The translations under genes were made by a program, and so were the position numbers. Below the pieces are notes generated by a model, which did not search any database, was not told the DNA's origin, and was given only the letters and a program-made list of their open reading frames with translations. Shown in pieces: positions 1 through 64,000 of a DNA stretch of 64,000 nt (position 1 is the first letter of the stretch; each line of letters begins with the position of its first letter). The stretch is from Gammaproteobacteria bacterium. GTDB taxonomy: Bacteria; Pseudomonadota; Gammaproteobacteria; Natronospirales; REEB76. The stretch is from assembly GCA_027315405.1 (NCBI GenBank), contig DAHUYB010000087.1:9672-73671 (forward strand), given 5' to 3'.

Positions 1-1261
1 GGGCGCCTTGATCGTGTTCCGCGTGGGCACGCATATTCCGGTGCCGGGCATTAACCCCGCGGCTTTGGCGCGGCTCTTCGGGCAACATTCCGGCGGCCTG
101 CTAGACATGTTCAACATGTTCTCCGGCGGGGCGCTCAAGCGCCTGTCCATTTTTGCGCTCGGCGTCATGCCGTATATCTCCGCCTCCATCATCATGCAGA
201 TGCTGGCGGTGGTAGTGCCGAGCCTGGAGAAGCTGCGCAAGGAAGGCCAATCCGGCCAACGTATCATCACCAAGTACACCCGCTGGGGGACGGTGGTGCT
301 GGCACTGTTCCAGTCCCTGGGCGCGGCCCTGGCGCTCCAGAGTCAAGGCGTGGCGGTGCAACCGGGTTTCACTTTCGTGTTCACGGCCACCGTCAGCCTG
401 GTGACCGGCACCCTGTTTCTCATGTGGATCGGCGAGCAAGTGACCGAGCGCGGCATCGGCAACGGTATTTCCATGATTATTTTCGCCGGCATTGTCGCCG
501 GTCTGCCGGCGGCCTTCGGCGGAACCCTGGACCTAGTGCGCACCGGCCAGATGAATCCGCTCATCGCCATCGTGATTTTGGTATTGGTGCTGGGCGTGAC
601 CGCTTTCGTGGTATTCGTGGAACGCGGCCAGCGGCGCATCACCGTGAATTACGCCAAACGCCAGCAGGGCCGGCGTATGTATGCGGCCCAGACCAGCCAT
701 CTGCCGCTGAAACTCAACATGGCGGGCGTGATCCCGCCGATTTTCGCCTCCTCGATCATTCTATTCCCGGCCACTGTCGGCAACTGGTTCGGACAACAGT
801 CCGGCGGCTGGCTGGCCACGGCCTTGCAGCGTTTTGCCGCGGCCATGTCGCCGGGGCAGCCGATCTACGTGGTGGTATTCGCCGGCTTGATCATCTTTTT
901 CTGTTTCTTCTACACCGCCCTGGTCTTCAATTCCAAGGAGACGGCCGAGAACCTTAAGAAATCCGGCGCCTTCATTCCCGGCATCCGCCCGGGACAGCAG
1001 ACCGCGGCCTATGTGGACAGTGTGCTGACCAAGCTGACGTTCTGGGGCGCCATCTACGTGACCGCCGTGTGCCTGCTGCCGGAATTCCTGATTTTGTACT
1101 GGAACGTGCCGTTCTATTTCGGCGGCACCTCCCTGCTGATCATCGTGGTGGTGGTCATGGACTTCATGGCGCAGTTGCAGGCGCACCTGATGTCGCACCA
1201 GTACGAAGGCTTGTTGCGCAAGGCCAATCTCAAAGGTTACGGCGGCAGCACTGTACGCTGA
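1..1261 (+). CDS. secY: preprotein translocase subunit SecY, 5'-truncated by the window edge
   Basis: The frame is open to nt 2; the track start at 8 is only the first TTG. Translation reads ...[19 protein letters not shown]... and ...[16 protein letters not shown]..., with a multi-TM hydrophobic profile. Stop is TGA 1259-1261. rpmJ follows, as at the end of spc operons. Confidence 0.95.
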
Positions 1262-1306
1262 GCGTTCTATTTGACGTGCGACGGATAAGCGTCGCGGGAG
1301 TGGAAA

Positions 1307-1420
1307 ATGAAAGTACGGACTTCGGTCAAGAAAATCTGCCGCAATTGCAAGATCGTGCGGCGCGGCGGCGTGGTACGGGTCATCTGCAGCGATGCCCGGC
1401 ATAAGCAGCGCCAAGGTTGA
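1307..1420 (+). CDS. rpmJ: 50S ribosomal protein L36
   Basis: Absent from the ORF track because it is <60 aa. ATG at 1307 opens 37 codons, [37 protein letters not shown], ending at TGA 1418-1420. It has the CxxC...C....H zinc-ribbon pattern typical of L36 and sits between secY and rpsM. Confidence 0.93.
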
Positions 1421-1510
1421 GCGGCGGTTAGAGATTGATTTAATTAGGAAATGTAGGCAAAATCACCCGTTTTGGCGCGCCCTAGGTGGCGTTCCCAGGA
1501 GAGGCAGGTA

Positions 1511-1867
<357 letters not shown>

Positions 1868-1893
1868 CCCGATCGAAGACAGCAGGATACGAC

Positions 1894-2346
1894 ATGGCGG
1901 ACGAAATCAAAGATTCCAAAGAGACCCCGGTCCCGGCCGAAGCCGAGGGCACGGCTGCCGCACCGGCGGCCGCGGCTCCGCGCAAGCGCGCCAAGAAGAC
2001 TGTGGTGGACGCCATCGCCCACGTGCATGCGTCCTTCAATAACACCATCGTCACTATCACCGACCGTCAGGGTAACGTGCTGTGCTGGGCCACTTCCGGC
2101 GGTTCCGGTTTTCGCGGTTCGCGCAAGAGCACGCCGTTTGCGGCGCAGGTGGCGGCCGAGAAAGCCGGTAACGCAGCGCAGGAATTCGGCGTCAGGAATC
2201 TGGAAGTACAGGTGAAAGGACCCGGTCCTGGCCGCGAGTCAGCGGTGCGTTCGCTGCACAACATCGGTTTCAAAATCGCGAATATCTCGGACGTGACGCC
2301 GATTCCCCACAATGGCTGCCGTCCGCCCAAGAAGCGCCGCGTCTAA
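1894..2346 (+). CDS. rpsK: 30S ribosomal protein S11 (with Ala/Pro/Glu-rich N-terminal extension)
   Basis: ATG 1894. The translation contains ...[44 protein letters not shown].... The 286-aa track ORF 1486-2346 is this gene plus a spurious upstream extension that overlaps rpsM out of frame. Confidence 0.93.
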
Positions 2347-2358
2347 GAGGTTCAGTTC

Positions 2359-2979
2359 ATGGCTCGTTATCTCGGACCCAAATGCAAACTTTCCCGGCGT
2401 GAGGGCACGGACCTGTTCCTGAAAAGCAGCGTGCGCCCGCTGGAATCCAAGTGCCGGATCGAATCCCAGCCCGGCCAGCACGGCGCCAAGCGTAATCGCC
2501 TGTCGGATTACGGAGTGCAGCTGCGCGAAAAGCAGAAGCTGCGCCGCATGTACGGCGTGCTGGAGCGTCAGTTCCGCCGTTATTACCAGGAAGCCTCACG
2601 CGGCAAAGGCGCCACCGGCCAGACACTGCTGCGGATTCTCGAGTGCCGTCTCGACAACGTGGTGTACCGCATGGGCTTCGCCGTCACCCGCGCCGAAGCG
2701 CGTCAGCTGGTGGGCCACAAGGCCATCGAGGTGAACGGCAAGATCGTCAACATCCCTTCCTATTCGGTGAAGGCCGACGACCTGATTGCGGTGCGCGAGC
2801 GCGCCAAAAAGCAGTTGCGTATCCAAGCGGCCCTCGGCATTGCCAAGCAGGTCGGCCTACCGGAATGGGTTGAGGTGGATGAGCAGAAGATGAGCGGCAA
2901 ATTCAAGACCGTGCCGGAACGCACGGACATCCTGCCCGATATCAACGAGAATCTGGTGGTCGAGCTTTACTCCAAGTAA
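2359..2979 (+). CDS. rpsD: 30S ribosomal protein S4
   Basis: 206 aa, [23 protein letters not shown]...LVVELYSK. Canonical S4 N- and C-termini in the alpha-operon position. Confidence 0.96.
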
Positions 2980-3019
2980 TCATTCAAGTCACGGTCATTA
3001 ATCGCGAGGGAACTTTCCC

Positions 3020-4006
3020 ATGCAGGGTTCAGTCACGGAATTTTTGAAGCCACGCCTGGTGGGCGTGCAGGCGCAATCGGATCATCAGGCGCGGGTGGTG
3101 CTGGAGCCGCTGGAACGTGGTTTTGGTCATACCCTCGGCAATGCGCTGCGGCGCATCCTGTTGTCCTCCATGCCCGGCTCGGCGGTGGTGGAGGCGGAAA
3201 TCGAGGGCGTGCTCCACGAGTACACCACCATCGAAGGCGTGCAGGAAGACGTGGTGGATATCCTGTTGAGCCTCAAGCAACTGGCCATCCGCATGCACAC
3301 CCGTGACGAGGCCACGCTCACGCTTGCCAAGAGGGGCCCGGGTGCGGTCACCGCCGGCGACATCCAGTTGGACCATGACGTAGAAATCGTCAACAAGGAT
3401 TTGGTGATCGCGCATCTGAACAGCGTCGGCTCTCTTAACATGAAGCTCAAAATCAAGCGCGGCCGCGGCTACCAGCCGTCCAACCAGCGCCTGAACTTCG
3501 AGGAAGAGAGCCGCCCCATTGGCCGCTTGCAACTGGACGCCTCCTTCAGCCCGGTGCGGCGTGTCTCCTACACGGTGGAAAGCGCGCGTGTCGAGCAGCG
3601 CACCGATTTGGACAAGCTGGTACTCGACATCGAGACCAACGGCACCATTGATCCGGAAGAAGCCATCCGCCGCGCGGCCACCATCTTGAGCGAGCAACTG
3701 GCCGCGTTCGTGGATCTCAAAGGCCGCGACCAGGCGCATGCCGGCGGCGAATCACGCTTCGATCCGGTGTTGCTCAAGCCGGTGGAAGAGCTGGAGTTGA
3801 CGGTGCGTTCCGCCAACTGCCTCAAGGCCGAGAACATCAATTACATCGGTGATCTGGTGTTGAAAACTGAAGTAGAACTGCTCAAGACCCCGAACCTGGG
3901 CAAAAAATCCCTCACCGAGATCAAGGATGTGCTGGCACAGCATGGCCTCACCCTCGGCATGAAGATCGAGAATTGGCCGCCGGCGAGCCTCAAGAAAACC
4001 GGCTGA
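3020..4006 (+). CDS. rpoA: DNA-directed RNA polymerase subunit alpha
   Basis: 328 aa. Contains ...[18 protein letters not shown]... and the C-terminal-domain sequence ...[21 protein letters not shown].... Confidence 0.97.
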
Positions 4007-4013
4007 TAAGAAA

Positions 4014-4041
4014 CTGGAAACGCCTTGCATGGCGTTTCCAG
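4014..4041 (+). promoter_or_regulatory. GC-rich stem-loop in the rpoA-rplQ spacer (possible attenuator/processing hairpin)
   Basis: ctggaaacgcc-ttgcat-ggcgtttccag forms an 11-bp perfect stem just after the rpoA stop. No T-run follows it. Confidence 0.3.
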
Positions 4042-4152
4042 CTTACGGGAAAGTGCGAAGTGCATTCGCGCTTTCCCGGGTCCCGAGAAATATCGGGGTG
4101 TTTTTTGAACGACGGCAAATCCATTTGCCGTTCTTATTTTGGATATTAAAGA

Positions 4153-4764
4153 ATGCGTCACCAGAATACTGGCCGGCAACTGAGCCGCAACAGTGCGCAT
4201 CGTGAAGCGCTGATGCACAACATGGCGACGGCGCTGCTGCGCTACGAGACCATCCGCACCACCCTGCCCAAGGCCAAGGAGTTGCGGCGCGTGGTGGAGC
4301 CGCTCATCACGCTCGCCAAGCAGGATAGCGTGGCCAAACGCCGTCTGGCGTTCGCGCGCCTGCGCGATAACGCCATTGTGGTCAAGCTGTTCACGGATCT
4401 CGGTCCTCACTATCAGTCGCGGCCCGGCGGTTACACGCGCATTTTGAAACACGGCTTCCGTCCCGGCGACAAAGCGCCCATGGCGGTGATGCAGCTGGTG
4501 GACCGGGAAGCCCAGATGGCCGGTGCGGCCGAGGCTCAGGCCAAAGCCAAGAAATCCAGGCCGGTGAAGCCAGAGAGCGAAGCCGCCGAGAAACCCGCCA
4601 AGGCCGTCAAGAAAGCCAAGGCGGAAAAGCCCGCCAAACCGGACAAGACTGATAAGAAAGCGGCGAAATCCGCCAAAAAGGCCAAAGCCACGGCGGAAAA
4701 AGCCGAAAAGAAAACCGCCAAGAAAAGCGCCAAGGCGGCCAAGAAAACCAAATCAAAAGACTAA
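4153..4764 (+). CDS. rplQ: 50S ribosomal protein L17 with long Lys/Ala-rich C-terminal tail
   Basis: [56 protein letters not shown] is the canonical L17 core (~118 aa). About 85 aa of AKKA/EKPAK-type low-complexity tail follow. Confidence 0.95.
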
Positions 4765-4790
4765 GCTACACGTCGAGCAGAATAACAAAA

Positions 4791-4813
4791 GCCGGGGGAA
4801 CCCCGGCTTTTTT
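4791..4813. terminator. bidirectional rho-independent terminator between convergent rplQ and the permease gene
   Basis: gccgggg-gaa-ccccggc is a 7-bp GC stem. It is followed by TTTTTT on the + strand and by TTTTGTT on the - strand. Confidence 0.7.
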
Positions 4814-4822
4814 GCCACGACA

Positions 4823-6595
4823 TTATTGCAAAGGCCAGATATGGGGAATGATCAGCATCGAAACCGTCCACATGAGCAGATTGAGCGGTATGCCGAAGCG
4901 CAAATAATCGTTGAATCGGTAGCCGCCTGGGCCATACACCATGAGGTTGGTCTGATAACCGATGGGCGTGGCGAAACTTGCCGAAGCAGCCATGGCGATG
5001 GCGATCACAAACGGCATGAAGTTCAATCCCAGTGTGTGGGTTGTTGCGAGCGCGATCGGGAACACGATCACAGCCGCGGCGCTGTGGGTGATGATCTCCG
5101 TCAGTAGCATGGTGATACCATAAATTGCAACCAATATCAGCATTGGATCATGGTGCGTGGCGGACAACAGCGTACGCGCGAGTTCGGAGGCCGCCCCGCT
5201 GACTTCGAGGGCCCGGCCGATACCGAACGAAGCCGCGATGGCCACGAGCACGGTGATATCGAAACTGTGTCTTGCGGTGGTGGCGGTGCAGCAGCGCGTG
5301 ATGATCATGAGGCCCGCGGCAAGAAAAGCGGCGGTAGAGAGCGGCAGGAGCCCCAACCCCTTGGCAAGTATCATGCCAAGCAGGATCAGCCAGGCTACCC
5401 AGCTGCGTTCGTGGCGAGGGAATACCATACCTTCGATCGAGCGCAGCAGCAGGAAATCCCGAGAATTCGCATGCCGTTTTAGGAATTCCCGGTCCGTCTC
5501 GAGCAGCAGCGTGTCGCCGGCATGCAGTTCGATATCGCCGATCTTCCGCTGGATGCGTTTGCCATCACGCGCCACAGCAATTACCACGGCGGCATAGACA
5601 GACCGGAACCTGCCGTCGCGTATGCTTTTCCCGACCATTGAACAGCTGGACGCGATCACGGCTTCAATAAGCGTGCGGGTCGAGCGGTGTGATTCCAGTT
5701 TGAACACCTGGTCAGTGGCCGGCGTCAATCCCTTTATGCGTTGCAGGTCCACGACTGATTCTATGACGCCCGCGAATACGAGACGATCTCCGCCGCGCAG
5801 ACGTTCGTCCGGGCCGATAGCGGGAATGACCTTTCCGTCGCGCTCAATCTCCACCATGAAAAGTCCCGGCAATTGGCGCAATCCGGCCGATTTGATGCTG
5901 AGATTTTCCAGAGGGCTGTGGTGCTCAACCATCATCTCGACCGTGTATTCGCGGACATCCTCCAATTGGGAGATGACCGGTATGCGGTCGGGTAGCAGCC
6001 AGCGGCTCATGCCGAGCACGTATCCGATGCCGAGCAGCGCGCAGGGCACGCCTACCCAGGCAAGTTCAAAAAGGCTCATCCCGGGCAAGTGTGCCTGGGA
6101 TGTCAGCAGACCATTCACGACAAGATTGGTGCTGGTGCCGATGAGCGTGCAGCTCCCGCCGAAGATGGCCGCGTAACTCAGCGGTATCATGAGTTTGGAG
6201 GGTGATATGCGGCAGTGTCGTGCCCAATCAGAAACCTGCGGCAGAAGTGCCGCCACCAGCGGGGTGTTGTTCATGAACGCGCCCATGAAAGTCACCGGCA
6301 ACATCATGCGTACCTGGGCTTGCGTGACGGAACGCGGCTGCCCGAACACCCGCCGGATGAGATAATTCAGGGCGCCGGTCTCCCGCAGTCCCGCAGCCAC
6401 GACATAAAGTGCCGCGATGCTGAGGACACTCTCGTTAGCGAATCCAGACAAGGCGTCTGCCGGGCTCACCACCCTGAGAAGCATCAGTAAGGTTATCCCG
6501 GCCACCATCACCAGATCGGTGCCGATCTGTGTGGTCGCCAGGGTGAGCAAGCAGAGTATGGTTACGGCCACCGTGATCCAGGCGTTGAATGGCAT
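4823..6595 (-). CDS. SLC13/DASS-type anion permease with two internal TrkA-C (RCK_C) domains
   Basis: 590 aa with hydrophobic N- and C-terminal halves. The soluble centre holds two repeats: (...GKVIPAIGPDERLRGGDRLVFAG...) and (...GKRIQRKIGDIELHAGDTLLLET...). These resemble TrkA-C domains, an architecture typical of this permease family. Confidence 0.8.
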   Translation of the reverse strand: MPFNAWITVAVTILCLLTLATTQIGTDLVMVAGITLLMLLRVVSPADALSGFANESVLSIAALYVVAAGLRETGALNYLIRRVFGQPRSVTQAQVRMMLPVTFMGAFMNNTPLVAALLPQVSDWARHCRISPSKLMIPLSYAAIFGGSCTLIGTSTNLVVNGLLTSQAHLPGMSLFELAWVGVPCALLGIGYVLGMSRWLLPDRIPVISQLEDVREYTVEMMVEHHSPLENLSIKSAGLRQLPGLFMVEIERDGKVIPAIGPDERLRGGDRLVFAGVIESVVDLQRIKGLTPATDQVFKLESHRSTRTLIEAVIASSCSMVGKSIRDGRFRSVYAAVVIAVARDGKRIQRKIGDIELHAGDTLLLETDREFLKRHANSRDFLLLRSIEGMVFPRHERSWVAWLILLGMILAKGLGLLPLSTAAFLAAGLMIITRCCTATTARHSFDITVLVAIAASFGIGRALEVSGAASELARTLLSATHHDPMLILVAIYGITMLLTEIITHSAAAVIVFPIALATTHTLGLNFMPFVIAIAMAASASFATPIGYQTNLMVYGPGGYRFNDYLRFGIPLNLLMWTVSMLIIPHIWPLQ

Positions 6596-6656
6596 TTCTG
6601 TTCCTTTGAATAGTCTTATCAGTGGCTTATAATCAACCCAGATTTTCCATTAGGAC

Positions 6657-7031
6657 CTACGCGATGGAGGATGTGGGCGTAAACCGAACCGGCAGCGAGA
6701 AGGTTTTGGATCGATCCCAGAGGCCTTCAATCCATTGTCGTTGGCGCATCGCGACACAGAGTTTGAGGATGTCCTGGCGGCCCTCGCGGGGGGGGGTGTA
6801 GCCGGCCTTGGCGAACAGTTTGTAACGCAGGGTTTTCAAGGTGTGCTGCACGTCCTGGCCGTTACCCTGAATCACACTGGCTTTGAGTACCGCCTGGCGG
6901 AACAGGCCCATCAAGTTATAAGCCAGCAACGCTGTGTTCAGGCACGCTTCCGTGGCCCAGAAATCGTTCAGACAAAAGCTGTTAGCGGCAAAGTCGTATT
7001 TCAATTGATGAGATTCTAAGGTTCTGGTCAA
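6657..7031 (-). pseudogene. C-terminal fragment of an IS1380/IS4-superfamily DDE transposase
   Basis: Only about 120 codons are present: ...DFAANSFCLNDFWATEACLNTALLAYNLMGLFRQ...TLRYKLFAKAG.... This resembles the conserved C-terminal block of IS1380-type transposases. The N-terminal catalytic part is missing. Confidence 0.6.
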
Positions 7032-8066
7032 GCCCCGATGAGCGCGGGGTCAAAGCAGGTATCGTGTTTATACAGTGCAAAGGCTACGCGCACCAGCTTG
7101 CGGGCGAGTACCACGAGAGCGATGGAGGTGGACAGGCCCTTGGCGCGCTGGCGTTCGTAGCAGGGTTTCCACGTGGCGGTCTTAGCCGCACTCATGGCGG
7201 CGTTATAGGGCAGACGGTGCAGTTCCGCGGGACCTGCGCTTGGACAGCCGGCGGCGACCGCGACGCTGGCCGGAGTCGCAGGGCCGCGGGTCGAACCCAA
7301 GGTAGGCGATGACGGCGTCACTGCGTGAGAAGGACACGCGCGAGAACAGTTCGGTGAGGGCGGCGCCCGACAGCGGTCCGATGCTGGGGATGGTGCGCAG
7401 GTGTGCCTAGCGCGAGGGGCCTTGCGGCAGCGCCCTGACGGCCTGCGGCAACGCGCGATCCAGGGCAGTGAGGAGCGCATCGAGCTGGTTCAAGGTCGCG
7501 TCCCGCTGCGCCTGCAGGATGTCCAGACCGGCGAGGCTCGCCCGCAACATACCCGGACACCACGACTTTGGCGCGGCGTTTGAGCAGTGGGGTCAGACGG
7601 TCTTGGGCCGGGGTCGGCCGGCTGCCAGGGATGCAAGCCGGTATGCTCCTGGGCCAAATAGCGCGCCAACAGGGCCGCATCCACTCGATTCGTCTTGGCG
7701 CGGCGCCCCAGCGCGGGCATAGTGGTGGACATCGTGAGGGTTGAGCACCTAGACGGTGATTCCCCGGGCGTGGGCGCGCTCGGCCAGCAAGCGGTGGTAG
7801 TCATCGGTGGATTCCACCCCCGAGGTGGACACCTCAGGCAGGGTGGCGAGCCAGGCATTCACGGCGGCGGGCGCGTTGGCGCACGTCGTCACACCGGCCT
7901 GGTCGAAGACGGCCGCCACGAGTTCGTATTTGGCCACATCGACACCGATATAACAGTACAAGCCAAGGAAGGCGCGAAGCGCCGAGGCGAAGGAACCTGC
8001 GGTAGCCGCAGCGGACGAAGCACCGCGTCTGCGTGGTGCGAAGGCCGCGCTGCGGCGTAGAGGCAT
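7028..8066 (-). pseudogene. IS110-family transposase gene, multiply frameshifted
   Basis: The N-terminal block ...YIGVDVAKYELVAAV... lies in ORF 7749-8066. The middle block ...DAALLARYLAQEHTGLHPWQP... lies in another frame (7490-7858). The C-terminal block ...GLSTSIALVVLARKLVRVAFALYKHDTCFDP... lies in a third frame (7028-7480). Stops and frame changes separate the pieces. Confidence 0.8.
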
Positions 8067-8248
8067 CGTAAGGGGACGCGCAGCGTCCCCCGACCGGCCG
8101 ACGAACGCAGGGTGGCCGCAGAGGAAGGAATAGTCGTCGCTGGCGCGAGTGGTTGGGACACTGGGACCGTACCGGCCGTCACGAGCGACGTGACGCTATC
8201 GTTCCGGGGCTTCGTGAACAAGAATGCATACTGAGGTTTGAAGGAAGA

Positions 8249-9679
8249 ATGCAGTCCGGCGACAACGATCTCATGCCCGTGATTCTGTGCGGGGGCTCCG
8301 GAACGCGGCTGTGGCCGCTGTCGCGTGAGCAGCACCCGAAACAGTTTCTGCCGCTGCTTTCTGAGCGCTCATTGTTCCAGGACACACTGCTGCGGACACG
8401 GGCCTTGCCGGGCGTGCTCACGCCGGTGATGGTGGTCAACGAAGGCCACCGCTTCCTGGTCCGGGATCAGTTGGCGGAACTTGGAGTCGAGGACGCGGAG
8501 GTCCTGCTGGAGCCCGTCGGGCGTAACACCGCGCCGGCACTGGCGCTGGCCGCGCTGCGCGTTGCCGCGAAGCATCCCGCCACCTTGTTGCTGGCGTTAC
8601 CGGCCGACCACCATATAAGGAATAGCGCCGGCTTTACGCAGGCGATCGCGCGTGGTATCCCGGCAGCTAGGGCAGGGGCCATAGTGGTGTTCGGCATTGT
8701 GCCGATGCATGCCCATACCGCATACGGCTATATTCGCAAAGGCGCGCCCGCCGGCAGCGACGGGTTGCATGCGGTGGCTGGGTTCACGGAAAAACCCGAT
8801 GCCGAACGGGCCGCGCACTACCTGCAAAGCGGCGAATTTCTGTGGAACAGCGGCATGTTTCTGGTGCGCGCGGATGTCTATCTGCGTGAGCTCAAAGCCC
8901 TCGCCCCGGACATCGCCCTGGCGGTTTCAAAGGCCATGGAAAACCCGCAACCGGATGGCGTGTTTCTGCGGCCGGACCGGGAGGCCTTCAGCGCCTGCCG
9001 CAGCCAGTCCATTGACTATGCGGTGATGGAACACACCCAAGCCGGCATGCTGGTGGAGTTGGACGCCGGCTGGAGTGATCTGGGCTCATGGGACAGTCTG
9101 CTGGCAGTGGGGGCGGATGCACAGACGGGCAACGCGACCCATGGTGACGTGGTACTGCAGGATGTTTCGGGTTCGCTGGTGCATGCTAGCGGGCGGCTGG
9201 TGACAGCCATCGGGCTGCGGGATCAGGTGGTGGTGGAGACGTCGGATGCGGTGTTCGTGGCGCCGGTGAACCGTGTGCAAGAGGTTAAGCAACTGGTGGA
9301 AACCCTGCGTCGCAGCGGCCGGGAGGTGACCGAGAACCACCTGCGCGTGCACCGTCCCTGGGGCTGGTATGAGTGTCTTGCCAAGGGCGAGCGCATGCAG
9401 GTGAAGCGCATTCAGGTGAAACCCGGCGCGAGCCTGTCCCTGCAACTGCATCATCACCGTGCGGAACATTGGGTGGTGGTGCAGGGCGAGGCGCAGGTGA
9501 TCCGCGGGGAGGACAACCTGACCTTAGAAGAAAACCAATCCACGTTTATTCCCGTTAATACTAAACACCGGCTTTTTAATCCGGGTCCACTGCCGCTGGA
9601 GATCATCGAAGTGCAAAGCGGCGAGTATCTGGGGGAGGACGACATCGTGCGGTTTGACGATGAGTACGGGCGCGTTTGA
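8249..9679 (+). CDS. manC: bifunctional mannose-1-phosphate guanylyltransferase / mannose-6-phosphate isomerase (type II PMI-GMP)
   Basis: ATG 8249 lies behind GAAGGAAG. The product starts MQSGDNDLMPVILCGGSGTRLWPLSREQHPKQFL and carries the C-terminal cupin sequence ...RPWGWYE...VKRIQVKPGASLSLQLHHHRAEHWVVV.G. The track start at 8153 is an upstream extension. Confidence 0.93.
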   Translation: MQSGDNDLMPVILCGGSGTRLWPLSREQHPKQFLPLLSERSLFQDTLLRTRALPGVLTPVMVVNEGHRFLVRDQLAELGVEDAEVLLEPVGRNTAPALALAALRVAAKHPATLLLALPADHHIRNSAGFTQAIARGIPAARAGAIVVFGIVPMHAHTAYGYIRKGAPAGSDGLHAVAGFTEKPDAERAAHYLQSGEFLWNSGMFLVRADVYLRELKALAPDIALAVSKAMENPQPDGVFLRPDREAFSACRSQSIDYAVMEHTQAGMLVELDAGWSDLGSWDSLLAVGADAQTGNATHGDVVLQDVSGSLVHASGRLVTAIGLRDQVVVETSDAVFVAPVNRVQEVKQLVETLRRSGREVTENHLRVHRPWGWYECLAKGERMQVKRIQVKPGASLSLQLHHHRAEHWVVVQGEAQVIRGEDNLTLEENQSTFIPVNTKHRLFNPGPLPLEIIEVQSGEYLGEDDIVRFDDEYGRV

Positions 9680-9701
9680 GCCGCTGCGATACAGGCAAAC
9701 A

Positions 9702-11063
9702 ATGAGCGACGCGCAGGCCCAATGTTTCAAGGCTTACGATATCCGCGGGCGGGTGCCCAGTGAGCTGGATATGGATCTGGCGGTGCGTATCGGCCGGGCG
9801 TTCGCCGAGTATCTTGATGCGCGCAGCGTGGTGGTGGGACGGGACGTGCGGCTGTCCGGTCCGTCTTTCGCCCAGGCGGTGTCGGCGGGCCTCGCCGCCG
9901 GCGGTGCCGAGGTACTGGACCTGGGGATGTGCGGCACCGAGGAGATCTATCACGCCGTCAACCATCTGCAGTGCGACGGCGGTGTCATGGTCACGGCGAG
10001 TCACAACCCGCCCGACTACAACGGCTTCAAGTTGGTGCGTGCCGGCGCGCGCCCCTTGAGTGAAGACACGGGGTTGCAGGAGATTGCCCGGCGTGCGCTC
10101 AACGACCGGCGCGGGACGCTGTCCGGCGCGGTCGCGATGCGGCCGGTGAGCACCCGCGATGCGTTTGTGGAACAGCTACTCGGTTGCCTGACGGACACCC
10201 TGCGTCCGCTGAAACTGGTAGCGAATCCGGGTAACGGCGCCGCCGGTCCGGTGCTGGAGCAACTCTTTGCACGCCTGCCCGTGCAGGTCACCTGGTTGCA
10301 CCGGGAACCGGACGGCCGTTTCCCCAACGGCGTGCCCAATCCTCTGTTGCCGGAACACCGGGAGGCAACGGCCCGGGTTGTGCAACAAACCGGGGCCGAT
10401 CTCGGCCTTGCCTGGGACGGGGATTTTGACCGCTGCTTCTTTTTCGACGAACACGGCCAGTTCATCGAGGGCTATTACCTGGTGGGATTGTTCGCCGGGA
10501 TTTTCCTGCGCAAGTATCCCGGATCGAAGATCATCCATGACCCGCGCCTGGTGTGGAACACCATCGAGATGGTGGAACGCCTGGGCGGCATCCCCATCGA
10601 GTCCAAATGCGGGCATGCCTTCATCAAGGAGCGCATGCGCACGGAGGATGCGGTCTATGGAGGCGAGATGAGCGCGCACCATTATTTCCGGGAGTTCGCT
10701 TACTGCGACAGCGGCATGATTCCATGGCTGCTGCTGCTGGAACTCCTGTCATCCGCCGATGCACCACTGTCGGAGTTGGTGCGGGCGCGTCAGGATAAAT
10801 TCCCGGTGAGCGGCGAGATCAACCGCAGTGTCGCGGACGCGGACGCCGCCTTGCGGCAGGTTCAGGAACGGTACGCGGGCGAGGCGGAACGCATCTCGTC
10901 CGTGGACGGCGTCAGCATGGAGTTCACGGATTGGCGTTTCAATCTGCGCCGCTCCAACACCGAGCCGCTGCTGCGGCTGAACGTGGAGAGCCGGGGGGAT
11001 GCACGGCTGGTAAAACGCAGGACCGATGAGATTCTGGCGTTGCTGGGCGCCCCCGCAGCCTAG
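9702..11063 (+). CDS. manB: phosphomannomutase/phosphoglucomutase
   Basis: Translation reads ...CFKAYDIRGRVP..., the active-site loop ...VMVTASHNPPDYNGFK..., and ...GLAWDGDFDRCFFFD.... The start at ATG 9702 is chosen over the track start 9654, which overlaps manC. Confidence 0.92.
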   Translation: MSDAQAQCFKAYDIRGRVPSELDMDLAVRIGRAFAEYLDARSVVVGRDVRLSGPSFAQAVSAGLAAGGAEVLDLGMCGTEEIYHAVNHLQCDGGVMVTASHNPPDYNGFKLVRAGARPLSEDTGLQEIARRALNDRRGTLSGAVAMRPVSTRDAFVEQLLGCLTDTLRPLKLVANPGNGAAGPVLEQLFARLPVQVTWLHREPDGRFPNGVPNPLLPEHREATARVVQQTGADLGLAWDGDFDRCFFFDEHGQFIEGYYLVGLFAGIFLRKYPGSKIIHDPRLVWNTIEMVERLGGIPIESKCGHAFIKERMRTEDAVYGGEMSAHHYFREFAYCDSGMIPWLLLLELLSSADAPLSELVRARQDKFPVSGEINRSVADADAALRQVQERYAGEAERISSVDGVSMEFTDWRFNLRRSNTEPLLRLNVESRGDARLVKRRTDEILALLGAPAA

Positions 11064-11283
11064 CCTCGGGAGACCGGCAGGATGGATATCCTGATTACAG
11101 GAGGGATCGGCGCGCCGGCTCGCAACACGGTTTCGTCTTCAACAACCTTGAGCCTCGACAAGAACGTCCGAGTTGCCGTTATTTATACCAATACGGACAG
11201 CGCCGACATTTTTCGGGCGGGGCGGCGATATTCGCCGAGATACATCAGGAATCGCGGCCGGGACGGCCGCTCCCACTGCCCGG

Positions 11284-14217
<2,934 letters not shown>

Positions 14218-14412
14218 TGAATACCTGAAAAAATCGCCAACCGTTAACTATACGCCGTCACGCAAGTCCGGTGCAAAACCGGGTGTCTTCGGCCCGGGGT
14301 AGGCAGATCCGATAGGAAGCACCGCATGCGCGGGGGGCAGGATGTTTTATCGGCGGGTTGTCTCAACGGGCAGGTATTTTGCTATGTTTGCATTAGTAAT
14401 ACGGAATAGCGC

Positions 14413-14652
14413 ATGGCGACAACACTCACCATCAAAGGCCAAGTCACTATTCCCAAGAACATCCGGGATGCGCTGAAACTCAAGCCCGGAACCCGCCTGG
14501 AGTTCGCAGTCAATGCTCAGGGCGACGTGGTACTGCACCAGGCGGGAGCCAAGGCCAGCCAGCGACCCAGTCGCTTCGGCCAAGCACATGGTAAGGCTCA
14601 GATAGCCTGGCGCACCGATGACCCTATGGCCTTACTGCGCGGCAATGATTAA
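14413..14652 (+). CDS. vapB: AbrB/MazE/SpoVT-type antitoxin (VapB-like)
   Basis: 79 aa. MATTLTIKGQVTIPKNIRDALKLKPGTRLEF is a swapped-hairpin AbrB-type signature. Its stop overlaps the next ATG (TAATG). Confidence 0.8.
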   Translation: MATTLTIKGQVTIPKNIRDALKLKPGTRLEFAVNAQGDVVLHQAGAKASQRPSRFGQAHGKAQIAWRTDDPMALLRGND

Positions 14653-14768
14653 TGCTGCTGGTGGATACCAATGTCCTGGTGAATGTGCTGGAAAACGATG
14701 CGCTCTGGGTTGAGTGGTCCATGCGACAACTGATGAATACGCAACCGCATTTGTGTCGAAGCATGTGA
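14652..14768 (+). pseudogene. truncated PIN-domain toxin (vapC remnant, 38 codons)
   Basis: Not in the track. ATG 14652 opens MLLVDTNVLVNVLENDALWVEWSMRQLMNTQPHLCRSM, followed by a stop. MLLVDTNVL is the classic PIN N-terminus carrying the first acidic residue. The remaining ~90 aa of a PIN domain are absent. Confidence 0.6.
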
Positions 14769-15365
14769 CCTTAATTGATCCGGCGGCCACGCTGGAAAAG
14801 ACTGTGCATTAATACCCGCCCAACCCGCAAAGCCGGCAATCCCTGAACCGGAAACCACAGTCACCCGGTCATTTTAGCGGTAGCCGGAATTTCTGCATTC
14901 GCCGTCATCATTGTAGGCGCCTGCAATCAGGACACCGGAAAGCTACTAGCACAGGAGGCAAACCTCACCCCGTCTAAGTGCATCATTGCGTAGCCCGCCT
15001 GTCTTTTTGCCCGCGCCGGCGGAATTTGGCGGCGCGTTTGGGGCACCATGCACCCCGCTGGCACTGCAACCCGGGTATCGGGAATCCGCTGATTTTTATT
15101 TTTCACTCAAAGCCTTTCCAACCGTACGAATTGTTCGCGCAGTAGCGGATGTTGAGCGACGTCAACAGGATGCAGTCATTTACCCGCCCTGACCGCTTTG
15201 AAGGTCTAGTGCAACTTGTCCGGTCTTCAGTAAGGGGGGGGCAATGCCGCGCCCGGGGTTGCGGTTTCTCACTGACTCACAGTCAGTGCAGTGCTAGTCG
15301 AAACTATGTAAAATTCACAACCTTTTTAGCGCGCAAAACCGTGCGGCGGTATTTCAAGGAGCAAT

Positions 15366-16643
15366 ATGCGCAAGATAGCGGTGATAGGCCTCGGTTATGT
15401 GGGACTCCCGGTTGCGGTGGCCTTCGGTAGAAAAGCACGGGTCATTGGATTTGACGTTAGTGCTGAGCGCCTGAACGAGCTAAAGGCCGGACATGACCGT
15501 ACCGGTGAGGTGGCTGACGCAGAGTTGGCGGCTACGAATATAGTCTATACAAGCGATATCAAGGTGCTGCGCGAGGCGGATTTCCATATCATCGCGGTGC
15601 CCACACCCGTGGATGAGGCCAACAAACCGAACCTCGGACCAATGCTCAGCGCTTCGGAGAGCGTCGGCAGGGCATTAAAGCCCGGCGGCATCGTGGTGTT
15701 TGAATCAACTGTTTATCCTGGCGCAACCGAAGAAGAGTGTGCGCCGGTTTTGGAGCGCGCCTCCGGTTTGAAATGCGGCGTGGATTTTTTCCTGGGTTAC
15801 AGTCCGGAACGCATAAATCCCGGTGACAAACAGCATACGTTCACGAAAATTCGTAAGGTAGTGTCAGGTCAGACGCCCGAGGTACTCGATATCGTGGCGT
15901 CGGTTTATAGCAGCGTTGTGGAAGCGGGTGTTTATAGGGCAGCCAGTATTAAGGTCGCGGAAGCCGCAAAGGTGATTGAGAACACACAGCGTGATCTCAA
16001 TATCGCACTCATGAATGAACTGGCGGTGATTTTCGACCGCCTGGGCATCGATACGCGCGCAGTCCTGGAAGCAGCCGGCACCAAGTGGAATTTCCTGCCC
16101 TTCACACCGGGGCTCGTAGGCGGTCACTGCATCGGCGTCGATCCTTATTACCTGACCCACAAAGCCGAGAAGATCGGCTATATCCCACAAGTCATCCTAT
16201 CGGGCCGTCGCATCAATGACAGCATGGGGCGTTTCATTGCACAGCGCACTCTGAAGGAGATGATCCGAATCGGCCACGATGTGCGCGGTGCGACGGTAAC
16301 GATATTAGGCCTCACTTTCAAAGAAGATTGTCCGGACTTACGCAACTCCAAGGTGATTGACATCATCCGCGAATTCAGGGAATTCGGTGCACAAGTGCAA
16401 GTCTGTGACCCGCTAGCTTCCCCCAGCGAGGCCCAGCACGAATACGGCGTGACTCTGATCCCTTTTAAGGATCTCAGGCCCGCTGACACATTGGTCGTGG
16501 CGGTGGCACACCACGATTATCGCGCACTGGGTATCATGGAACTGAGACGTTTGCTTAAGGATCCGCCGCTCCTGATCGATGTGAAATCGATATTCCCGCG
16601 TGACTCGCTTGAAGCCGCGGGTATCCGCGTATGGCGGTTATAA
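15366..16643 (+). CDS. nucleotide-sugar 6-dehydrogenase, WbpO/TviB-like (UDP-N-acetyl-hexosamine dehydrogenase)
   Basis: 425 aa. AAGGAG lies 4 nt upstream of the [24 protein letters not shown] is the Rossmann start, and ...[15 protein letters not shown]... carries the catalytic Cys. It is paired with a WbpP-like epimerase. Confidence 0.88.
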
Positions 16644-16654
16644 AAGTGGAAAAG

Positions 16655-17686
16655 ATGGGGATTAAAGAGTGTGAAGCCGAGCTCAAGTCCAATCCGCGCA
16701 TATGGCTGATAACGGGCGTTGCGGGTTTCATCGGCTCGAATCTACTGGAGCGGTTGCTTATCCTTGGTCAGACCGTCGTGGGTCTAGACAACTTCAGCAC
16801 CGGTAATCAAGGTAATCTTACCATAGTCCAAAGACTGGTATCCGATGCTCAATGGGCGTGTTTCAAATTCATCGAGGGTGACTTACGGGATATCGAAACA
16901 TGTAAGCGGGCGATACGCGGTGTTGACGTAGTATTGCATCAGGCTGCCATCGGATCCGTGCCAAGATCCCTGGCCGATCCGATCGCCACACATGAGAGCA
17001 ATGTTAACGGCTTTTTGAATATGCTGGTGATGGCGCGGGATGCCGGTGTGGGCCGCTTCGTCTACGCAACCTCGAGTTCAATCTACGGCGACCATCCGGG
17101 GCTGCCAAAGGTAGAACATCATATTGGTAAGCCACTGTCTCCTTATGCAGTAACCAAGTATGTGAATGAACTGTATGCCGATGTGTTCGCTCGCAATTAC
17201 AACCTGCAGGTTGTGGGCCTACGCTACTTCAATGTTTTCGGTCCGCGCCAGGACCCGGAGGGCGCCTATGCCGCCGTGATCCCCTTGTGGTTCAAAGCAT
17301 TGCTCAGGGGCGAACCGGTCTACATCAACGGCGATGGCGAAACCAGCCGTGACTTCTGCTACGTGGATAATGCCGTACAAGCGAACCTGCTGGCGGCGTG
17401 GACGCGGCGATCTGAAGCGTTGAATCAGGTCTACAATGTGGCCGTTGGGAAAAGCACAACACTGACAGGGCTGTATAACCTTATTCGCGGGGAAATTGCC
17501 CGGCGGATGGCGGTGCTTGCGGGTGAACCGACATATCGCGAGTTTCGACCCGGGGATGTCAGACATTCCCGCGCCGATATTGCCAAGGCACAACTACTGC
17601 TGGGGTACGAACCCACGGCTGGCATCGAGCAAGGACTGCATATTGCGGCCGAGTATTACATGGCGCTGTTCGGGCATAAGAATTAA
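16655..17686 (+). CDS. UDP-N-acetylglucosamine 4-epimerase, WbpP/TviC-like
   Basis: Translation reads ...[38 protein letters not shown]..., ...[19 protein letters not shown]... and ...[12 protein letters not shown]. This closely follows P. aeruginosa WbpP as I remember it. ATG 16655 gives the WbpP-like N-terminal length; the track start 16631 overlaps the upstream gene by 13 nt. Confidence 0.88.
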
Positions 17687-17715
17687 GGGATAGGTGGCGA
17701 TCTCAATGCACGGTG

Positions 17716-17835
17716 AGCGCTGCTGCATACGTCGCGAGTAGCGATTATTTCTGGAACAGTGATTTATTCTTGGTACAGGCGGATATATACCTATGCGAAC
17801 TCAGGCGGTATGCGCCGGACATCGCAAAAATGGTA
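17716..17835 (+). pseudogene. relic (~40 codons) of a second mannose-1-phosphate guanylyltransferase gene
   Basis: AAAYVASSDYFWNSDLFLVQADIYLCELRRYAPDIAKMV aligns with [39 protein letters not shown] of the intact manC at 8249-9679. By eye this is about 22/39 identities. There is no similarity on either side of the block. Confidence 0.7.
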
Positions 17836-18673
17836 TTGTGGGCGAGCCAGTTCTGTGCGCCAGCACACAGACAATCCTCGCGGCCGCCGATATTCTCACT
17901 ATATTAATTAAGCGCTCATCAGCAGTGGCTGAGTAGGTAAGCTGTGGCCGCGGCATGGCTTTTTCGACCGTCAAATCGAGGGAGCACTGATGAAAACCTA
18001 CAGGCGGCTCACTGGTGAGGGTCAGTTTTGGATGGATATCAACAAATTGAGTGCTTACATTCATCAGCACTATGAAACAGGCTCAGCTCAAGACCCGCTT
18101 ACTTGGGTCATATGGCTACGAATATGACTGTACTTCGAATTGGACTAGGTTAGCGTTTTCGATGTTGCCGTCGAGGGCAAGAAACCGATATTTAGCCATT
18201 CGCCATACCTTAAGGCTAAATTCACTGGATTTGAACTTGACAACTGTTTTTGTTATGAACATAATCTAGCTGAACATAACTTCACTTAGGCCCTGTGTTG
18301 TCGGCTGTCGTAGCTCGAATGAATAATGTGATTAGACATAATCGAGAATGATTACAAGGGAAATCAGCAGGGTTTATGACTCTTTAGGACATTTAAGGTG
18401 AGTTTTGAATCCGGGTTGCAGGAGAGTCTGAATCAGCGTCAAGAGGTCTTAAAATTTGATTGGTTAATCCCGCATCCAACCTCGACTCGCGCGGTCTTGC
18501 AGTGAGCCGAAGATGTTGATCCCGAATGACCCAGTCAACCATGCATTTAGGTCCCGAAGCGCACTCATGAAACGTCATCTGCTTGTAAATGGATTGCAAT
18601 TAAGACCGTGCCAGCATAGCACCGGGTGATCGGTGCCAGTTACCACAAGACTAAGGAATAATAGGGACGTCGC

Positions 18674-20080
18674 ATGGGCAAGATACGTTTGTTTGGCACT
18701 AATATTCCTTTGCCGTTTCTGCTACTGGCGATGGTGGAGTTATGCCTCATTTCTGGATGTGTCGTTCTTGCCGCCTCCTTACGCTTCGACGGAGATCTGC
18801 GCGAGGTCTATCGCACGCTGGGTCCTCTGCTGCATCGGGCCTTGTTCTATGCTTGTATCATGGTTCTGTCCCTGGGCGCCATGGGGCTCTACCAGATTCA
18901 CTTCCGCGAAGGTTATCTCGGCCAGTTGCTAAGAGTGTTTGCAGGTTGCTTGCTGGGCTGGGGGATCCTGGCGGTTTTGTATTACCTCATTCCATCGTTG
19001 TACGTCGGCCGCGGTGTAGCCAGCATGTCGCTGGCGTTTTCGGTAGCGATAGTCGTGTTCCTGCGCCCAGCATTTTACAGTCTGGTGGATCTGGATTCCC
19101 TGAAACCACGGGTGCTAATCCTTGGCGCGGGAGAAAAGGCGGCCTGGATCATGCGGAGCATGTACCATCGTTCCAACCGGCGCGGGTTTTGCTTGATCGG
19201 GTTCGTGGATACCGGCGGCATACGGCACGTCAATGGGGATGTACCGGTACTAAAGCTGGATGGCTCACTGAGCGATTATATTCAGCGCTGTCGCGTGGAC
19301 CAGATTGTGGTAGCAGTGGATGACAGGCGGAATAACCTGCCCATGCAGGATCTCTTGGACTGTCGGCTTGCCGGCGTGGAAGTAATTGATCTCGCGACCT
19401 TCTTCGAGCAGGAAACCAGCACCGTAGCCCTAGAATTGGTGGATGCCAGCTGGCTGGTGTTCGGCCAGGGGTTCAGGCATGGTATCTTGCTGGCTGGTAT
19501 CAAGCGTAGCCTCGATATTTTGTTGAGCGCCATGCTGCTGGTATTGTTTTGGCCCGTCATATTGCTGGCGGCAGTGGCCATCAAACTGGAAGATGGTCTG
19601 CATGTCCCTGTTTTTTACTCTCAGATCCGCGTCGGGAGGGGTAGACTGCCTTTCAAGCTTTACAAACTCCGCAGCATGCGCGTTGATGCGGAACGCACAA
19701 GCGGAGCTTGTTGGACACAGGCCAATGATAATCGTATCACTCACGTGGGAAAGGTTATTCGCAAGTGTCGGATAGATGAACTACCACAGATATTCAATGT
19801 GTTACGTGGAGATATGAGCTTTGTCGGGCCGCGTCCGGAAAGGCCAGAGTTCACCCAGGAGCTGGAAAAGCGGATCCGCTATTATCGCGAGCGCTGTGCG
19901 GTAAAACCCGGACTTACTGGTTGGGCGCAGTTGCGGTATCCATACGGCGCTTCGGATCGCGACGCCAGTGAAAAGCTTAAATACGATTTGTTCTATATCA
20001 AGAATCACAATACGTTTTTTGATCTTTTGATTCTTTTGCAGACCGTGGAAGTAGTGGTCTTTGGCAAAGGCGCTCGCTAA
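18674..20080 (+). CDS. priming polyprenyl-phosphate sugar-phosphate transferase (EpsB-like, PEP-CTERM-locus type)
   Basis: 468 aa with N-terminal TM helices. The C-terminal bacterial sugar-transferase domain reads ...YSQIRVGRGRLPFKLYKLRSM...IDELPQIFNVLRGDMSFVGPRPERPEF.... Confidence 0.9.
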   Translation: MGKIRLFGTNIPLPFLLLAMVELCLISGCVVLAASLRFDGDLREVYRTLGPLLHRALFYACIMVLSLGAMGLYQIHFREGYLGQLLRVFAGCLLGWGILAVLYYLIPSLYVGRGVASMSLAFSVAIVVFLRPAFYSLVDLDSLKPRVLILGAGEKAAWIMRSMYHRSNRRGFCLIGFVDTGGIRHVNGDVPVLKLDGSLSDYIQRCRVDQIVVAVDDRRNNLPMQDLLDCRLAGVEVIDLATFFEQETSTVALELVDASWLVFGQGFRHGILLAGIKRSLDILLSAMLLVLFWPVILLAAVAIKLEDGLHVPVFYSQIRVGRGRLPFKLYKLRSMRVDAERTSGACWTQANDNRITHVGKVIRKCRIDELPQIFNVLRGDMSFVGPRPERPEFTQELEKRIRYYRERCAVKPGLTGWAQLRYPYGASDRDASEKLKYDLFYIKNHNTFFDLLILLQTVEVVVFGKGAR

Positions 20081-20106
20081 GTATCCCCATAGTGCGGAGG
20101 AATAAA

Positions 20107-20742
20107 ATGAAGATCGCGTTGCGTGATACCGGGATTATTTGTTGGATCGGATTGTTGGCCGCTATCTTGGTGCTGAACGGCTGTGGCAGCACTATGCAGG
20201 TTGCGACACCGGCAGACCTCGCCAGTACGCCCCCCGCCGCGCACTACATTATCGGCCCGGGCGATACGCTCCAAATCTATGTGCGTGACAATCCTAGTCT
20301 CAGCATCACTGTGCCCGTGCGCCCCGATGGGCGCATTTCCATCCCGTTAGTACAGTCAATGATGGCGGCGGGTAAAACACCTGACATCCTCGCTGATAAC
20401 TTGCAATCAGCCTTGAGCCGCTATATCCGTGCCCCGCTGGTGACCGTCATCGTCACGCGTTTCGAGGGTGCCTACAGTCAACAGGTCCGAGTTGTCGGGC
20501 AGGCGGTAACCCCCAAGGCCGTACCTTACCGGAGTGGCATGACCCTTCTTGACTTGATGATCGATGTGGGAGGACTGACCAAGTTCGCGGACGGCAATGA
20601 CGCTAAAATTATCCGTCAATTGGCTGACGGCCGCGAGGTCAGTATTCCGGTGAAGCTTGGGAATCTCATGAATGGGGATATAAACTACAACGTAGTTGTA
20701 CATCCGGGCGACATTCTCATTATCCCGCAGTCCAATTTCTGA
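20107..20742 (+). CDS. polysaccharide export outer-membrane lipoprotein (Wza-like, PEP-CTERM-locus type)
   Basis: ATG 20107 lies behind GGAGG. The lipobox is LVLNGC. ...YIIGPGDTLQIYV...PVRPDGRISIPLV... is the Poly_export signature. The track start 20092 is a GTG inside the RBS. Confidence 0.88.
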   Translation: MKIALRDTGIICWIGLLAAILVLNGCGSTMQVATPADLASTPPAAHYIIGPGDTLQIYVRDNPSLSITVPVRPDGRISIPLVQSMMAAGKTPDILADNLQSALSRYIRAPLVTVIVTRFEGAYSQQVRVVGQAVTPKAVPYRSGMTLLDLMIDVGGLTKFADGNDAKIIRQLADGREVSIPVKLGNLMNGDINYNVVVHPGDILIIPQSNF

Positions 20743-20772
20743 AAATGACCTGAGTGGATGAGGTGATCATTC

Positions 20773-22338
20773 ATGCATGACCTTTTTTATCGCATTCTCG
20801 CGGAAGTACGAGCGACCTGGCGTTTTCGCTGGTACGCGTTGTTGTTTGCATGGATATTAGGCATGAGTGGGGCGTTCCTGGTCTACAGTCTACCGAACGT
20901 GTATCAATCCAGTGCGCGGGTTTATGCTGATACCGATGCCATGCTGAGCCCGCTGCTCAGAGGGCTCGCCGTGCAGCCTGATGTGCGCAGTCGTATACAA
21001 CTTATGGCACAGACTCTGTTGTCGCGCCCTAACCTGGAGACGGTGGCCGATAAGACAGGTCTTTCCTTGCGTGCCACCACCCCGGAAGCAAAGGATGATC
21101 TGTTGCTTACTCTGCAGCGTCATGTCCAGATTGCCGGCGGCGGGCCAGGTAACCTGTACACCATCACATACAGTGACCAGAATAAAAGGATGGCGAAGAA
21201 TGTGGTGCAAGCACTGCTGCAGATCCTTATGAACGACACGCTGGGCACCAACATACAGAATTCTCAATCGGCACAGAATTTCTTGCAGCAACAGGTCAAT
21301 GATTACAGTAACCGGCTCAATACGGCTGAAAAAAAGCTGGCGGAATTTGAGAAAGCCAACGTGGGGTACATTCCCAATCAAGGCGGAAGTGATTATTTCA
21401 CAAAGTTGCAGAATACTGAAACACAGTTGCAGAGCCTGCAGAACGAACTCGACACGGCCGAGGCCAGTCGCGCAACGACCGAACGACAGATGCGTGACAT
21501 GGAAAGCAACACCGGTTCTGCGAGCATAAACCCGCGCATACAGCAAATTGACAAGCAGATAGGGGATTATCAGCAGAAGCTTAATAATCTCTTGTTGCGC
21601 TATACAAACGAATACCCGGATGTGGTTTCTACCAGGCGCATGATCGAACAACTGCAAGCGCAGCGGAAGGCCATTCAGACACAACCGGTTAGTGCATCAA
21701 ATGTCGGCGTAGACTCGGATAACCCGGTCTATCAGGATATGCAGAAATCCTTGTATTCGGCTCAAGTGCATATCGGGACATTGAAGACCCAGATCGCATT
21801 ACAAAGAAAGCAGATCAGCGATCTTAAAAGCAAAGTTGACCGGATTACCGACGTGCAAGCCAACTTGCAGCAGTTGACGCGTAACTATAACGTGACACTC
21901 AAGAAATACAATGAGTTGTATGCGCGACTGGACACCGCAACTATGTCGCAGGACGCGTCCAACAGCGGTAACGATCTCAAATTCCGTATCATTGATCCAC
22001 CCGTGGTACCGCAGATTCCCGTCAGTCCGAAGCGGGATCTCCTGCTTATAGTAGTCCTGGTTATTTCTTTGGCGGCGGGTTGTGGTTTTGCGTTTTTCCT
22101 GCACCAGATCAGACCTGTATATGCCAACCTCAAGGGCCTGCGCGAGACCATTGGACTTCCGGTGCTGGGAGCTTTCACCATAATCTGGTCCGCTACGCAA
22201 CTGCGTTACCGCCGGCGAGAGGTTCTTGGCTTCAGCGCCATGGTGTGTCTGCTGTTGCTGATGTTTGTCGCCGGTCTGTCCTTCGAAAGCCATATCACCA
22301 ATCTGGTGCAACATTTCTTCGTGATGGGTGGCGCATGA
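20773..22338 (+). CDS. polysaccharide chain-length determinant (Wzz/PCP-type, PEP-CTERM-locus subfamily)
   Basis: 521 aa with an N-terminal TM helix and a C-terminal TM pair. The long coiled-coil periplasmic segment is Gln/Leu-rich, and there is no kinase domain. Confidence 0.85.
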   Translation: MHDLFYRILAEVRATWRFRWYALLFAWILGMSGAFLVYSLPNVYQSSARVYADTDAMLSPLLRGLAVQPDVRSRIQLMAQTLLSRPNLETVADKTGLSLRATTPEAKDDLLLTLQRHVQIAGGGPGNLYTITYSDQNKRMAKNVVQALLQILMNDTLGTNIQNSQSAQNFLQQQVNDYSNRLNTAEKKLAEFEKANVGYIPNQGGSDYFTKLQNTETQLQSLQNELDTAEASRATTERQMRDMESNTGSASINPRIQQIDKQIGDYQQKLNNLLLRYTNEYPDVVSTRRMIEQLQAQRKAIQTQPVSASNVGVDSDNPVYQDMQKSLYSAQVHIGTLKTQIALQRKQISDLKSKVDRITDVQANLQQLTRNYNVTLKKYNELYARLDTATMSQDASNSGNDLKFRIIDPPVVPQIPVSPKRDLLLIVVLVISLAAGCGFAFFLHQIRPVYANLKGLRETIGLPVLGAFTIIWSATQLRYRRREVLGFSAMVCLLLLMFVAGLSFESHITNLVQHFFVMGGA

Positions 22339-23249
22339 GCATCGTCGAGAAAGCCGTAGAAAAGCTCAAGAACACGCGACCGCAGGAGCCTGTCGGGTTG
22401 AAAGTGGCACCTTCTGCAGAGCCGGGGCCGCCGTACGTTACATCAAAATCGTCTGTTGAACGCTTGCAGGAGCGCATAGGTGAAATCCATGCAGCCGTAG
22501 AGAAAACGCCGGTTTGGCACGTGGATATCGAGGCTCTCAAGTGGGTGGGGGTACTGCCTTCGGAGGAAGCAGCGCCTCGGCTGGCAGACGAGTTGCGCCG
22601 CATAAAACGCCCACTGCTGGCTAATATTACTGGCAATAATGGAGCCGTGCCGGTGGACAATGGCCACCGGATCATGATCGCCAGCTCCTTGCCAGGGGAA
22701 GGTAAGACATTTACGGCGCTTAACCTGGCCTTGAGTCTTGCCATGGAACGGGATTTCGAAGTGCTGCTGGTGGATGGGGATGCCCCCAAGTGTGATCTGA
22801 CACGGCTCCTGAAGCTGGAAGATCGTCCCGGTTTGATGGAGGTGCTGGCCGATGAGCAACTCCAGCCTGCAAATGTCATAGTCCGTACTGACGTGCCTAA
22901 CCTGCTGGTAGTGCCGGTTGGAGGGCGCAATCCACTCGCCGCTGAGTTATTCAGCAGCCGGCGTATGGAATATGTGTTGCGTGAGTTCGGCGGCCAGGGT
23001 CGGCGGCGATTGCTGGTATTTGATTCACCACCGCTGTTGGCGACTTCCGAGGCCCAGGTACTGGCCCCACTCATGGGACAGATCATCTTGGTGGTTGCTG
23101 CGGGCAGCACTCAGCAACAGTCGGTGAAATCCGCCATTGATACCCTCACGGGTTGCAAGTGCATCAACCTTATTCTCAACCGTGCGCGATTGCCGGCGGG
23201 TGAGGATCATTACGGTAATTACTATAGCCGCTACTACAAGGACCGCTAG
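22335..23249 (+). CDS. exopolysaccharide tyrosine autokinase-type ATPase (separate Wzc C-terminal domain)
   Basis: ATGA overlap with the upstream gene. Walker A is SSLPGEGKTFTALNLA and Walker B-like is LLVFDSPP. The C-terminal Tyr cluster is HYGNYYSRYYKDR. Confidence 0.87.
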   Translation: MSIVEKAVEKLKNTRPQEPVGLKVAPSAEPGPPYVTSKSSVERLQERIGEIHAAVEKTPVWHVDIEALKWVGVLPSEEAAPRLADELRRIKRPLLANITGNNGAVPVDNGHRIMIASSLPGEGKTFTALNLALSLAMERDFEVLLVDGDAPKCDLTRLLKLEDRPGLMEVLADEQLQPANVIVRTDVPNLLVVPVGGRNPLAAELFSSRRMEYVLREFGGQGRRRLLVFDSPPLLATSEAQVLAPLMGQIILVVAAGSTQQQSVKSAIDTLTGCKCINLILNRARLPAGEDHYGNYYSRYYKDR

Positions 23250-23250
23250 C

Positions 23251-24834
23251 GTGGGGCGTAAATCCTGGTTATGGTGGACGGCTTGGTTAGCGATAGTCGC
23301 GCTAATAGGCTGGTGTGGACCCGCGCTGGCGGATCAGGGCGCCAGCCAGACCGCGCCAGCGACCCCGACTGGCATTCCCGACTACAGCAGCCCATCGGCT
23401 TGGAATCAGACCGCAACGTCACAGTCAGACCAAATCGGCGTTATTCCCCAGCCGACGCTTGCCGCGCCCGGATTGGTGACGGGTATCACCTTAGGAGAAC
23501 TTTACACCAACAATCTCACGTTGGCGCCGTCCGGCAAGCCTAAACAATCCGATCTCATCACCTCAATCCAGCCGTTTTTAAAGTCAGCCTATAGTGCGCC
23601 GCGGTTCTCGGGTTTGCTCGATTACAGTGTGACGGGTTATCTATATCATCAACATTCCAAAGACAATCAGCTTTCCCAAAACCTCATTGCGCTGGGGACG
23701 CTTACGTTGCTCCCCCAGCATTTCTTTTTGAATGGCACTGCGCTCTACGGCCAGCAGATCATCAACAATGCCGCGCCCGCGGGATCGGGTACATTCTTTC
23801 TGACCAACAACCGCGCGAATGCGGCTAGAGGGGTGCTGAGCCCCTATTGGGTTGAGGATTTCGGCAGCGCAGGTATAGCGACCCTGGGATACAGCCACGG
23901 GCGGGTGGTCTACAACGTCCATGGGGGTATTCCGGGAGAGTCGAGCGCCACGCTATCTGGCATACCCGATGTCACCAGCAACAGTTTGCAGTTTAGCCTC
24001 GTAAGTCCCATTGATGTTACCTGGGGTTGGAATCTTAGTTATTCTGATCAGCGCCTTGAACCGGATTTTGGCACGGGCGTGCAGTATGCGGTGGCCAAAC
24101 TGGGAACTTCGTTGCAGGTGACTCCGGACACCCATCTGCTTGCCGACATTGGCAAGGAAAATAAATTCCTGCCCAACGGCACCGTGCAGAAGCTGGGCGC
24201 CGGCTTTTGGGATGCCGGTTTTGAATGGGCAAACACTCTGGATGACTTGAAGATGCTGATTGGACATCGCTTTTATGGGCGCAGTTATCAGCTTTCCTGG
24301 ACTCATATTGCCGCCTTGCTCACGACAGATTTGAGTTATACGGAAAGTCCTACCGATTTGAACCAGCAGTTACTGGGACAAAATCCGGGGGAGCTGATTA
24401 ACTCACCGCCGGGGATACCCCGGATTCCTTCTTTAACGGAACGCCAAGTCTATCTCAGCAAGCGTGCCACTGCTTCGGCAACTTACGTGACGGCCAAAAG
24501 CAGCTTGAGCGTCACGCTATATGATGAGCTGCGCACCTATTTCATCTTGAATAGCAGTCAAGAAAGAGTCGCGAATGCGGAAATATCATGGCTATTCGAT
24601 ATTGGAGTATTCACAACGCTTACACCCACCATTGGCTGGCAGCGTTACCAGTTTCAGAGTGGTCAGATAACTTACAATACCTATGAGCAACTGGCGCTCA
24701 TCCACCAGTTCAGCGCTGATAATACCGGCAGTATTAAACTACGTAGCGATTCAAGTAACGTTTATTCCGGAACACCCGGAGCACACGGCTATCGGGTATA
24801 CGTGGTATTCGTACAGTGGACGCATCTATTCTGA
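23251..24834 (+). CDS. outer-membrane beta-barrel protein of PEP-CTERM/EPS loci
   Basis: The GTG start sits 1 nt after the preceding stop. The signal peptide is ...WLAIVALIGWCGPALA/DQG. The sequence has an alternating beta-strand-like pattern and a C-terminal aromatic ...VFVQWTHLF. Confidence 0.78.
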   Translation: MGRKSWLWWTAWLAIVALIGWCGPALADQGASQTAPATPTGIPDYSSPSAWNQTATSQSDQIGVIPQPTLAAPGLVTGITLGELYTNNLTLAPSGKPKQSDLITSIQPFLKSAYSAPRFSGLLDYSVTGYLYHQHSKDNQLSQNLIALGTLTLLPQHFFLNGTALYGQQIINNAAPAGSGTFFLTNNRANAARGVLSPYWVEDFGSAGIATLGYSHGRVVYNVHGGIPGESSATLSGIPDVTSNSLQFSLVSPIDVTWGWNLSYSDQRLEPDFGTGVQYAVAKLGTSLQVTPDTHLLADIGKENKFLPNGTVQKLGAGFWDAGFEWANTLDDLKMLIGHRFYGRSYQLSWTHIAALLTTDLSYTESPTDLNQQLLGQNPGELINSPPGIPRIPSLTERQVYLSKRATASATYVTAKSSLSVTLYDELRTYFILNSSQERVANAEISWLFDIGVFTTLTPTIGWQRYQFQSGQITYNTYEQLALIHQFSADNTGSIKLRSDSSNVYSGTPGAHGYRVYVVFVQWTHLF

Positions 24835-24841
24835 GGATCAC

Positions 24842-25906
24842 ATGTATCAAGCGTTTTACAAACTGCGCGGCAAGCCCTTCCAGCTGACCCCCGACCCGCG
24901 CCTGCTCTTCCCGAGCAATGGACATAAGCGAGCCCTGTCGTATCTGCTCTATGGCTTGGAGCAGGGTGAAGGTTTTGTGATGATCACGGGTGCGGTAGGT
25001 ACTGGCAAGACACTCCTCATCCAAACACTTTTCGATAAATTGGCCGGCCGCCGTATCGCCACCGCCAGCATGGTTTCCGCCAATCTGGATGGGCCGGATC
25101 TGTTGCCGGCCGCCGCCGCGGCTTTCAAGTTGCCCTATGAAGGCCGCAGCAAGGCAGCATTGCTCCAGGATATCAAGGCTCACCTAATCAGCATGCGTGC
25201 GCGCTATACCGGTACTCTGCTGGTGGTGGATGAGGCTCAGACACTCACTCCTGCGGCGCTGGAGCTGTTACGCATCCTGTCAAACTTCGAGATTAACGGT
25301 CAGGCGCTGCTGCAGATATTCCTTGTGGGCCAGACGGAACTCAGACGTACCGTAACCTCCCATAATATGGAGCAACTGCGTCAGCGGATCATCGCTTCCT
25401 ATCGGTTGGATCCCTTGCTGCCTGATGAAAGTCACGACTACATCTTGCATCGCTTGCATGCAGTCGGCTGGAAGAGCGATCCGGAGTTCGCACCTGACAT
25501 TTTCCCGGAAGTGCAGCGTTTCAGCGGAGGCATTCCCCGCAAAATCAACCTCATTATGGACCGGTTGTTGCTTTACGGTTACCTGGAGGAACGGCATCAG
25601 CTGGGCCGGGATGCGCTCGCCGTTGTCCTGAACGAAATTCAGGAGGAGATGTCTGGAGTACCCCCCGCGCTTGAAGCGCCGCTTGTCGGGCAACAGAGTG
25701 CAAACCTCCAGCACACGCCAGCAATCTCCGAAAAAGAGGAGCAGTTGTCATCATTGGAAAGCAAACTCAATGATATTTTGAAGCAAATGCGTGAACGGAT
25801 AAGGCTCAAAGAGATGGCACGTTCCGGTAACGCTCACGGCAGCCAACCTGATGGGCCAACAGCGCCCGGTGTGCGGCGTATAGGATCGAAACGGGAGAGC
25901 AAGTGA
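24842..25906 (+). CDS. ExeA/GspA-like AAA ATPase (PEP-CTERM-locus secretion ATPase family)
   Basis: MYQAFYKLRGKPFQLTPDPRLLF... Walker A is ITGAVGTGKT and Walker B is LLVVDEAQ. Confidence 0.85.
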   Translation: MYQAFYKLRGKPFQLTPDPRLLFPSNGHKRALSYLLYGLEQGEGFVMITGAVGTGKTLLIQTLFDKLAGRRIATASMVSANLDGPDLLPAAAAAFKLPYEGRSKAALLQDIKAHLISMRARYTGTLLVVDEAQTLTPAALELLRILSNFEINGQALLQIFLVGQTELRRTVTSHNMEQLRQRIIASYRLDPLLPDESHDYILHRLHAVGWKSDPEFAPDIFPEVQRFSGGIPRKINLIMDRLLLYGYLEERHQLGRDALAVVLNEIQEEMSGVPPALEAPLVGQQSANLQHTPAISEKEEQLSSLESKLNDILKQMRERIRLKEMARSGNAHGSQPDGPTAPGVRRIGSKRESK

Positions 25907-26820
25907 CAGGCGTATTCACGGAGGATGCCGGTATCATCAATGCCATGACGGTGGACGTAGAGGATTATTTCCAGGTATCCGCCTTTGAAAAGCATATTCC
26001 CCGCGGCGATTGGCAACGATGGCCGCAACGAGTGGAGCGTAATACCAAAGTCATATTAGAACTCTTCGAGCGCAATAAGGTAAAAGGCACTTTTTTTGTT
26101 CTTGGTTGGGTGGCGGAACATTTCCCCGCCCTGATTCGTGCTATCGCGGAGTCCGGTCATGAGGTTGCCAGCCATGGCTACGGACATGAACGGCTTGTGA
26201 ATTTGACGCATGCGCAGTTCCGGGAGGGAATCAGGTGCACCAAGAGGCTTCTCGAAGACATTACCGGCCGCGAAGTATTGGGGTACAGGGCACCCAGTTA
26301 TTCAATCGGGCCAGATACTCTCTGGGCACATGAAGAATTGCGCATGGCAGGGTACCGTTACAGTTCCAGCATTGTTCCCATACGTCATGATCTGTATGGG
26401 ATGCCACAGGCACCGAGGTTTGCTTTTTTCCCGGATCAGGTAGGGTTATTGGAGATACCCGTTACCACGGTTGCCTTGTTAGGACGCAATTGGCCATGTG
26501 GCGGAGGCGGGTTCTTCAGGCTGTTGCCGTATCTGCTGTTCAGAAAAGGACTGCGGTATGTAAACCGGCATGATAAACGTCCGGGGGTCTTTTATTTTCA
26601 CCCTTGGGAACTTGATCCCGGACAGCCGCGCGTACCGGATGTGCCTTTCAGGGACCGGGTGCGCCATTATCTGAATTTGAATCGCATGGCTACAAAATTG
26701 GGTGCGCTGCTCAGGGATTTTCGTTTTGATCGCATGGATAGGATATTTTTAGAGAAGGCTGACCAGCACTACCCGGTTGTGGTGCTTGAAAACCTGAAGT
26801 TCAGCGCCAGGGAGGCGTGA
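25903..26820 (+). CDS. polysaccharide deacetylase (NodB-like, PEP-CTERM-locus subfamily)
   Basis: ...MTVDVEDYFQVSAFE... and ...GHEVASHGYGHE.... GTGA overlap with the upstream gene. An alternative ATG start is at 25945. Confidence 0.86.
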   Translation: MTGVFTEDAGIINAMTVDVEDYFQVSAFEKHIPRGDWQRWPQRVERNTKVILELFERNKVKGTFFVLGWVAEHFPALIRAIAESGHEVASHGYGHERLVNLTHAQFREGIRCTKRLLEDITGREVLGYRAPSYSIGPDTLWAHEELRMAGYRYSSSIVPIRHDLYGMPQAPRFAFFPDQVGLLEIPVTTVALLGRNWPCGGGGFFRLLPYLLFRKGLRYVNRHDKRPGVFYFHPWELDPGQPRVPDVPFRDRVRHYLNLNRMATKLGALLRDFRFDRMDRIFLEKADQHYPVVVLENLKFSAREA

Positions 26821-26823
26821 TTC

Positions 26824-27882
26824 ATGCTGAATGGCCTGAGCACCGGCAGCTCTAAGGGTTGTCTCGTTAAACGTCTTGAATCGGCCGATGCGGGCCGGTG
26901 GGATGCCTTTGCACTGTCCTCACCCCAGGCAACCTTTTTCCATCGTTTTGGATGGTCCAGGGTCATTCAACGGGCATTTGGTCATCGCTGTCACTATCTT
27001 TATGCCGAGAACGCCGGGAAATTCGCCGGAATCCTGCCCCTGGTTGAAATCAAGAGCAGATTATTCGGCCATTCGCTGATTTCAACACCATTTTGCGTCT
27101 ATGGCGGAGTTGTGGCGGAGCATGAGAGTGTTGCGGCACTCCTCAGACAGGCTGCAAGCAGTTTGGCCGAAGAGCTGGCAGTGGATTATCTGGAGCTTCG
27201 AAACCGGAAATCCGCCGCTTCCTCCTGGCCCACCAAGGATCTGTATGTAACCTTTCGCAAGACTATCCATCTGGATCATGACGCAAATTTCAAAGACATC
27301 CCCCGCAAACAGCGGGCCATGGTTCGCAAGGGCATCGAGGCGGGTCTGGAAGCTGATGCCGATGGCGAATTGGGACAGTTCTATGGTGTTTATGCGGAAA
27401 GCGTACGCAATTTGGGTACTCCGGTCTTTGCCAAGAAATATTTTGCGCTGCTCCAAGAGGAATTTTCCGATGCCTGCGAAATCACTGTAGTTGCCCACGG
27501 CGTTAAGCCTGTGGCAGCGGTCATGAGTTTTTACTTTAGGGATGAAGTTCTGCCCTATTATGGGGGGAGCACCGCTGCTGGACGGGATATGAAAGCCAAT
27601 GACTTCATGTATTGGGCTGTTATGCAACGCGCCGTGGAAAGAGGCGTGCGGCTTTTCGATTACGGCAGGAGCAAGCGCGACACCGGTTCCTATCATTTCA
27701 AGAAGCATTGGGGTTTTGAGCCCGAACCGTTGCATTATGAATATTATCTGGCGCGAGCCAAGACCCTGCCGGATGTAAGTCCCGTTAATCCGAAATACCG
27801 CTTCTTCATCAAAGCCTGGCAACACCTGCCGCTTCCAGTCAGCCGTACAATCGGCCCCTGGATTGCACGTGGTCTCGGGTAG
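26824..27882 (+). CDS. FemAB-related/GNAT-fold protein (PEP-CTERM-system associated)
   Basis: 352 aa. ...ATFFHRFGWSRVIQRAFGH... and ...GTPVFAKKYF.... Both size and position match the FemAB-like member of XrtA loci. Confidence 0.78.
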   Translation: MLNGLSTGSSKGCLVKRLESADAGRWDAFALSSPQATFFHRFGWSRVIQRAFGHRCHYLYAENAGKFAGILPLVEIKSRLFGHSLISTPFCVYGGVVAEHESVAALLRQAASSLAEELAVDYLELRNRKSAASSWPTKDLYVTFRKTIHLDHDANFKDIPRKQRAMVRKGIEAGLEADADGELGQFYGVYAESVRNLGTPVFAKKYFALLQEEFSDACEITVVAHGVKPVAAVMSFYFRDEVLPYYGGSTAAGRDMKANDFMYWAVMQRAVERGVRLFDYGRSKRDTGSYHFKKHWGFEPEPLHYEYYLARAKTLPDVSPVNPKYRFFIKAWQHLPLPVSRTIGPWIARGLG

Positions 27883-27886
27883 CTGC

Positions 27887-29137
27887 ATGCAGGAGCTGCT
27901 GTTTCTGTGCCATCGGCTTCCGTATCCTCCCAACAAGGGCGACAAGATTCGCTCCTATCACTTATTACGGCATTTTGCCGAGAAATATCGCCTGCACCTC
28001 GGGACATTTGTGGATGACCCGGCGGATTGGCGGTATGTCGAGACGGTCAAGACGCTGTGTGCCGAGACCTGTATTCGCCCCCTGAATCCACTCTGGGCAC
28101 GTCTCAAGGTCTTGACAGCACTCGGGCGGGCAGAACCGCTCACCGTGGCTTATTACCGTGACCGGGTGATGCAACGCTGGGTGGACCGGATCCTGGCGAG
28201 GGCAACGGTGAAGGCAGTGGTAGCGTTTTCATCCGGCATGGCCCCATTCATGCTGCGAGCGGGCAGAGTGCGCCGGATAATGGATTTTGTAGATGTGGAT
28301 TCGGATAAATGGCGCCAATATACCGAAACCCATACAGGTATTGCCAGCATGATTTACCGGCGTGAAGCAAAGTGCCTCGCCGACTTTGAATTACGAGTGG
28401 CTGCCGAATCTGACGCTTGCACATTCGTGTCTGGAGCTGAAGCGGAATTTTTCCGCAAGCATGTTCCCGGCCTTGCGAGCAAGATTCACGGTATCCCCAA
28501 CGGCGTGGATACGGATTATTGGGATCCGATGCGCGATTACCCCAACCCCTACGCGCAAGGTCAGAGGACCCTGGTATTTGTCGGCGCCATGGATTACTGG
28601 GCCAATGCCCAGGGCGCGCAATGGTTTGCTAGCGCCGTCTGGCCACAGATACATAATAGATTTCCCGTTGCACGCTTTTATATTGTGGGGAGTAATCCTT
28701 CCAGGGCGGTAAGTGCGCTCGCCCGCATTGAGGGAGTGGTGATAACCGGTCGTGTCGAGGACGTTCGGCCTTACATATCCCATGCGCACGCCGTTGTCGC
28801 TCCCTTGCGCATCGCCCGCGGCATACAGAACAAGGTGCTGGAAGCGCTGGCCATGGGCAAGGTACTGTTGGCAACACCGCAGGCATACGAGGGTATTGAG
28901 GACTACAAGGAACGCCAGGGCTGTGTAAGTGACTCGGTGGACATTCTGGTGCGGGAGGCCGTGCGCTGGCTGGCGGAACCGACTCCGGCCGAGGTACCGG
29001 CAGTTCGGCAGCGGCTGCTTTCCTCTTATAGCTGGCAAAAGCTTTTTGACCGGTTTGATGTCCTGCTCAATGATGCAGCCGTGCTGGATGAAAGCCCAGC
29101 CGGATTTGCGGCTTCACCGGTTCGGGAGGCGCAGTGA
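27887..29137 (+). CDS. glycosyltransferase, 'stp1' type (PEP-CTERM/EpsH1-associated GT4-like)
   Basis: MQELLFLCHRLPYPPNKGDKIRSYHLLRH is the characteristic N-terminus. The C-terminal GT-B motif is ...APLRIARGIQNKVLEALAMGK.... It sits immediately upstream of xrtA. Confidence 0.85.
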   Translation: MQELLFLCHRLPYPPNKGDKIRSYHLLRHFAEKYRLHLGTFVDDPADWRYVETVKTLCAETCIRPLNPLWARLKVLTALGRAEPLTVAYYRDRVMQRWVDRILARATVKAVVAFSSGMAPFMLRAGRVRRIMDFVDVDSDKWRQYTETHTGIASMIYRREAKCLADFELRVAAESDACTFVSGAEAEFFRKHVPGLASKIHGIPNGVDTDYWDPMRDYPNPYAQGQRTLVFVGAMDYWANAQGAQWFASAVWPQIHNRFPVARFYIVGSNPSRAVSALARIEGVVITGRVEDVRPYISHAHAVVAPLRIARGIQNKVLEALAMGKVLLATPQAYEGIEDYKERQGCVSDSVDILVREAVRWLAEPTPAEVPAVRQRLLSSYSWQKLFDRFDVLLNDAAVLDESPAGFAASPVREAQ

Positions 29138-30711
29138 TGAGCCGGCTACTGGTGGTGAAATCCGGTAATTCAGCCCGCGTATCCGTATGGCAGGCTGCCG
29201 TCTGGGCGTTTGCAATTGTCGTGGTTATTCTCGGCGCCGGTTACTGGCGCACCATCGAATCATTGCTATGGGTATGGGGTCACGATGGAACATACCAATA
29301 TGCCTTTCTTATTTTTCCGCTGAGCATCTGGACCGCGTTCAATTTGCGTCACGAACTCCTGGCAGGCACTCCCAAGCCATGTATCTGGGGGTTGACGATA
29401 GTCGCCGGCCTGGGTTTTATCTGGCTTGTGGGCCAGCTTGTCAGTATCAATCTGGTACAGCATTTTGCCCTGGTCGCGATGTTCCCGGCATTAGTGCTGA
29501 CTTTCTGGGGTGCGCGCGCGGTTCGCGTACTGGCCTTTCCCCTGGGATATCTGGTATTTGCCATCCCATGGGGTGATTCGCTGGTGGGCCCATTACAGGA
29601 TTTCACCGCCCACTTCAGCGTGCGGGCCTTGGAATTGACCGGCACCCCGGTGATTCTCAATGGGCGTGAAATAATCACCCCCACGGCCACCTGGATGGTG
29701 GCGGATGCCTGCAGCGGCGTGAAATTCTTTATCGCCTGTACTGCATTAGGTTGCCTGTACGCATACCTTATATACCAGCGCTGGTGGAAGCGGATACTGT
29801 TTGTGCTGCTGGCGGCGGTGGTCCCCATTATTGCGAACGGCTTGAGGGTATTTTTTACCATCCTCATCGGCGACACCTGGGGCCTCAAATACGCCACCGG
29901 TACGGATCATCTGATATTTGGCTGGCAGTTTTTCGGCGGCGTGCTGGTTATCCTGTTGCTGCTGGGCTGGTTGTTTCGTGATCCTCTTGTCATAACCCGC
30001 CGTGTACCAAGCAATGGCCACAGGGCTTCCCCCTGGCATGGGGCTGTGTGGGCAATCGCCATCGTGCTGGTGATTGCCGGTCCGCTACTTGCGGCATGGA
30101 TACGATTACCCGGCGCCCCGGTTAACCAGGCGCAACTGGCGGCACCCCCAGTGCCCGGTTGGCTCGGACCAGAAAGTCCGCCGGCGAGCTGGAATCCGAG
30201 TTACCGCGGGGCCGCCGCTGAAATACAGGTGGCGTACCGTAACCGCGTCACCGGCGCCAGCATCGAGGTTTTTAATGCACTGTATCTCGGTCGCCCGCGC
30301 CGCGATCATAACCTGATTACCTACGGCAACAATGTCTATGATCCTGCTACGGCGAGAGTGTTGAGCGCTGCCACCCGAAGGATCCCCCTGGCCAGCGGGC
30401 ACTCAGCCCGAGTGCGGGAGCTGCGTCTGTCAACCGCGAACGGTCCGCGCATCGTCTGGTACTGGTACTGTGTCAATGGCCACTGCACAGCTTCCGCCAT
30501 ATTGGTGAAGCTGATGCAGGGTTTTTATGCACTGACAGGACGTGACTCCCGCTCCTCGGTATGGGCGGTCTCGGCAGTTGAAAATGCGGGTGGACTCCAG
30601 GCGTTGCGCACGAGCATGGCGGCTTTCGTACGTGCGGTCCCCGGCATTATCGGACAGGGACCACACCCGGATGAATCAGTTTGGGTGCATTCAGCGGCAA
30701 GCCGGCCATGA
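29134..30711 (+). CDS. xrtA: exosortase A fused to an EpsI-family domain
   Basis: 525 aa with about 8 TM segments. The exosortase motifs are read directly: ...VADACSGVKFFIA... (Cys), ...IANGLRVFFTILIG... (Arg) and ...TDHLIFGWQFFGG... (His). A ~200-aa C-terminal soluble part, ...VWYWYCVNGHCTASAILVKL..., resembles EpsI. The start is either GTG 29134 or ATG 29137. Confidence 0.92.
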   Translation: MMSRLLVVKSGNSARVSVWQAAVWAFAIVVVILGAGYWRTIESLLWVWGHDGTYQYAFLIFPLSIWTAFNLRHELLAGTPKPCIWGLTIVAGLGFIWLVGQLVSINLVQHFALVAMFPALVLTFWGARAVRVLAFPLGYLVFAIPWGDSLVGPLQDFTAHFSVRALELTGTPVILNGREIITPTATWMVADACSGVKFFIACTALGCLYAYLIYQRWWKRILFVLLAAVVPIIANGLRVFFTILIGDTWGLKYATGTDHLIFGWQFFGGVLVILLLLGWLFRDPLVITRRVPSNGHRASPWHGAVWAIAIVLVIAGPLLAAWIRLPGAPVNQAQLAAPPVPGWLGPESPPASWNPSYRGAAAEIQVAYRNRVTGASIEVFNALYLGRPRRDHNLITYGNNVYDPATARVLSAATRRIPLASGHSARVRELRLSTANGPRIVWYWYCVNGHCTASAILVKLMQGFYALTGRDSRSSVWAVSAVENAGGLQALRTSMAAFVRAVPGIIGQGPHPDESVWVHSAASRP

Positions 30712-31904
30712 ATGAGAAACCCCGTATTACCCACGTGTTATATCGTCTGGATACCGGCGGTATGGAACAGATCGTCGTGACGCTGATAAACCAAACGTGT
30801 CAGCGTTACCATCATGCTGTGATTTGTCTGGAGGGATTCAGCGCTTTCCGGGAACGGATTGAGGATCCAGACGTACCTTGCGTGGCACTGCACAAGCAAC
30901 CCGGCAAGGATTGGGGTTGTTATATCAGGCTGTTTAAAGCACTAAAGGACTGCAAACCGGATCTGGTGCAGACCTACAACATTGGTGCCATTGACGCCGT
31001 AGCCATTGCGCGATTGGCGGGCGTGCGCCGCATAGTGCATGCAGAACGTGGGCGCGATGCCTCGGATCCGCGTGGCGAGAGCCGCAAGTATCGCTACTTG
31101 CGCCGCTGGCTTGCGCCGTGGATTGACCGATATCTGGCGGTGTCCGGGGAACTGGAAGGCTGGTTGACTGGGAAAGTGGGCATTGATCCGTCGCGGGTTG
31201 TGCGCATTCCCAACGGTGTTGATGTCAGCCGTTTTATACCGGCTCTGCGCAAAAAGACGGTGCGCCCCCTGCTGGGGACCTTCGCACCTCCGGGCACGGT
31301 GCTGGTCGGGACCGTCGGGCGGCTGGACCCGGTGAAAGATCAGCTGGGTCTGCTGTCCGCATTTCACCGTCTGCGCGACTTACTTCCCATGGAGCGGGAA
31401 CGCTTGCGCCTGGTCATCATCGGGGAGGGTAAGCAACGCCCGGAACTCGAGGCACGAATCTCACATCTCGGGCTTGGCGGACAAGTAGGTATGTTAGGTA
31501 ACCGCAGTGACGTAGCCGCCCTGCTCGCTGAATTCGATATCTTTGCGCTCTCATCCGTGGCAGAAGGTATGCCTGGCGTTTTGTTGGAAGCAATGGCGAC
31601 CAGTCTCCCGGTAGTGGCTACGGCAGTGGGTGGTACCAGCGAAGTGGTATTACCTGGTGAGACCGGCATACTGGTGCCTGCGAGTAATCCGCAAGAGCTG
31701 GCCCAAGCACTCGCCGGCTATGTCACGGATGAGACCCTGCGCGTGCGCCATGGCGTCGCAGGGCGGTTGCGCGTGGAGACACAATTCAGCCTGTCTGCCA
31801 TGGTCGCGGCTTACACCGCTCTTTATGATGAGCTTCTGAGCGATGCAACGCGGTATCCGCAAACGGCCGTGGATCCGCGCGTGGCCGGGCACAGGGAGCG
31901 CTAA
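30708..31904 (+). CDS. glycosyltransferase, 'stp2' type (GT4, PEP-CTERM/EpsH1-associated)
   Basis: ATGA overlap with xrtA. MNEKPRITHVLYRLDTGGMEQIVV.... The GT-B C-terminal motif is ...SSVAEGMPGVLLEAMATSLPVVATAVGG..E. Confidence 0.86.
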   Translation: MNEKPRITHVLYRLDTGGMEQIVVTLINQTCQRYHHAVICLEGFSAFRERIEDPDVPCVALHKQPGKDWGCYIRLFKALKDCKPDLVQTYNIGAIDAVAIARLAGVRRIVHAERGRDASDPRGESRKYRYLRRWLAPWIDRYLAVSGELEGWLTGKVGIDPSRVVRIPNGVDVSRFIPALRKKTVRPLLGTFAPPGTVLVGTVGRLDPVKDQLGLLSAFHRLRDLLPMERERLRLVIIGEGKQRPELEARISHLGLGGQVGMLGNRSDVAALLAEFDIFALSSVAEGMPGVLLEAMATSLPVVATAVGGTSEVVLPGETGILVPASNPQELAQALAGYVTDETLRVRHGVAGRLRVETQFSLSAMVAAYTALYDELLSDATRYPQTAVDPRVAGHRER

Positions 31905-31907
31905 TCC

Positions 31908-33863
31908 ATGTGTGGCATAGCCGGCATCGTGCTGTCGCACAAGGGCAGTCATGTGGATGAGGGAGTGCTGCGCGCCATGCGCGACGCGCAAATCCATCGT
32001 GGACCGGATCAGGCGGGACTTTACTTATCCAGCGGTATCGGTTTGGCGCACCGCCGCTTATCCATCATCGATCTGGCACATGGACAACAGCCCATGGTGG
32101 ATGAAGCAGCGGGACTGGCGCTGATCTACAACGGCGAACTGTATAACTTCCAGGTTCTCAAATCGGAACTTGAAGGCGAAGGCATTGGTTTCACCAGCCA
32201 TTGCGATACCGAAGTGCTGCTGCGGGCGTGGCAGTGCTGGGGTGAGTCCTGCCTCCAGCGGCTGCGGGGCATGTTTGCGTTTGCGGTGTGGGATTTCAGA
32301 ACCCGGCGTATTCATCTGGCGCGGGATCACCTCGGTATCAAGCCACTTTACTACGCGGTCACCCGCCCGGGTGATCTGGTATTTGCCTCCGAACTCAAGG
32401 GGCTGCTGGCACACCCGCGTGTGGATCGCGTTCTTGATCCGCAGGCGCTGGAGGAGTATCTCGCCTTCGGCTACGTGCCCGATCCGAAAAGTATCTACCA
32501 GGGCATCTTTAAGTTGCCGCCTGGGCATCATTTGAGCTGGCGCGCAGACGAGCGGCCGCCGGTTCCGCGCGCCTATTGGGATGTACCATTTCGGGTGAAT
32601 AGCCAATGGGATCTGAGCGCGGCTTCCACGCAACTCCGCGAGCTGCTCGATGATGCGGTGGCGAGCCAGCTCATATCCGATGTGCCCTTGGGCGCATTTC
32701 TCTCCGGCGGGGTGGATTCAAGCGCCGTGGTGGCCAGCATGAGCCGGGTGACGCGCGAGCCGGTCAGCACCTGTGCCATTGGCTTCGACCATAGCGAATT
32801 TGATGAGACAATTTATGCAAGACGCGTAGCCAACCACCTGCATACACGGCACTTTGAGGAGCGCGTCAGTTCGCAAGATTATTCGTTGGTGGATACCCTG
32901 GCGGGAATCTACGATGAGCCCTTCGCCGACAGTTCCGCGCTGCCCACCTATCGGGTCTGCGAGCTGGCGCGCAGGCATGTCACGGTCGCACTTTCCGGTG
33001 ATGGCGGTGATGAGAATTTCGCCGGTTACCGCCGCTACCGCTGGCATGCGTTTGAAAGCCGCATCCGCGACAGCATGCCGCTTTCCGTTCGGCGACCGGT
33101 TTTTGGCTTACTGGGCCGGTGCTATCCAAAGGCGGATTGGGCACCGCGCGTGCTGCGCGCCAAAACCACCCTTCAGGCCCTGGGGCGTGACCACGTGGAA
33201 GCTTATTTCCATAGCGTCAGCGTGATACCTGCCTCGCTGCGGCACGGGCTGTACAGTGCCGCATTCAGGCGCGAGCTTCAGGGATACACTGCCCTGGAAG
33301 TATTCCGCGCCCACGCCGAACATGCACCGGATGATCCGCTGCTGCTGGCTCAATATCTCGACTTCAAGACCTATTTGCCGGGCGATATTCTGACTAAAGT
33401 GGATCGAGCCAGTATGGCCCACAGCCTGGAAGTCCGTGTGCCGCTGCTCGATCACCGCCTGGTGGAATGGGCCTCGGGTTTGCCGCCGGCATTGAAGCTG
33501 AAGCGTGGCACGGGCAAATATATTCTCAAGAAGACCCTTGAAGCGGATTTGCCCAAGGAGGTGTTATACCGGCCCAAGATGGGCTTCAGCGTGCCGCTGG
33601 CATCGTGGCTGCGGGGGGGGCCGCTCGCCGGACGTGTCCGGGAAGCGCTCATGACCGGTGCCGTCGCTCAATGCGGTTACTTCAAGCATTCTGTACTGAA
33701 TGATCTAGTCAATCAGCATGTTGCAGGCCGGAGTGATCACAGTACTGTGTTGTGGAGTCTGCTTATGCTGGACGCGTTTGTGCGCAGGGACTCAGCCTTT
33801 ACGGCGGTCAAAGGGGATACAACATCTGGCATTCGCAGGATGGTTGGTAAAGGTGTGGCATGA
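31908..33863 (+). CDS. asparagine synthase-like glutamine amidotransferase (exosortase-A-associated amidotransferase 1 type)
   Basis: MCGIAGIV provides the N-terminal nucleophile Cys. ...SDVPLGAFLSGGVDSS... is the PP-loop. 651 aa. Confidence 0.9.
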   Translation: MCGIAGIVLSHKGSHVDEGVLRAMRDAQIHRGPDQAGLYLSSGIGLAHRRLSIIDLAHGQQPMVDEAAGLALIYNGELYNFQVLKSELEGEGIGFTSHCDTEVLLRAWQCWGESCLQRLRGMFAFAVWDFRTRRIHLARDHLGIKPLYYAVTRPGDLVFASELKGLLAHPRVDRVLDPQALEEYLAFGYVPDPKSIYQGIFKLPPGHHLSWRADERPPVPRAYWDVPFRVNSQWDLSAASTQLRELLDDAVASQLISDVPLGAFLSGGVDSSAVVASMSRVTREPVSTCAIGFDHSEFDETIYARRVANHLHTRHFEERVSSQDYSLVDTLAGIYDEPFADSSALPTYRVCELARRHVTVALSGDGGDENFAGYRRYRWHAFESRIRDSMPLSVRRPVFGLLGRCYPKADWAPRVLRAKTTLQALGRDHVEAYFHSVSVIPASLRHGLYSAAFRRELQGYTALEVFRAHAEHAPDDPLLLAQYLDFKTYLPGDILTKVDRASMAHSLEVRVPLLDHRLVEWASGLPPALKLKRGTGKYILKKTLEADLPKEVLYRPKMGFSVPLASWLRGGPLAGRVREALMTGAVAQCGYFKHSVLNDLVNQHVAGRSDHSTVLWSLLMLDAFVRRDSAFTAVKGDTTSGIRRMVGKGVA

Positions 33864-34858
33864 ATGGGCCCATCCTGCTATTCGGCCTGCCGCGTTCCGG
33901 CACCACCTGGATTGGAAAACTGTTTGACAGCCATCCGGATACCCTTTATCGCCATGAGCCGGACAGTGTTTACCGGCTTGCCATGCCGCTGTTTCCGGAG
34001 ATCAGTGAAGCCGGCCGTTATCGGCAGGAAATCGAGGACTATGTCATCGCTTTACCCGGTATGCAGGCCGCCAAAATAGCGGGAAAACAGCCGCTGTTCC
34101 CTAAAAATTATCATTCAAGTCTGGCGCTGACCGCCTACCGTGCAGGTGTTACGTTCGCCAAATTCTCGAGCCGCGTCTTTCCGGCCATGCCCTTACCATA
34201 CCGCCCCACGGGGGTGGGTTATGAGCATCTGCGCGTGGTATGGAAATCCATTGAATCGCTGGGTCGGCAGGGACTATGTGTTGAGGTATTGCCCGATGCA
34301 CAGGCGGTACATATCCTGCGTCATCCTTGCGGTTATGTAGCTTCTGTATTGAGGGGCGAAGCCGCCAGTCGCTTCGTGGACCGTACACCCAGCAGCGAGG
34401 ACTATGGCATCTTTGAGATGCTGCTGGCCACCGCACCCGCTGGGAACCGCGGTCTGATGCTAGCTGATTTTAAAAAGCTCACATCAGAGGAACGATTGGC
34501 ATGGCGCTGGGTGCTTACCCATGAAAAAGTGCTTGCCGATACGCAACATTCAAATCGCGTGCTCCGGGTGCGCTACGAGGATGTGTGCGCCAGTCCGTTG
34601 ACCGAAACACGCCGTATGTTTGAGTTTACCGGACTGACTTGGCAACCACCAACCGAGGCTTTTATCTCGGCAAGCACCCGCCAGTCACAGGGCGATTATT
34701 ATAGCGTGTTCAAGAATCCCGAAGTATCTGCGCAACGCTGGCGTTCAGAACTAACATCGGAAGTAGTCGACAGGGTATTAAAGATATTGAAAGGCAGCGA
34801 GATGCAGCAATTTTACGACAGTGAGCTGACGGCAACCCAACAGATAACTGGATCTTAA
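33860..34858 (+). CDS. sulfotransferase family protein (ST1)
   Basis: ATGA overlap with the upstream gene. The 5'-PSB loop is ILLFGLPRSGTTWIGKLF and the 3'-PB-like segment is VHILRHPCGYVASVLRG. 332 aa. Confidence 0.8.
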   Translation: MNGPILLFGLPRSGTTWIGKLFDSHPDTLYRHEPDSVYRLAMPLFPEISEAGRYRQEIEDYVIALPGMQAAKIAGKQPLFPKNYHSSLALTAYRAGVTFAKFSSRVFPAMPLPYRPTGVGYEHLRVVWKSIESLGRQGLCVEVLPDAQAVHILRHPCGYVASVLRGEAASRFVDRTPSSEDYGIFEMLLATAPAGNRGLMLADFKKLTSEERLAWRWVLTHEKVLADTQHSNRVLRVRYEDVCASPLTETRRMFEFTGLTWQPPTEAFISASTRQSQGDYYSVFKNPEVSAQRWRSELTSEVVDRVLKILKGSEMQQFYDSELTATQQITGS

Positions 34859-34859
34859 G

Positions 34860-35870
34860 ATGAAAACCGTACTTGTAACCGGGGCTGCAGGATTTATTGG
34901 ATTTCATACTTGTATGAGACTTCTGCATGATGGATATCATGTCATTGGGCTTGATAGTCTTAATAGCTATTATGATGTTAATCTTAAATTGGATAGATTA
35001 AGGCAAATCAGTGGCAACTCGTCATTCCAGTTTTTTAAAATGGATATCTCTGACAGAGAAGCAGTTAAAGATTTATTCAGGACAACGCGCCCACAATTCG
35101 TGATCAACCTCGCTGCACAAGCCGGAGTTCGTTACTCAATACAAAACCCCTATCCTTATGTGGACAGCAATCTGGTCGGTTTTATGAACGTTCTCGAAGG
35201 CTGTCGGTGGGGTAATGCTCAACACCTGGTTTTTGCATCCTCCAGTTCAGTATATGGGGCCAATACGAGCATGCCTTTCTCTGTGGATCAGAACGTTGAT
35301 CACCCATTGTCATTATATGCGGCAACAAAAAAAGCGAATGAATTGATGGCGCATGCTTATAGCAATCTTTACAAACTACCCTGTACTGGGCTGAGATTCT
35401 TTACCGTTTATGGCCCGTGGGGCCGTCCAGATATGTCATATTTCACATTCACCCGTTCGATATTGGAAGGGAAGCCAATCGAAGTATTCAACCATGGTGA
35501 TATGAAGAGGGATTTTACTTACATAGATGATATTGTCGCGGGCACAGCTCAGATCTTACAGAAGATTCCACAAGGTGATTCCGGGTGGGATTCCGACATA
35601 CCTGATCCTGATTCAAGTTATGCTCCTTACAAGATATATAACATCGGTAATAATACGCCAGTAGCACTTATGAAAATGATAGAAGTTCTCGAGCGTGCCC
35701 TGGGAAAGAAGGCAATAATCAATTATTTACCTCTGCAGGATGGAGATGTAAAAACAACTTTTGCCAACATAGATGATCTGATTGCCGATGTGGGTTTTAA
35801 ACCGAGTATTGCGATAGAAGAGGGGGTATTGCGATTCGTCAGATGGTACAGAGATTATTATCGTATCTGA
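34860..35870 (+). CDS. NAD-dependent UDP-glucuronate 4-epimerase-like SDR
   Basis: MKTVLVTGAAGFIGFH...LDSLNSYYDVNLK..RL, then ...SLYAATKKANELMAHAYS... (YxxxK) and ...LRFFTVYGPWGRPDM.... GC content drops noticeably from this gene onward. Confidence 0.85.
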   Translation: MKTVLVTGAAGFIGFHTCMRLLHDGYHVIGLDSLNSYYDVNLKLDRLRQISGNSSFQFFKMDISDREAVKDLFRTTRPQFVINLAAQAGVRYSIQNPYPYVDSNLVGFMNVLEGCRWGNAQHLVFASSSSVYGANTSMPFSVDQNVDHPLSLYAATKKANELMAHAYSNLYKLPCTGLRFFTVYGPWGRPDMSYFTFTRSILEGKPIEVFNHGDMKRDFTYIDDIVAGTAQILQKIPQGDSGWDSDIPDPDSSYAPYKIYNIGNNTPVALMKMIEVLERALGKKAIINYLPLQDGDVKTTFANIDDLIADVGFKPSIAIEEGVLRFVRWYRDYYRI

Positions 35871-35894
35871 TTCCATTTTGTATTCAAAGATACT

Positions 35895-37109
35895 ATGACC
35901 AGACTGCTCACATTCACCAGTCTCTATCCGAATGCGGCCCAGCCGCGACACGGTGTTTTCGTTGAGGAAAGGCTACGCCATCTGGTTGCTTCCGGTAACG
36001 TCACCGCCAAGGTAGTGGCGCCGGTACCCTGGTTTCCGTTCAGGCATCCCCGTTTTGGCAGATATGCGATACATGCTTCAATACCAGAGCGCGAAAAGCG
36101 CTACGGTATTCAAATCGAACATCCGCGATATCCAGTGATGCCGAAAGTGGGCATGGGAATAGCACCGGGTTTGATGTACCGGGCACTCTTGCCAGTATTC
36201 CGCAGGCTGGAAGCCCAGGGTCAGGATTATGATCTGATTGATGCGCATTACTTTTATCCCGACGGTGTGACGGCGGTAAAGTTGGGACAACGTTTGGGCA
36301 AACCTGTGGTGATAACTGCTCGCGGAACTGACGTAACCTTGATTCCCCATTATCGCCTGCCCAGGCGGCAGATACTTTGGGCGGCTGAGCATGCGGCGGC
36401 CATCGTGACGGTCTCGCAGTCGCTCAAGAAGACTCTGGTCGCTTTAGGTGTGGCTCCAGACAAGATTATGGCCCTGCGCAATGGGGTGGATTTGGAGCGC
36501 TTTCGGCCGATGGACCAAACCGTGATTCGGGCCAGGCTTGGGCTGACCGGCCTAGTTTGGCTTTCGGTGGGTCATCTCATAGAACGGAAAGGCCTGCACA
36601 TTATTATTGCGGCACTCGCACAGGTTTCTGATGTAACCCTGCTGATTGTGGGGGACGGACCTGAAGAGGGGCACCTGCGCCAATTAGCCAACAACTTGGG
36701 TGTCAGTGGGCGCATTCGTTTTCTCGGTGCCGTTAAGCATGCCGACTTGTGTGAATATTACAACACGTCAGATGTGCTGGTTCTCGCCTCAAGCCGGGAA
36801 GGGATGCCCAACGTGGTGTTGGAAGCCATGGCCTGTGGCACTCCGGTGATCGCCACAGAAGTTGACGGTACACCGGAGTTGATTACCTCGCCCGAGGCGG
36901 GAGAACTGATGCGAGAGCGCACCCCTGCCGCCTTGGTGGAGGCTTGGTACAGATTGTGTGCACGCAAACCTGAACGCCTGGCAACCCGCAAGTTCGCCGA
37001 GCGCTTCGGATGGCAGCCGACCGTTGACGCACAACAAGCGCTATACACGCGCGTGCTGTCCAGTTTCGGCAATGTGATATCCATTCAACCGGGATTAAAA
37101 GAATCATGA
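35895..37109 (+). CDS. glycosyltransferase family 4
   Basis: 404 aa. MTRLLTFTSLYPNAAQPRHGVFVEERL.... The GT-B motif is ...ASSREGMPNVVLEAMACGTPVIATEVDGTPE. Confidence 0.85.
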   Translation: MTRLLTFTSLYPNAAQPRHGVFVEERLRHLVASGNVTAKVVAPVPWFPFRHPRFGRYAIHASIPEREKRYGIQIEHPRYPVMPKVGMGIAPGLMYRALLPVFRRLEAQGQDYDLIDAHYFYPDGVTAVKLGQRLGKPVVITARGTDVTLIPHYRLPRRQILWAAEHAAAIVTVSQSLKKTLVALGVAPDKIMALRNGVDLERFRPMDQTVIRARLGLTGLVWLSVGHLIERKGLHIIIAALAQVSDVTLLIVGDGPEEGHLRQLANNLGVSGRIRFLGAVKHADLCEYYNTSDVLVLASSREGMPNVVLEAMACGTPVIATEVDGTPELITSPEAGELMRERTPAALVEAWYRLCARKPERLATRKFAERFGWQPTVDAQQALYTRVLSSFGNVISIQPGLKES

Positions 37110-38404
37110 GAAATGCTGCCTCAGTCCCGGCAAGTGAAACACAGTTGCAAACCCCGGATAGCAAGCCGCTGCGCATCCTGCATATCCTGGATCATTCCGT
37201 GCCTCTGCACAGCGGCTATGCATTTCGGACATTGGCTATTCTAGCCGGTCAGCGTGATTTGGGATGGGAAACATTTCAGTTGACAAGTCCAAAACAGGGG
37301 CAGGCGAGTGAGTTACAGGAGCAAGTAGGTGAGTGGATATTTAACCGCACCCCGCTCGCAACGAGTTTTGTATCCAGAGTTCCGGTCGTAAAACACTGGC
37401 GGCTTATCCAGGCTCTTAAAGCACGGCTCCGGGATGTGGTGAACGCAACTCATCCGCATATCCTGCATGCACATTCACCGCTGCTGAATGCCTCCCCTGC
37501 ACTCACTGTTGGCCGGGAGATGGGCCTGCCGGTGGTGTATGAAATACGCGCCTTCTGGGAAGACGCGGCCGCCGATCACGGTACCGCAACTGAGTGGGGT
37601 CTGCGCTACCGGCTGACCCGGGCGTTGGAAACCCATGTCATACGTCGTGCCGATGCGGTGACTACCCTCTGCGAGGGGCTGCGTACCGATCTGATCGCGC
37701 GGGGTATTGCTGGCGAGAAAGTGACGGTGATTCCCAATGCGGTGGACATCAATCAATTTCGGGTAGGTACAACCCCTGACCGTGATCTGATGGAAAAATA
37801 CGGTATGCAAAGCGGGTTTACCTTGGGGTTTGCCGGCTCGTTCTACGCGTATGAAGGACTGGATGTGCTACTCAGGGCCATGCCGTATATTGCTGAAGCC
37901 ATTCCACAAGTACGGTTGCTGCTGGTAGGAGGCGGACCACAGGAGTCTGGGCTGAGGACACTGGCGGCAGAATTGGGCCTGAACGATATTGTGCATTTTG
38001 CCGGACGGGTGCCGCACGACGATATTGCACGCTATTACAGCGTGATGGATATCATGGTGTATCCACGACTGCCGCGCCGTCTCACAGAACTGGTCACGCC
38101 CCTGAAGCCGCTCGAGGCCATGGCACTTGGCAAGCCGGTGGTGGCCTCCGATGTGGGCGGCCACCGGGAGCTGATTTGTGACGGTAAAAATGGCTATCTT
38201 TTCCCGGCAGGGTCAACAGAGGCGCTGGCACAGTGTCTCGTCAGCTTGCTCAAAACTGGCTCGGCCTCTTGGGAAACGGCAGTGCATGCCGGAAGGAATT
38301 ATGTGGAACGCGAACGCAACTGGCCCACGAGTGTGTCGCGTTATCGTTCTGTTTATGCGCGCGTCCTGGATCGGTCAGAGCACACCGTAGAGGACCGTCG
38401 GTGA
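37106..38404 (+). CDS. glycosyltransferase family 4
   Basis: ATGA overlap with the upstream gene. ...LRILHILDHSVPLHSGYAFR... and ...TPLKPLEAMALGKPVVASDVGGHRE.... Confidence 0.85.
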   Translation: MRNAASVPASETQLQTPDSKPLRILHILDHSVPLHSGYAFRTLAILAGQRDLGWETFQLTSPKQGQASELQEQVGEWIFNRTPLATSFVSRVPVVKHWRLIQALKARLRDVVNATHPHILHAHSPLLNASPALTVGREMGLPVVYEIRAFWEDAAADHGTATEWGLRYRLTRALETHVIRRADAVTTLCEGLRTDLIARGIAGEKVTVIPNAVDINQFRVGTTPDRDLMEKYGMQSGFTLGFAGSFYAYEGLDVLLRAMPYIAEAIPQVRLLLVGGGPQESGLRTLAAELGLNDIVHFAGRVPHDDIARYYSVMDIMVYPRLPRRLTELVTPLKPLEAMALGKPVVASDVGGHRELICDGKNGYLFPAGSTEALAQCLVSLLKTGSASWETAVHAGRNYVERERNWPTSVSRYRSVYARVLDRSEHTVEDRR

Positions 38405-39606
38405 ACATGCGAGCTCCAGCGGTGGTTGTCGGGGCGGGCATCAATGGTCTGGGTGTAGCGCGCAGTCTGGCGCGTGAACGAGTACCTGCCTGGATCGTGG
38501 ATTCCGATTCTCGACAGCCGGGGATGCATACCAACGCTGCGCGGCCTTTGGTAATGCCCGCCATGCAGGGAGAGGCTTTGATTGATGGGCTCTTGGCGTT
38601 GGGGTTATCTCAATTCCATGATTTACACCCGGTGCTGATCCTGACTCAGGAAGAAAGTGTCAAGGCGGTCTCGCAATACCGCGAGGTCCTGTCACCTCAT
38701 TACCGTTTCACTCTTCCTGAGCAGTCGGTTGTGGATTCATTGCTGCACAAGGAAATGTTCCAGCGTGTGGCGGAACGGCTGGGCGCACCTATTCCGCCAC
38801 TGGTTCATATCCGCTCAATTCAGGATTTGTCTCTGTTGAATTCCGTTCAGTATCCGGTAGTGATCAAGCCGGGTGAGCGTCACGCTGGTTACAGTCATAT
38901 GTTTAAGAAGGCATACCGTATCGGCGACGTGGCCGAAGCCGAGTATCTGGTCCGGAGGATTTTGCCGGTCATGCCGGATGTGGTCGTGCAGGAATGGATC
39001 GAGGGAGCGGATTCGGACATATTCTTTTGTTTGCAATATATCGGCCACAATGGGTCTGCCGTGACATCATTCACGGGCCGCAAAATTCGTTCCTGGCCGC
39101 CACAGGTGGGCGGTACCGCTAGTTGTATGGCCGCATCCGAAGCAGCCTGTGATCTTGCCACGTTAAGCACCCAGTTTTTCCGCGCAGCAGGCGTTGCGGG
39201 TTTAGCCGGGATGGAATACAAGCACGATACCCGTACCGGCGAATTCAAAATGGTGGAACCGACCATTGGACGCACGGACTACCAGGAAGAAGTGGCGACA
39301 TTGAGCGGGGTCAACCTTCCGTATACCGCCTATTGTGCCGAGCTTGGCATACCTGGGTTGCAACCGGTGCCAACAAAGCGGCCGGTGGTATGGCGGGATC
39401 GCTTGGCAGATTCACAGTCCGCGGCAGCCCAGGGCCAAGGTGCCAAGCAAGGCTTCCCGCGCGGCTGTGTTGTTGCAGAGGCCTTGTGGCGACCGAATGA
39501 TCCCATGCCATTTCTGATGCACATGACGAGGCGTTTGAGCCGTGCATTGCATGCCCGGACCTCAAGGATGCTGAAGATACCTAAAAATGCCAAGGGCGAG
39601 TCATGA
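38401..39606 (+). CDS. ATP-grasp family ligase
   Basis: The start is GTG 38401 (GTGA overlap) or ATG 38407. ...VVVGAGINGLGVARSLA... is the pre-ATP-grasp part. ...YPVVIKPGERH..., ...VVVQEWIEGADSD... and ...EFKMVEPTIGRTD... match ATP-grasp nucleotide/Mg motifs. The track start 38233 lies inside the previous gene. Confidence 0.75.
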   Translation: MNMRAPAVVVGAGINGLGVARSLARERVPAWIVDSDSRQPGMHTNAARPLVMPAMQGEALIDGLLALGLSQFHDLHPVLILTQEESVKAVSQYREVLSPHYRFTLPEQSVVDSLLHKEMFQRVAERLGAPIPPLVHIRSIQDLSLLNSVQYPVVIKPGERHAGYSHMFKKAYRIGDVAEAEYLVRRILPVMPDVVVQEWIEGADSDIFFCLQYIGHNGSAVTSFTGRKIRSWPPQVGGTASCMAASEAACDLATLSTQFFRAAGVAGLAGMEYKHDTRTGEFKMVEPTIGRTDYQEEVATLSGVNLPYTAYCAELGIPGLQPVPTKRPVVWRDRLADSQSAAAQGQGAKQGFPRGCVVAEALWRPNDPMPFLMHMTRRLSRALHARTSRMLKIPKNAKGES

Positions 39607-40721
39607 TCGGGGTCTTAAGCACGCTGACGAAGCGGGTCAAACGGAACAAAATCGCGGCCTTGGATGCACGTGCCGCGATGGTGGCGGCGGCTGAGTGGCT
39701 GACGCGCGCCCAGGATGCCACCGGTACGGGCGGAGTCAGTGCTTACTATGACCTGAAATCACATAAGTGGGCCGCCGCTTATCCCGAAACTACCGGTTAC
39801 ATCATTCCGACATTTTTCCGTTATGCGGAGTTCTCGGGGCAAACTGAATATCGCGAGCGTGCCCTACGCATGGCCGCCTGGGAATCTGATATCCAGCTTC
39901 CTGAAGGCGGCGTTCGTGCGGGTACCATGGATGCCACTCAGGTTGTGCCCACCATATTCAATACCGGCCAAGTCATGTTTGGTTGGTTAGCCGCCTGGGA
40001 GCAGACCGGGGAACCGCGGTTCCGTGATTCACTGGTACACGCGGCGCAATGGCTGCTGGCAGCGCAGGATGCGGATGGGGCCTGGCGGCGCTTTGCCTCG
40101 CCGTTTGCCGCACATAAAGTCAATACTTATAACACCCGCGTAGCCTTCGCACTTGCCCAGGCCGGAAAAATACTGAAGAAGCTTGAATACACCGAAGCAG
40201 CAATTCGTAACATCAACTGGGCACTGACACAAATGCGGAGCAACGGCTGGCTGGAAAACAACGACCTGGAGGACAATGCGCGACCCTTGACGCATACCAT
40301 TGCCTATGCGGCTCGCGGCATACTTGAGGTGGGTCTGATCGCGAAGAATTCGGCTTTTGTGGATGCCGCCGCTCGCATCGCGCGGGCGGTCGCCGGGACA
40401 CAGCGCCGGGATGGAGCATTGCCAGGTCGTCTGGATGCCCAATGGCGGTCTGCGGCCCGCTGGAGCTGTGTCACCGGCAATGCACAGATGGCCATCATCT
40501 GGCGGCGTTTGGCACGGGAAACCGGAGATCATTTCTGGAAGGCGCACGCCGAGCAGGCAACCCGCTTCAATATTTCCGTGCAGGCGCTGTCCGTTGCCGA
40601 TGCTGGGATACGGGGGGGCATCCCTGGATCCCATCCTCTGCGAGGCGGGTACATGTCCTACCGGTTCCCGAACTGGGCCGCCAAGTTCTTCATAGATGCC
40701 GTGTTGTTGCAACTGACATAG
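39603..40721 (+). CDS. uncharacterised protein with prenyltransferase/terpene-cyclase-like (alpha/alpha) repeats
   Basis: ATGA overlap with the ATP-grasp gene. QW-like repeats recur: WLTRAQDATGTGG, WLLAAQDADGAWRRF, LTQMRSNGWLE, VAGTQRRDGALPG. No signal peptide is evident. Confidence 0.6.
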   Translation: MIGVLSTLTKRVKRNKIAALDARAAMVAAAEWLTRAQDATGTGGVSAYYDLKSHKWAAAYPETTGYIIPTFFRYAEFSGQTEYRERALRMAAWESDIQLPEGGVRAGTMDATQVVPTIFNTGQVMFGWLAAWEQTGEPRFRDSLVHAAQWLLAAQDADGAWRRFASPFAAHKVNTYNTRVAFALAQAGKILKKLEYTEAAIRNINWALTQMRSNGWLENNDLEDNARPLTHTIAYAARGILEVGLIAKNSAFVDAAARIARAVAGTQRRDGALPGRLDAQWRSAARWSCVTGNAQMAIIWRRLARETGDHFWKAHAEQATRFNISVQALSVADAGIRGGIPGSHPLRGGYMSYRFPNWAAKFFIDAVLLQLT

Positions 40722-40732
40722 CGTGTAGCAGA

Positions 40733-42031
40733 ATGCGTGATCTTCTCATTGCCTTGATTGTATTCGGATCCATTCCATTCATTCTGATGCGCCCGTATCT
40801 AGGTTTGCTGATGTGGTCCTGGTTGGGCTATATGAATCCGTATCGGTTGGCCTATGGATTTGCCTACAACTTTCCCTGGGTTGAAATCATTGCCATTGTC
40901 ACGCTCGTCGCCCTTATCTTCAGCAAGGAGAGCAAAAAGATTTCGGTTTCATCAATCAGCGTACTGTTATTCCTTTTCTTAGTCTGGACAGGTATTTCCA
41001 CAATCTTTGCGGTCAAATCGGACTCAGCCCTGCTCACAGGGGAAGAGTTTTGGAAAACTCTAACCATGGTCTTTGTTACGCTGATGCTGATAAAAAATCG
41101 TCAGCGCATGCACTGGCTGGTGTGGGTAATCGTGATTTCTCTGGGATTTTATGGCCTCAAGGGTGGGGTATTCACGGTGTTGAAGGGGGGCGCATACCAC
41201 ATATATGGGCCACCCAAGAGCTTCATTGCTGACAATAATGACTTGGCCCTGGCTCTTTGCATGACTTTGCCGCTTATAAGATATTTGCAAATTAATTCAA
41301 CATATAAAGCGGTACGTCTAGCCATGGCCCTCACCTTGATCCTTACTGGCGTAGCAATTCTTGGCACGTATTCACGTGGCGGTTTGGTTGCCTTAGTGGT
41401 TGTGAGCGGAGCTTTACTACTTAAAACTCGCCGCCGCCTCGTAATCATGATGGCAATCGTGATGGTTGGACTCACAGCCTATACTTTTATGCCGGCACAA
41501 TGGAAGGAACGTATGGATACACTCCATCATGCTGAGGAGACTGATTCCGCTCAGGAACGCATTCAGTCGTGGGAGTTCGCTGTGAACGTGGCTATCCATC
41601 ACCCGTTGGTGGGCGGCGGCTTCAACGTTTATCAAAGTGATTCCATGTGGAAGAAGTATGGACCGCAGGGTGCCATTCCACGCGCGATCCACAGCGTATA
41701 TTTCCGCGTGCTGGGCGAGCAAGGATTTCCCGGACTTATCATCTTCATAGGGCTTCTTTTCGCAAGCTGGCGGAGCTGCAGTCGTGTGAGGAAAAAAACA
41801 CGGGATTCACCTGGATGGAAATGGGCGTATGACCTCAGTTCCATGCTGCAAGTGAGCCTGGTTGCCTATGCGACGGCTGGTCTGGCCACGACATCAAGCT
41901 ATTTTGATCTTACATATCAATTAATTGCGATGTGTATTCTATTAGAAGATATCGTCATAAGTCAGATAAAAGAACCCATTGCTGATAAAGGGGTTGGTCA
42001 TGCGCCAGCTGATTTTCCCCAAAGGAGATAA
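40733..42031 (+). CDS. O-antigen-ligase/Wzy-like polymerase (exosortase-A-associated O-glycosylation ligase type)
   Basis: ATG 40733. The product starts MRDLLIALIVFGSIPFILMRPYLGLLMWSWLGYMNP and has about 10-12 TM segments. A Wzy_C-like loop reads ...GTYSRGGLVALVV.... The track ORF start 40442 overlaps the previous gene. Confidence 0.85.
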   Translation: MRDLLIALIVFGSIPFILMRPYLGLLMWSWLGYMNPYRLAYGFAYNFPWVEIIAIVTLVALIFSKESKKISVSSISVLLFLFLVWTGISTIFAVKSDSALLTGEEFWKTLTMVFVTLMLIKNRQRMHWLVWVIVISLGFYGLKGGVFTVLKGGAYHIYGPPKSFIADNNDLALALCMTLPLIRYLQINSTYKAVRLAMALTLILTGVAILGTYSRGGLVALVVVSGALLLKTRRRLVIMMAIVMVGLTAYTFMPAQWKERMDTLHHAEETDSAQERIQSWEFAVNVAIHHPLVGGGFNVYQSDSMWKKYGPQGAIPRAIHSVYFRVLGEQGFPGLIIFIGLLFASWRSCSRVRKKTRDSPGWKWAYDLSSMLQVSLVAYATAGLATTSSYFDLTYQLIAMCILLEDIVISQIKEPIADKGVGHAPADFPQRR

Positions 42032-42068
42032 TTGTTATACCTCGGAAAGGAAGGTTCTAGGTCCCAGG

Positions 42069-43319
42069 ATGGATAAACATATCCTCATGGTTGCGTTTCA
42101 TGTTCCTCCGGCTACCATCGGCAGTGGGCATCTACGTCCCTTGGGGTTTGCGAAACATTTGCCATCATTTGGTTGGTCACCGATTGTATTAGCCGCCAAT
42201 GAGCGTGCATATCACCGCACCGACCCCTCAAGTATCAATCTATTGCCCAAAAGCTGCCGTGTGTATCGAGCCTTTGCCCTGGATACGAGACGACACTTCG
42301 GCATTCGCGGGAAATATCCCGCAATATTGGCGCAACCTGATCGCTGGATATCCTGGTGGCCAGCGGCGGTATATCTCGGGTTGCGCCTCATACGTCGGTA
42401 CCAGGTACGCGTCATCTGGTCCACGTATCCGATCATGACCGCGCACTGTATTGCTTACACCTTGAGCCGATTGACCGGGCTGCCCTGGATCGCGGACTTC
42501 AGGGATCCGGTTACCAGTTCTGTTGCTACCCAGAGCCGGCTGACCGTATCCACGCAAATGCGCTGGGAGCACCGTGTCTTATCCCGTGCCACGTATTCTG
42601 TATTCACGACACCCGGGGCCATGCAATCCTATGCTGAACGTTACCCACAAATCTATCGTGAAGGCCGGATGATCGTAATTCCTAACGGATTTGATGAGGA
42701 GGCCTTTTCAGCATTGCCGGTGGCCAGATCGTCTCAACAGGAGCGGCCACTTAGGCTGGTGCACAGTGGCATCCTGTACCGTTCCGGCCGCAACCCCGTG
42801 CCTTTCTTCACAGCCCTTGCACACCTCAAAGCGTCGGGAATGGTGAGCGCCAATGATTTGCAAGTGACTCTGCGCGCGAGTAGTTCCGAGGCTGAATACG
42901 CCACCGAGATACAGCGTCTCGGCCTTAATGATTTGGTAACACTTGCTGCGCCGATATCGTACCAGGAGGCATTGGCCGAGCAGGCGGATGCCGACGCTTT
43001 GTTGCTGTTCCAAGGAAGTCAATATGATCGTCAGGTTCCGGCGAAATTATATGAGTACTTGCGCATCGGGAGGCCGATATTTGCGCTTGTGGGTGAGCAT
43101 GGCGATACGGCAGCGGTGCTGCGTGATACCGGAGGCGCAGTGATCGTGCCTCTGGATAACACTTCTGTAATCGAGAAGCGGCTCGGAGAATTTATTCGCG
43201 CACTGCGGGAAGGGCGGGCACCGAAAGCGGATGAAGGTATAGTGCAGAAATATTCCAGACGCCAGACTGCTGTAATACTCGCCGGGCTTTTGAATCAGAT
43301 TATCCTTCAGAAGGCATAA
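42069..43319 (+). CDS. glycosyltransferase (GT-B fold, GT4-like)
   Basis: MDKHILMVAFHVPPATIGSGHLRPLGFAKHL.... Its length and N-terminal pattern are typical of GT-B enzymes, but the EX7E-type motif is not clear. Alternative start at 42000. Confidence 0.7.
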   Translation: MDKHILMVAFHVPPATIGSGHLRPLGFAKHLPSFGWSPIVLAANERAYHRTDPSSINLLPKSCRVYRAFALDTRRHFGIRGKYPAILAQPDRWISWWPAAVYLGLRLIRRYQVRVIWSTYPIMTAHCIAYTLSRLTGLPWIADFRDPVTSSVATQSRLTVSTQMRWEHRVLSRATYSVFTTPGAMQSYAERYPQIYREGRMIVIPNGFDEEAFSALPVARSSQQERPLRLVHSGILYRSGRNPVPFFTALAHLKASGMVSANDLQVTLRASSSEAEYATEIQRLGLNDLVTLAAPISYQEALAEQADADALLLFQGSQYDRQVPAKLYEYLRIGRPIFALVGEHGDTAAVLRDTGGAVIVPLDNTSVIEKRLGEFIRALREGRAPKADEGIVQKYSRRQTAVILAGLLNQIILQKA

Positions 43320-43324
43320 CCAAG

Positions 43325-44305
43325 ATGGAAAATGGATTAAGTGATTCTGGGTATTATCCGGCAGAGCATTTTATTTCCAAATCCATGGATTCTGATGCAC
43401 CCATCTTTCTTACAGGTTTTGCCCGCTCCGGAACCACTTGGGTGAATCATCTGTTTCGTGATTATTTTGATGCCGGATTTGTCAACGAAGGTCAATTCAT
43501 CGTTTCCTTCGGTTTGCGCCTGCATCGTTATGAGAATCTTAAAGAGCCCGGCAACCATAGACGGCTGATGCGGGATCTAGCCAAAGATGGATTTTTTTCA
43601 ATCTTGAGGAGAAACTACGCAATTGAAATTGACTGGGGAAGAGTTGGGGCAGTTAAACCGGAGTTTTCCGCTATCGTCCGGGAGGTGCTGCGGCAAATTG
43701 CCGAGGGATTGGGCAAACACAGAATTGGCTCCAAGTATCCCGTGTTCGGACGTTATATGGACCTTATGAATACGCTGTTTCCGGATTGCCGGGTTGTACA
43801 TGTGATACGTGACGGGCGTGACTGCGCACTGTCACATAAAAGGATGACCTGGGGTCATCAGAATACCTATTCCGCAGCCGTTCATTGGCGCGATTATTTA
43901 CGTACGCTGCGAAGTAGTGCGGAAAAGTTGCCAGGCAGATATCTGGAGATTCGTTATGAAGATCTGCTTCTAAATCCAGAGTCAACCATGCGAATTCTTG
44001 AGTATTTTGTAACCGGTACACATCAGGATTCTGCAACCAGACACTTTCTTGAGAAGCGGGGCGCACTGAAACCTAACAAGGTTGGTCAATGGCGCCGTGC
44101 AATGTCTCCACATTCACAGGCTGTTTTTGAAGCAGTTGCCGGTGATACGTTACGCGAGTATGGCTACGCACTGGTTGGTGAAAAGCATTATCTGTCGTCC
44201 TTGTCCAGAGCCGGATGCATCATACATGACAGGGTAAGCCGCGAAGCTTGGTACTGGGCAAGAAAAATCGTTCCGAAGATTCCGGAACACAAGCCATGGT
44301 CGTGA
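43325..44305 (+). CDS. sulfotransferase family protein (ST2)
   Basis: The 5'-PSB loop is IFLTGFARSGTTWVNHLF and the 3'-PB segment is VVHVIRDGRDCALSH. 326 aa. Confidence 0.8.
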   Translation: MENGLSDSGYYPAEHFISKSMDSDAPIFLTGFARSGTTWVNHLFRDYFDAGFVNEGQFIVSFGLRLHRYENLKEPGNHRRLMRDLAKDGFFSILRRNYAIEIDWGRVGAVKPEFSAIVREVLRQIAEGLGKHRIGSKYPVFGRYMDLMNTLFPDCRVVHVIRDGRDCALSHKRMTWGHQNTYSAAVHWRDYLRTLRSSAEKLPGRYLEIRYEDLLLNPESTMRILEYFVTGTHQDSATRHFLEKRGALKPNKVGQWRRAMSPHSQAVFEAVAGDTLREYGYALVGEKHYLSSLSRAGCIIHDRVSREAWYWARKIVPKIPEHKPWS

Positions 44306-44343
44306 GAGCGACAAATGTCAAGTTAGACATAGGAGAGATCACT

Positions 44344-46470
44344 GTGATAAATCGTGTAATCTGGCTTATATTGCGCCAGTTTGGATATGTGGCAGTGTTG
44401 TGTGTATTAACGAGCTGTGTGCAGACTGCTGCTGTGACGCAAACCGTAAACTCGGTTTCTGCCGGATCGAGTGATGTACCCATGGTGAAGGCGATTAACC
44501 TTTCCAACCAAAGGTTGCAGCAGGTTCCTGTTACCTTTGGGCAGCCTTTCCGTGCTGGTGCTGTACCGCGTGGTCATACGATAGTGGCTTATGCAGACGG
44601 TAAGGAGTTACCGACCCAGGCAAATATCAAGGCACGCAACCCTGACGGTTCGGCGCGTCATGCAATTCTGACTGTGCTATTGCCGACTCTGGACTCTCGA
44701 GCATCAGAAAATGTGAGTCTGCGCTCAGTCCCAGATACCGCGGTGGCAAGATCAAAAGCTCTGACGATTGAAGATGTCCTACACACCAAGTTTGATGCCG
44801 ATGTCCAATTTCAAATTGGCGGCGAACCTTGGCATCTCGATGCGAGAGTGCTACTGCAGCGCGCTTTGCGGGACGGGTCATGCAAGCCATATGGGCGTGA
44901 GTGCAATCAGTGGCTATCCGGACCATTGGTTTCAGAGTGGGTAGTCGGCGGACCTTTACTTGACGAGCAGGGCAAACCGCACCCCCATCTAGCCGTGTAC
45001 TTTGCGGTACGAGCCTATGGCCCGGTACCCGTGAGTCGCGTGCGTGTGGATGTGATCGTGGAAAACGACTGGGCCTATGCGCCGGATCCACATAATGAGC
45101 GTTACGACGGCACTATCAAAATAGGAGACCAAACGGTAGCTGCCGTCAAAGATCTCGAACACTATCGGCAGGCCCGCTGGCACAAAACGTTCCGCTGGGG
45201 CGCACCCGATCCTGTTTATGCGGAATTGAGTTCGCACTATCTGCAATATTCCCGCGCTGTTCCACGCTATGAAGATGTATACCCCTCAGAAGCGGTTTTG
45301 CGTAGGGTGCGGCAGACTTGCGCACCAATGCAGAATTGCGACCAGACCCGTTACATGGCGAATACCGGCGCACAGGACGCGATTGGCCCGTTGGCCCGCT
45401 GGAGTAGCGTCTATGTGATTGATCCGACCTACCGTGCCTATCGCTGGATGCTGGCGAACGATGATGCGCTTGGTGCCTACGGCATTCACTATCGCGATCA
45501 ACTTTCCGGTCAGCCGGTATCCGTTGAAGCGCACCCCTGTATGACGCTGTACGGTCCCGCGGAAGTCGCGCGTTGCCCTGTTCCACCCTACAAGAATGAC
45601 ATTTTCCCTCGTTGCAAGAATCAATGTAAAACGCCACTGTACCCGGATGAAGCGCATCATCCTGAACCAGCCTACGTGGCTTACCTTGTAACCGGGGATT
45701 GGTACTACCTTGAAGAATTGAAATTCTGGGCTGATTGGGTGGTATTCCATCAGAATCCAGCTTATCGGGATTACACCAAGGGGTTGATAGAAGACACCCA
45801 ACTTCGGGGCCAAGCCTGGGCATTGCGGACCTTGGGTTACGCTGCGTATATTCTTCCGGAAAATGATCCCCTGAAAAGTTATTTTAAGCGCGTGGTCGAG
45901 AATAATATTCAGTGGTATAACCAGAATTACACCGACAATCCTCGTGCGAATGCCTTGCACATTATCATCAATGGATATGCCACAGACTATACGTTTCGCG
46001 GCAAACCCCACACGGGGATGTCAACTTGGCAACAATCATACTTCAACTGGGCTGTGGGGAATCTGGCAGACCTGGGTTTTCCCGGTGCCGACAGATTGCG
46101 TAATTGGTTCGCCGTATTTCAGATCAACCTCATGACCAGTCCGGATTTTTGCTGGACTATGGCGACAACGTATATTTTGCAGGTGAGGGATTCAGCCAAA
46201 GGTCCTCTCTACGATTCACTGCATAGGGTCTATGCCAGAACGTTTCCCCAATTCGATCATGTAGCCTGCAATAGCAGGGGTGTGATGGTTGGACACCCGA
46301 AATCCCCAACCGGATATCCAGCCAGTTTCCAGGTCGGACTGGCCGCGGCTGCCGATTCCAATTTGCCTGAAGCCCGCAAGGCGTGGGCAAAATTCGCTCA
46401 AAGACTAGTTAAGCCGGATTATGCCAATGCCCCGCAATTTGCGATTATTCCGAGACACAGATCGGATTGA
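44344..46470 (+). CDS. large secreted protein of unrecognised family, predicted lipoprotein ('LpA'); paralog of 54428-57073
   Basis: GTG 44344 lies 6 nt after AGGAGA. The signal/lipobox is (M)INRVIWLILRQFGYVAVLCVLTSC. The alternative ATG 44296 overlaps ST2. Long blocks are shared with the 881-aa protein (see findings). Confidence 0.75.
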   Translation: MINRVIWLILRQFGYVAVLCVLTSCVQTAAVTQTVNSVSAGSSDVPMVKAINLSNQRLQQVPVTFGQPFRAGAVPRGHTIVAYADGKELPTQANIKARNPDGSARHAILTVLLPTLDSRASENVSLRSVPDTAVARSKALTIEDVLHTKFDADVQFQIGGEPWHLDARVLLQRALRDGSCKPYGRECNQWLSGPLVSEWVVGGPLLDEQGKPHPHLAVYFAVRAYGPVPVSRVRVDVIVENDWAYAPDPHNERYDGTIKIGDQTVAAVKDLEHYRQARWHKTFRWGAPDPVYAELSSHYLQYSRAVPRYEDVYPSEAVLRRVRQTCAPMQNCDQTRYMANTGAQDAIGPLARWSSVYVIDPTYRAYRWMLANDDALGAYGIHYRDQLSGQPVSVEAHPCMTLYGPAEVARCPVPPYKNDIFPRCKNQCKTPLYPDEAHHPEPAYVAYLVTGDWYYLEELKFWADWVVFHQNPAYRDYTKGLIEDTQLRGQAWALRTLGYAAYILPENDPLKSYFKRVVENNIQWYNQNYTDNPRANALHIIINGYATDYTFRGKPHTGMSTWQQSYFNWAVGNLADLGFPGADRLRNWFAVFQINLMTSPDFCWTMATTYILQVRDSAKGPLYDSLHRVYARTFPQFDHVACNSRGVMVGHPKSPTGYPASFQVGLAAAADSNLPEARKAWAKFAQRLVKPDYANAPQFAIIPRHRSD

Positions 46471-46551
46471 CCCCGGAATGAGAGCTGATCTTTATGGGAG
46501 AATCAGTATTACGGTAGGCATAACATGGCGGTTGATTCGCTTGGTAAACGC

Positions 46552-47559
46552 ATGAAAACCATGTTTGTGTTTACTGTAGATGTGGAATCACGCGCTCATG
46601 GTGATCCGCGCTCCGACATATTGGGGATACTTCCGGATTACGAAGAGCGCTATGGCATCGAAAAAATCATGAGTATGCTGGAAGCCTACCAGGTGCGTGG
46701 CACGTTTTTCCTGAATGTGTATGAGGCGGCAAAACATGGTGAGGTTGCCGTTGCCGGTGCTGCAAGACTGATTCATTCCCGGGGACATGATCTCGAGCTG
46801 CATAGCCATCCTCAACCCATGTACCCTCATTATGGGATGTGCCATGCACCACTTGTAAATCAGATAGCAATTCTCAACAAGGGAATATCACTACTGGAAT
46901 CATGGACAGGAAAAACCGTACTGGCCCATAGGGCGGGCGCTTTTGCCGCCAACGTCGATACCCTGCGTGCCTGCGAATCAGTCGGTCTTCTAGCGGATTG
47001 CTCGCTCTCACCGGGCAGCCTGGTTTCCGTCCCGCTCGTCCATGAGCTGGGGGTTTCGAACCTGGTTCGGCGCATCGGCAAGGTCTGGGAGATTCCTGTG
47101 ACCTATTACCATCAACTGCGCGTGGGTCGCTGGCACTCGAAGCGTATCCTGGATATCGAGGGGAGTTCACTACCTGAGATCAAGCGAGTTACACGCTGGG
47201 CGCTCCGACAAAGTCTGCCGACGGTGTGTGTTCTTATGCACAGTTTCAGCCTTTCCCGGCATGGCAAACCTAATCGGCGTGTCATCCGGCGATTGTCCGC
47301 CTTGCTCACATGGCTGCACAAATGTGATGGGATTGAGATCGGCACCATCGAGCAGGCTTGTCATCGCTTGGATCAGAATGCGATACCGAAGGTAATTTCC
47401 GGAGAACCCTCAACGGGACTCCTATTGACGTGGGGCCGGGCCTTGCTGGCATGGAACGACGGCTGGAGAAACAGGCTGGTAGCTATGACAGGAATGACCG
47501 GATTGGCGGTACTGACGCTGGTTCTTGTATATCTTTGCCTTACCCTGCTTAAGCATTAG
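46552..47559 (+). CDS. NodB-like polysaccharide deacetylase with C-terminal TM anchor
   Basis: MKTMFVFTVDVESRAHGDP..., ...RGHDLELHSHP... (a His-His metal motif), and the C-terminal hydrophobic helix LVAMTGMTGLAVLTLVLVYLCLTLL. The track start is 46525. Confidence 0.72.
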   Translation: MKTMFVFTVDVESRAHGDPRSDILGILPDYEERYGIEKIMSMLEAYQVRGTFFLNVYEAAKHGEVAVAGAARLIHSRGHDLELHSHPQPMYPHYGMCHAPLVNQIAILNKGISLLESWTGKTVLAHRAGAFAANVDTLRACESVGLLADCSLSPGSLVSVPLVHELGVSNLVRRIGKVWEIPVTYYHQLRVGRWHSKRILDIEGSSLPEIKRVTRWALRQSLPTVCVLMHSFSLSRHGKPNRRVIRRLSALLTWLHKCDGIEIGTIEQACHRLDQNAIPKVISGEPSTGLLLTWGRALLAWNDGWRNRLVAMTGMTGLAVLTLVLVYLCLTLLKH

Positions 47560-47781
47560 CAGCTAGATACAAAATGCTTGTAATGGTCTCGATAGCAACA
47601 TTCTGTAAACGCACGAGCATTATAAGGATATGAATTTGTAAGAATCCATAAATCGGGGATCTACTGATTCGGTTTGTATAAACGGCGCAAACTAGTTTCG
47701 CGTAAAATTGCCAGATAATTCACCATTGAACTTGTAAGTTACAGCCGCCTGAACTGCAGCATGAACGGGCTTACCTAGAAC

Positions 47782-49266
47782 ATGACGAAAATAAAAAGTA
47801 ACCTGCGAAGAGCCCTCATTCTGTCGTTCGCACAGAAATATACAAGTCTTGCTTTCAACCTTCTCACGGTAATTATTGTGAGCCGGTTACTTACGCCCAA
47901 ACAGATCGGCGTATTTTCGGTAGCGGCTGGCCTAACCGCGCTTGCGTCAATGTTACGTACCTTTGGAGTAAGTGAGTACTTGGTGCAGGAAAAAGCATTA
48001 GATGAGGCGACAATCAACACGGCGTTTACAGTCAATCTGGTCCTCGCTTGGATCGTAGCCGGCGTACTTTTTGCAGTAAGCGGTTTGATTGGTGGCTTCT
48101 ACGGTGATCCTGGAGTTGGACAGGTCTTAAGAGTGATGAGCGTCACATTTATTCTATCTCCGTTTGGCACCACCGCATTGGCACTGTTACAGCGTGATAT
48201 GGCATTCGGTACGCTCTACAAGATTCGCCTGGGTGAAGTTTTGGTTAGGGCTGGCGTGACGATCGGTTTGGCTTTCGCCGGATTTGGTTACATGAGCATG
48301 GCCTGGGCGTCACTTGCGGCCATTATTGCCTGGATTGCAGGTTGCACTGTGTGGGGACATGCATACCGAGCACGGGGTTTAAGTTTGTCAGAATGGCGGC
48401 GCATGGTTCCATTCGGTGTCAACCGGACAGTTACAGATATTGTCATCCAGCTCGGGATGCAATCAGCGAATATCGTCGTGGGCAAGATGCTGGGATTGAC
48501 CGCGGCGGGTTTTTATTCGCGGGGTAATAGTATTGTGCAAATGTTCCGTGAAAAGGTAGTCAGTGCGATCGGTGCGGTTGCTTATCCCGCCTTTGCCAAG
48601 GAGCACCGAGAGCGGGAAGCGGCTCCTGAGCTCTTTATACGTTCTCTTGTTTATCTAACCGGCATCAGTTGGCCATTTTTTGGTTTTGCGACGCTCATGG
48701 CATTCCCGATTATCCGTACTCTTTTCGGAGACCAGTGGGACGCCGCTGTACCAGTGATGCGGTGGCTTTGTGGTGCAGCGATTGTCGGTACGCTGATATA
48801 TCAATGCAATTATTTTTTCACGGCGATTGGCCGTGTTGGGGTCGTGACGGCTGTGGAGATACAGTATCAGCTTATGAGATTGGGGCTCGCTATTCTGGCG
48901 GCTGTATATAGCATTGAAGCAGTCGCGGCTTCCCAGATATTGGTCTATGCCATCGCAGCAGTACTTTATTATCGGAAACTGACACGCTACGAATCGTTAA
49001 CTATCACCAAACTCATCACAGCACTATTTCCGAGCGGCGTGGTAACACTAACAACATGCATTATACCTGCAGTCGTTATTTTGTGGCCTGGCTTCAGATC
49101 CGGGCATTATCTTCTAGCCCTAATTGTTGCTGCTATCGGTGCGGGTCTTGGTTGGCTGATGGGGTTGATCTTGACAAACCATCCTTTGATGAGTGAAATC
49201 AAGCGTGGTGTAATTAATTCCTGCCGTTATATTCGCGGTATCAGGGCTAAGGCGACCTCAGAATGA
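47782..49266 (+). CDS. Wzx-type polysaccharide flippase (MOP superfamily)
   Basis: 494 aa with about 12-14 TM segments. The N-terminus ...LRRALILSFAQKYTSLAFNLLTVIIVSRLLTPKQIGVFSVA... is typical of PST-family flippases. Confidence 0.85.
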   Translation: MTKIKSNLRRALILSFAQKYTSLAFNLLTVIIVSRLLTPKQIGVFSVAAGLTALASMLRTFGVSEYLVQEKALDEATINTAFTVNLVLAWIVAGVLFAVSGLIGGFYGDPGVGQVLRVMSVTFILSPFGTTALALLQRDMAFGTLYKIRLGEVLVRAGVTIGLAFAGFGYMSMAWASLAAIIAWIAGCTVWGHAYRARGLSLSEWRRMVPFGVNRTVTDIVIQLGMQSANIVVGKMLGLTAAGFYSRGNSIVQMFREKVVSAIGAVAYPAFAKEHREREAAPELFIRSLVYLTGISWPFFGFATLMAFPIIRTLFGDQWDAAVPVMRWLCGAAIVGTLIYQCNYFFTAIGRVGVVTAVEIQYQLMRLGLAILAAVYSIEAVAASQILVYAIAAVLYYRKLTRYESLTITKLITALFPSGVVTLTTCIIPAVVILWPGFRSGHYLLALIVAAIGAGLGWLMGLILTNHPLMSEIKRGVINSCRYIRGIRAKATSE

Positions 49267-50150
49267 TGCTTACTATAGATGTAATAGTACGCACACTTGC
49301 GGATTCATTCAGATCCGAAATGCTGTTTCGCGCGCTGGATAGCATTCAAAATCAACACGGCATCACTGCTCGACCCATCGTCGTAGTCAATGGTGAAAGT
49401 TATGATCAGCGGACGCTGAATGCACTGAGAAACCGTCCAGGTATTCGATTTCATTATCAGCAACTGGCTTCGGCTGGTCTGGCATTTAAAGCGGGCTGTC
49501 GTCTTGTTACCGCTCCCTTTTTTGCTTTTCTGGATGACGATGATGTTTTTGTTGAAGATGTATTGCTAAAGCCCGTCATGTGGTTCGAGAACAATCCACA
49601 GTGCGATGTAGTGATCACCAACAGGTACTATGTTAAAGATAACGGCCCGGTGATTGAATTTGCCTGTCTTGCTGATCATGCTGTTCAGCCAGTATTGAGT
49701 TTGTTAGATGAGAATTGGCTTTCTGCAGGCACTGGGTTTTTCCGCACAAGCACCACTATTCCTGCTTTCATGAGCGTGGACAAAGGTCATCAAGAGTGGA
49801 CCCATCTTGCTTATCGGTTGTGTACCGAGGGCAGGCAGCTGCACTTTATGGATGTACCCACGGCACTTGTCTATGACACCCCCGGTTCCATGTCCAAGAA
49901 GATGGTGCACCAAGAGGCAGCATTGGATCTGCTGCAACTTATTAGACATGATTCCAGAATGGATATTCTGGTACACAAGAAAGCCGAGTTCAAATACCGA
50001 AACGCGCTACATGTACTGGCTATGAACTACTGGAGACTTGGGGACCACAAGCGTGCATGGTGCTGTCATCTGGCTAGCTTGCGTCCGCCCCATACCTTCA
50101 AATATATTTTTTTCACACGCAAACTGCTCTGGCCTTTTGGCACAAGCTGA
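49263..50150 (+). CDS. glycosyltransferase family 2
   Basis: ATGA overlap with wzx. ...IDVIVRTL... and ...FFAFLDDDDVF... (DxD) indicate a GT-A fold. Confidence 0.75.
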   Translation: MMLTIDVIVRTLADSFRSEMLFRALDSIQNQHGITARPIVVVNGESYDQRTLNALRNRPGIRFHYQQLASAGLAFKAGCRLVTAPFFAFLDDDDVFVEDVLLKPVMWFENNPQCDVVITNRYYVKDNGPVIEFACLADHAVQPVLSLLDENWLSAGTGFFRTSTTIPAFMSVDKGHQEWTHLAYRLCTEGRQLHFMDVPTALVYDTPGSMSKKMVHQEAALDLLQLIRHDSRMDILVHKKAEFKYRNALHVLAMNYWRLGDHKRAWCCHLASLRPPHTFKYIFFTRKLLWPFGTS

Positions 50151-50160
50151 GTCGTAATAA

Positions 50161-51393
50161 TCATGATGCATCAATTCGAGATGATGAAGACCTCATAAGG
50201 GCGTGTGAAAAGCTCCCTGCGTTCAACAGCACCGCCAGACACAACATCGCTGCGGAACGCATTGCTGCACGCCATTGATGGGTGTGCAGTGATCGCTGTA
50301 ATGTCCAAAAGATGCCACGCGCTATTGAAGGTGCTAACGATTTTGCACCGGTAGCTTTAAGTGTAAAGCTAAGATTTATGATCAGGGAGTATGGACGCGG
50401 TAGCCTCCAGGGGCCAATATCCAAGGCCTTCGATAAGATGGATTTAACCTGGCTTGTAGGTTGTTCAATTTCGTTCAGGCGATCGAGCCCGTCTTTCATA
50501 TCCATCATTGCCTCATTCGTAAGTCCTTGCCGAAACATGATGCAGCTTCTTTGAAGTAAAGCCAGCCCATGCTCAGTTTCAGTCAGGACTGGTAGGTCTG
50601 TTCCTGGTTCATGGGGAAGATAAATTGCCAGGGGACACTCATCTCTTACCAAACGAAATATCCGTTGCTGATACTGTAATTGTATCGCTGATCTTTGATG
50701 GACGCTGTGAACCTTCATCGTTGGTCCTCGAGGGCCTGGATGGTCACGTAATACAAATGTCGGTTTTTGAATATTAAGCGCTTTGAAGCGCCGTGCCAGC
50801 CTAAGTAGCATTTCACTATCCTGGGCCCTCAGCAACGTTGGGTTGAAAGGTCCTGCTTCAGCGAAACAGCGTTTTGGAATTAACATGCCCTGGAACAAGG
50901 TATTGATGCCTTCCATGCTTCGGATTAGAAACAAATCCACGGGCCACGCAGGTATAGTTTTTAAACTCCATTTGTCCTGCTGCCAGATGTCGCTCGTACC
51001 CGAATATACATAGTTAGTGCTATAAGAAAAGTCTGTCTCTGAATGGGCGGTAAGGAAATCTATGTGGCTTTGAAGGGCATCCGGCAACGCCACGTCATCG
51101 TCATCGAATATCCAGATATGGGAACTCTGAGCCAGTGGGATTCCTAAATTTAGTGCAGAGGATTTACCACGATTTTCGGTCCTGTAATAACGAATCTGTT
51201 TGTTGTAGTGTTCCGCAACTTCGGCAGTTTCATCAGTCGAACCATCATCCACGACGATGATTTCATCGGGGGGGCGAGTCTGATGCAAGAGGCTATCCAA
51301 TGCCTGCGGCAGATAGTGAGCGCGGTTGTAGGTCGCGATAACAACCGACACGCTGATAGCAATTGTTTTTGGGCTTGAGCGATTAGCCATCAT
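50161..51393 (-). CDS. glycosyltransferase family 2 (only minus-strand gene of the locus)
   Basis: ...VSVVIATYNRAHYLPQALDSLLHQTRPPDEIIVVDDGSTDET... and ...IWIFDDDDV.... It is convergent with the preceding GT2, leaving a 10-nt gap. Confidence 0.88.
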   Translation of the reverse strand: MMANRSSPKTIAISVSVVIATYNRAHYLPQALDSLLHQTRPPDEIIVVDDGSTDETAEVAEHYNKQIRYYRTENRGKSSALNLGIPLAQSSHIWIFDDDDVALPDALQSHIDFLTAHSETDFSYSTNYVYSGTSDIWQQDKWSLKTIPAWPVDLFLIRSMEGINTLFQGMLIPKRCFAEAGPFNPTLLRAQDSEMLLRLARRFKALNIQKPTFVLRDHPGPRGPTMKVHSVHQRSAIQLQYQQRIFRLVRDECPLAIYLPHEPGTDLPVLTETEHGLALLQRSCIMFRQGLTNEAMMDMKDGLDRLNEIEQPTSQVKSILSKALDIGPWRLPRPYSLIINLSFTLKATGAKSLAPSIARGIFWTLQRSLHTHQWRAAMRSAAMLCLAVLLNAGSFSHALMRSSSSRIDAS

Positions 51394-51566
51394 TGCGTAT
51401 TAAATTGTAGCGGTAGCTTATGCTAACGTATGATTATAATGTACATTAGCAGTTACTGACTCAGCACAAGATTACAGGAATGGAACTGCATTACATGTTG
51501 TGTAAACAACAGTTGCCGCCCTATGAAAGGGCATCGTTTAATTGATATTCAATCAAGCCCGATATT

Positions 51567-52427
51567 ATGATCCCTGCTATCCAATATTTTAACCTTCCAG
51601 CCGAACTCTTAACATCAGAAATTGAGGAAGAATTCTTTTCTTCGTTGAAATTACGCAATGGGACGTATAAAACGACTTTTCAGAAACGCTTCTCAGATAT
51701 AAATAAGCAGATCCTAGTACTGCTGAAAACTACTGATATAAAAGTAGATAATATACTGGATATTGGCATCTCTTCAGGGATAAGTACACTTGAACTGGTT
51801 GAGGACTTAAATTCAGCGGGCTATACAAATCATATCGTCGGTACGGATTTGCTAATGGACGCTTATATCGTGCATATATTTCCAGGTTGTTATGCACTTG
51901 TAGATAACACCGGCTATCCACTAAGATTTGATTTGTTCAAATGGAGTATCAAACCCTGGATTATAAGAACAGACTATCATAATGGTTTCTTCATTTTCCG
52001 TAAATTCATCAATCTTATATTTGTATATCGCGCAAAGAATCTGATTGCCAAATCCAAGCATGCGGATGTCCAGAAGGTGAAACTTATCACACCAAAGCTA
52101 TTAAGTCACACTAATGTGGTTATTCAGATGGGTGATATAACTAAATTTAATTATTCGTATAGAGAAAAGTTCAATTTCATAAGGGCTGCAAATATATTGA
52201 ACGTGAGTTATTTTACGAAGGCGGAATTAGTCGCAATAATTAACAATATTAAACATTATTTTACGAAGCCAAGTGGAACTTTATTGGTAGTGCGCACCCA
52301 TGAAGACGGGAGCAACCATGGCAGCTTGTTTAATATTGCTAACCATAGCAAGTGTGAAGTTATTGGGCGATTTGGAGCGGGTTCAGAGATAGAAGATATT
52401 GTACTTGCGTCAATAAATAAGCACTGA
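51567..52427 (+). CDS. putative class I SAM-dependent methyltransferase
   Basis: 286 aa in very AT-rich DNA. Motif I-like is NILDIGISSGISTLEL, the acidic end of beta-2 is IVGTDL, and later blocks are FIRAANILNV and GTLLVV. The assignment rests on motif resemblance only. Confidence 0.55.
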   Translation: MIPAIQYFNLPAELLTSEIEEEFFSSLKLRNGTYKTTFQKRFSDINKQILVLLKTTDIKVDNILDIGISSGISTLELVEDLNSAGYTNHIVGTDLLMDAYIVHIFPGCYALVDNTGYPLRFDLFKWSIKPWIIRTDYHNGFFIFRKFINLIFVYRAKNLIAKSKHADVQKVKLITPKLLSHTNVVIQMGDITKFNYSYREKFNFIRAANILNVSYFTKAELVAIINNIKHYFTKPSGTLLVVRTHEDGSNHGSLFNIANHSKCEVIGRFGAGSEIEDIVLASINKH

Positions 52428-52548
52428 CAAATTTTATTTAACCTTACATTCCCAAGGTGAATATGAACGGATTGGAAGCGCGGATTATAGATTCCCTTGG
52501 TTAAAGCCGGTGGAATCTATAAAGATGCATTAGTATTCGGAGACTGAA

Positions 52549-53199
52549 ATGCAAGCAGATGTCCATTCTAGGCAACTGATTATCGGATGTGGAACAGGTA
52601 GATGTGGCACTGTATCTTTGATGCAGTTTTTGAATAGCCAAGTGGATGTTTCCATACTCCATGAAGGGCTGACCGCCGATAAAATCCACCACCTCATCCC
52701 ATGGTATAAAGGGGAAACTCAGCTGTGGTCTTGGATGATTGAACTTGAGAAATTGTCAAACGGAGCAAGATGGTACGGGGATATCGGTTTTTACTATCTC
52801 CCTTATCTTCCGAAGATATTTGACCGTTATCCAAAATCACGTGCCATCTGCCTCGAACGGCGCAAGAAGGCAGTGATCCAAAGTTTCCTTAAAAAAACGA
52901 CTGGAAGGAATCACTGGTACATGCATAAGGGCGTAGGTTGGAAAGAGGATGATGAATGGGATAACACTTTTCCTTACTATGCAGAGCTGAACAAATCCAA
53001 GGCCATTGGTTTATATTGGGAGCAATATCACAGTACAGCTTTGGAATATTGCGCACTGTTTCCGGATCAGTTTATGTTGGTGCCTACATCGGCACTGAAT
53101 ACGACAAAGGGCCGACTGAAGATATTAGGGTTTATCGGCTACGATAGAGAAGCCATGCTTGATGGGCAGTTCCGAGCGAATAACATCCGCCCTAAATGA
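52549..53199 (+). CDS. hypothetical protein, possibly a divergent sulfotransferase-fold enzyme (ST3-like)
   Basis: 216 aa. The N-terminal P-loop-like segment LIIGCGTGRCGTVSLMQFL sits where the PSB loop would be. AICLERRKKAVIQSF resembles an R-x7-S 3'-PB segment. The similarity is weak and motif-level only. Confidence 0.45.
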   Translation: MQADVHSRQLIIGCGTGRCGTVSLMQFLNSQVDVSILHEGLTADKIHHLIPWYKGETQLWSWMIELEKLSNGARWYGDIGFYYLPYLPKIFDRYPKSRAICLERRKKAVIQSFLKKTTGRNHWYMHKGVGWKEDDEWDNTFPYYAELNKSKAIGLYWEQYHSTALEYCALFPDQFMLVPTSALNTTKGRLKILGFIGYDREAMLDGQFRANNIRPK

Positions 53200-53306
53200 T
53201 GGGGCTTGATTGTTTATGGTCTTGAAGATTACGGAATTCTTAAGGTGGTCCACCTGATATCTGATCGTGGTGCTATGTCAGATTTGATACTCATTCGGGA
53301 TATGAA

Positions 53307-53996
53307 ATGATATTGCTGATCACGCAAGTGATGATATTGTGTTTTCTAATTATTTCTGTAGCGCTTTGGGGAGGGTATTTTCCTCATCCTTCCCCCTTAA
53401 TTCGACGTTGGTTGCCGCCACGTAAGCGCTGGCCTGAAGCGCAGATTCGGCGATGGCTGAAGACGGGGAAATTTCAGCGGGCATTTCTGAATTATTTTTA
53501 TCGTGATCCAGAGCGCACACCACCTCTCGGCAACAGCATTCTCGCTCCCGCTGACGGGGCGGTAACTAGTGTTGAGGTGCGCGACGGAGTGCGCTATCTG
53601 GTGATTGCACTCAGTTTCTGGGACATGCATGTACAACGCAGCCCCGTGTCCGGCAGAGTGGTCAAAGTGGAGTCACATGGAAGTGATTTTATGGACGGCG
53701 AAGGACGGAAATTCGCTTTTCTCAGAGAGAAACCCTGCCCGGTACAGAAGCGTGTGGTTATTGCCACGAGTGTGGGAGAAATTGCGGTGCGGCTGATTAC
53801 CAGTCTTGCAGCGCGTCGTATTGAAGTCTGGGTGCGGGAAGGGGGGAGACTTGTGCGTGGACAGAGAATCGGCCGGATTTTGCTGGGCAGCACCGTGGTG
53901 CTTGAGCTACCTGCAACCATAAACCTTAGCGTACAAGTGGGTGAGCGTGTTAAAGCGGGTGAAACCGTTGTTGCACAGGAAATGATCTCAGTATGA
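53307..53996 (+). CDS. phosphatidylserine decarboxylase family protein (short, membrane-anchored type)
   Basis: 229 aa with an N-terminal TM segment. ...ILAPADGAVTSVE..., ...WDMHVQRSPVSGRV... and ...GQRIGRILLGSTVVLELP... are present. The last contains the LGST self-cleavage motif of pyruvoyl PSDs. Confidence 0.75.
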   Translation: MILLITQVMILCFLIISVALWGGYFPHPSPLIRRWLPPRKRWPEAQIRRWLKTGKFQRAFLNYFYRDPERTPPLGNSILAPADGAVTSVEVRDGVRYLVIALSFWDMHVQRSPVSGRVVKVESHGSDFMDGEGRKFAFLREKPCPVQKRVVIATSVGEIAVRLITSLAARRIEVWVREGGRLVRGQRIGRILLGSTVVLELPATINLSVQVGERVKAGETVVAQEMISV

Positions 53997-54196
53997 ACGC
54001 ATTCTGGTGGACATCCGGGCATCTGGGTTGGGGCATTTTTGCACTGATCGCGTTTACGGGAATATGGTGGTTGTTGTTCGATTTGTGCTGGCGCTTGGTT
54101 ACCATCAGGATAAACCGGCTCTTGACCGTGATGGGCATAGGATGGTTGGTTGGCGTTGCCTGTATTTTACTGGGTTTCTATGTGGCTGGCTGGTAA
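53993..54196 (+). CDS. small two-TM membrane protein, translationally coupled to the PSD-like gene
   Basis: ATGA overlap with the upstream gene. 67 aa, Trp-rich, with two hydrophobic helices: GWGIFALIAFTGIWWLLF and VMGIGWLVGVACILLGFYVAGW. Confidence 0.6.
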   Translation: MNAFWWTSGHLGWGIFALIAFTGIWWLLFDLCWRLVTIRINRLLTVMGIGWLVGVACILLGFYVAGW

Positions 54197-54427
54197 AACC
54201 GGAAGTTCAGCAAGCCCGGTAAACCGGATTTCCCTGAATTAAAAAACCGCGCTCTGGCGGCAATCAGTCAGTGCGACCGCCCATCGTGAAAAATACGCCG
54301 TTCATCCATTCAAATGCAAAACCTTTAGTGTAGAAACTATACTCCAGCCTCGATACGCGGATTAAATAACAACGATTATCTGTAATTCATTGGTTTATCA
54401 ATATGTATATGCTGTCAGGAGATAACG

Positions 54428-57073
54428 TTGAAGTCAGCACTGTGTCTACCGTTCGATTTCGCCTGGCTGTCTTGGCGAGCCCTGGGTCGGGACAGCCTGA
54501 TACACGGCAAGAGGGCTGGCGGAAATTCTCTTGATTTCCCCAAAATAGCCAGGTTGCCGTTGACGGGGTTATCCATTGTATGTGTGTGTGCTGGCGCGGC
54601 GCTCACGATAGGTGTTGCGCAAGCCGGCACGCTGCTAGTCACCAATAACCTCATCAATGAGGGCTCACAAGCGCAGGCTAATGTTCCGGTTACCTTCGGG
54701 CAGATTTTCAAGGGCGGTGATGTGCCTGCCGGCGAGACACTCAGTGCGACATTAGGCGGTCAGCCTATCCAGTTGCAGATTGATACCAAAGCCACCAACC
54801 CGGACGGCAGTCTGCGCCATGCGGTATTGACGGCGCTAGTTCCCTCGATCTCCGGTAATTCCACCGCGCCGCTTGCCTTGTCCACCGCAGCACCTTCGAC
54901 GCCAGGCTCTCCAGTTACGCTTACCCAATTGCTTGCCACCTCGTTTGACGCCACCGTGGATATCAATATCGGCGGGACGGATTACACTGCAAGTGCGAAA
55001 CAGTTGCTACAGGCGAACCAAGCTGCCTGTGCTCCCTGGAACACCGCTTGCAATGTGTGGCTCTCCGGCCCCTTGGTCAGCGAGTGGATTGTGGGCGGGC
55101 CGGTGAAAAGCTCGGGAGGCACAGCGAACCCCAACCTCCAGGTCTATTTTGATGTACGAGCTTATGCGGGGAACCCCATCAATCGGGTGCGTGTGAATGT
55201 GGTCATCGAGAACGACTGGGCGTATACGCCGCAGACAAGTATTACTTATAACGCTACCCTGACATCAGGGTCGGATACCTACACCATCAGCAACCTCACC
55301 CACTATGCCTATGCCCGCTGGCATCACGTGCTGTGGTGGAACGGCAGCAATCCTGACATTTATGTCCAGCAGGACACCCAGTACATTCAATCCACCGGGG
55401 CAGTTTCGCGCTACGAGGTGCTGACTCCGGACAACTCTTTCCTGAGCAATCGTATCCAGTCGTGCTTACCTATGCAGCATTGTGACCAGACCTTGACCAT
55501 GGGTAATACCGGCGCGCAGGACGGCATTGGACCTCTGCCGCGCTGGACCTCGACCTATATCGTTGATCCGGATTATCGCGCCTATAATTGGATGCTCGCC
55601 GACGACGATGCCATTGGAGCCTATTCCGTGCATTACCGGGATCAGGCAACAGGGTTGCCGCTCAGCATTATCAAACATCCGTATGTGACTACCGCTGCCT
55701 GGAACTATGCCAATTCCGTAGCGAAACAAAATCCCACTACTTGGGGTAAAGATCTGCTGCCGAATTGCAACAGTAGTAGTGCGAATTACTGCGTGAACAA
55801 TCCCGACCAGTTCGACAACGCCCATCACCCCTCAGTTGCGTTTGTTTCTTACATGGTTACCGGGGATTACTACTATCTTGAAGAAATGCAATATGTAGCT
55901 TCCTACCTGGAGCTGTGGGCCAACCCACCCTATCGTGGCTATTCACAGGGGTTGGTTTATGCCGCCGAGGAACAGACTCGCGGTAAGGCGTGGACAATGC
56001 GCAGCATCGGCGATGCCGCTTACCTTACCCCGGACGCTGACCCCATGAAAGCCGAGTTCACCGCGGATATCAACAATGCGGTTGCGGATTTCATTGCGCA
56101 GACGGCTAACAATCCAAACGCCAATCCACTTGGCCTGGTGTCGAATTATTTCTACTCCGTTAACGGAGGCACCAATAATGGTGCGGCGCCCTGGCAGGAC
56201 GATTTCTTGACTTGGGCGGCTGGCCATTTGGCGGAACAAGGTGTTCCGGGCGCCAGTACCCTGCTGAATTGGAAGGCGCAATTCCAGATTGGCCTGATGA
56301 CTGACTGGTTCAATAATCCGACTCAGGGATATTGCTGGTTGGAGGCTTCCGCCTATTCACCACAGTTCAAGGATTCGTCGGGGAATTTCTTACCAACATT
56401 TACGGCTGTGTACCAGGTCAATTTCCCGACCTTGTATGGACTGACATGCAACAGTCCGCAAATGGTGACCGCCATGGGCTTACTCGAACATGCTACATGG
56501 CAGGCGGGAGAGATGCACGGCTATCCTAATTCAGCTACCGGATTCCCGGCCAACCTGCAGATCGGACTAGCCGCGGCTGCGGCCAGCAATTTGCCGAACG
56601 CTCAGCAGGCCTGGCAGACTTTCCAGGGCCGGAGCATCCAGCCGACCCCTCCCAACAGCTATAACGACTACCCTAATTTTGCCGTCCTACCCCGTTACTT
56701 GCCGGCGGTCCCCATCGTAAATCTCTATGCCAGCCCCAATCCGGTGGCGGCGGCGGGAGATACCACTACCCTGTACTGGAATGCCAGCAATGCCACCAGT
56801 TGTTCGGCCCCCTGGACCGGCAGTACCGCGACTTCGGGTCAGATGACCGTGACGGTTAGCGCGAATGCTGCCTTCCCGATCACCTGCACCGGACCGAATG
56901 GCTCCACCAACGACCCCGTGAGCGTTTCCATTGGCAGCGGCACGACGACGACGCCCCCCCCACCTCCGGCCACGTCCCCACCCGCGGCAGGGGCGGGAGG
57001 CGGCGCCATGAGTTGGTTGGCCCTGGTGTTCCTGATGACCGTGGCTGGGTGGGCAAGGGCAAAGCGCCGCTGA
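54428..57073 (+). CDS. large secreted protein of unrecognised family ('LpB'), paralog of 44344-46470, with extra Ig-like domain, Pro/Thr linker and C-terminal sorting signal
   Basis: TTG 54428 lies 7 nt after AGGAG. The signal-like segment is ...LPLTGLSIVCVCAGAALTIGVAQA/GT. The C-terminus reads ...TTTTPPPPPATSPPAAGAGGGAMSWLALVFLMTVAGWARAKRR. The start codon is uncertain. Confidence 0.8.
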   Translation: MKSALCLPFDFAWLSWRALGRDSLIHGKRAGGNSLDFPKIARLPLTGLSIVCVCAGAALTIGVAQAGTLLVTNNLINEGSQAQANVPVTFGQIFKGGDVPAGETLSATLGGQPIQLQIDTKATNPDGSLRHAVLTALVPSISGNSTAPLALSTAAPSTPGSPVTLTQLLATSFDATVDINIGGTDYTASAKQLLQANQAACAPWNTACNVWLSGPLVSEWIVGGPVKSSGGTANPNLQVYFDVRAYAGNPINRVRVNVVIENDWAYTPQTSITYNATLTSGSDTYTISNLTHYAYARWHHVLWWNGSNPDIYVQQDTQYIQSTGAVSRYEVLTPDNSFLSNRIQSCLPMQHCDQTLTMGNTGAQDGIGPLPRWTSTYIVDPDYRAYNWMLADDDAIGAYSVHYRDQATGLPLSIIKHPYVTTAAWNYANSVAKQNPTTWGKDLLPNCNSSSANYCVNNPDQFDNAHHPSVAFVSYMVTGDYYYLEEMQYVASYLELWANPPYRGYSQGLVYAAEEQTRGKAWTMRSIGDAAYLTPDADPMKAEFTADINNAVADFIAQTANNPNANPLGLVSNYFYSVNGGTNNGAAPWQDDFLTWAAGHLAEQGVPGASTLLNWKAQFQIGLMTDWFNNPTQGYCWLEASAYSPQFKDSSGNFLPTFTAVYQVNFPTLYGLTCNSPQMVTAMGLLEHATWQAGEMHGYPNSATGFPANLQIGLAAAAASNLPNAQQAWQTFQGRSIQPTPPNSYNDYPNFAVLPRYLPAVPIVNLYASPNPVAAAGDTTTLYWNASNATSCSAPWTGSTATSGQMTVTVSANAAFPITCTGPNGSTNDPVSVSIGSGTTTTPPPPPATSPPAAGAGGGAMSWLALVFLMTVAGWARAKRR

Positions 57074-57622
57074 ATCCGCCCGTTTGCGTTACCTGAACTG
57101 GCACAAATTAGCGGTTCATTTCCTTGGCGAGGTTGTGGTATGGCATGAAATACCCGCTCAGTCCCGCTGAAATAAGCAGGCACCGCGTGCAAACTGCCGG
57201 CCCATCATAACAACCTGCTGGAAGGGCAATCCCGACTTGCCGTCACGGCCTTAAGCTCATACGGATACCTTACGCAGCGATACTGCTTCCGGCAGGACGC
57301 AACGCTATCGTCGCATCCTCCATACCAACCTCCGTTAAAGTGCACCTTGCACCGCAGACTCGGTGCTGCTTACGCCCGCCGCGGCTACCGCGAGCGATCC
57401 TTGGAGTTCCTAAAGGAGACTCCTCGCCTCGGGCTTGCCCTTCCTTAGAAGACCCCTCATTTTTTGGCCTGTATCGTGAACTGGATCCGCTTCCTGAACC
57501 CCGCCTCACCAGCCGGGCTCCAGGTCTCGCGGGCTCCACGCGTCCGGGAGCGGTAATCCATAATATGTTTGGGTACCTCTGGTACACTGAACATAATATC
57601 TACCAAGGTGAAACACATCGCC

Positions 57623-58795
57623 ATGGAAAAGCGGCTCAGGATTGACCTGATTGCGGCGGCCCGGCCCAATTTCATGAAAATTGCACCCTTGTTTCACGCC
57701 CTGCGCGAAGAACCCTGGTGCAATTTGCGGCTGGTACATACAGGCCAGCATTATGACCACAATATGTCGGATACCTTTTTCAAGGATCTGAACTTGCCAC
57801 CTCCCGATCTGCATCTGGGGGTCGGAAGCGGCAGCCACGCCGAACAGACAGCCAGGGTTATGCTGGCGTATGCACAAGCCTGCACCGGGACTCGTCCTGA
57901 TCTGATTGTGGTGGTTGGCGACGTCAATTCAACGCTAGCTTGTGCGCTGGTAGGCGCAAAAGTATGTATCCCGGTCGCGCACCTGGAGGCCGGATTGCGC
58001 AGCAATGATCGCACCATGCCTGAGGAAATCAATCGCCTGGCAACTGACACCATCGCCGATATCCTCTGGACTCCGTCGCCCGACGCGGACGAAAATCTGG
58101 CTCGCGAAGGTGTGGCGACGGCAAAAATTACCCGGGTGGGTAATATCATGATTGACTCCTATGAACTCATGCGGGACCTGATTCAGGCCAGCGGGATGCG
58201 GCGAAGTTTGGGATTGGAAGGCAAGGATTACGGCGTGGTGACATTGCACCGCCCATCCAATGTCGATGTCCCCGTGCTTCTGGGGAAGCTAGTGGGTCAG
58301 CTGGTGAAGATTTCAGAAAAAATTCCAATCATCTTTCCGGTCCATCCACGCACCCGCAAAAACCTGGAACGCTTTGATCTTTGGCAACAACTCACGGTTG
58401 CTCCGGGCATACAAGTCATCGAACCCCTGGGATATGTGGATTTCATGAATCTGGTCTGCGGAGCACGGCTGACCGTAACGGATTCCGGGGGTGTCCAGGA
58501 GGAAACCACCTACCTCGGCATACCCTGTCTTACCTTGCGCGACACTACCGAAAGACCCATCACTGTCACACAGGGCACCAACCGTTTGGTTACAGCGGAT
58601 AATCTTTTGCCGGCAATCAACGACATTCTGGCCGGTCATTGGCCGCGGGGGCGCAAACCGGGACTGTGGGATGGGAGTACGGCCGCACGCGTGGTTGCTG
58701 ACATCACAAAACGCATGAAAATCCCGCAGCCAGCCGTTGTTCAGGATGACAGGAATAGTAATGTATCCGGCAAGAGAATGTTCAGTAATATTTGA
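57623..58795 (+). CDS. wecB: UDP-N-acetylglucosamine 2-epimerase (non-hydrolysing)
   Basis: ATG 57623. MEKRLRIDLIAAARPNFMKIAPLFHAL..., then ...HTGQHYD..., ...VVVGDVNSTLA..., ...HLEAGLRS... and ...DSGGVQEETTYLGIPCLTLRDTTERP.... The track start 57569 is an extension. Confidence 0.92.
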   Translation: MEKRLRIDLIAAARPNFMKIAPLFHALREEPWCNLRLVHTGQHYDHNMSDTFFKDLNLPPPDLHLGVGSGSHAEQTARVMLAYAQACTGTRPDLIVVVGDVNSTLACALVGAKVCIPVAHLEAGLRSNDRTMPEEINRLATDTIADILWTPSPDADENLAREGVATAKITRVGNIMIDSYELMRDLIQASGMRRSLGLEGKDYGVVTLHRPSNVDVPVLLGKLVGQLVKISEKIPIIFPVHPRTRKNLERFDLWQQLTVAPGIQVIEPLGYVDFMNLVCGARLTVTDSGGVQEETTYLGIPCLTLRDTTERPITVTQGTNRLVTADNLLPAINDILAGHWPRGRKPGLWDGSTAARVVADITKRMKIPQPAVVQDDRNSNVSGKRMFSNI

Positions 58796-58854
58796 ACTAC
58801 GTGTAGTCCCGTCAAGTGTAAAAAGTCATGCTATCTGTGATGAATGCCGCGTAA

Positions 58855-60936
58855 ATGCACATTATCGTAATTGTTGGCTATCTTATTGGAACCATTGCTT
58901 TCCTGGCATGCAGTTTGTTGCTTGTCAGCAGTTGGCGTGGCCAACGCACTGGCGCCTTGCTGATACTGGCAACCGCGGTATCCGCACTGTGGTGCGCCTT
59001 TCTGGCCTATGCCGCGTGGCAAGAAACAATTCCGGTAGCCTGGGTCTTTATTGCTGAAATCCTGCGCTATGGAGCGTGGCTCGGCTTTGTGACGGCATTA
59101 TTTGGGTCATGGAAGATGCCGGGTTTGCTCAGAGGATTACGCTGGTGCGTTCACATCCTGTGGGTTGCGCTCGCGCTTTACTGTCTGTGGCCGCTTACGG
59201 GACTTCCACAGCATACCGCCATACGCTTCGTAATCAGCGTGCCGGTTATTGGCATGCTGATTCTTCCCTTGGCCGGATTGGTTTTTCTGGAACAGCTTTA
59301 CCGCAATGTCCAGCCAGAACAGCGCTGGGCTCTTAAATTTCTGATGATTGGTCTTGGCAGTATATTTGCCTACGATATCTTTCTGTATTCTTACGCGGCG
59401 TTATATAAAGAAATCAGCCTGAGCGCATGGGCCGCGCGCGGGTTCGTCAATGCCCTGGTGGTGCCATTACTCGTAGTAGCTGCTGCGCGTAATGCGCAAT
59501 GGTCCTTACAGGTCGCGGTTTCCCGTCGTGTGGTCTTTTATTCCAGCAGCTTATTTGCGGTTTCAATTTATATTATTGCCACTGCGATTGGCGGATATTA
59601 CGTCCGCATGTATGGCGGTGATTGGGGGCGGGTTGCGGAAATAACACTTGCCTGTTGCGCTGTACTGATTCTGTTCCTGATCGCGTTTTCAGGGCACGCA
59701 AGGTCACGGTTGAAAATGTTTTTGCACAAGAACTTCTTCAATTATCGGCATGATTATCGCCAGGAATGGCTGCTCCTCACTGCAACATTATCCAGTGGAA
59801 ACGGAGAACTAAGCCTGCATGCGATTCAGGCCCTGGGTCAGATCATGGACAGCCCAGCGGGGATCTTGTTTCTTGGAAATGAATCCGGTGAATTCGTTTC
59901 GGTCGCCAATTGGAACATGCCCGATCCGGCGGATCTGAAATTCAATTCGACCTTACCACTATTTGAGCGCATGCGTGAACGGCAGTGGATCTATGATTTT
60001 GGCCAACAGCCGCCGTTGGGAGAGGAAAAGCTCGCGGCACCGATTGAATTGAGCGTGCTGCCAAATGCTTGGCTGATGGTGCCGCTGATTCTGGATGCGC
60101 AACTCATGGGTTTTGTGGTGTTGGCTCAGGCCCGGGCGCGGCGCAAACTTGATTGGGAAGATATAGATCTATTGCGAACCGCCGGTCACCAGGTGGCCAG
60201 TACCCTGGCACAGGCGATCAATGCCCGGCGTTTGACGGAGACGCGACAGTTCGAGGGCTTCAACCGGCTCACCGCGTTTGTAATGCACGACATAAAGAAT
60301 CTGGTTGCGCAGCAGTCTTTATTGATCAAAAACGCGGAACGCCACAAGCATAACCAGGTGTTTGTGGACGATATGCTGGCAACTGTCGAAAATTCCGTTC
60401 AACGGATGACAGGGCTGCTCGATCAATTGCGTGGTGACACAACATCGAAGCCGCGCAACCGTGTGCACCTCAATGCCGTTATTGAACGGCTGATTAAGGA
60501 GCGCGGATTACAGTCACCAAAACCAGTATATGTGGCAACAGCCGAGGATCTGTGTGTATTGGCAGATACCGAGCAGCTGATAACAGTACTTGGCCATATC
60601 ATTCGCAATGCCCAGGAGGCAACGCCGAGTGACGGACACGTGCAAGTCCGCGTGCGCCGCGATAAGGATCGCGTGTGCATCGAGGTTGAAGATGACGGGG
60701 AAGGCATGGATGAGGGGTTTGTCCGTAACCGTCTGTTTGAACCTTTTTTTACCACCAAATCCAGCAAGGGCATGGGTATAGGCGCTTATCAAGCAAGGGA
60801 ATATGCTAGGTCACTGGGCGGGAACGTGCGTGTCAACAGCACGCCTGGCCACGGTACGGTATTTACCATGCTGCTGCCGTTGGATATTTCACCCCATGAG
60901 ACTTTCGAGGATGGCTGGAAGAGGGCATCATCTTGA
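58855..60936 (+). CDS. prsK: PEP-CTERM-system sensor histidine kinase
   Basis: 693 aa. The N-terminal ~300 aa are polytopic membrane, followed by a GAF-like middle. The H-box is ...FNRLTAFVMHDIKNL... and the HATPase part is ...EVEDDGEGMD..., ...FFTTKSSKGMGIGAY.... It sits directly upstream of prsR. Confidence 0.88.
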   Translation: MHIIVIVGYLIGTIAFLACSLLLVSSWRGQRTGALLILATAVSALWCAFLAYAAWQETIPVAWVFIAEILRYGAWLGFVTALFGSWKMPGLLRGLRWCVHILWVALALYCLWPLTGLPQHTAIRFVISVPVIGMLILPLAGLVFLEQLYRNVQPEQRWALKFLMIGLGSIFAYDIFLYSYAALYKEISLSAWAARGFVNALVVPLLVVAAARNAQWSLQVAVSRRVVFYSSSLFAVSIYIIATAIGGYYVRMYGGDWGRVAEITLACCAVLILFLIAFSGHARSRLKMFLHKNFFNYRHDYRQEWLLLTATLSSGNGELSLHAIQALGQIMDSPAGILFLGNESGEFVSVANWNMPDPADLKFNSTLPLFERMRERQWIYDFGQQPPLGEEKLAAPIELSVLPNAWLMVPLILDAQLMGFVVLAQARARRKLDWEDIDLLRTAGHQVASTLAQAINARRLTETRQFEGFNRLTAFVMHDIKNLVAQQSLLIKNAERHKHNQVFVDDMLATVENSVQRMTGLLDQLRGDTTSKPRNRVHLNAVIERLIKERGLQSPKPVYVATAEDLCVLADTEQLITVLGHIIRNAQEATPSDGHVQVRVRRDKDRVCIEVEDDGEGMDEGFVRNRLFEPFFTTKSSKGMGIGAYQAREYARSLGGNVRVNSTPGHGTVFTMLLPLDISPHETFEDGWKRASS

Positions 60937-62300
60937 CCGAATCCGCACGCACGTTACTAATCGTAGAGGATGACCCCGGCTTGCAAAGCCAATTACGCTG
61001 GAGTTTTGATAGTTACAACGTCATCATTGCCGGGGACCAAGCTGCTGCGCTTGCTGAAGTGCGCCGTCATGAGCCAGCTGTGGTATTGCAGGACCTGGGC
61101 CTTCCGCCGGACCCCACTGGTACGAGCGAAGGCTTTGCTTCACTCTTGGAGATTCTTCGTCAGGCGCCTTATACCAAAATTATCGTGATCACTGGCAACG
61201 GTGACCGGGATAATGCCTTGCGATCCATAGAACTGGGGGCCTATGATTTCTGCTCCAAGCCTTTGGACGTGGAGGTTCTGCGCATCATAGCGGCACGCGC
61301 TTTCCAATTGCACGAGCTGGAAGTGGAAAACCACAGTTTCAAGGGCCTGTCGGCCTCACTGCTGGATGGCATTATAGCCAAAAGCGAGTCAATGCTGAGC
61401 CTCTGCCGGCTTATCGAGAAGGTTAGCAACACCAACGCAACTGTGCTGCTGCTCGGAGAAACAGGTACCGGCAAAGAACTGTTTGCGCGCGCGTTACATC
61501 GTCTCAGCCCGCGCCGTGATGCGACATTCACCGCCATCAATTGCGCCGCCATACCTGAAAACCTGTTGGAATCGGAATTATTCGGCTACGAGAAGGGCGC
61601 TTACACCGGAGCCAGCAAGCAGACAAAGGGGAAAATAGAGCTTGCACAAGGAGGCACACTGCTGTTGGATGAGATCGGCGACATGCCGCTTGCATTACAG
61701 GCAAAGCTCTTGCGTTTCCTCCAGGAGCGGGTGCTGGAACGTGTCGGAGGACGCGAGGAAATACCGGTGGATGTGCGAATAGTCTGTGCCACGCATCAGG
61801 ACCTTCAGGCGCTCATTCATGCGGGGCGATTTCGTGAAGACTTATATTACCGCATCAGCGAGGTCGTCATGACGATTCCGCCGTTGCGAGAAAGGAACGG
61901 CGACGCGGTGCTGCTTGCACGGCATTTTCTTGAGCTGGCAGTCAAGCGTCATGGTCGGCCCATACGCAGTTTTACTCCCGAAGCATTGCGGGCGATTGAC
62001 AAACATCATTGGAAAGGGAATGTCCGTGAACTCGAGAATGCGATAAATAGTGCAGTAATCATGACCGATGGAAGCCAGATTACACCTAATGATTTGGGTC
62101 TGGCAGCGGTCCCGGGTGACGAGAATATACCGACTTTGCGTCAAGCGCGTATGGCGGCTGAAAAGCGGGCGATACAACAGGCACTGGCAAGAACAGAAGG
62201 AAACCTGTCAAGGGTAGCGGATTTGCTCGGCATAACCCGGCCAACACTTTACGATCTATTGGAAAAATTGGGATTTGATAAACCCGGCGATGCACGTTGA
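60933..62300 (+). CDS. prsR: sigma-54-dependent response regulator of the PEP-CTERM system
   Basis: The TTG start overlaps the prsK stop (TTGA). The receiver is LLIVEDDPGL...D. The AAA+ part has Walker A LLGETGTGKE, a GAYTGA loop and Walker B LLLDEIGD. The C-terminal Fis-type HTH is ...NLSRVADLLGITRPTLYDLL.... Confidence 0.9.
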   Translation: MTESARTLLIVEDDPGLQSQLRWSFDSYNVIIAGDQAAALAEVRRHEPAVVLQDLGLPPDPTGTSEGFASLLEILRQAPYTKIIVITGNGDRDNALRSIELGAYDFCSKPLDVEVLRIIAARAFQLHELEVENHSFKGLSASLLDGIIAKSESMLSLCRLIEKVSNTNATVLLLGETGTGKELFARALHRLSPRRDATFTAINCAAIPENLLESELFGYEKGAYTGASKQTKGKIELAQGGTLLLDEIGDMPLALQAKLLRFLQERVLERVGGREEIPVDVRIVCATHQDLQALIHAGRFREDLYYRISEVVMTIPPLRERNGDAVLLARHFLELAVKRHGRPIRSFTPEALRAIDKHHWKGNVRELENAINSAVIMTDGSQITPNDLGLAAVPGDENIPTLRQARMAAEKRAIQQALARTEGNLSRVADLLGITRPTLYDLLEKLGFDKPGDAR

Positions 62301-62373
62301 CATTGGATTACCTTTGGAACGCGATACCGGGAGGTCCACGGAGATTCACTGGTGGGATCATAGAGAAATCATT

Positions 62374-64000
62374 ATGCTAAACATGAGTATATCAATGACA
62401 CGACGCTGGCTGCCTGCGGTTTGGATCGCTGTCGCTCTGGGCGGCTGTGGCCAGGCCGGCAACCAGGGCAATCTCGCTGTTGGCGAAACTTACGAAGCCA
62501 ATGGACAATACCGTGCCGCATACATTGAGGCCAAGAAGGTTCTGCAGCATGACGCCAGGAATGGCAAGGCATGGCTGCTGCTCGGCAGAGCCTCCCTCAG
62601 GCTTGGTAATCCACTGGATGCTTTCAATGACCTGCAGGAAGCAAAAAATAACGGCATCCCTGAATCCCAGTGGGCGATTCCCATGGGAAATGCGCTGCTG
62701 GTCATGCAGAAGTATGCCGATCTTTTGAAAACGATCTCGCCGGCCAATGTTACATCTCTCGAAGATAGAGCCAATGTATTGGCGCTGCGAGGCGATGCCT
62801 ATCGCGACCTCAAGCAATCTGACTCCGCCAAACAGTCATATCAATCGGCGATTGCGCTGGATGCCAATAATCCCAATGCTCTTGTGGGGCTCGCCAGGTT
62901 AGCGGCAGCCGAGAATGATCTTGATGCCGCCAACAACTATGCGAAGCAGGCACTAATCTCTGCGCCGCATGACGCAAGAATCTGGATTCTGAAGGGCGAT
63001 CTCGCTTTCGACGCGCAGGATTATTCAACCGCGGACGCGGATTATGACATGGCTATGCGCCCTGAAAGCCGGGATCTATTACCTCAATACAAATTCTACG
63101 CACTGGCACGCCTTGCGGATTCCCAGGTTCAACAGGGTGATCTTGAAAAGGCATTAATCGCTATACGTACACTACAAGAGATGGCTCCTGAGCAGCCATA
63201 CCCTCACTATCTGCGCGCCCTGGTTGACTACAAACAGAACCATTTCAGCGATGCCACATCCCAACTTCAGCAGGTACTTAAAGTGGCGCCCGATAACGAG
63301 CCTGCTCAAGTGCTTATGGGCGCGGTGAGTTATGCCCAAGGCAACTTCAGTCAGACCCAGATGTATCTGAGTAATGTGATTGGTATCAATCCGCAAAACA
63401 GTACAGCACGCAAACTGCTGGCCATAACCCTGTATCGAGAAGGGCAGTCCAAGCAGGCACTTAGTGTATTGCGTCCGATTGTGCCAGGTCATTTGTCCGA
63501 TGCCGAACTGCTGGCTCTTATACAGAATGAAACCGCAGAAATCTCCCCGCAGACCGGACATACGATTTCCAACCAGAGCAATCTGCTCAATTCGCAACTG
63601 ACTGTCGCCAGCAAGGCTATCGCTGCGGGTAATGAGGAAGAAGCCATCCAGCTATTGCAAGAGTTTCCAGCGGGGAATCGTTCGTTAGAGTCAAACCGCT
63701 ACAGCATGATGGTGATGGCTTATGTGAGGGAAAAGCGTCCGGATGAAGCCGTCCGCGTGGCGGCCGAATATGTGCATAAAGACCCAGAAAATAGCGCGGC
63801 CTATCTGCTCTATGGCACCGCGTTCATTATTGCAGGCAATCGCGCTCAGGCGCGCGCGGAATACACCAAGGCTTACCAACTGGATCCCCACAATCTCGCG
63901 GCACTGATGAGTCTGGGCAGCCTGGATGCACTCGAACAGCGTTATGGAGACGCAACCAATCGCTATAAGATGGTGTTGAAAGCGAATCCTGATAATGCTT
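62374..64000 (+). CDS. prsT: PEP-CTERM-system TPR-repeat lipoprotein, 3'-truncated by the window edge
   Basis: Not in the track because there is no stop before the window end. My translation is MLNMSISMTRRWLPAVWIAVALGGCGQAG..., with lipobox LGGC. TPR-like repeats then run uninterrupted to nt 64000 (...AWLLLGRASLRLGNPLDA..., ...ALVGLARLAAAENDLDAA...). Possible starts are 62374, 62383 and 62395. Confidence 0.85.
   Translation, partial: MLNMSISMTRRWLPAVWIAVALGGCGQAGNQGNLAVGETYEANGQYRAAYIEAKKVLQHDARNGKAWLLLGRASLRLGNPLDAFNDLQEAKNNGIPESQWAIPMGNALLVMQKYADLLKTISPANVTSLEDRANVLALRGDAYRDLKQSDSAKQSYQSAIALDANNPNALVGLARLAAAENDLDAANNYAKQALISAPHDARIWILKGDLAFDAQDYSTADADYDMAMRPESRDLLPQYKFYALARLADSQVQQGDLEKALIAIRTLQEMAPEQPYPHYLRALVDYKQNHFSDATSQLQQVLKVAPDNEPAQVLMGAVSYAQGNFSQTQMYLSNVIGINPQNSTARKLLAITLYREGQSKQALSVLRPIVPGHLSDAELLALIQNETAEISPQTGHTISNQSNLLNSQLTVASKAIAAGNEEEAIQLLQEFPAGNRSLESNRYSMMVMAYVREKRPDEAVRVAAEYVHKDPENSAAYLLYGTAFIIAGNRAQARAEYTKAYQLDPHNLAALMSLGSLDALEQRYGDATNRYKMVLKANPDNA

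Follow-up and report, generated by a model that had tools for sequence, protein, structure and literature searches.

A GlyGly-CTERM-like sorting tail on a PL26-like enzyme encoded within an exosortase A exopolysaccharide locus

The window, a 64-kb stretch of DNA from an uncultured soil-type gammaproteobacterium, contains an exopolysaccharide (EPS) locus with the genes for exosortase A (XrtA), PrsK, PrsR and PrsT (Table 1), confirming an earlier reading made from the sequence alone, which had recognized an exosortase A in cis. The product of this XrtA-type locus appears to be an acidic, sulfated exopolysaccharide. The gene for a putative secreted enzyme with a C-terminal sorting tail, hereafter called the cargo, lies 24 kb downstream of the XrtA gene. 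It starts with a TTG codon, with an AGGAGA ribosome-binding site 6 nt upstream, and ends with a TGA stop codon (57071-57073). A scan for sigma-70 promoters and terminators around the cargo gene found nothing above the shuffled expectation. The gene directly upstream encodes a 229-residue protein of the phosphatidylserine decarboxylase (PSD) family, on which PSD models score at most 143.5 bits, every one under its own cutoff (NF038088, 105.6 against 240). This gene and the overlapping gene for a 67-residue protein form a pair that is conserved beside both tailed and tail-less cargo homologs. A self-contained lipid-anchoring module made of this pair and the tailed cargo was considered and rejected because the same pair adjoins the tail-less homologs in the Rhodanobacteraceae and Oleiagrimonas loci.

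Table 1. Features of the locus, with positions in the window and the evidence for each
Feature	Position	Strand	Evidence or description
Exosortase A (XrtA) fused to an EpsI domain	29134..30711	+	TIGR03109, 289.8 bits against a cutoff of 208; TIGR02914 (EpsI), 76 against 42.8
Tail-less cargo paralog	44248..46470	+	740 residues; about 40% identity; tblastn cross-matches; no sorting tail
PSD-family gene and overlapping gene for a two-helix membrane protein	53307..54196	+	229 and 67 residues; directly upstream of the cargo gene
Cargo gene	54428..57073	+	ORF of 881 residues; secreted PcRGLX/PL26-like enzyme with C-terminal extension and sorting tail
N-terminal extension and Sec signal peptide	54428..54625	+	Residues 1-66; predicted cleavage between ...GVAQA and GT
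Ig-like beta-sandwich domain	56735..56941	+	About 70 residues; model strands in residues 779-835, pLDDT about 70
Thr/Pro-rich unstructured linker	56942..56995	+	Residues 839-856; sequence; pLDDT below 50; unconserved in orthologs
GlyGly-CTERM-class sorting domain and stop codon	56996..57073	+	Residues 857-881, GGGAMSWLALVFLMTVAGWARAKRR; TIGR03501 match
Non-coding gap	57074..57568		Canonical PEP-CTERM gene in this slot in relatives (L035, 13154-14041; L006, 8663-9430)
PrsK histidine kinase	58855-60936	+	TIGR02916, 709.7 bits
PrsR, sigma-54-dependent regulator of the XrtA system	60933-62300	+	TIGR02915, 680.2 bits
PrsT	from about 62395, past the window end		TIGR02917, 564.9 bits on L042

The N-terminal extension of the cargo is kept in orthologs P0001-P0006. 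In all full-length orthologs, a hydrophobic segment ending in A-x-A, identified by eye as the signal peptide, lies directly before a conserved GT[VL]VTN motif. The best PDB match of the cargo model in a Foldseek search is the polysaccharide lyase family 26 (PL26) exo-rhamnogalacturonan lyase PcRGLX (5xqg; E 8e-5, probability 0.98), but the TM-score is 0.21, and the fold assignment rests on this score and on a medium-confidence model with a mean pLDDT of 63. In this model, a helical barrel appears to come after an N-terminal beta domain, as in PcRGLX (5xqg/5xq3; PF19501). The cargo matches the Pfam model PcRGLX_1st weakly (20.0 against a cutoff of 22.1), and its sequence identity to PcRGLX is about 10%. 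A sequence search of the PDB with the cargo returned nothing meaningful. The tail-less paralog in the window exceeds the PcRGLX_1st threshold (23.0 against 22.1). PcRGLX is fungal and degrades pectin, whereas the cargo is bacterial and associated with an EPS locus. A comparison of homolog C-termini has shown that the Ig-like domain is missing from the tail-less homologs of Rhodanobacteraceae, which end in ...NYPNFAVLPR.

In the C-terminus of the cargo (...GAGGGAMSWLALVFLMTVAGWARAKRR), a Gly motif comes first, then a helix and last a basic cluster. The last 43 residues, TTTTPPPPPATSPPAAGAGGGAMSWLALVFLMTVAGWARAKRR, are encoded at 56942-57073, from residue 839 to the stop codon. GGG at residues 857-859 abuts an uncharged stretch of 17 residues, which reads A-M-S-W-L... 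after the Gly motif; R-A-K-R-R then closes the protein right before the stop codon, and the structure model has a helix at residues 863-880. Pro-Glu-Pro is present neither in this tail nor in any ortholog tail, and there is no Cys among the last 43 residues of the cargo. TIGR03501 (GlyGly-CTERM; curated cutoff 15.5 bits) is the sole sorting-signal model that matches the cargo, aligning with residues 857-877 and giving 23.1 bits for the 25-residue core, 20.9 bits for the 43-residue tail and 15.2 bits for the whole protein. The whole-protein score, which is the one that annotation pipelines use and which drops when the compositionally biased linker is included, is just short of the cutoff. The PEP-CTERM model TIGR02595 (cutoff 16 bits) has no match to the whole protein or to the tail even at E<=10, although it does recognize PEP-CTERM proteins of this lineage, two neighbouring ones scoring 21.1 and 19.1 bits. 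The profile scores thus support, at the level of sequence, a tail of the GlyGly-CTERM type rather than of the PEP-CTERM type, as the sequence-only reading had proposed when it named scoring by these two models as a check. That reading had also found a canonical PEP-CTERM tail on none of the proteins in the window. This holds in a six-frame scan that searched the ends of all ORFs of the window for a hydrophobic segment together with a basic cluster: the cargo is the only real gene that matches, the other two matches are non-coding frames, and a PEP motif is found in none of them.

About 15 orthologs (59-96% identity) retain the sorting tail while the Thr/Pro/Ser linker before it is hypervariable, indicating that the tail is no chance feature. 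The consensus of the ortholog tails is K-G-G-G-A-M-x-W-L-x-L-V-x-L-M...R-x-R-R, with Gly and Leu invariant and Trp and Leu near-invariant. GlyGly_CTERM is the recurrent match in nine of ten full-length orthologs, the tenth having no match at all; TIGR03501 scores of the orthologs range from 7.5 to 17.7 bits, and one of the ten is above the cutoff. When ortholog tails are scored alone, three of eight exceed it. The tail of P0006 fits the GC_trans_RRR model better (20.1), and that of P0015 the MYXO-CTERM model (18.0, cutoff 20). GlyGly-CTERM proteins usually have 0-5 residues past the basic cluster (PMC3237569); the cargo has none, and several orthologs have 6-15. The same cargo is also encoded on contig DAHVEO010000071.1 of assembly GCA_027315565.1, and tailed homologs comprise P0001-P0018. 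Homologs of Rhodanobacteraceae, which have the same locus type, are without the tail, and Salinisphaera homologs are tail-less too. More distant homologs in loci L015 and L016, where no XrtA locus is visible, have a choice-of-anchor U domain and behind it a Gly tail.

Gly tails are also present on other proteins of the neighbourhood. A second locus sequence, L042, matches the final 7,086 bases of the window with 100% identity and extends beyond its end. The next gene after prsT (L042, 8372-10201) encodes an unrelated 609-residue repeat protein ending in GGGGGLGPLNLLLLAALLRRKR..., and its tail scores only 14.1 bits with TIGR03501; homologs of this protein have textbook tails such as GGGGALGFLSLALLGLPLLKKRR, with 18.7-19.7 bits. 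The same slot in L035 is occupied by an unrelated cadherin-like adhesin with a tail of 21.0 bits. The cargo and the 609-residue protein are the only two Gly-tailed proteins seen in this strain, and they lie on either side of prsK-prsR-prsT. These carriers suggest that the lineage uses the signal on several unrelated proteins, and such a many-to-one relation of carriers to signal is the pattern that goes with rhombosortase, which is present in 104 of 108 GlyGly-CTERM genomes (PMC3237569).

None of the genes in the window is rhomboid-like, and its polytopic ORFs are only SecY, a DASS transporter, EpsB_2, XrtA, an O-ligase-like protein, a flippase and PrsK. The called genes of the relatives' loci L035-L045 include no match to the rhomboid Pfam models, and in a close relative the 10 kb past the gene for the Gly-tailed protein are free of rhomboid-like genes as well; two unannotated ORFs of L045 encode soluble proteins. 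A scan of 826 kb of DNA for G-x-S-G...H-x-x-G-x-x-x-G motifs combined with hydropathy, which is a crude heuristic, found no rhomboid. A rhombosortase encoded in cis was therefore rejected, there being no candidate in the window or in the flanks of the relatives.

The outcome of this search, together with the sub-cutoff GlyGly-CTERM scores of most orthologs and the extra residues behind the basic cluster in several of them, raises the question of whether the tail simply stays in the membrane as an uncleaved C-terminal anchor that requires no dedicated sorting protease. The signal peptide would then export the enzyme, the helix and a cytoplasmic Arg/Lys cluster would tether it on the periplasmic side of the inner membrane near the Wzx/Wzy-type EPS machinery, and the Gly run and the Thr/Pro linker would act as a flexible stalk. 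EPS-trimming enzymes are often periplasmic, in agreement with such an arrangement. However, hydrophobicity would suffice for an anchor, which needs neither an invariant Gly abutting the helix nor a conserved Trp and Leu. In addition, the same kind of tail occurs on surface proteins that are encoded nearby but unrelated, and on homologs of these, and cargo homologs in other lineages have gained Gly tails behind a choice-of-anchor domain, an arrangement typical of surface proteins that undergo sorting. A simple anchor is therefore rather unlikely.

Marginal whole-protein scores in the lineage and the better fit of other tripartite models to the tails of P0006 and P0015, the latter below cutoff, would also be consistent with an undescribed enzyme, neither rhombosortase nor exosortase, that reads a lineage-specific K-G-G-G-A-M-x-W-L tail in these soil Gammaproteobacteria. 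This is improbable, because the core tail is clearly over the TIGR03501 cutoff and because the published co-occurrence of signal and rhombosortase is nearly strict (PMC3237569; bioRxiv 10.1101/2023.06.07.544157). [quoted passage not shown] Unlike the cargo tail, its motif requires an invariant Cys, and so the cargo tail cannot be of the MYXO type.

The XrtA system of this lineage has canonical clients of its own. Canonical PEP-CTERM genes with near-perfect sigma-54 promoters lie 3.7 kb beyond the window end and, in a relative, beside the cargo gene. The sigma-54 promoters of the PEP-CTERM genes in the lineage read TGGCAC-N5-TTGCT, and no such promoter is found upstream of the cargo gene. The slot next to the cargo gene that holds a PEP-CTERM gene in relatives is a non-coding gap in the window; a decayed gene there was rejected since tblastn with the PEP-CTERM proteins of L035 and L042 revealed no remnant. 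The cargo resembles PEP-CTERM proteins in its tripartite tail and in the position of its gene within a complete XrtA/PrsK/PrsR/PrsT locus, and differs from them in lacking Pro-Glu-Pro, a TIGR02595 match and the sigma-54 promoter of the true PEP-CTERM genes. The shared EPS locus, with two Gly-tailed genes flanking prsK-prsR-prsT, is all that speaks for the acceptance of the non-PEP tail by XrtA itself. To our knowledge, all described exosortase signals contain a Pro-containing motif. XrtA itself is typical of its family and scores high, the same locus in Rhodanobacteraceae encodes the enzyme with the tail absent, and Gly-tailed homologs also occur outside visible XrtA loci. Taken with the missing PEP-CTERM features of the cargo, this makes processing by XrtA extremely improbable, and the specificity of exosortase A is not challenged by the cargo tail.

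A sequence-only view of the locus had left two readings, a rhombosortase encoded elsewhere or an XrtA that accepts a non-PEP signal, and had spoken of cross-talk between two sorting systems. The former is favoured here, the latter finds no support, and the cross-talk is better named co-location. XrtA clients are normally scattered across genomes and not placed beside xrtA, which weakens the paradox of a Gly tail in an XrtA locus. It is weakened further by the canonical PEP-CTERM genes with sigma-54 promoters just past the window and beside the cargo in relatives, by the lack of such a promoter for the cargo, and by the Gly-tailed homologs away from visible XrtA loci. Most likely, therefore, the Gly tail in the XrtA locus reflects no more than the coexistence of two ordinary sorting systems in one bacterium. 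A functional tie between Gly-rich tripartite tails and the XrtA EPS system is very improbable, whether it took the form of a genome with no rhombosortase in which XrtA or another enzyme processes these tails, or of a deliberate co-encoding of both client types for one matrix. Under such a tie, the conserved PSD paralog of the locus might be a source of an ethanolamine-lipid acceptor. Only a genome without rhombosortase, to which a low probability is assigned, would raise a new question, namely what processes the Gly-rich tails.

The cargo is thus probably a PL26-like, EPS-cleaving enzyme that is sorted by a putative rhombosortase encoded elsewhere in the genome. The 881-residue protein would be a Sec-exported carbohydrate-cleaving enzyme of PcRGLX/PL26-like architecture and functionally a part of the XrtA-type EPS locus, to which the Ig-like domain, the Thr/Pro linker and the GlyGly-CTERM-class domain would have been added as a suffix in this gammaproteobacterial lineage. 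The tail would first retain the enzyme in the inner membrane after export, and the rhombosortase would then cut at the Gly motif, as modelled on VesB of Vibrio cholerae (PMC6219818, PMC13393428). For XrtA, separate canonical PEP-CTERM clients are encoded nearby, and the cargo gene would lie near xrtA because of the substrate of the enzyme and not because of its sorting route. The sequences show the class and the conservation of the tail, the signal peptide, the separate PEP-CTERM clients and a window free of rhomboid-like genes; from these we infer a rhombosortase and its cleavage of the tail, as well as lipidation, export by the T2SS and the substrate.

Compared with known GlyGly-CTERM/rhombosortase pairs (RrtA, RssP; e.g. 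VesB), the cargo has the same tripartite C-terminus, with a Gly motif abutting the helix and an Arg/Lys cluster, after an unstructured linker. The carrier is likewise a hydrolytic enzyme with a signal peptide, the suffix is found on only some family members, and the core exceeds the TIGR03501 cutoff. Unlike in those systems, the carrier is PL26-like and is encoded within an XrtA EPS locus, its whole-protein score is below the cutoff, and the rhombosortase, the T2SS dependence and the lipidation are putative. If this explanation is true, PL26-like, EPS-locus-associated enzymes are a new cargo family for the GlyGly-CTERM/rhombosortase system, and one biofilm-matrix locus can house clients of two C-terminal sorting systems. 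It would also mean that annotation pipelines miss such tails where biased linkers lower the whole-protein HMM score; a close ortholog of the cargo is annotated as 'hypothetical protein' by the NCBI pipeline.

The cargo, an 881-residue PcRGLX/PL26-like secreted enzyme, ends in TTTTPPPPPATSPPAAGAGGGAMSWLALVFLMTVAGWARAKRR followed by TGA, which matches exactly the tail quoted in the sequence-only reading. The segment from residue 839 through the stop codon (window 56942-57073) has a GGG motif (857-859) directly before an uncharged stretch and RAKRR at the extreme end, and is without Pro-Glu-Pro. GlyGly-CTERM (TIGR03501) is the only sorting-signal model in NCBIfam that matches the cargo, with 15.2 bits for the whole protein, 20.9 bits for the 43-aa tail and 23.1 bits for the 25-aa core against a curated cutoff of 15.5 bits, and the PEP-CTERM model (TIGR02595, cutoff 16) gives no match even at E<=10. 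The earlier assignment of the tail as GlyGly-CTERM-like, not PEP-CTERM, is therefore supported; by the whole-protein cutoff it is formally a borderline case. The fall in score as more protein is included would be expected from compositional bias correction on the Gly/Pro/Thr-rich linker. Textbook-looking tails of other proteins tested are sub-cutoff or unmatched as whole proteins and score 18.7-21.0 bits as cores. Haft and Varghese have reported that the TIGR03501 HMM misses some true examples, and have promoted sub-threshold tails via family alignment (PMC3237569).

The tail is kept in about 15 full-length orthologs, found among the 18 closest (59-96% identity) of 120 homologs listed, with the consensus K-G-G-G-A-M-x-W-L-x-L-V-x-L-M-x-L-x-G-W-S-R-x-R-R; a Gly and a Leu never vary, a Trp and a Leu hardly vary, and the linker ahead of the tail is not alignable. 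GlyGly_CTERM is a recurrent match in nine of ten full-length orthologs, above cutoff in one. When ortholog tails are scored alone, three of eight pass and three more reach 14.2-15.1, and PEP-CTERM gives nothing above noise on the orthologs. About 100 more distant homologs among those listed, mostly from Rhodanobacteraceae at 52-60% identity, have no tail, ending directly after ...NYPNFAVLPR or bearing other extensions. Since the close orthologs keep the tail and the distant homologs lack it, the Ig-like domain, linker and tail of the cargo form a clade-specific suffix, a pattern described for sorting domains (PMC3237569).

The cargo starts with TTG at 54428, with AGGAGA upstream at the usual spacing, and its long N-terminal region is kept in close orthologs. 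A hydrophobic segment with an A-x-A end, followed by a conserved GT[VL]VTN, is present in all orthologs and is predicted to be a Sec signal peptide. A conserved extension of ~40 residues precedes the signal-peptide core; the 820-aa NCBI call of a close ortholog (P0154) begins within the signal peptide and would drop this extension. More distant homologs that share the catalytic region occur in two MAGs, one marine gammaproteobacterial (L015) and one of Thiohalobacter (L016). They lie in very large open frames (stop-to-stop, 1,996 codons in L015 and 1,593 or more in L016), carry a choice-of-anchor U domain and then a GGGGG-A-[MV]-Q...RR tail, and neither is in a recognisable XrtA locus. In L043 (GCA_054638455.1), a close relative with 96-98% identity in PrsK, PrsR and the epimerase, the cargo is reduced to about its final 269 codons. 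The tail is intact, in-frame stops lie upstream and an unrelated 507-aa ORF abuts; the cargo gene may be disrupted in this strain.

When the ends of all ORFs in the window are scanned in six frames, a hydrophobic stretch with a basic cluster turns up only in the cargo tail and in two non-coding-frame matches, none with a PEP motif, which bears out the claim that no PEP-CTERM tail exists in the window. Canonical PEP-CTERM proteins are found in related records. L042, which matches the final 7,086 window bases at 100% identity and extends 4.4 kb beyond, encodes after PrsT, ~3.7 kb beyond the window end, a 229-aa protein ending in ...NVPEPAALGMFGLGILMIGLLLGLRRRMR (19.1 bits vs 16). L035, a 72%-identical relative, encodes a 295-aa protein ending in ...IPEPGVLGMFGLGLIGIMFAVRMRRR (21.1 bits) directly between cargo and epimerase, and this protein has the same position in an Oleiagrimonas record (L006). 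The window has lost this gene, and the 495-bp non-coding gap (57074-57568) in its place holds no detectable remnant. Near-perfect sigma-54 promoters (TGGCAC-N5-TTGCT, 10/11 positions) lie 50-75 bp ahead of the start codons of the PEP-CTERM genes of both L042 and L035, which fits control by the sigma-54 activator PrsR, and no comparable site is found upstream of the cargo or of the second Gly-tailed gene, that of L042. XrtA therefore has normal clients here, and the supposed tension of a wrong tail for the local sortase is largely illusory. That XrtA processes the Gly tail, for which co-location is the only point in favour, is very improbable.

In Vibrio cholerae, VesB is cut by rhombosortase at its GG motif. 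A glycerophosphoethanolamine-containing moiety is joined to the C-terminus so formed, after which the T2SS brings VesB to the cell surface (PMC6219818, PMC13393428). By analogy, we propose that the cargo would be cut at its GG motif by a rhombosortase encoded elsewhere in the genome, gain such a moiety at its new C-terminus and reach the cell surface via the T2SS. Rhombosortase co-occurs with GlyGly-CTERM in 104 of 108 genomes and adjoins its target gene mainly where only one target exists (PMC3237569). Every polytopic ORF of the window is otherwise accounted for, none of the neighbouring genes in related loci matches a rhomboid Pfam family, and a crude rhomboid motif scan of 826 kb is negative. 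These negative searches leave appreciable weight to the alternative that the tail is an uncleaved anchor, an alternative helped by extra residues beyond the basic cluster in several orthologs.

A 609-aa repeat protein unrelated to the cargo is encoded in L042 shortly beyond the window, in convergent orientation to prsT, with a poly-Gly/hydrophobic/RRKR tail ending in ...GSGGGGGLGPLNLLLLAALLRRKRFSCREHVAT that scores only 14.1 bits on GlyGly-CTERM. Its gammaproteobacterial homologs have GGGGALGFLSLALLGLPLLKKRR-type tails (18.7-19.7 bits), and homologs in other phyla have PEP-CTERM or T9SS domains in place of the Gly tail. In L035, the same slot is occupied by a cadherin/tandem-95 adhesin ending in GGGGALGLLSLAVLTGLSLQHKHRR (21.0 bits) with a weak rhombotarget A match, and so the slot beside the Prs regulators seems to vary in which Gly-tailed surface protein it holds.

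Coordinates of features in the window and in related records
Feature	Record	Position	Remarks
Cargo ORF	window	54428-57073 (+)	881 residues
Tail-less cargo paralog	window	44248-46470	740 aa; ~40% identity; passes Pfam PcRGLX_1st, 23.0
Phosphatidylserine-decarboxylase (PSD)-family gene and 67-aa two-helix protein gene	window	53307-54196	229 aa; overlapping, translationally coupled; directly upstream of cargo
XrtA fused to EpsI	window	29134-30711	289.8 bits vs 208
Sulfotransferases (3)	window	33860, 43325, 52549	
Extension ahead of signal-peptide core	window	54428-54545	
Low-GC block	window	50000-54000	
Open frame with cargo homolog	L015	4467-10454	
Open frame with cargo homolog	L016	3-4781	
Cargo remnant	L043	19845-20660	
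609-aa repeat protein	L042	8372-10201	window-equivalent ~65286-67115
Sigma-54 promoter	L042	10680-10695	TGGCACGATGCTTGCT
Sigma-54 promoter	L035	13079-13094	TGGCACGCTACTTGCT

The window contains a complete XrtA-type exopolysaccharide locus, with TviB/TviC-like sugar-nucleotide enzymes, a priming transferase (TIGR03013), an export protein, a chain-length determinant, a tyrosine kinase, an outer-membrane protein (TIGR03016), an ATPase (TIGR03015), a deacetylase, a FemAB-like protein, the glycosyltransferases stp1, stp2 and stp3, an amidotransferase, an O-ligase-like protein, a flippase and a pectate-lyase-like protein; a WecB-like epimerase, PrsK, PrsR and the start of PrsT lie 3' of the cargo. 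Because of the three sulfotransferases and other locus enzymes, the polymer is probably acidic and sulfated. The cargo itself is sub-threshold on the Pfam PcRGLX N-terminal domain (20.0 vs 22.1), and its tail-less paralog in the same locus passes (23.0); Rhodanobacteraceae loci also have two copies of the cargo-family gene. The AlphaFold model of the cargo (pLDDT 63, pTM 0.65) has a beta domain at the N-terminus, then a helical domain and a small C-terminal beta domain; a disordered linker leads from there to the last helix (863-880). In the PDB, Foldseek ranks PL26 exo-rhamnogalacturonan lyase PcRGLX first (E 8e-5, probability 0.98, with a TM of only 0.21), and GH88/GH105 (alpha/alpha)6 enzymes come next. 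With moderate confidence, the cargo is a polysaccharide-cleaving enzyme acting on the EPS of the locus.

The PSD-family gene and its 67-aa partner were considered in connection with the tail because rhombosortase products bear an ethanolamine-lipid anchor and archaeosortase substrates require PssD (PMC7157517). The PSD-family gene is under every NCBIfam equivalog cutoff and reaches 105.6 bits with NF038088, the PSD model of the archaeosortase system. The pair remains near the cargo in rearranged relatives and is kept in XrtA-type loci of the cargo lineage, Rhodanobacteraceae and Oleiagrimonas, where a PL26-like gene usually adjoins it. Since it also flanks tail-less homologs in the latter two groups, a tie to the tail is rejected: the pair belongs with the locus. 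A full-text literature search gave no publication that connects PSD with exosortase loci; the gene could supply ethanolamine-lipid for protein or EPS anchoring. The low-GC block (GC ~0.45 vs 0.52-0.64 elsewhere) spans a variable region of GT2 glycosyltransferases, a 286-aa protein without assigned function and a sulfotransferase-like protein, the content of which varies between relatives, suggesting a cassette that is exchanged horizontally and determines which polymer is made.
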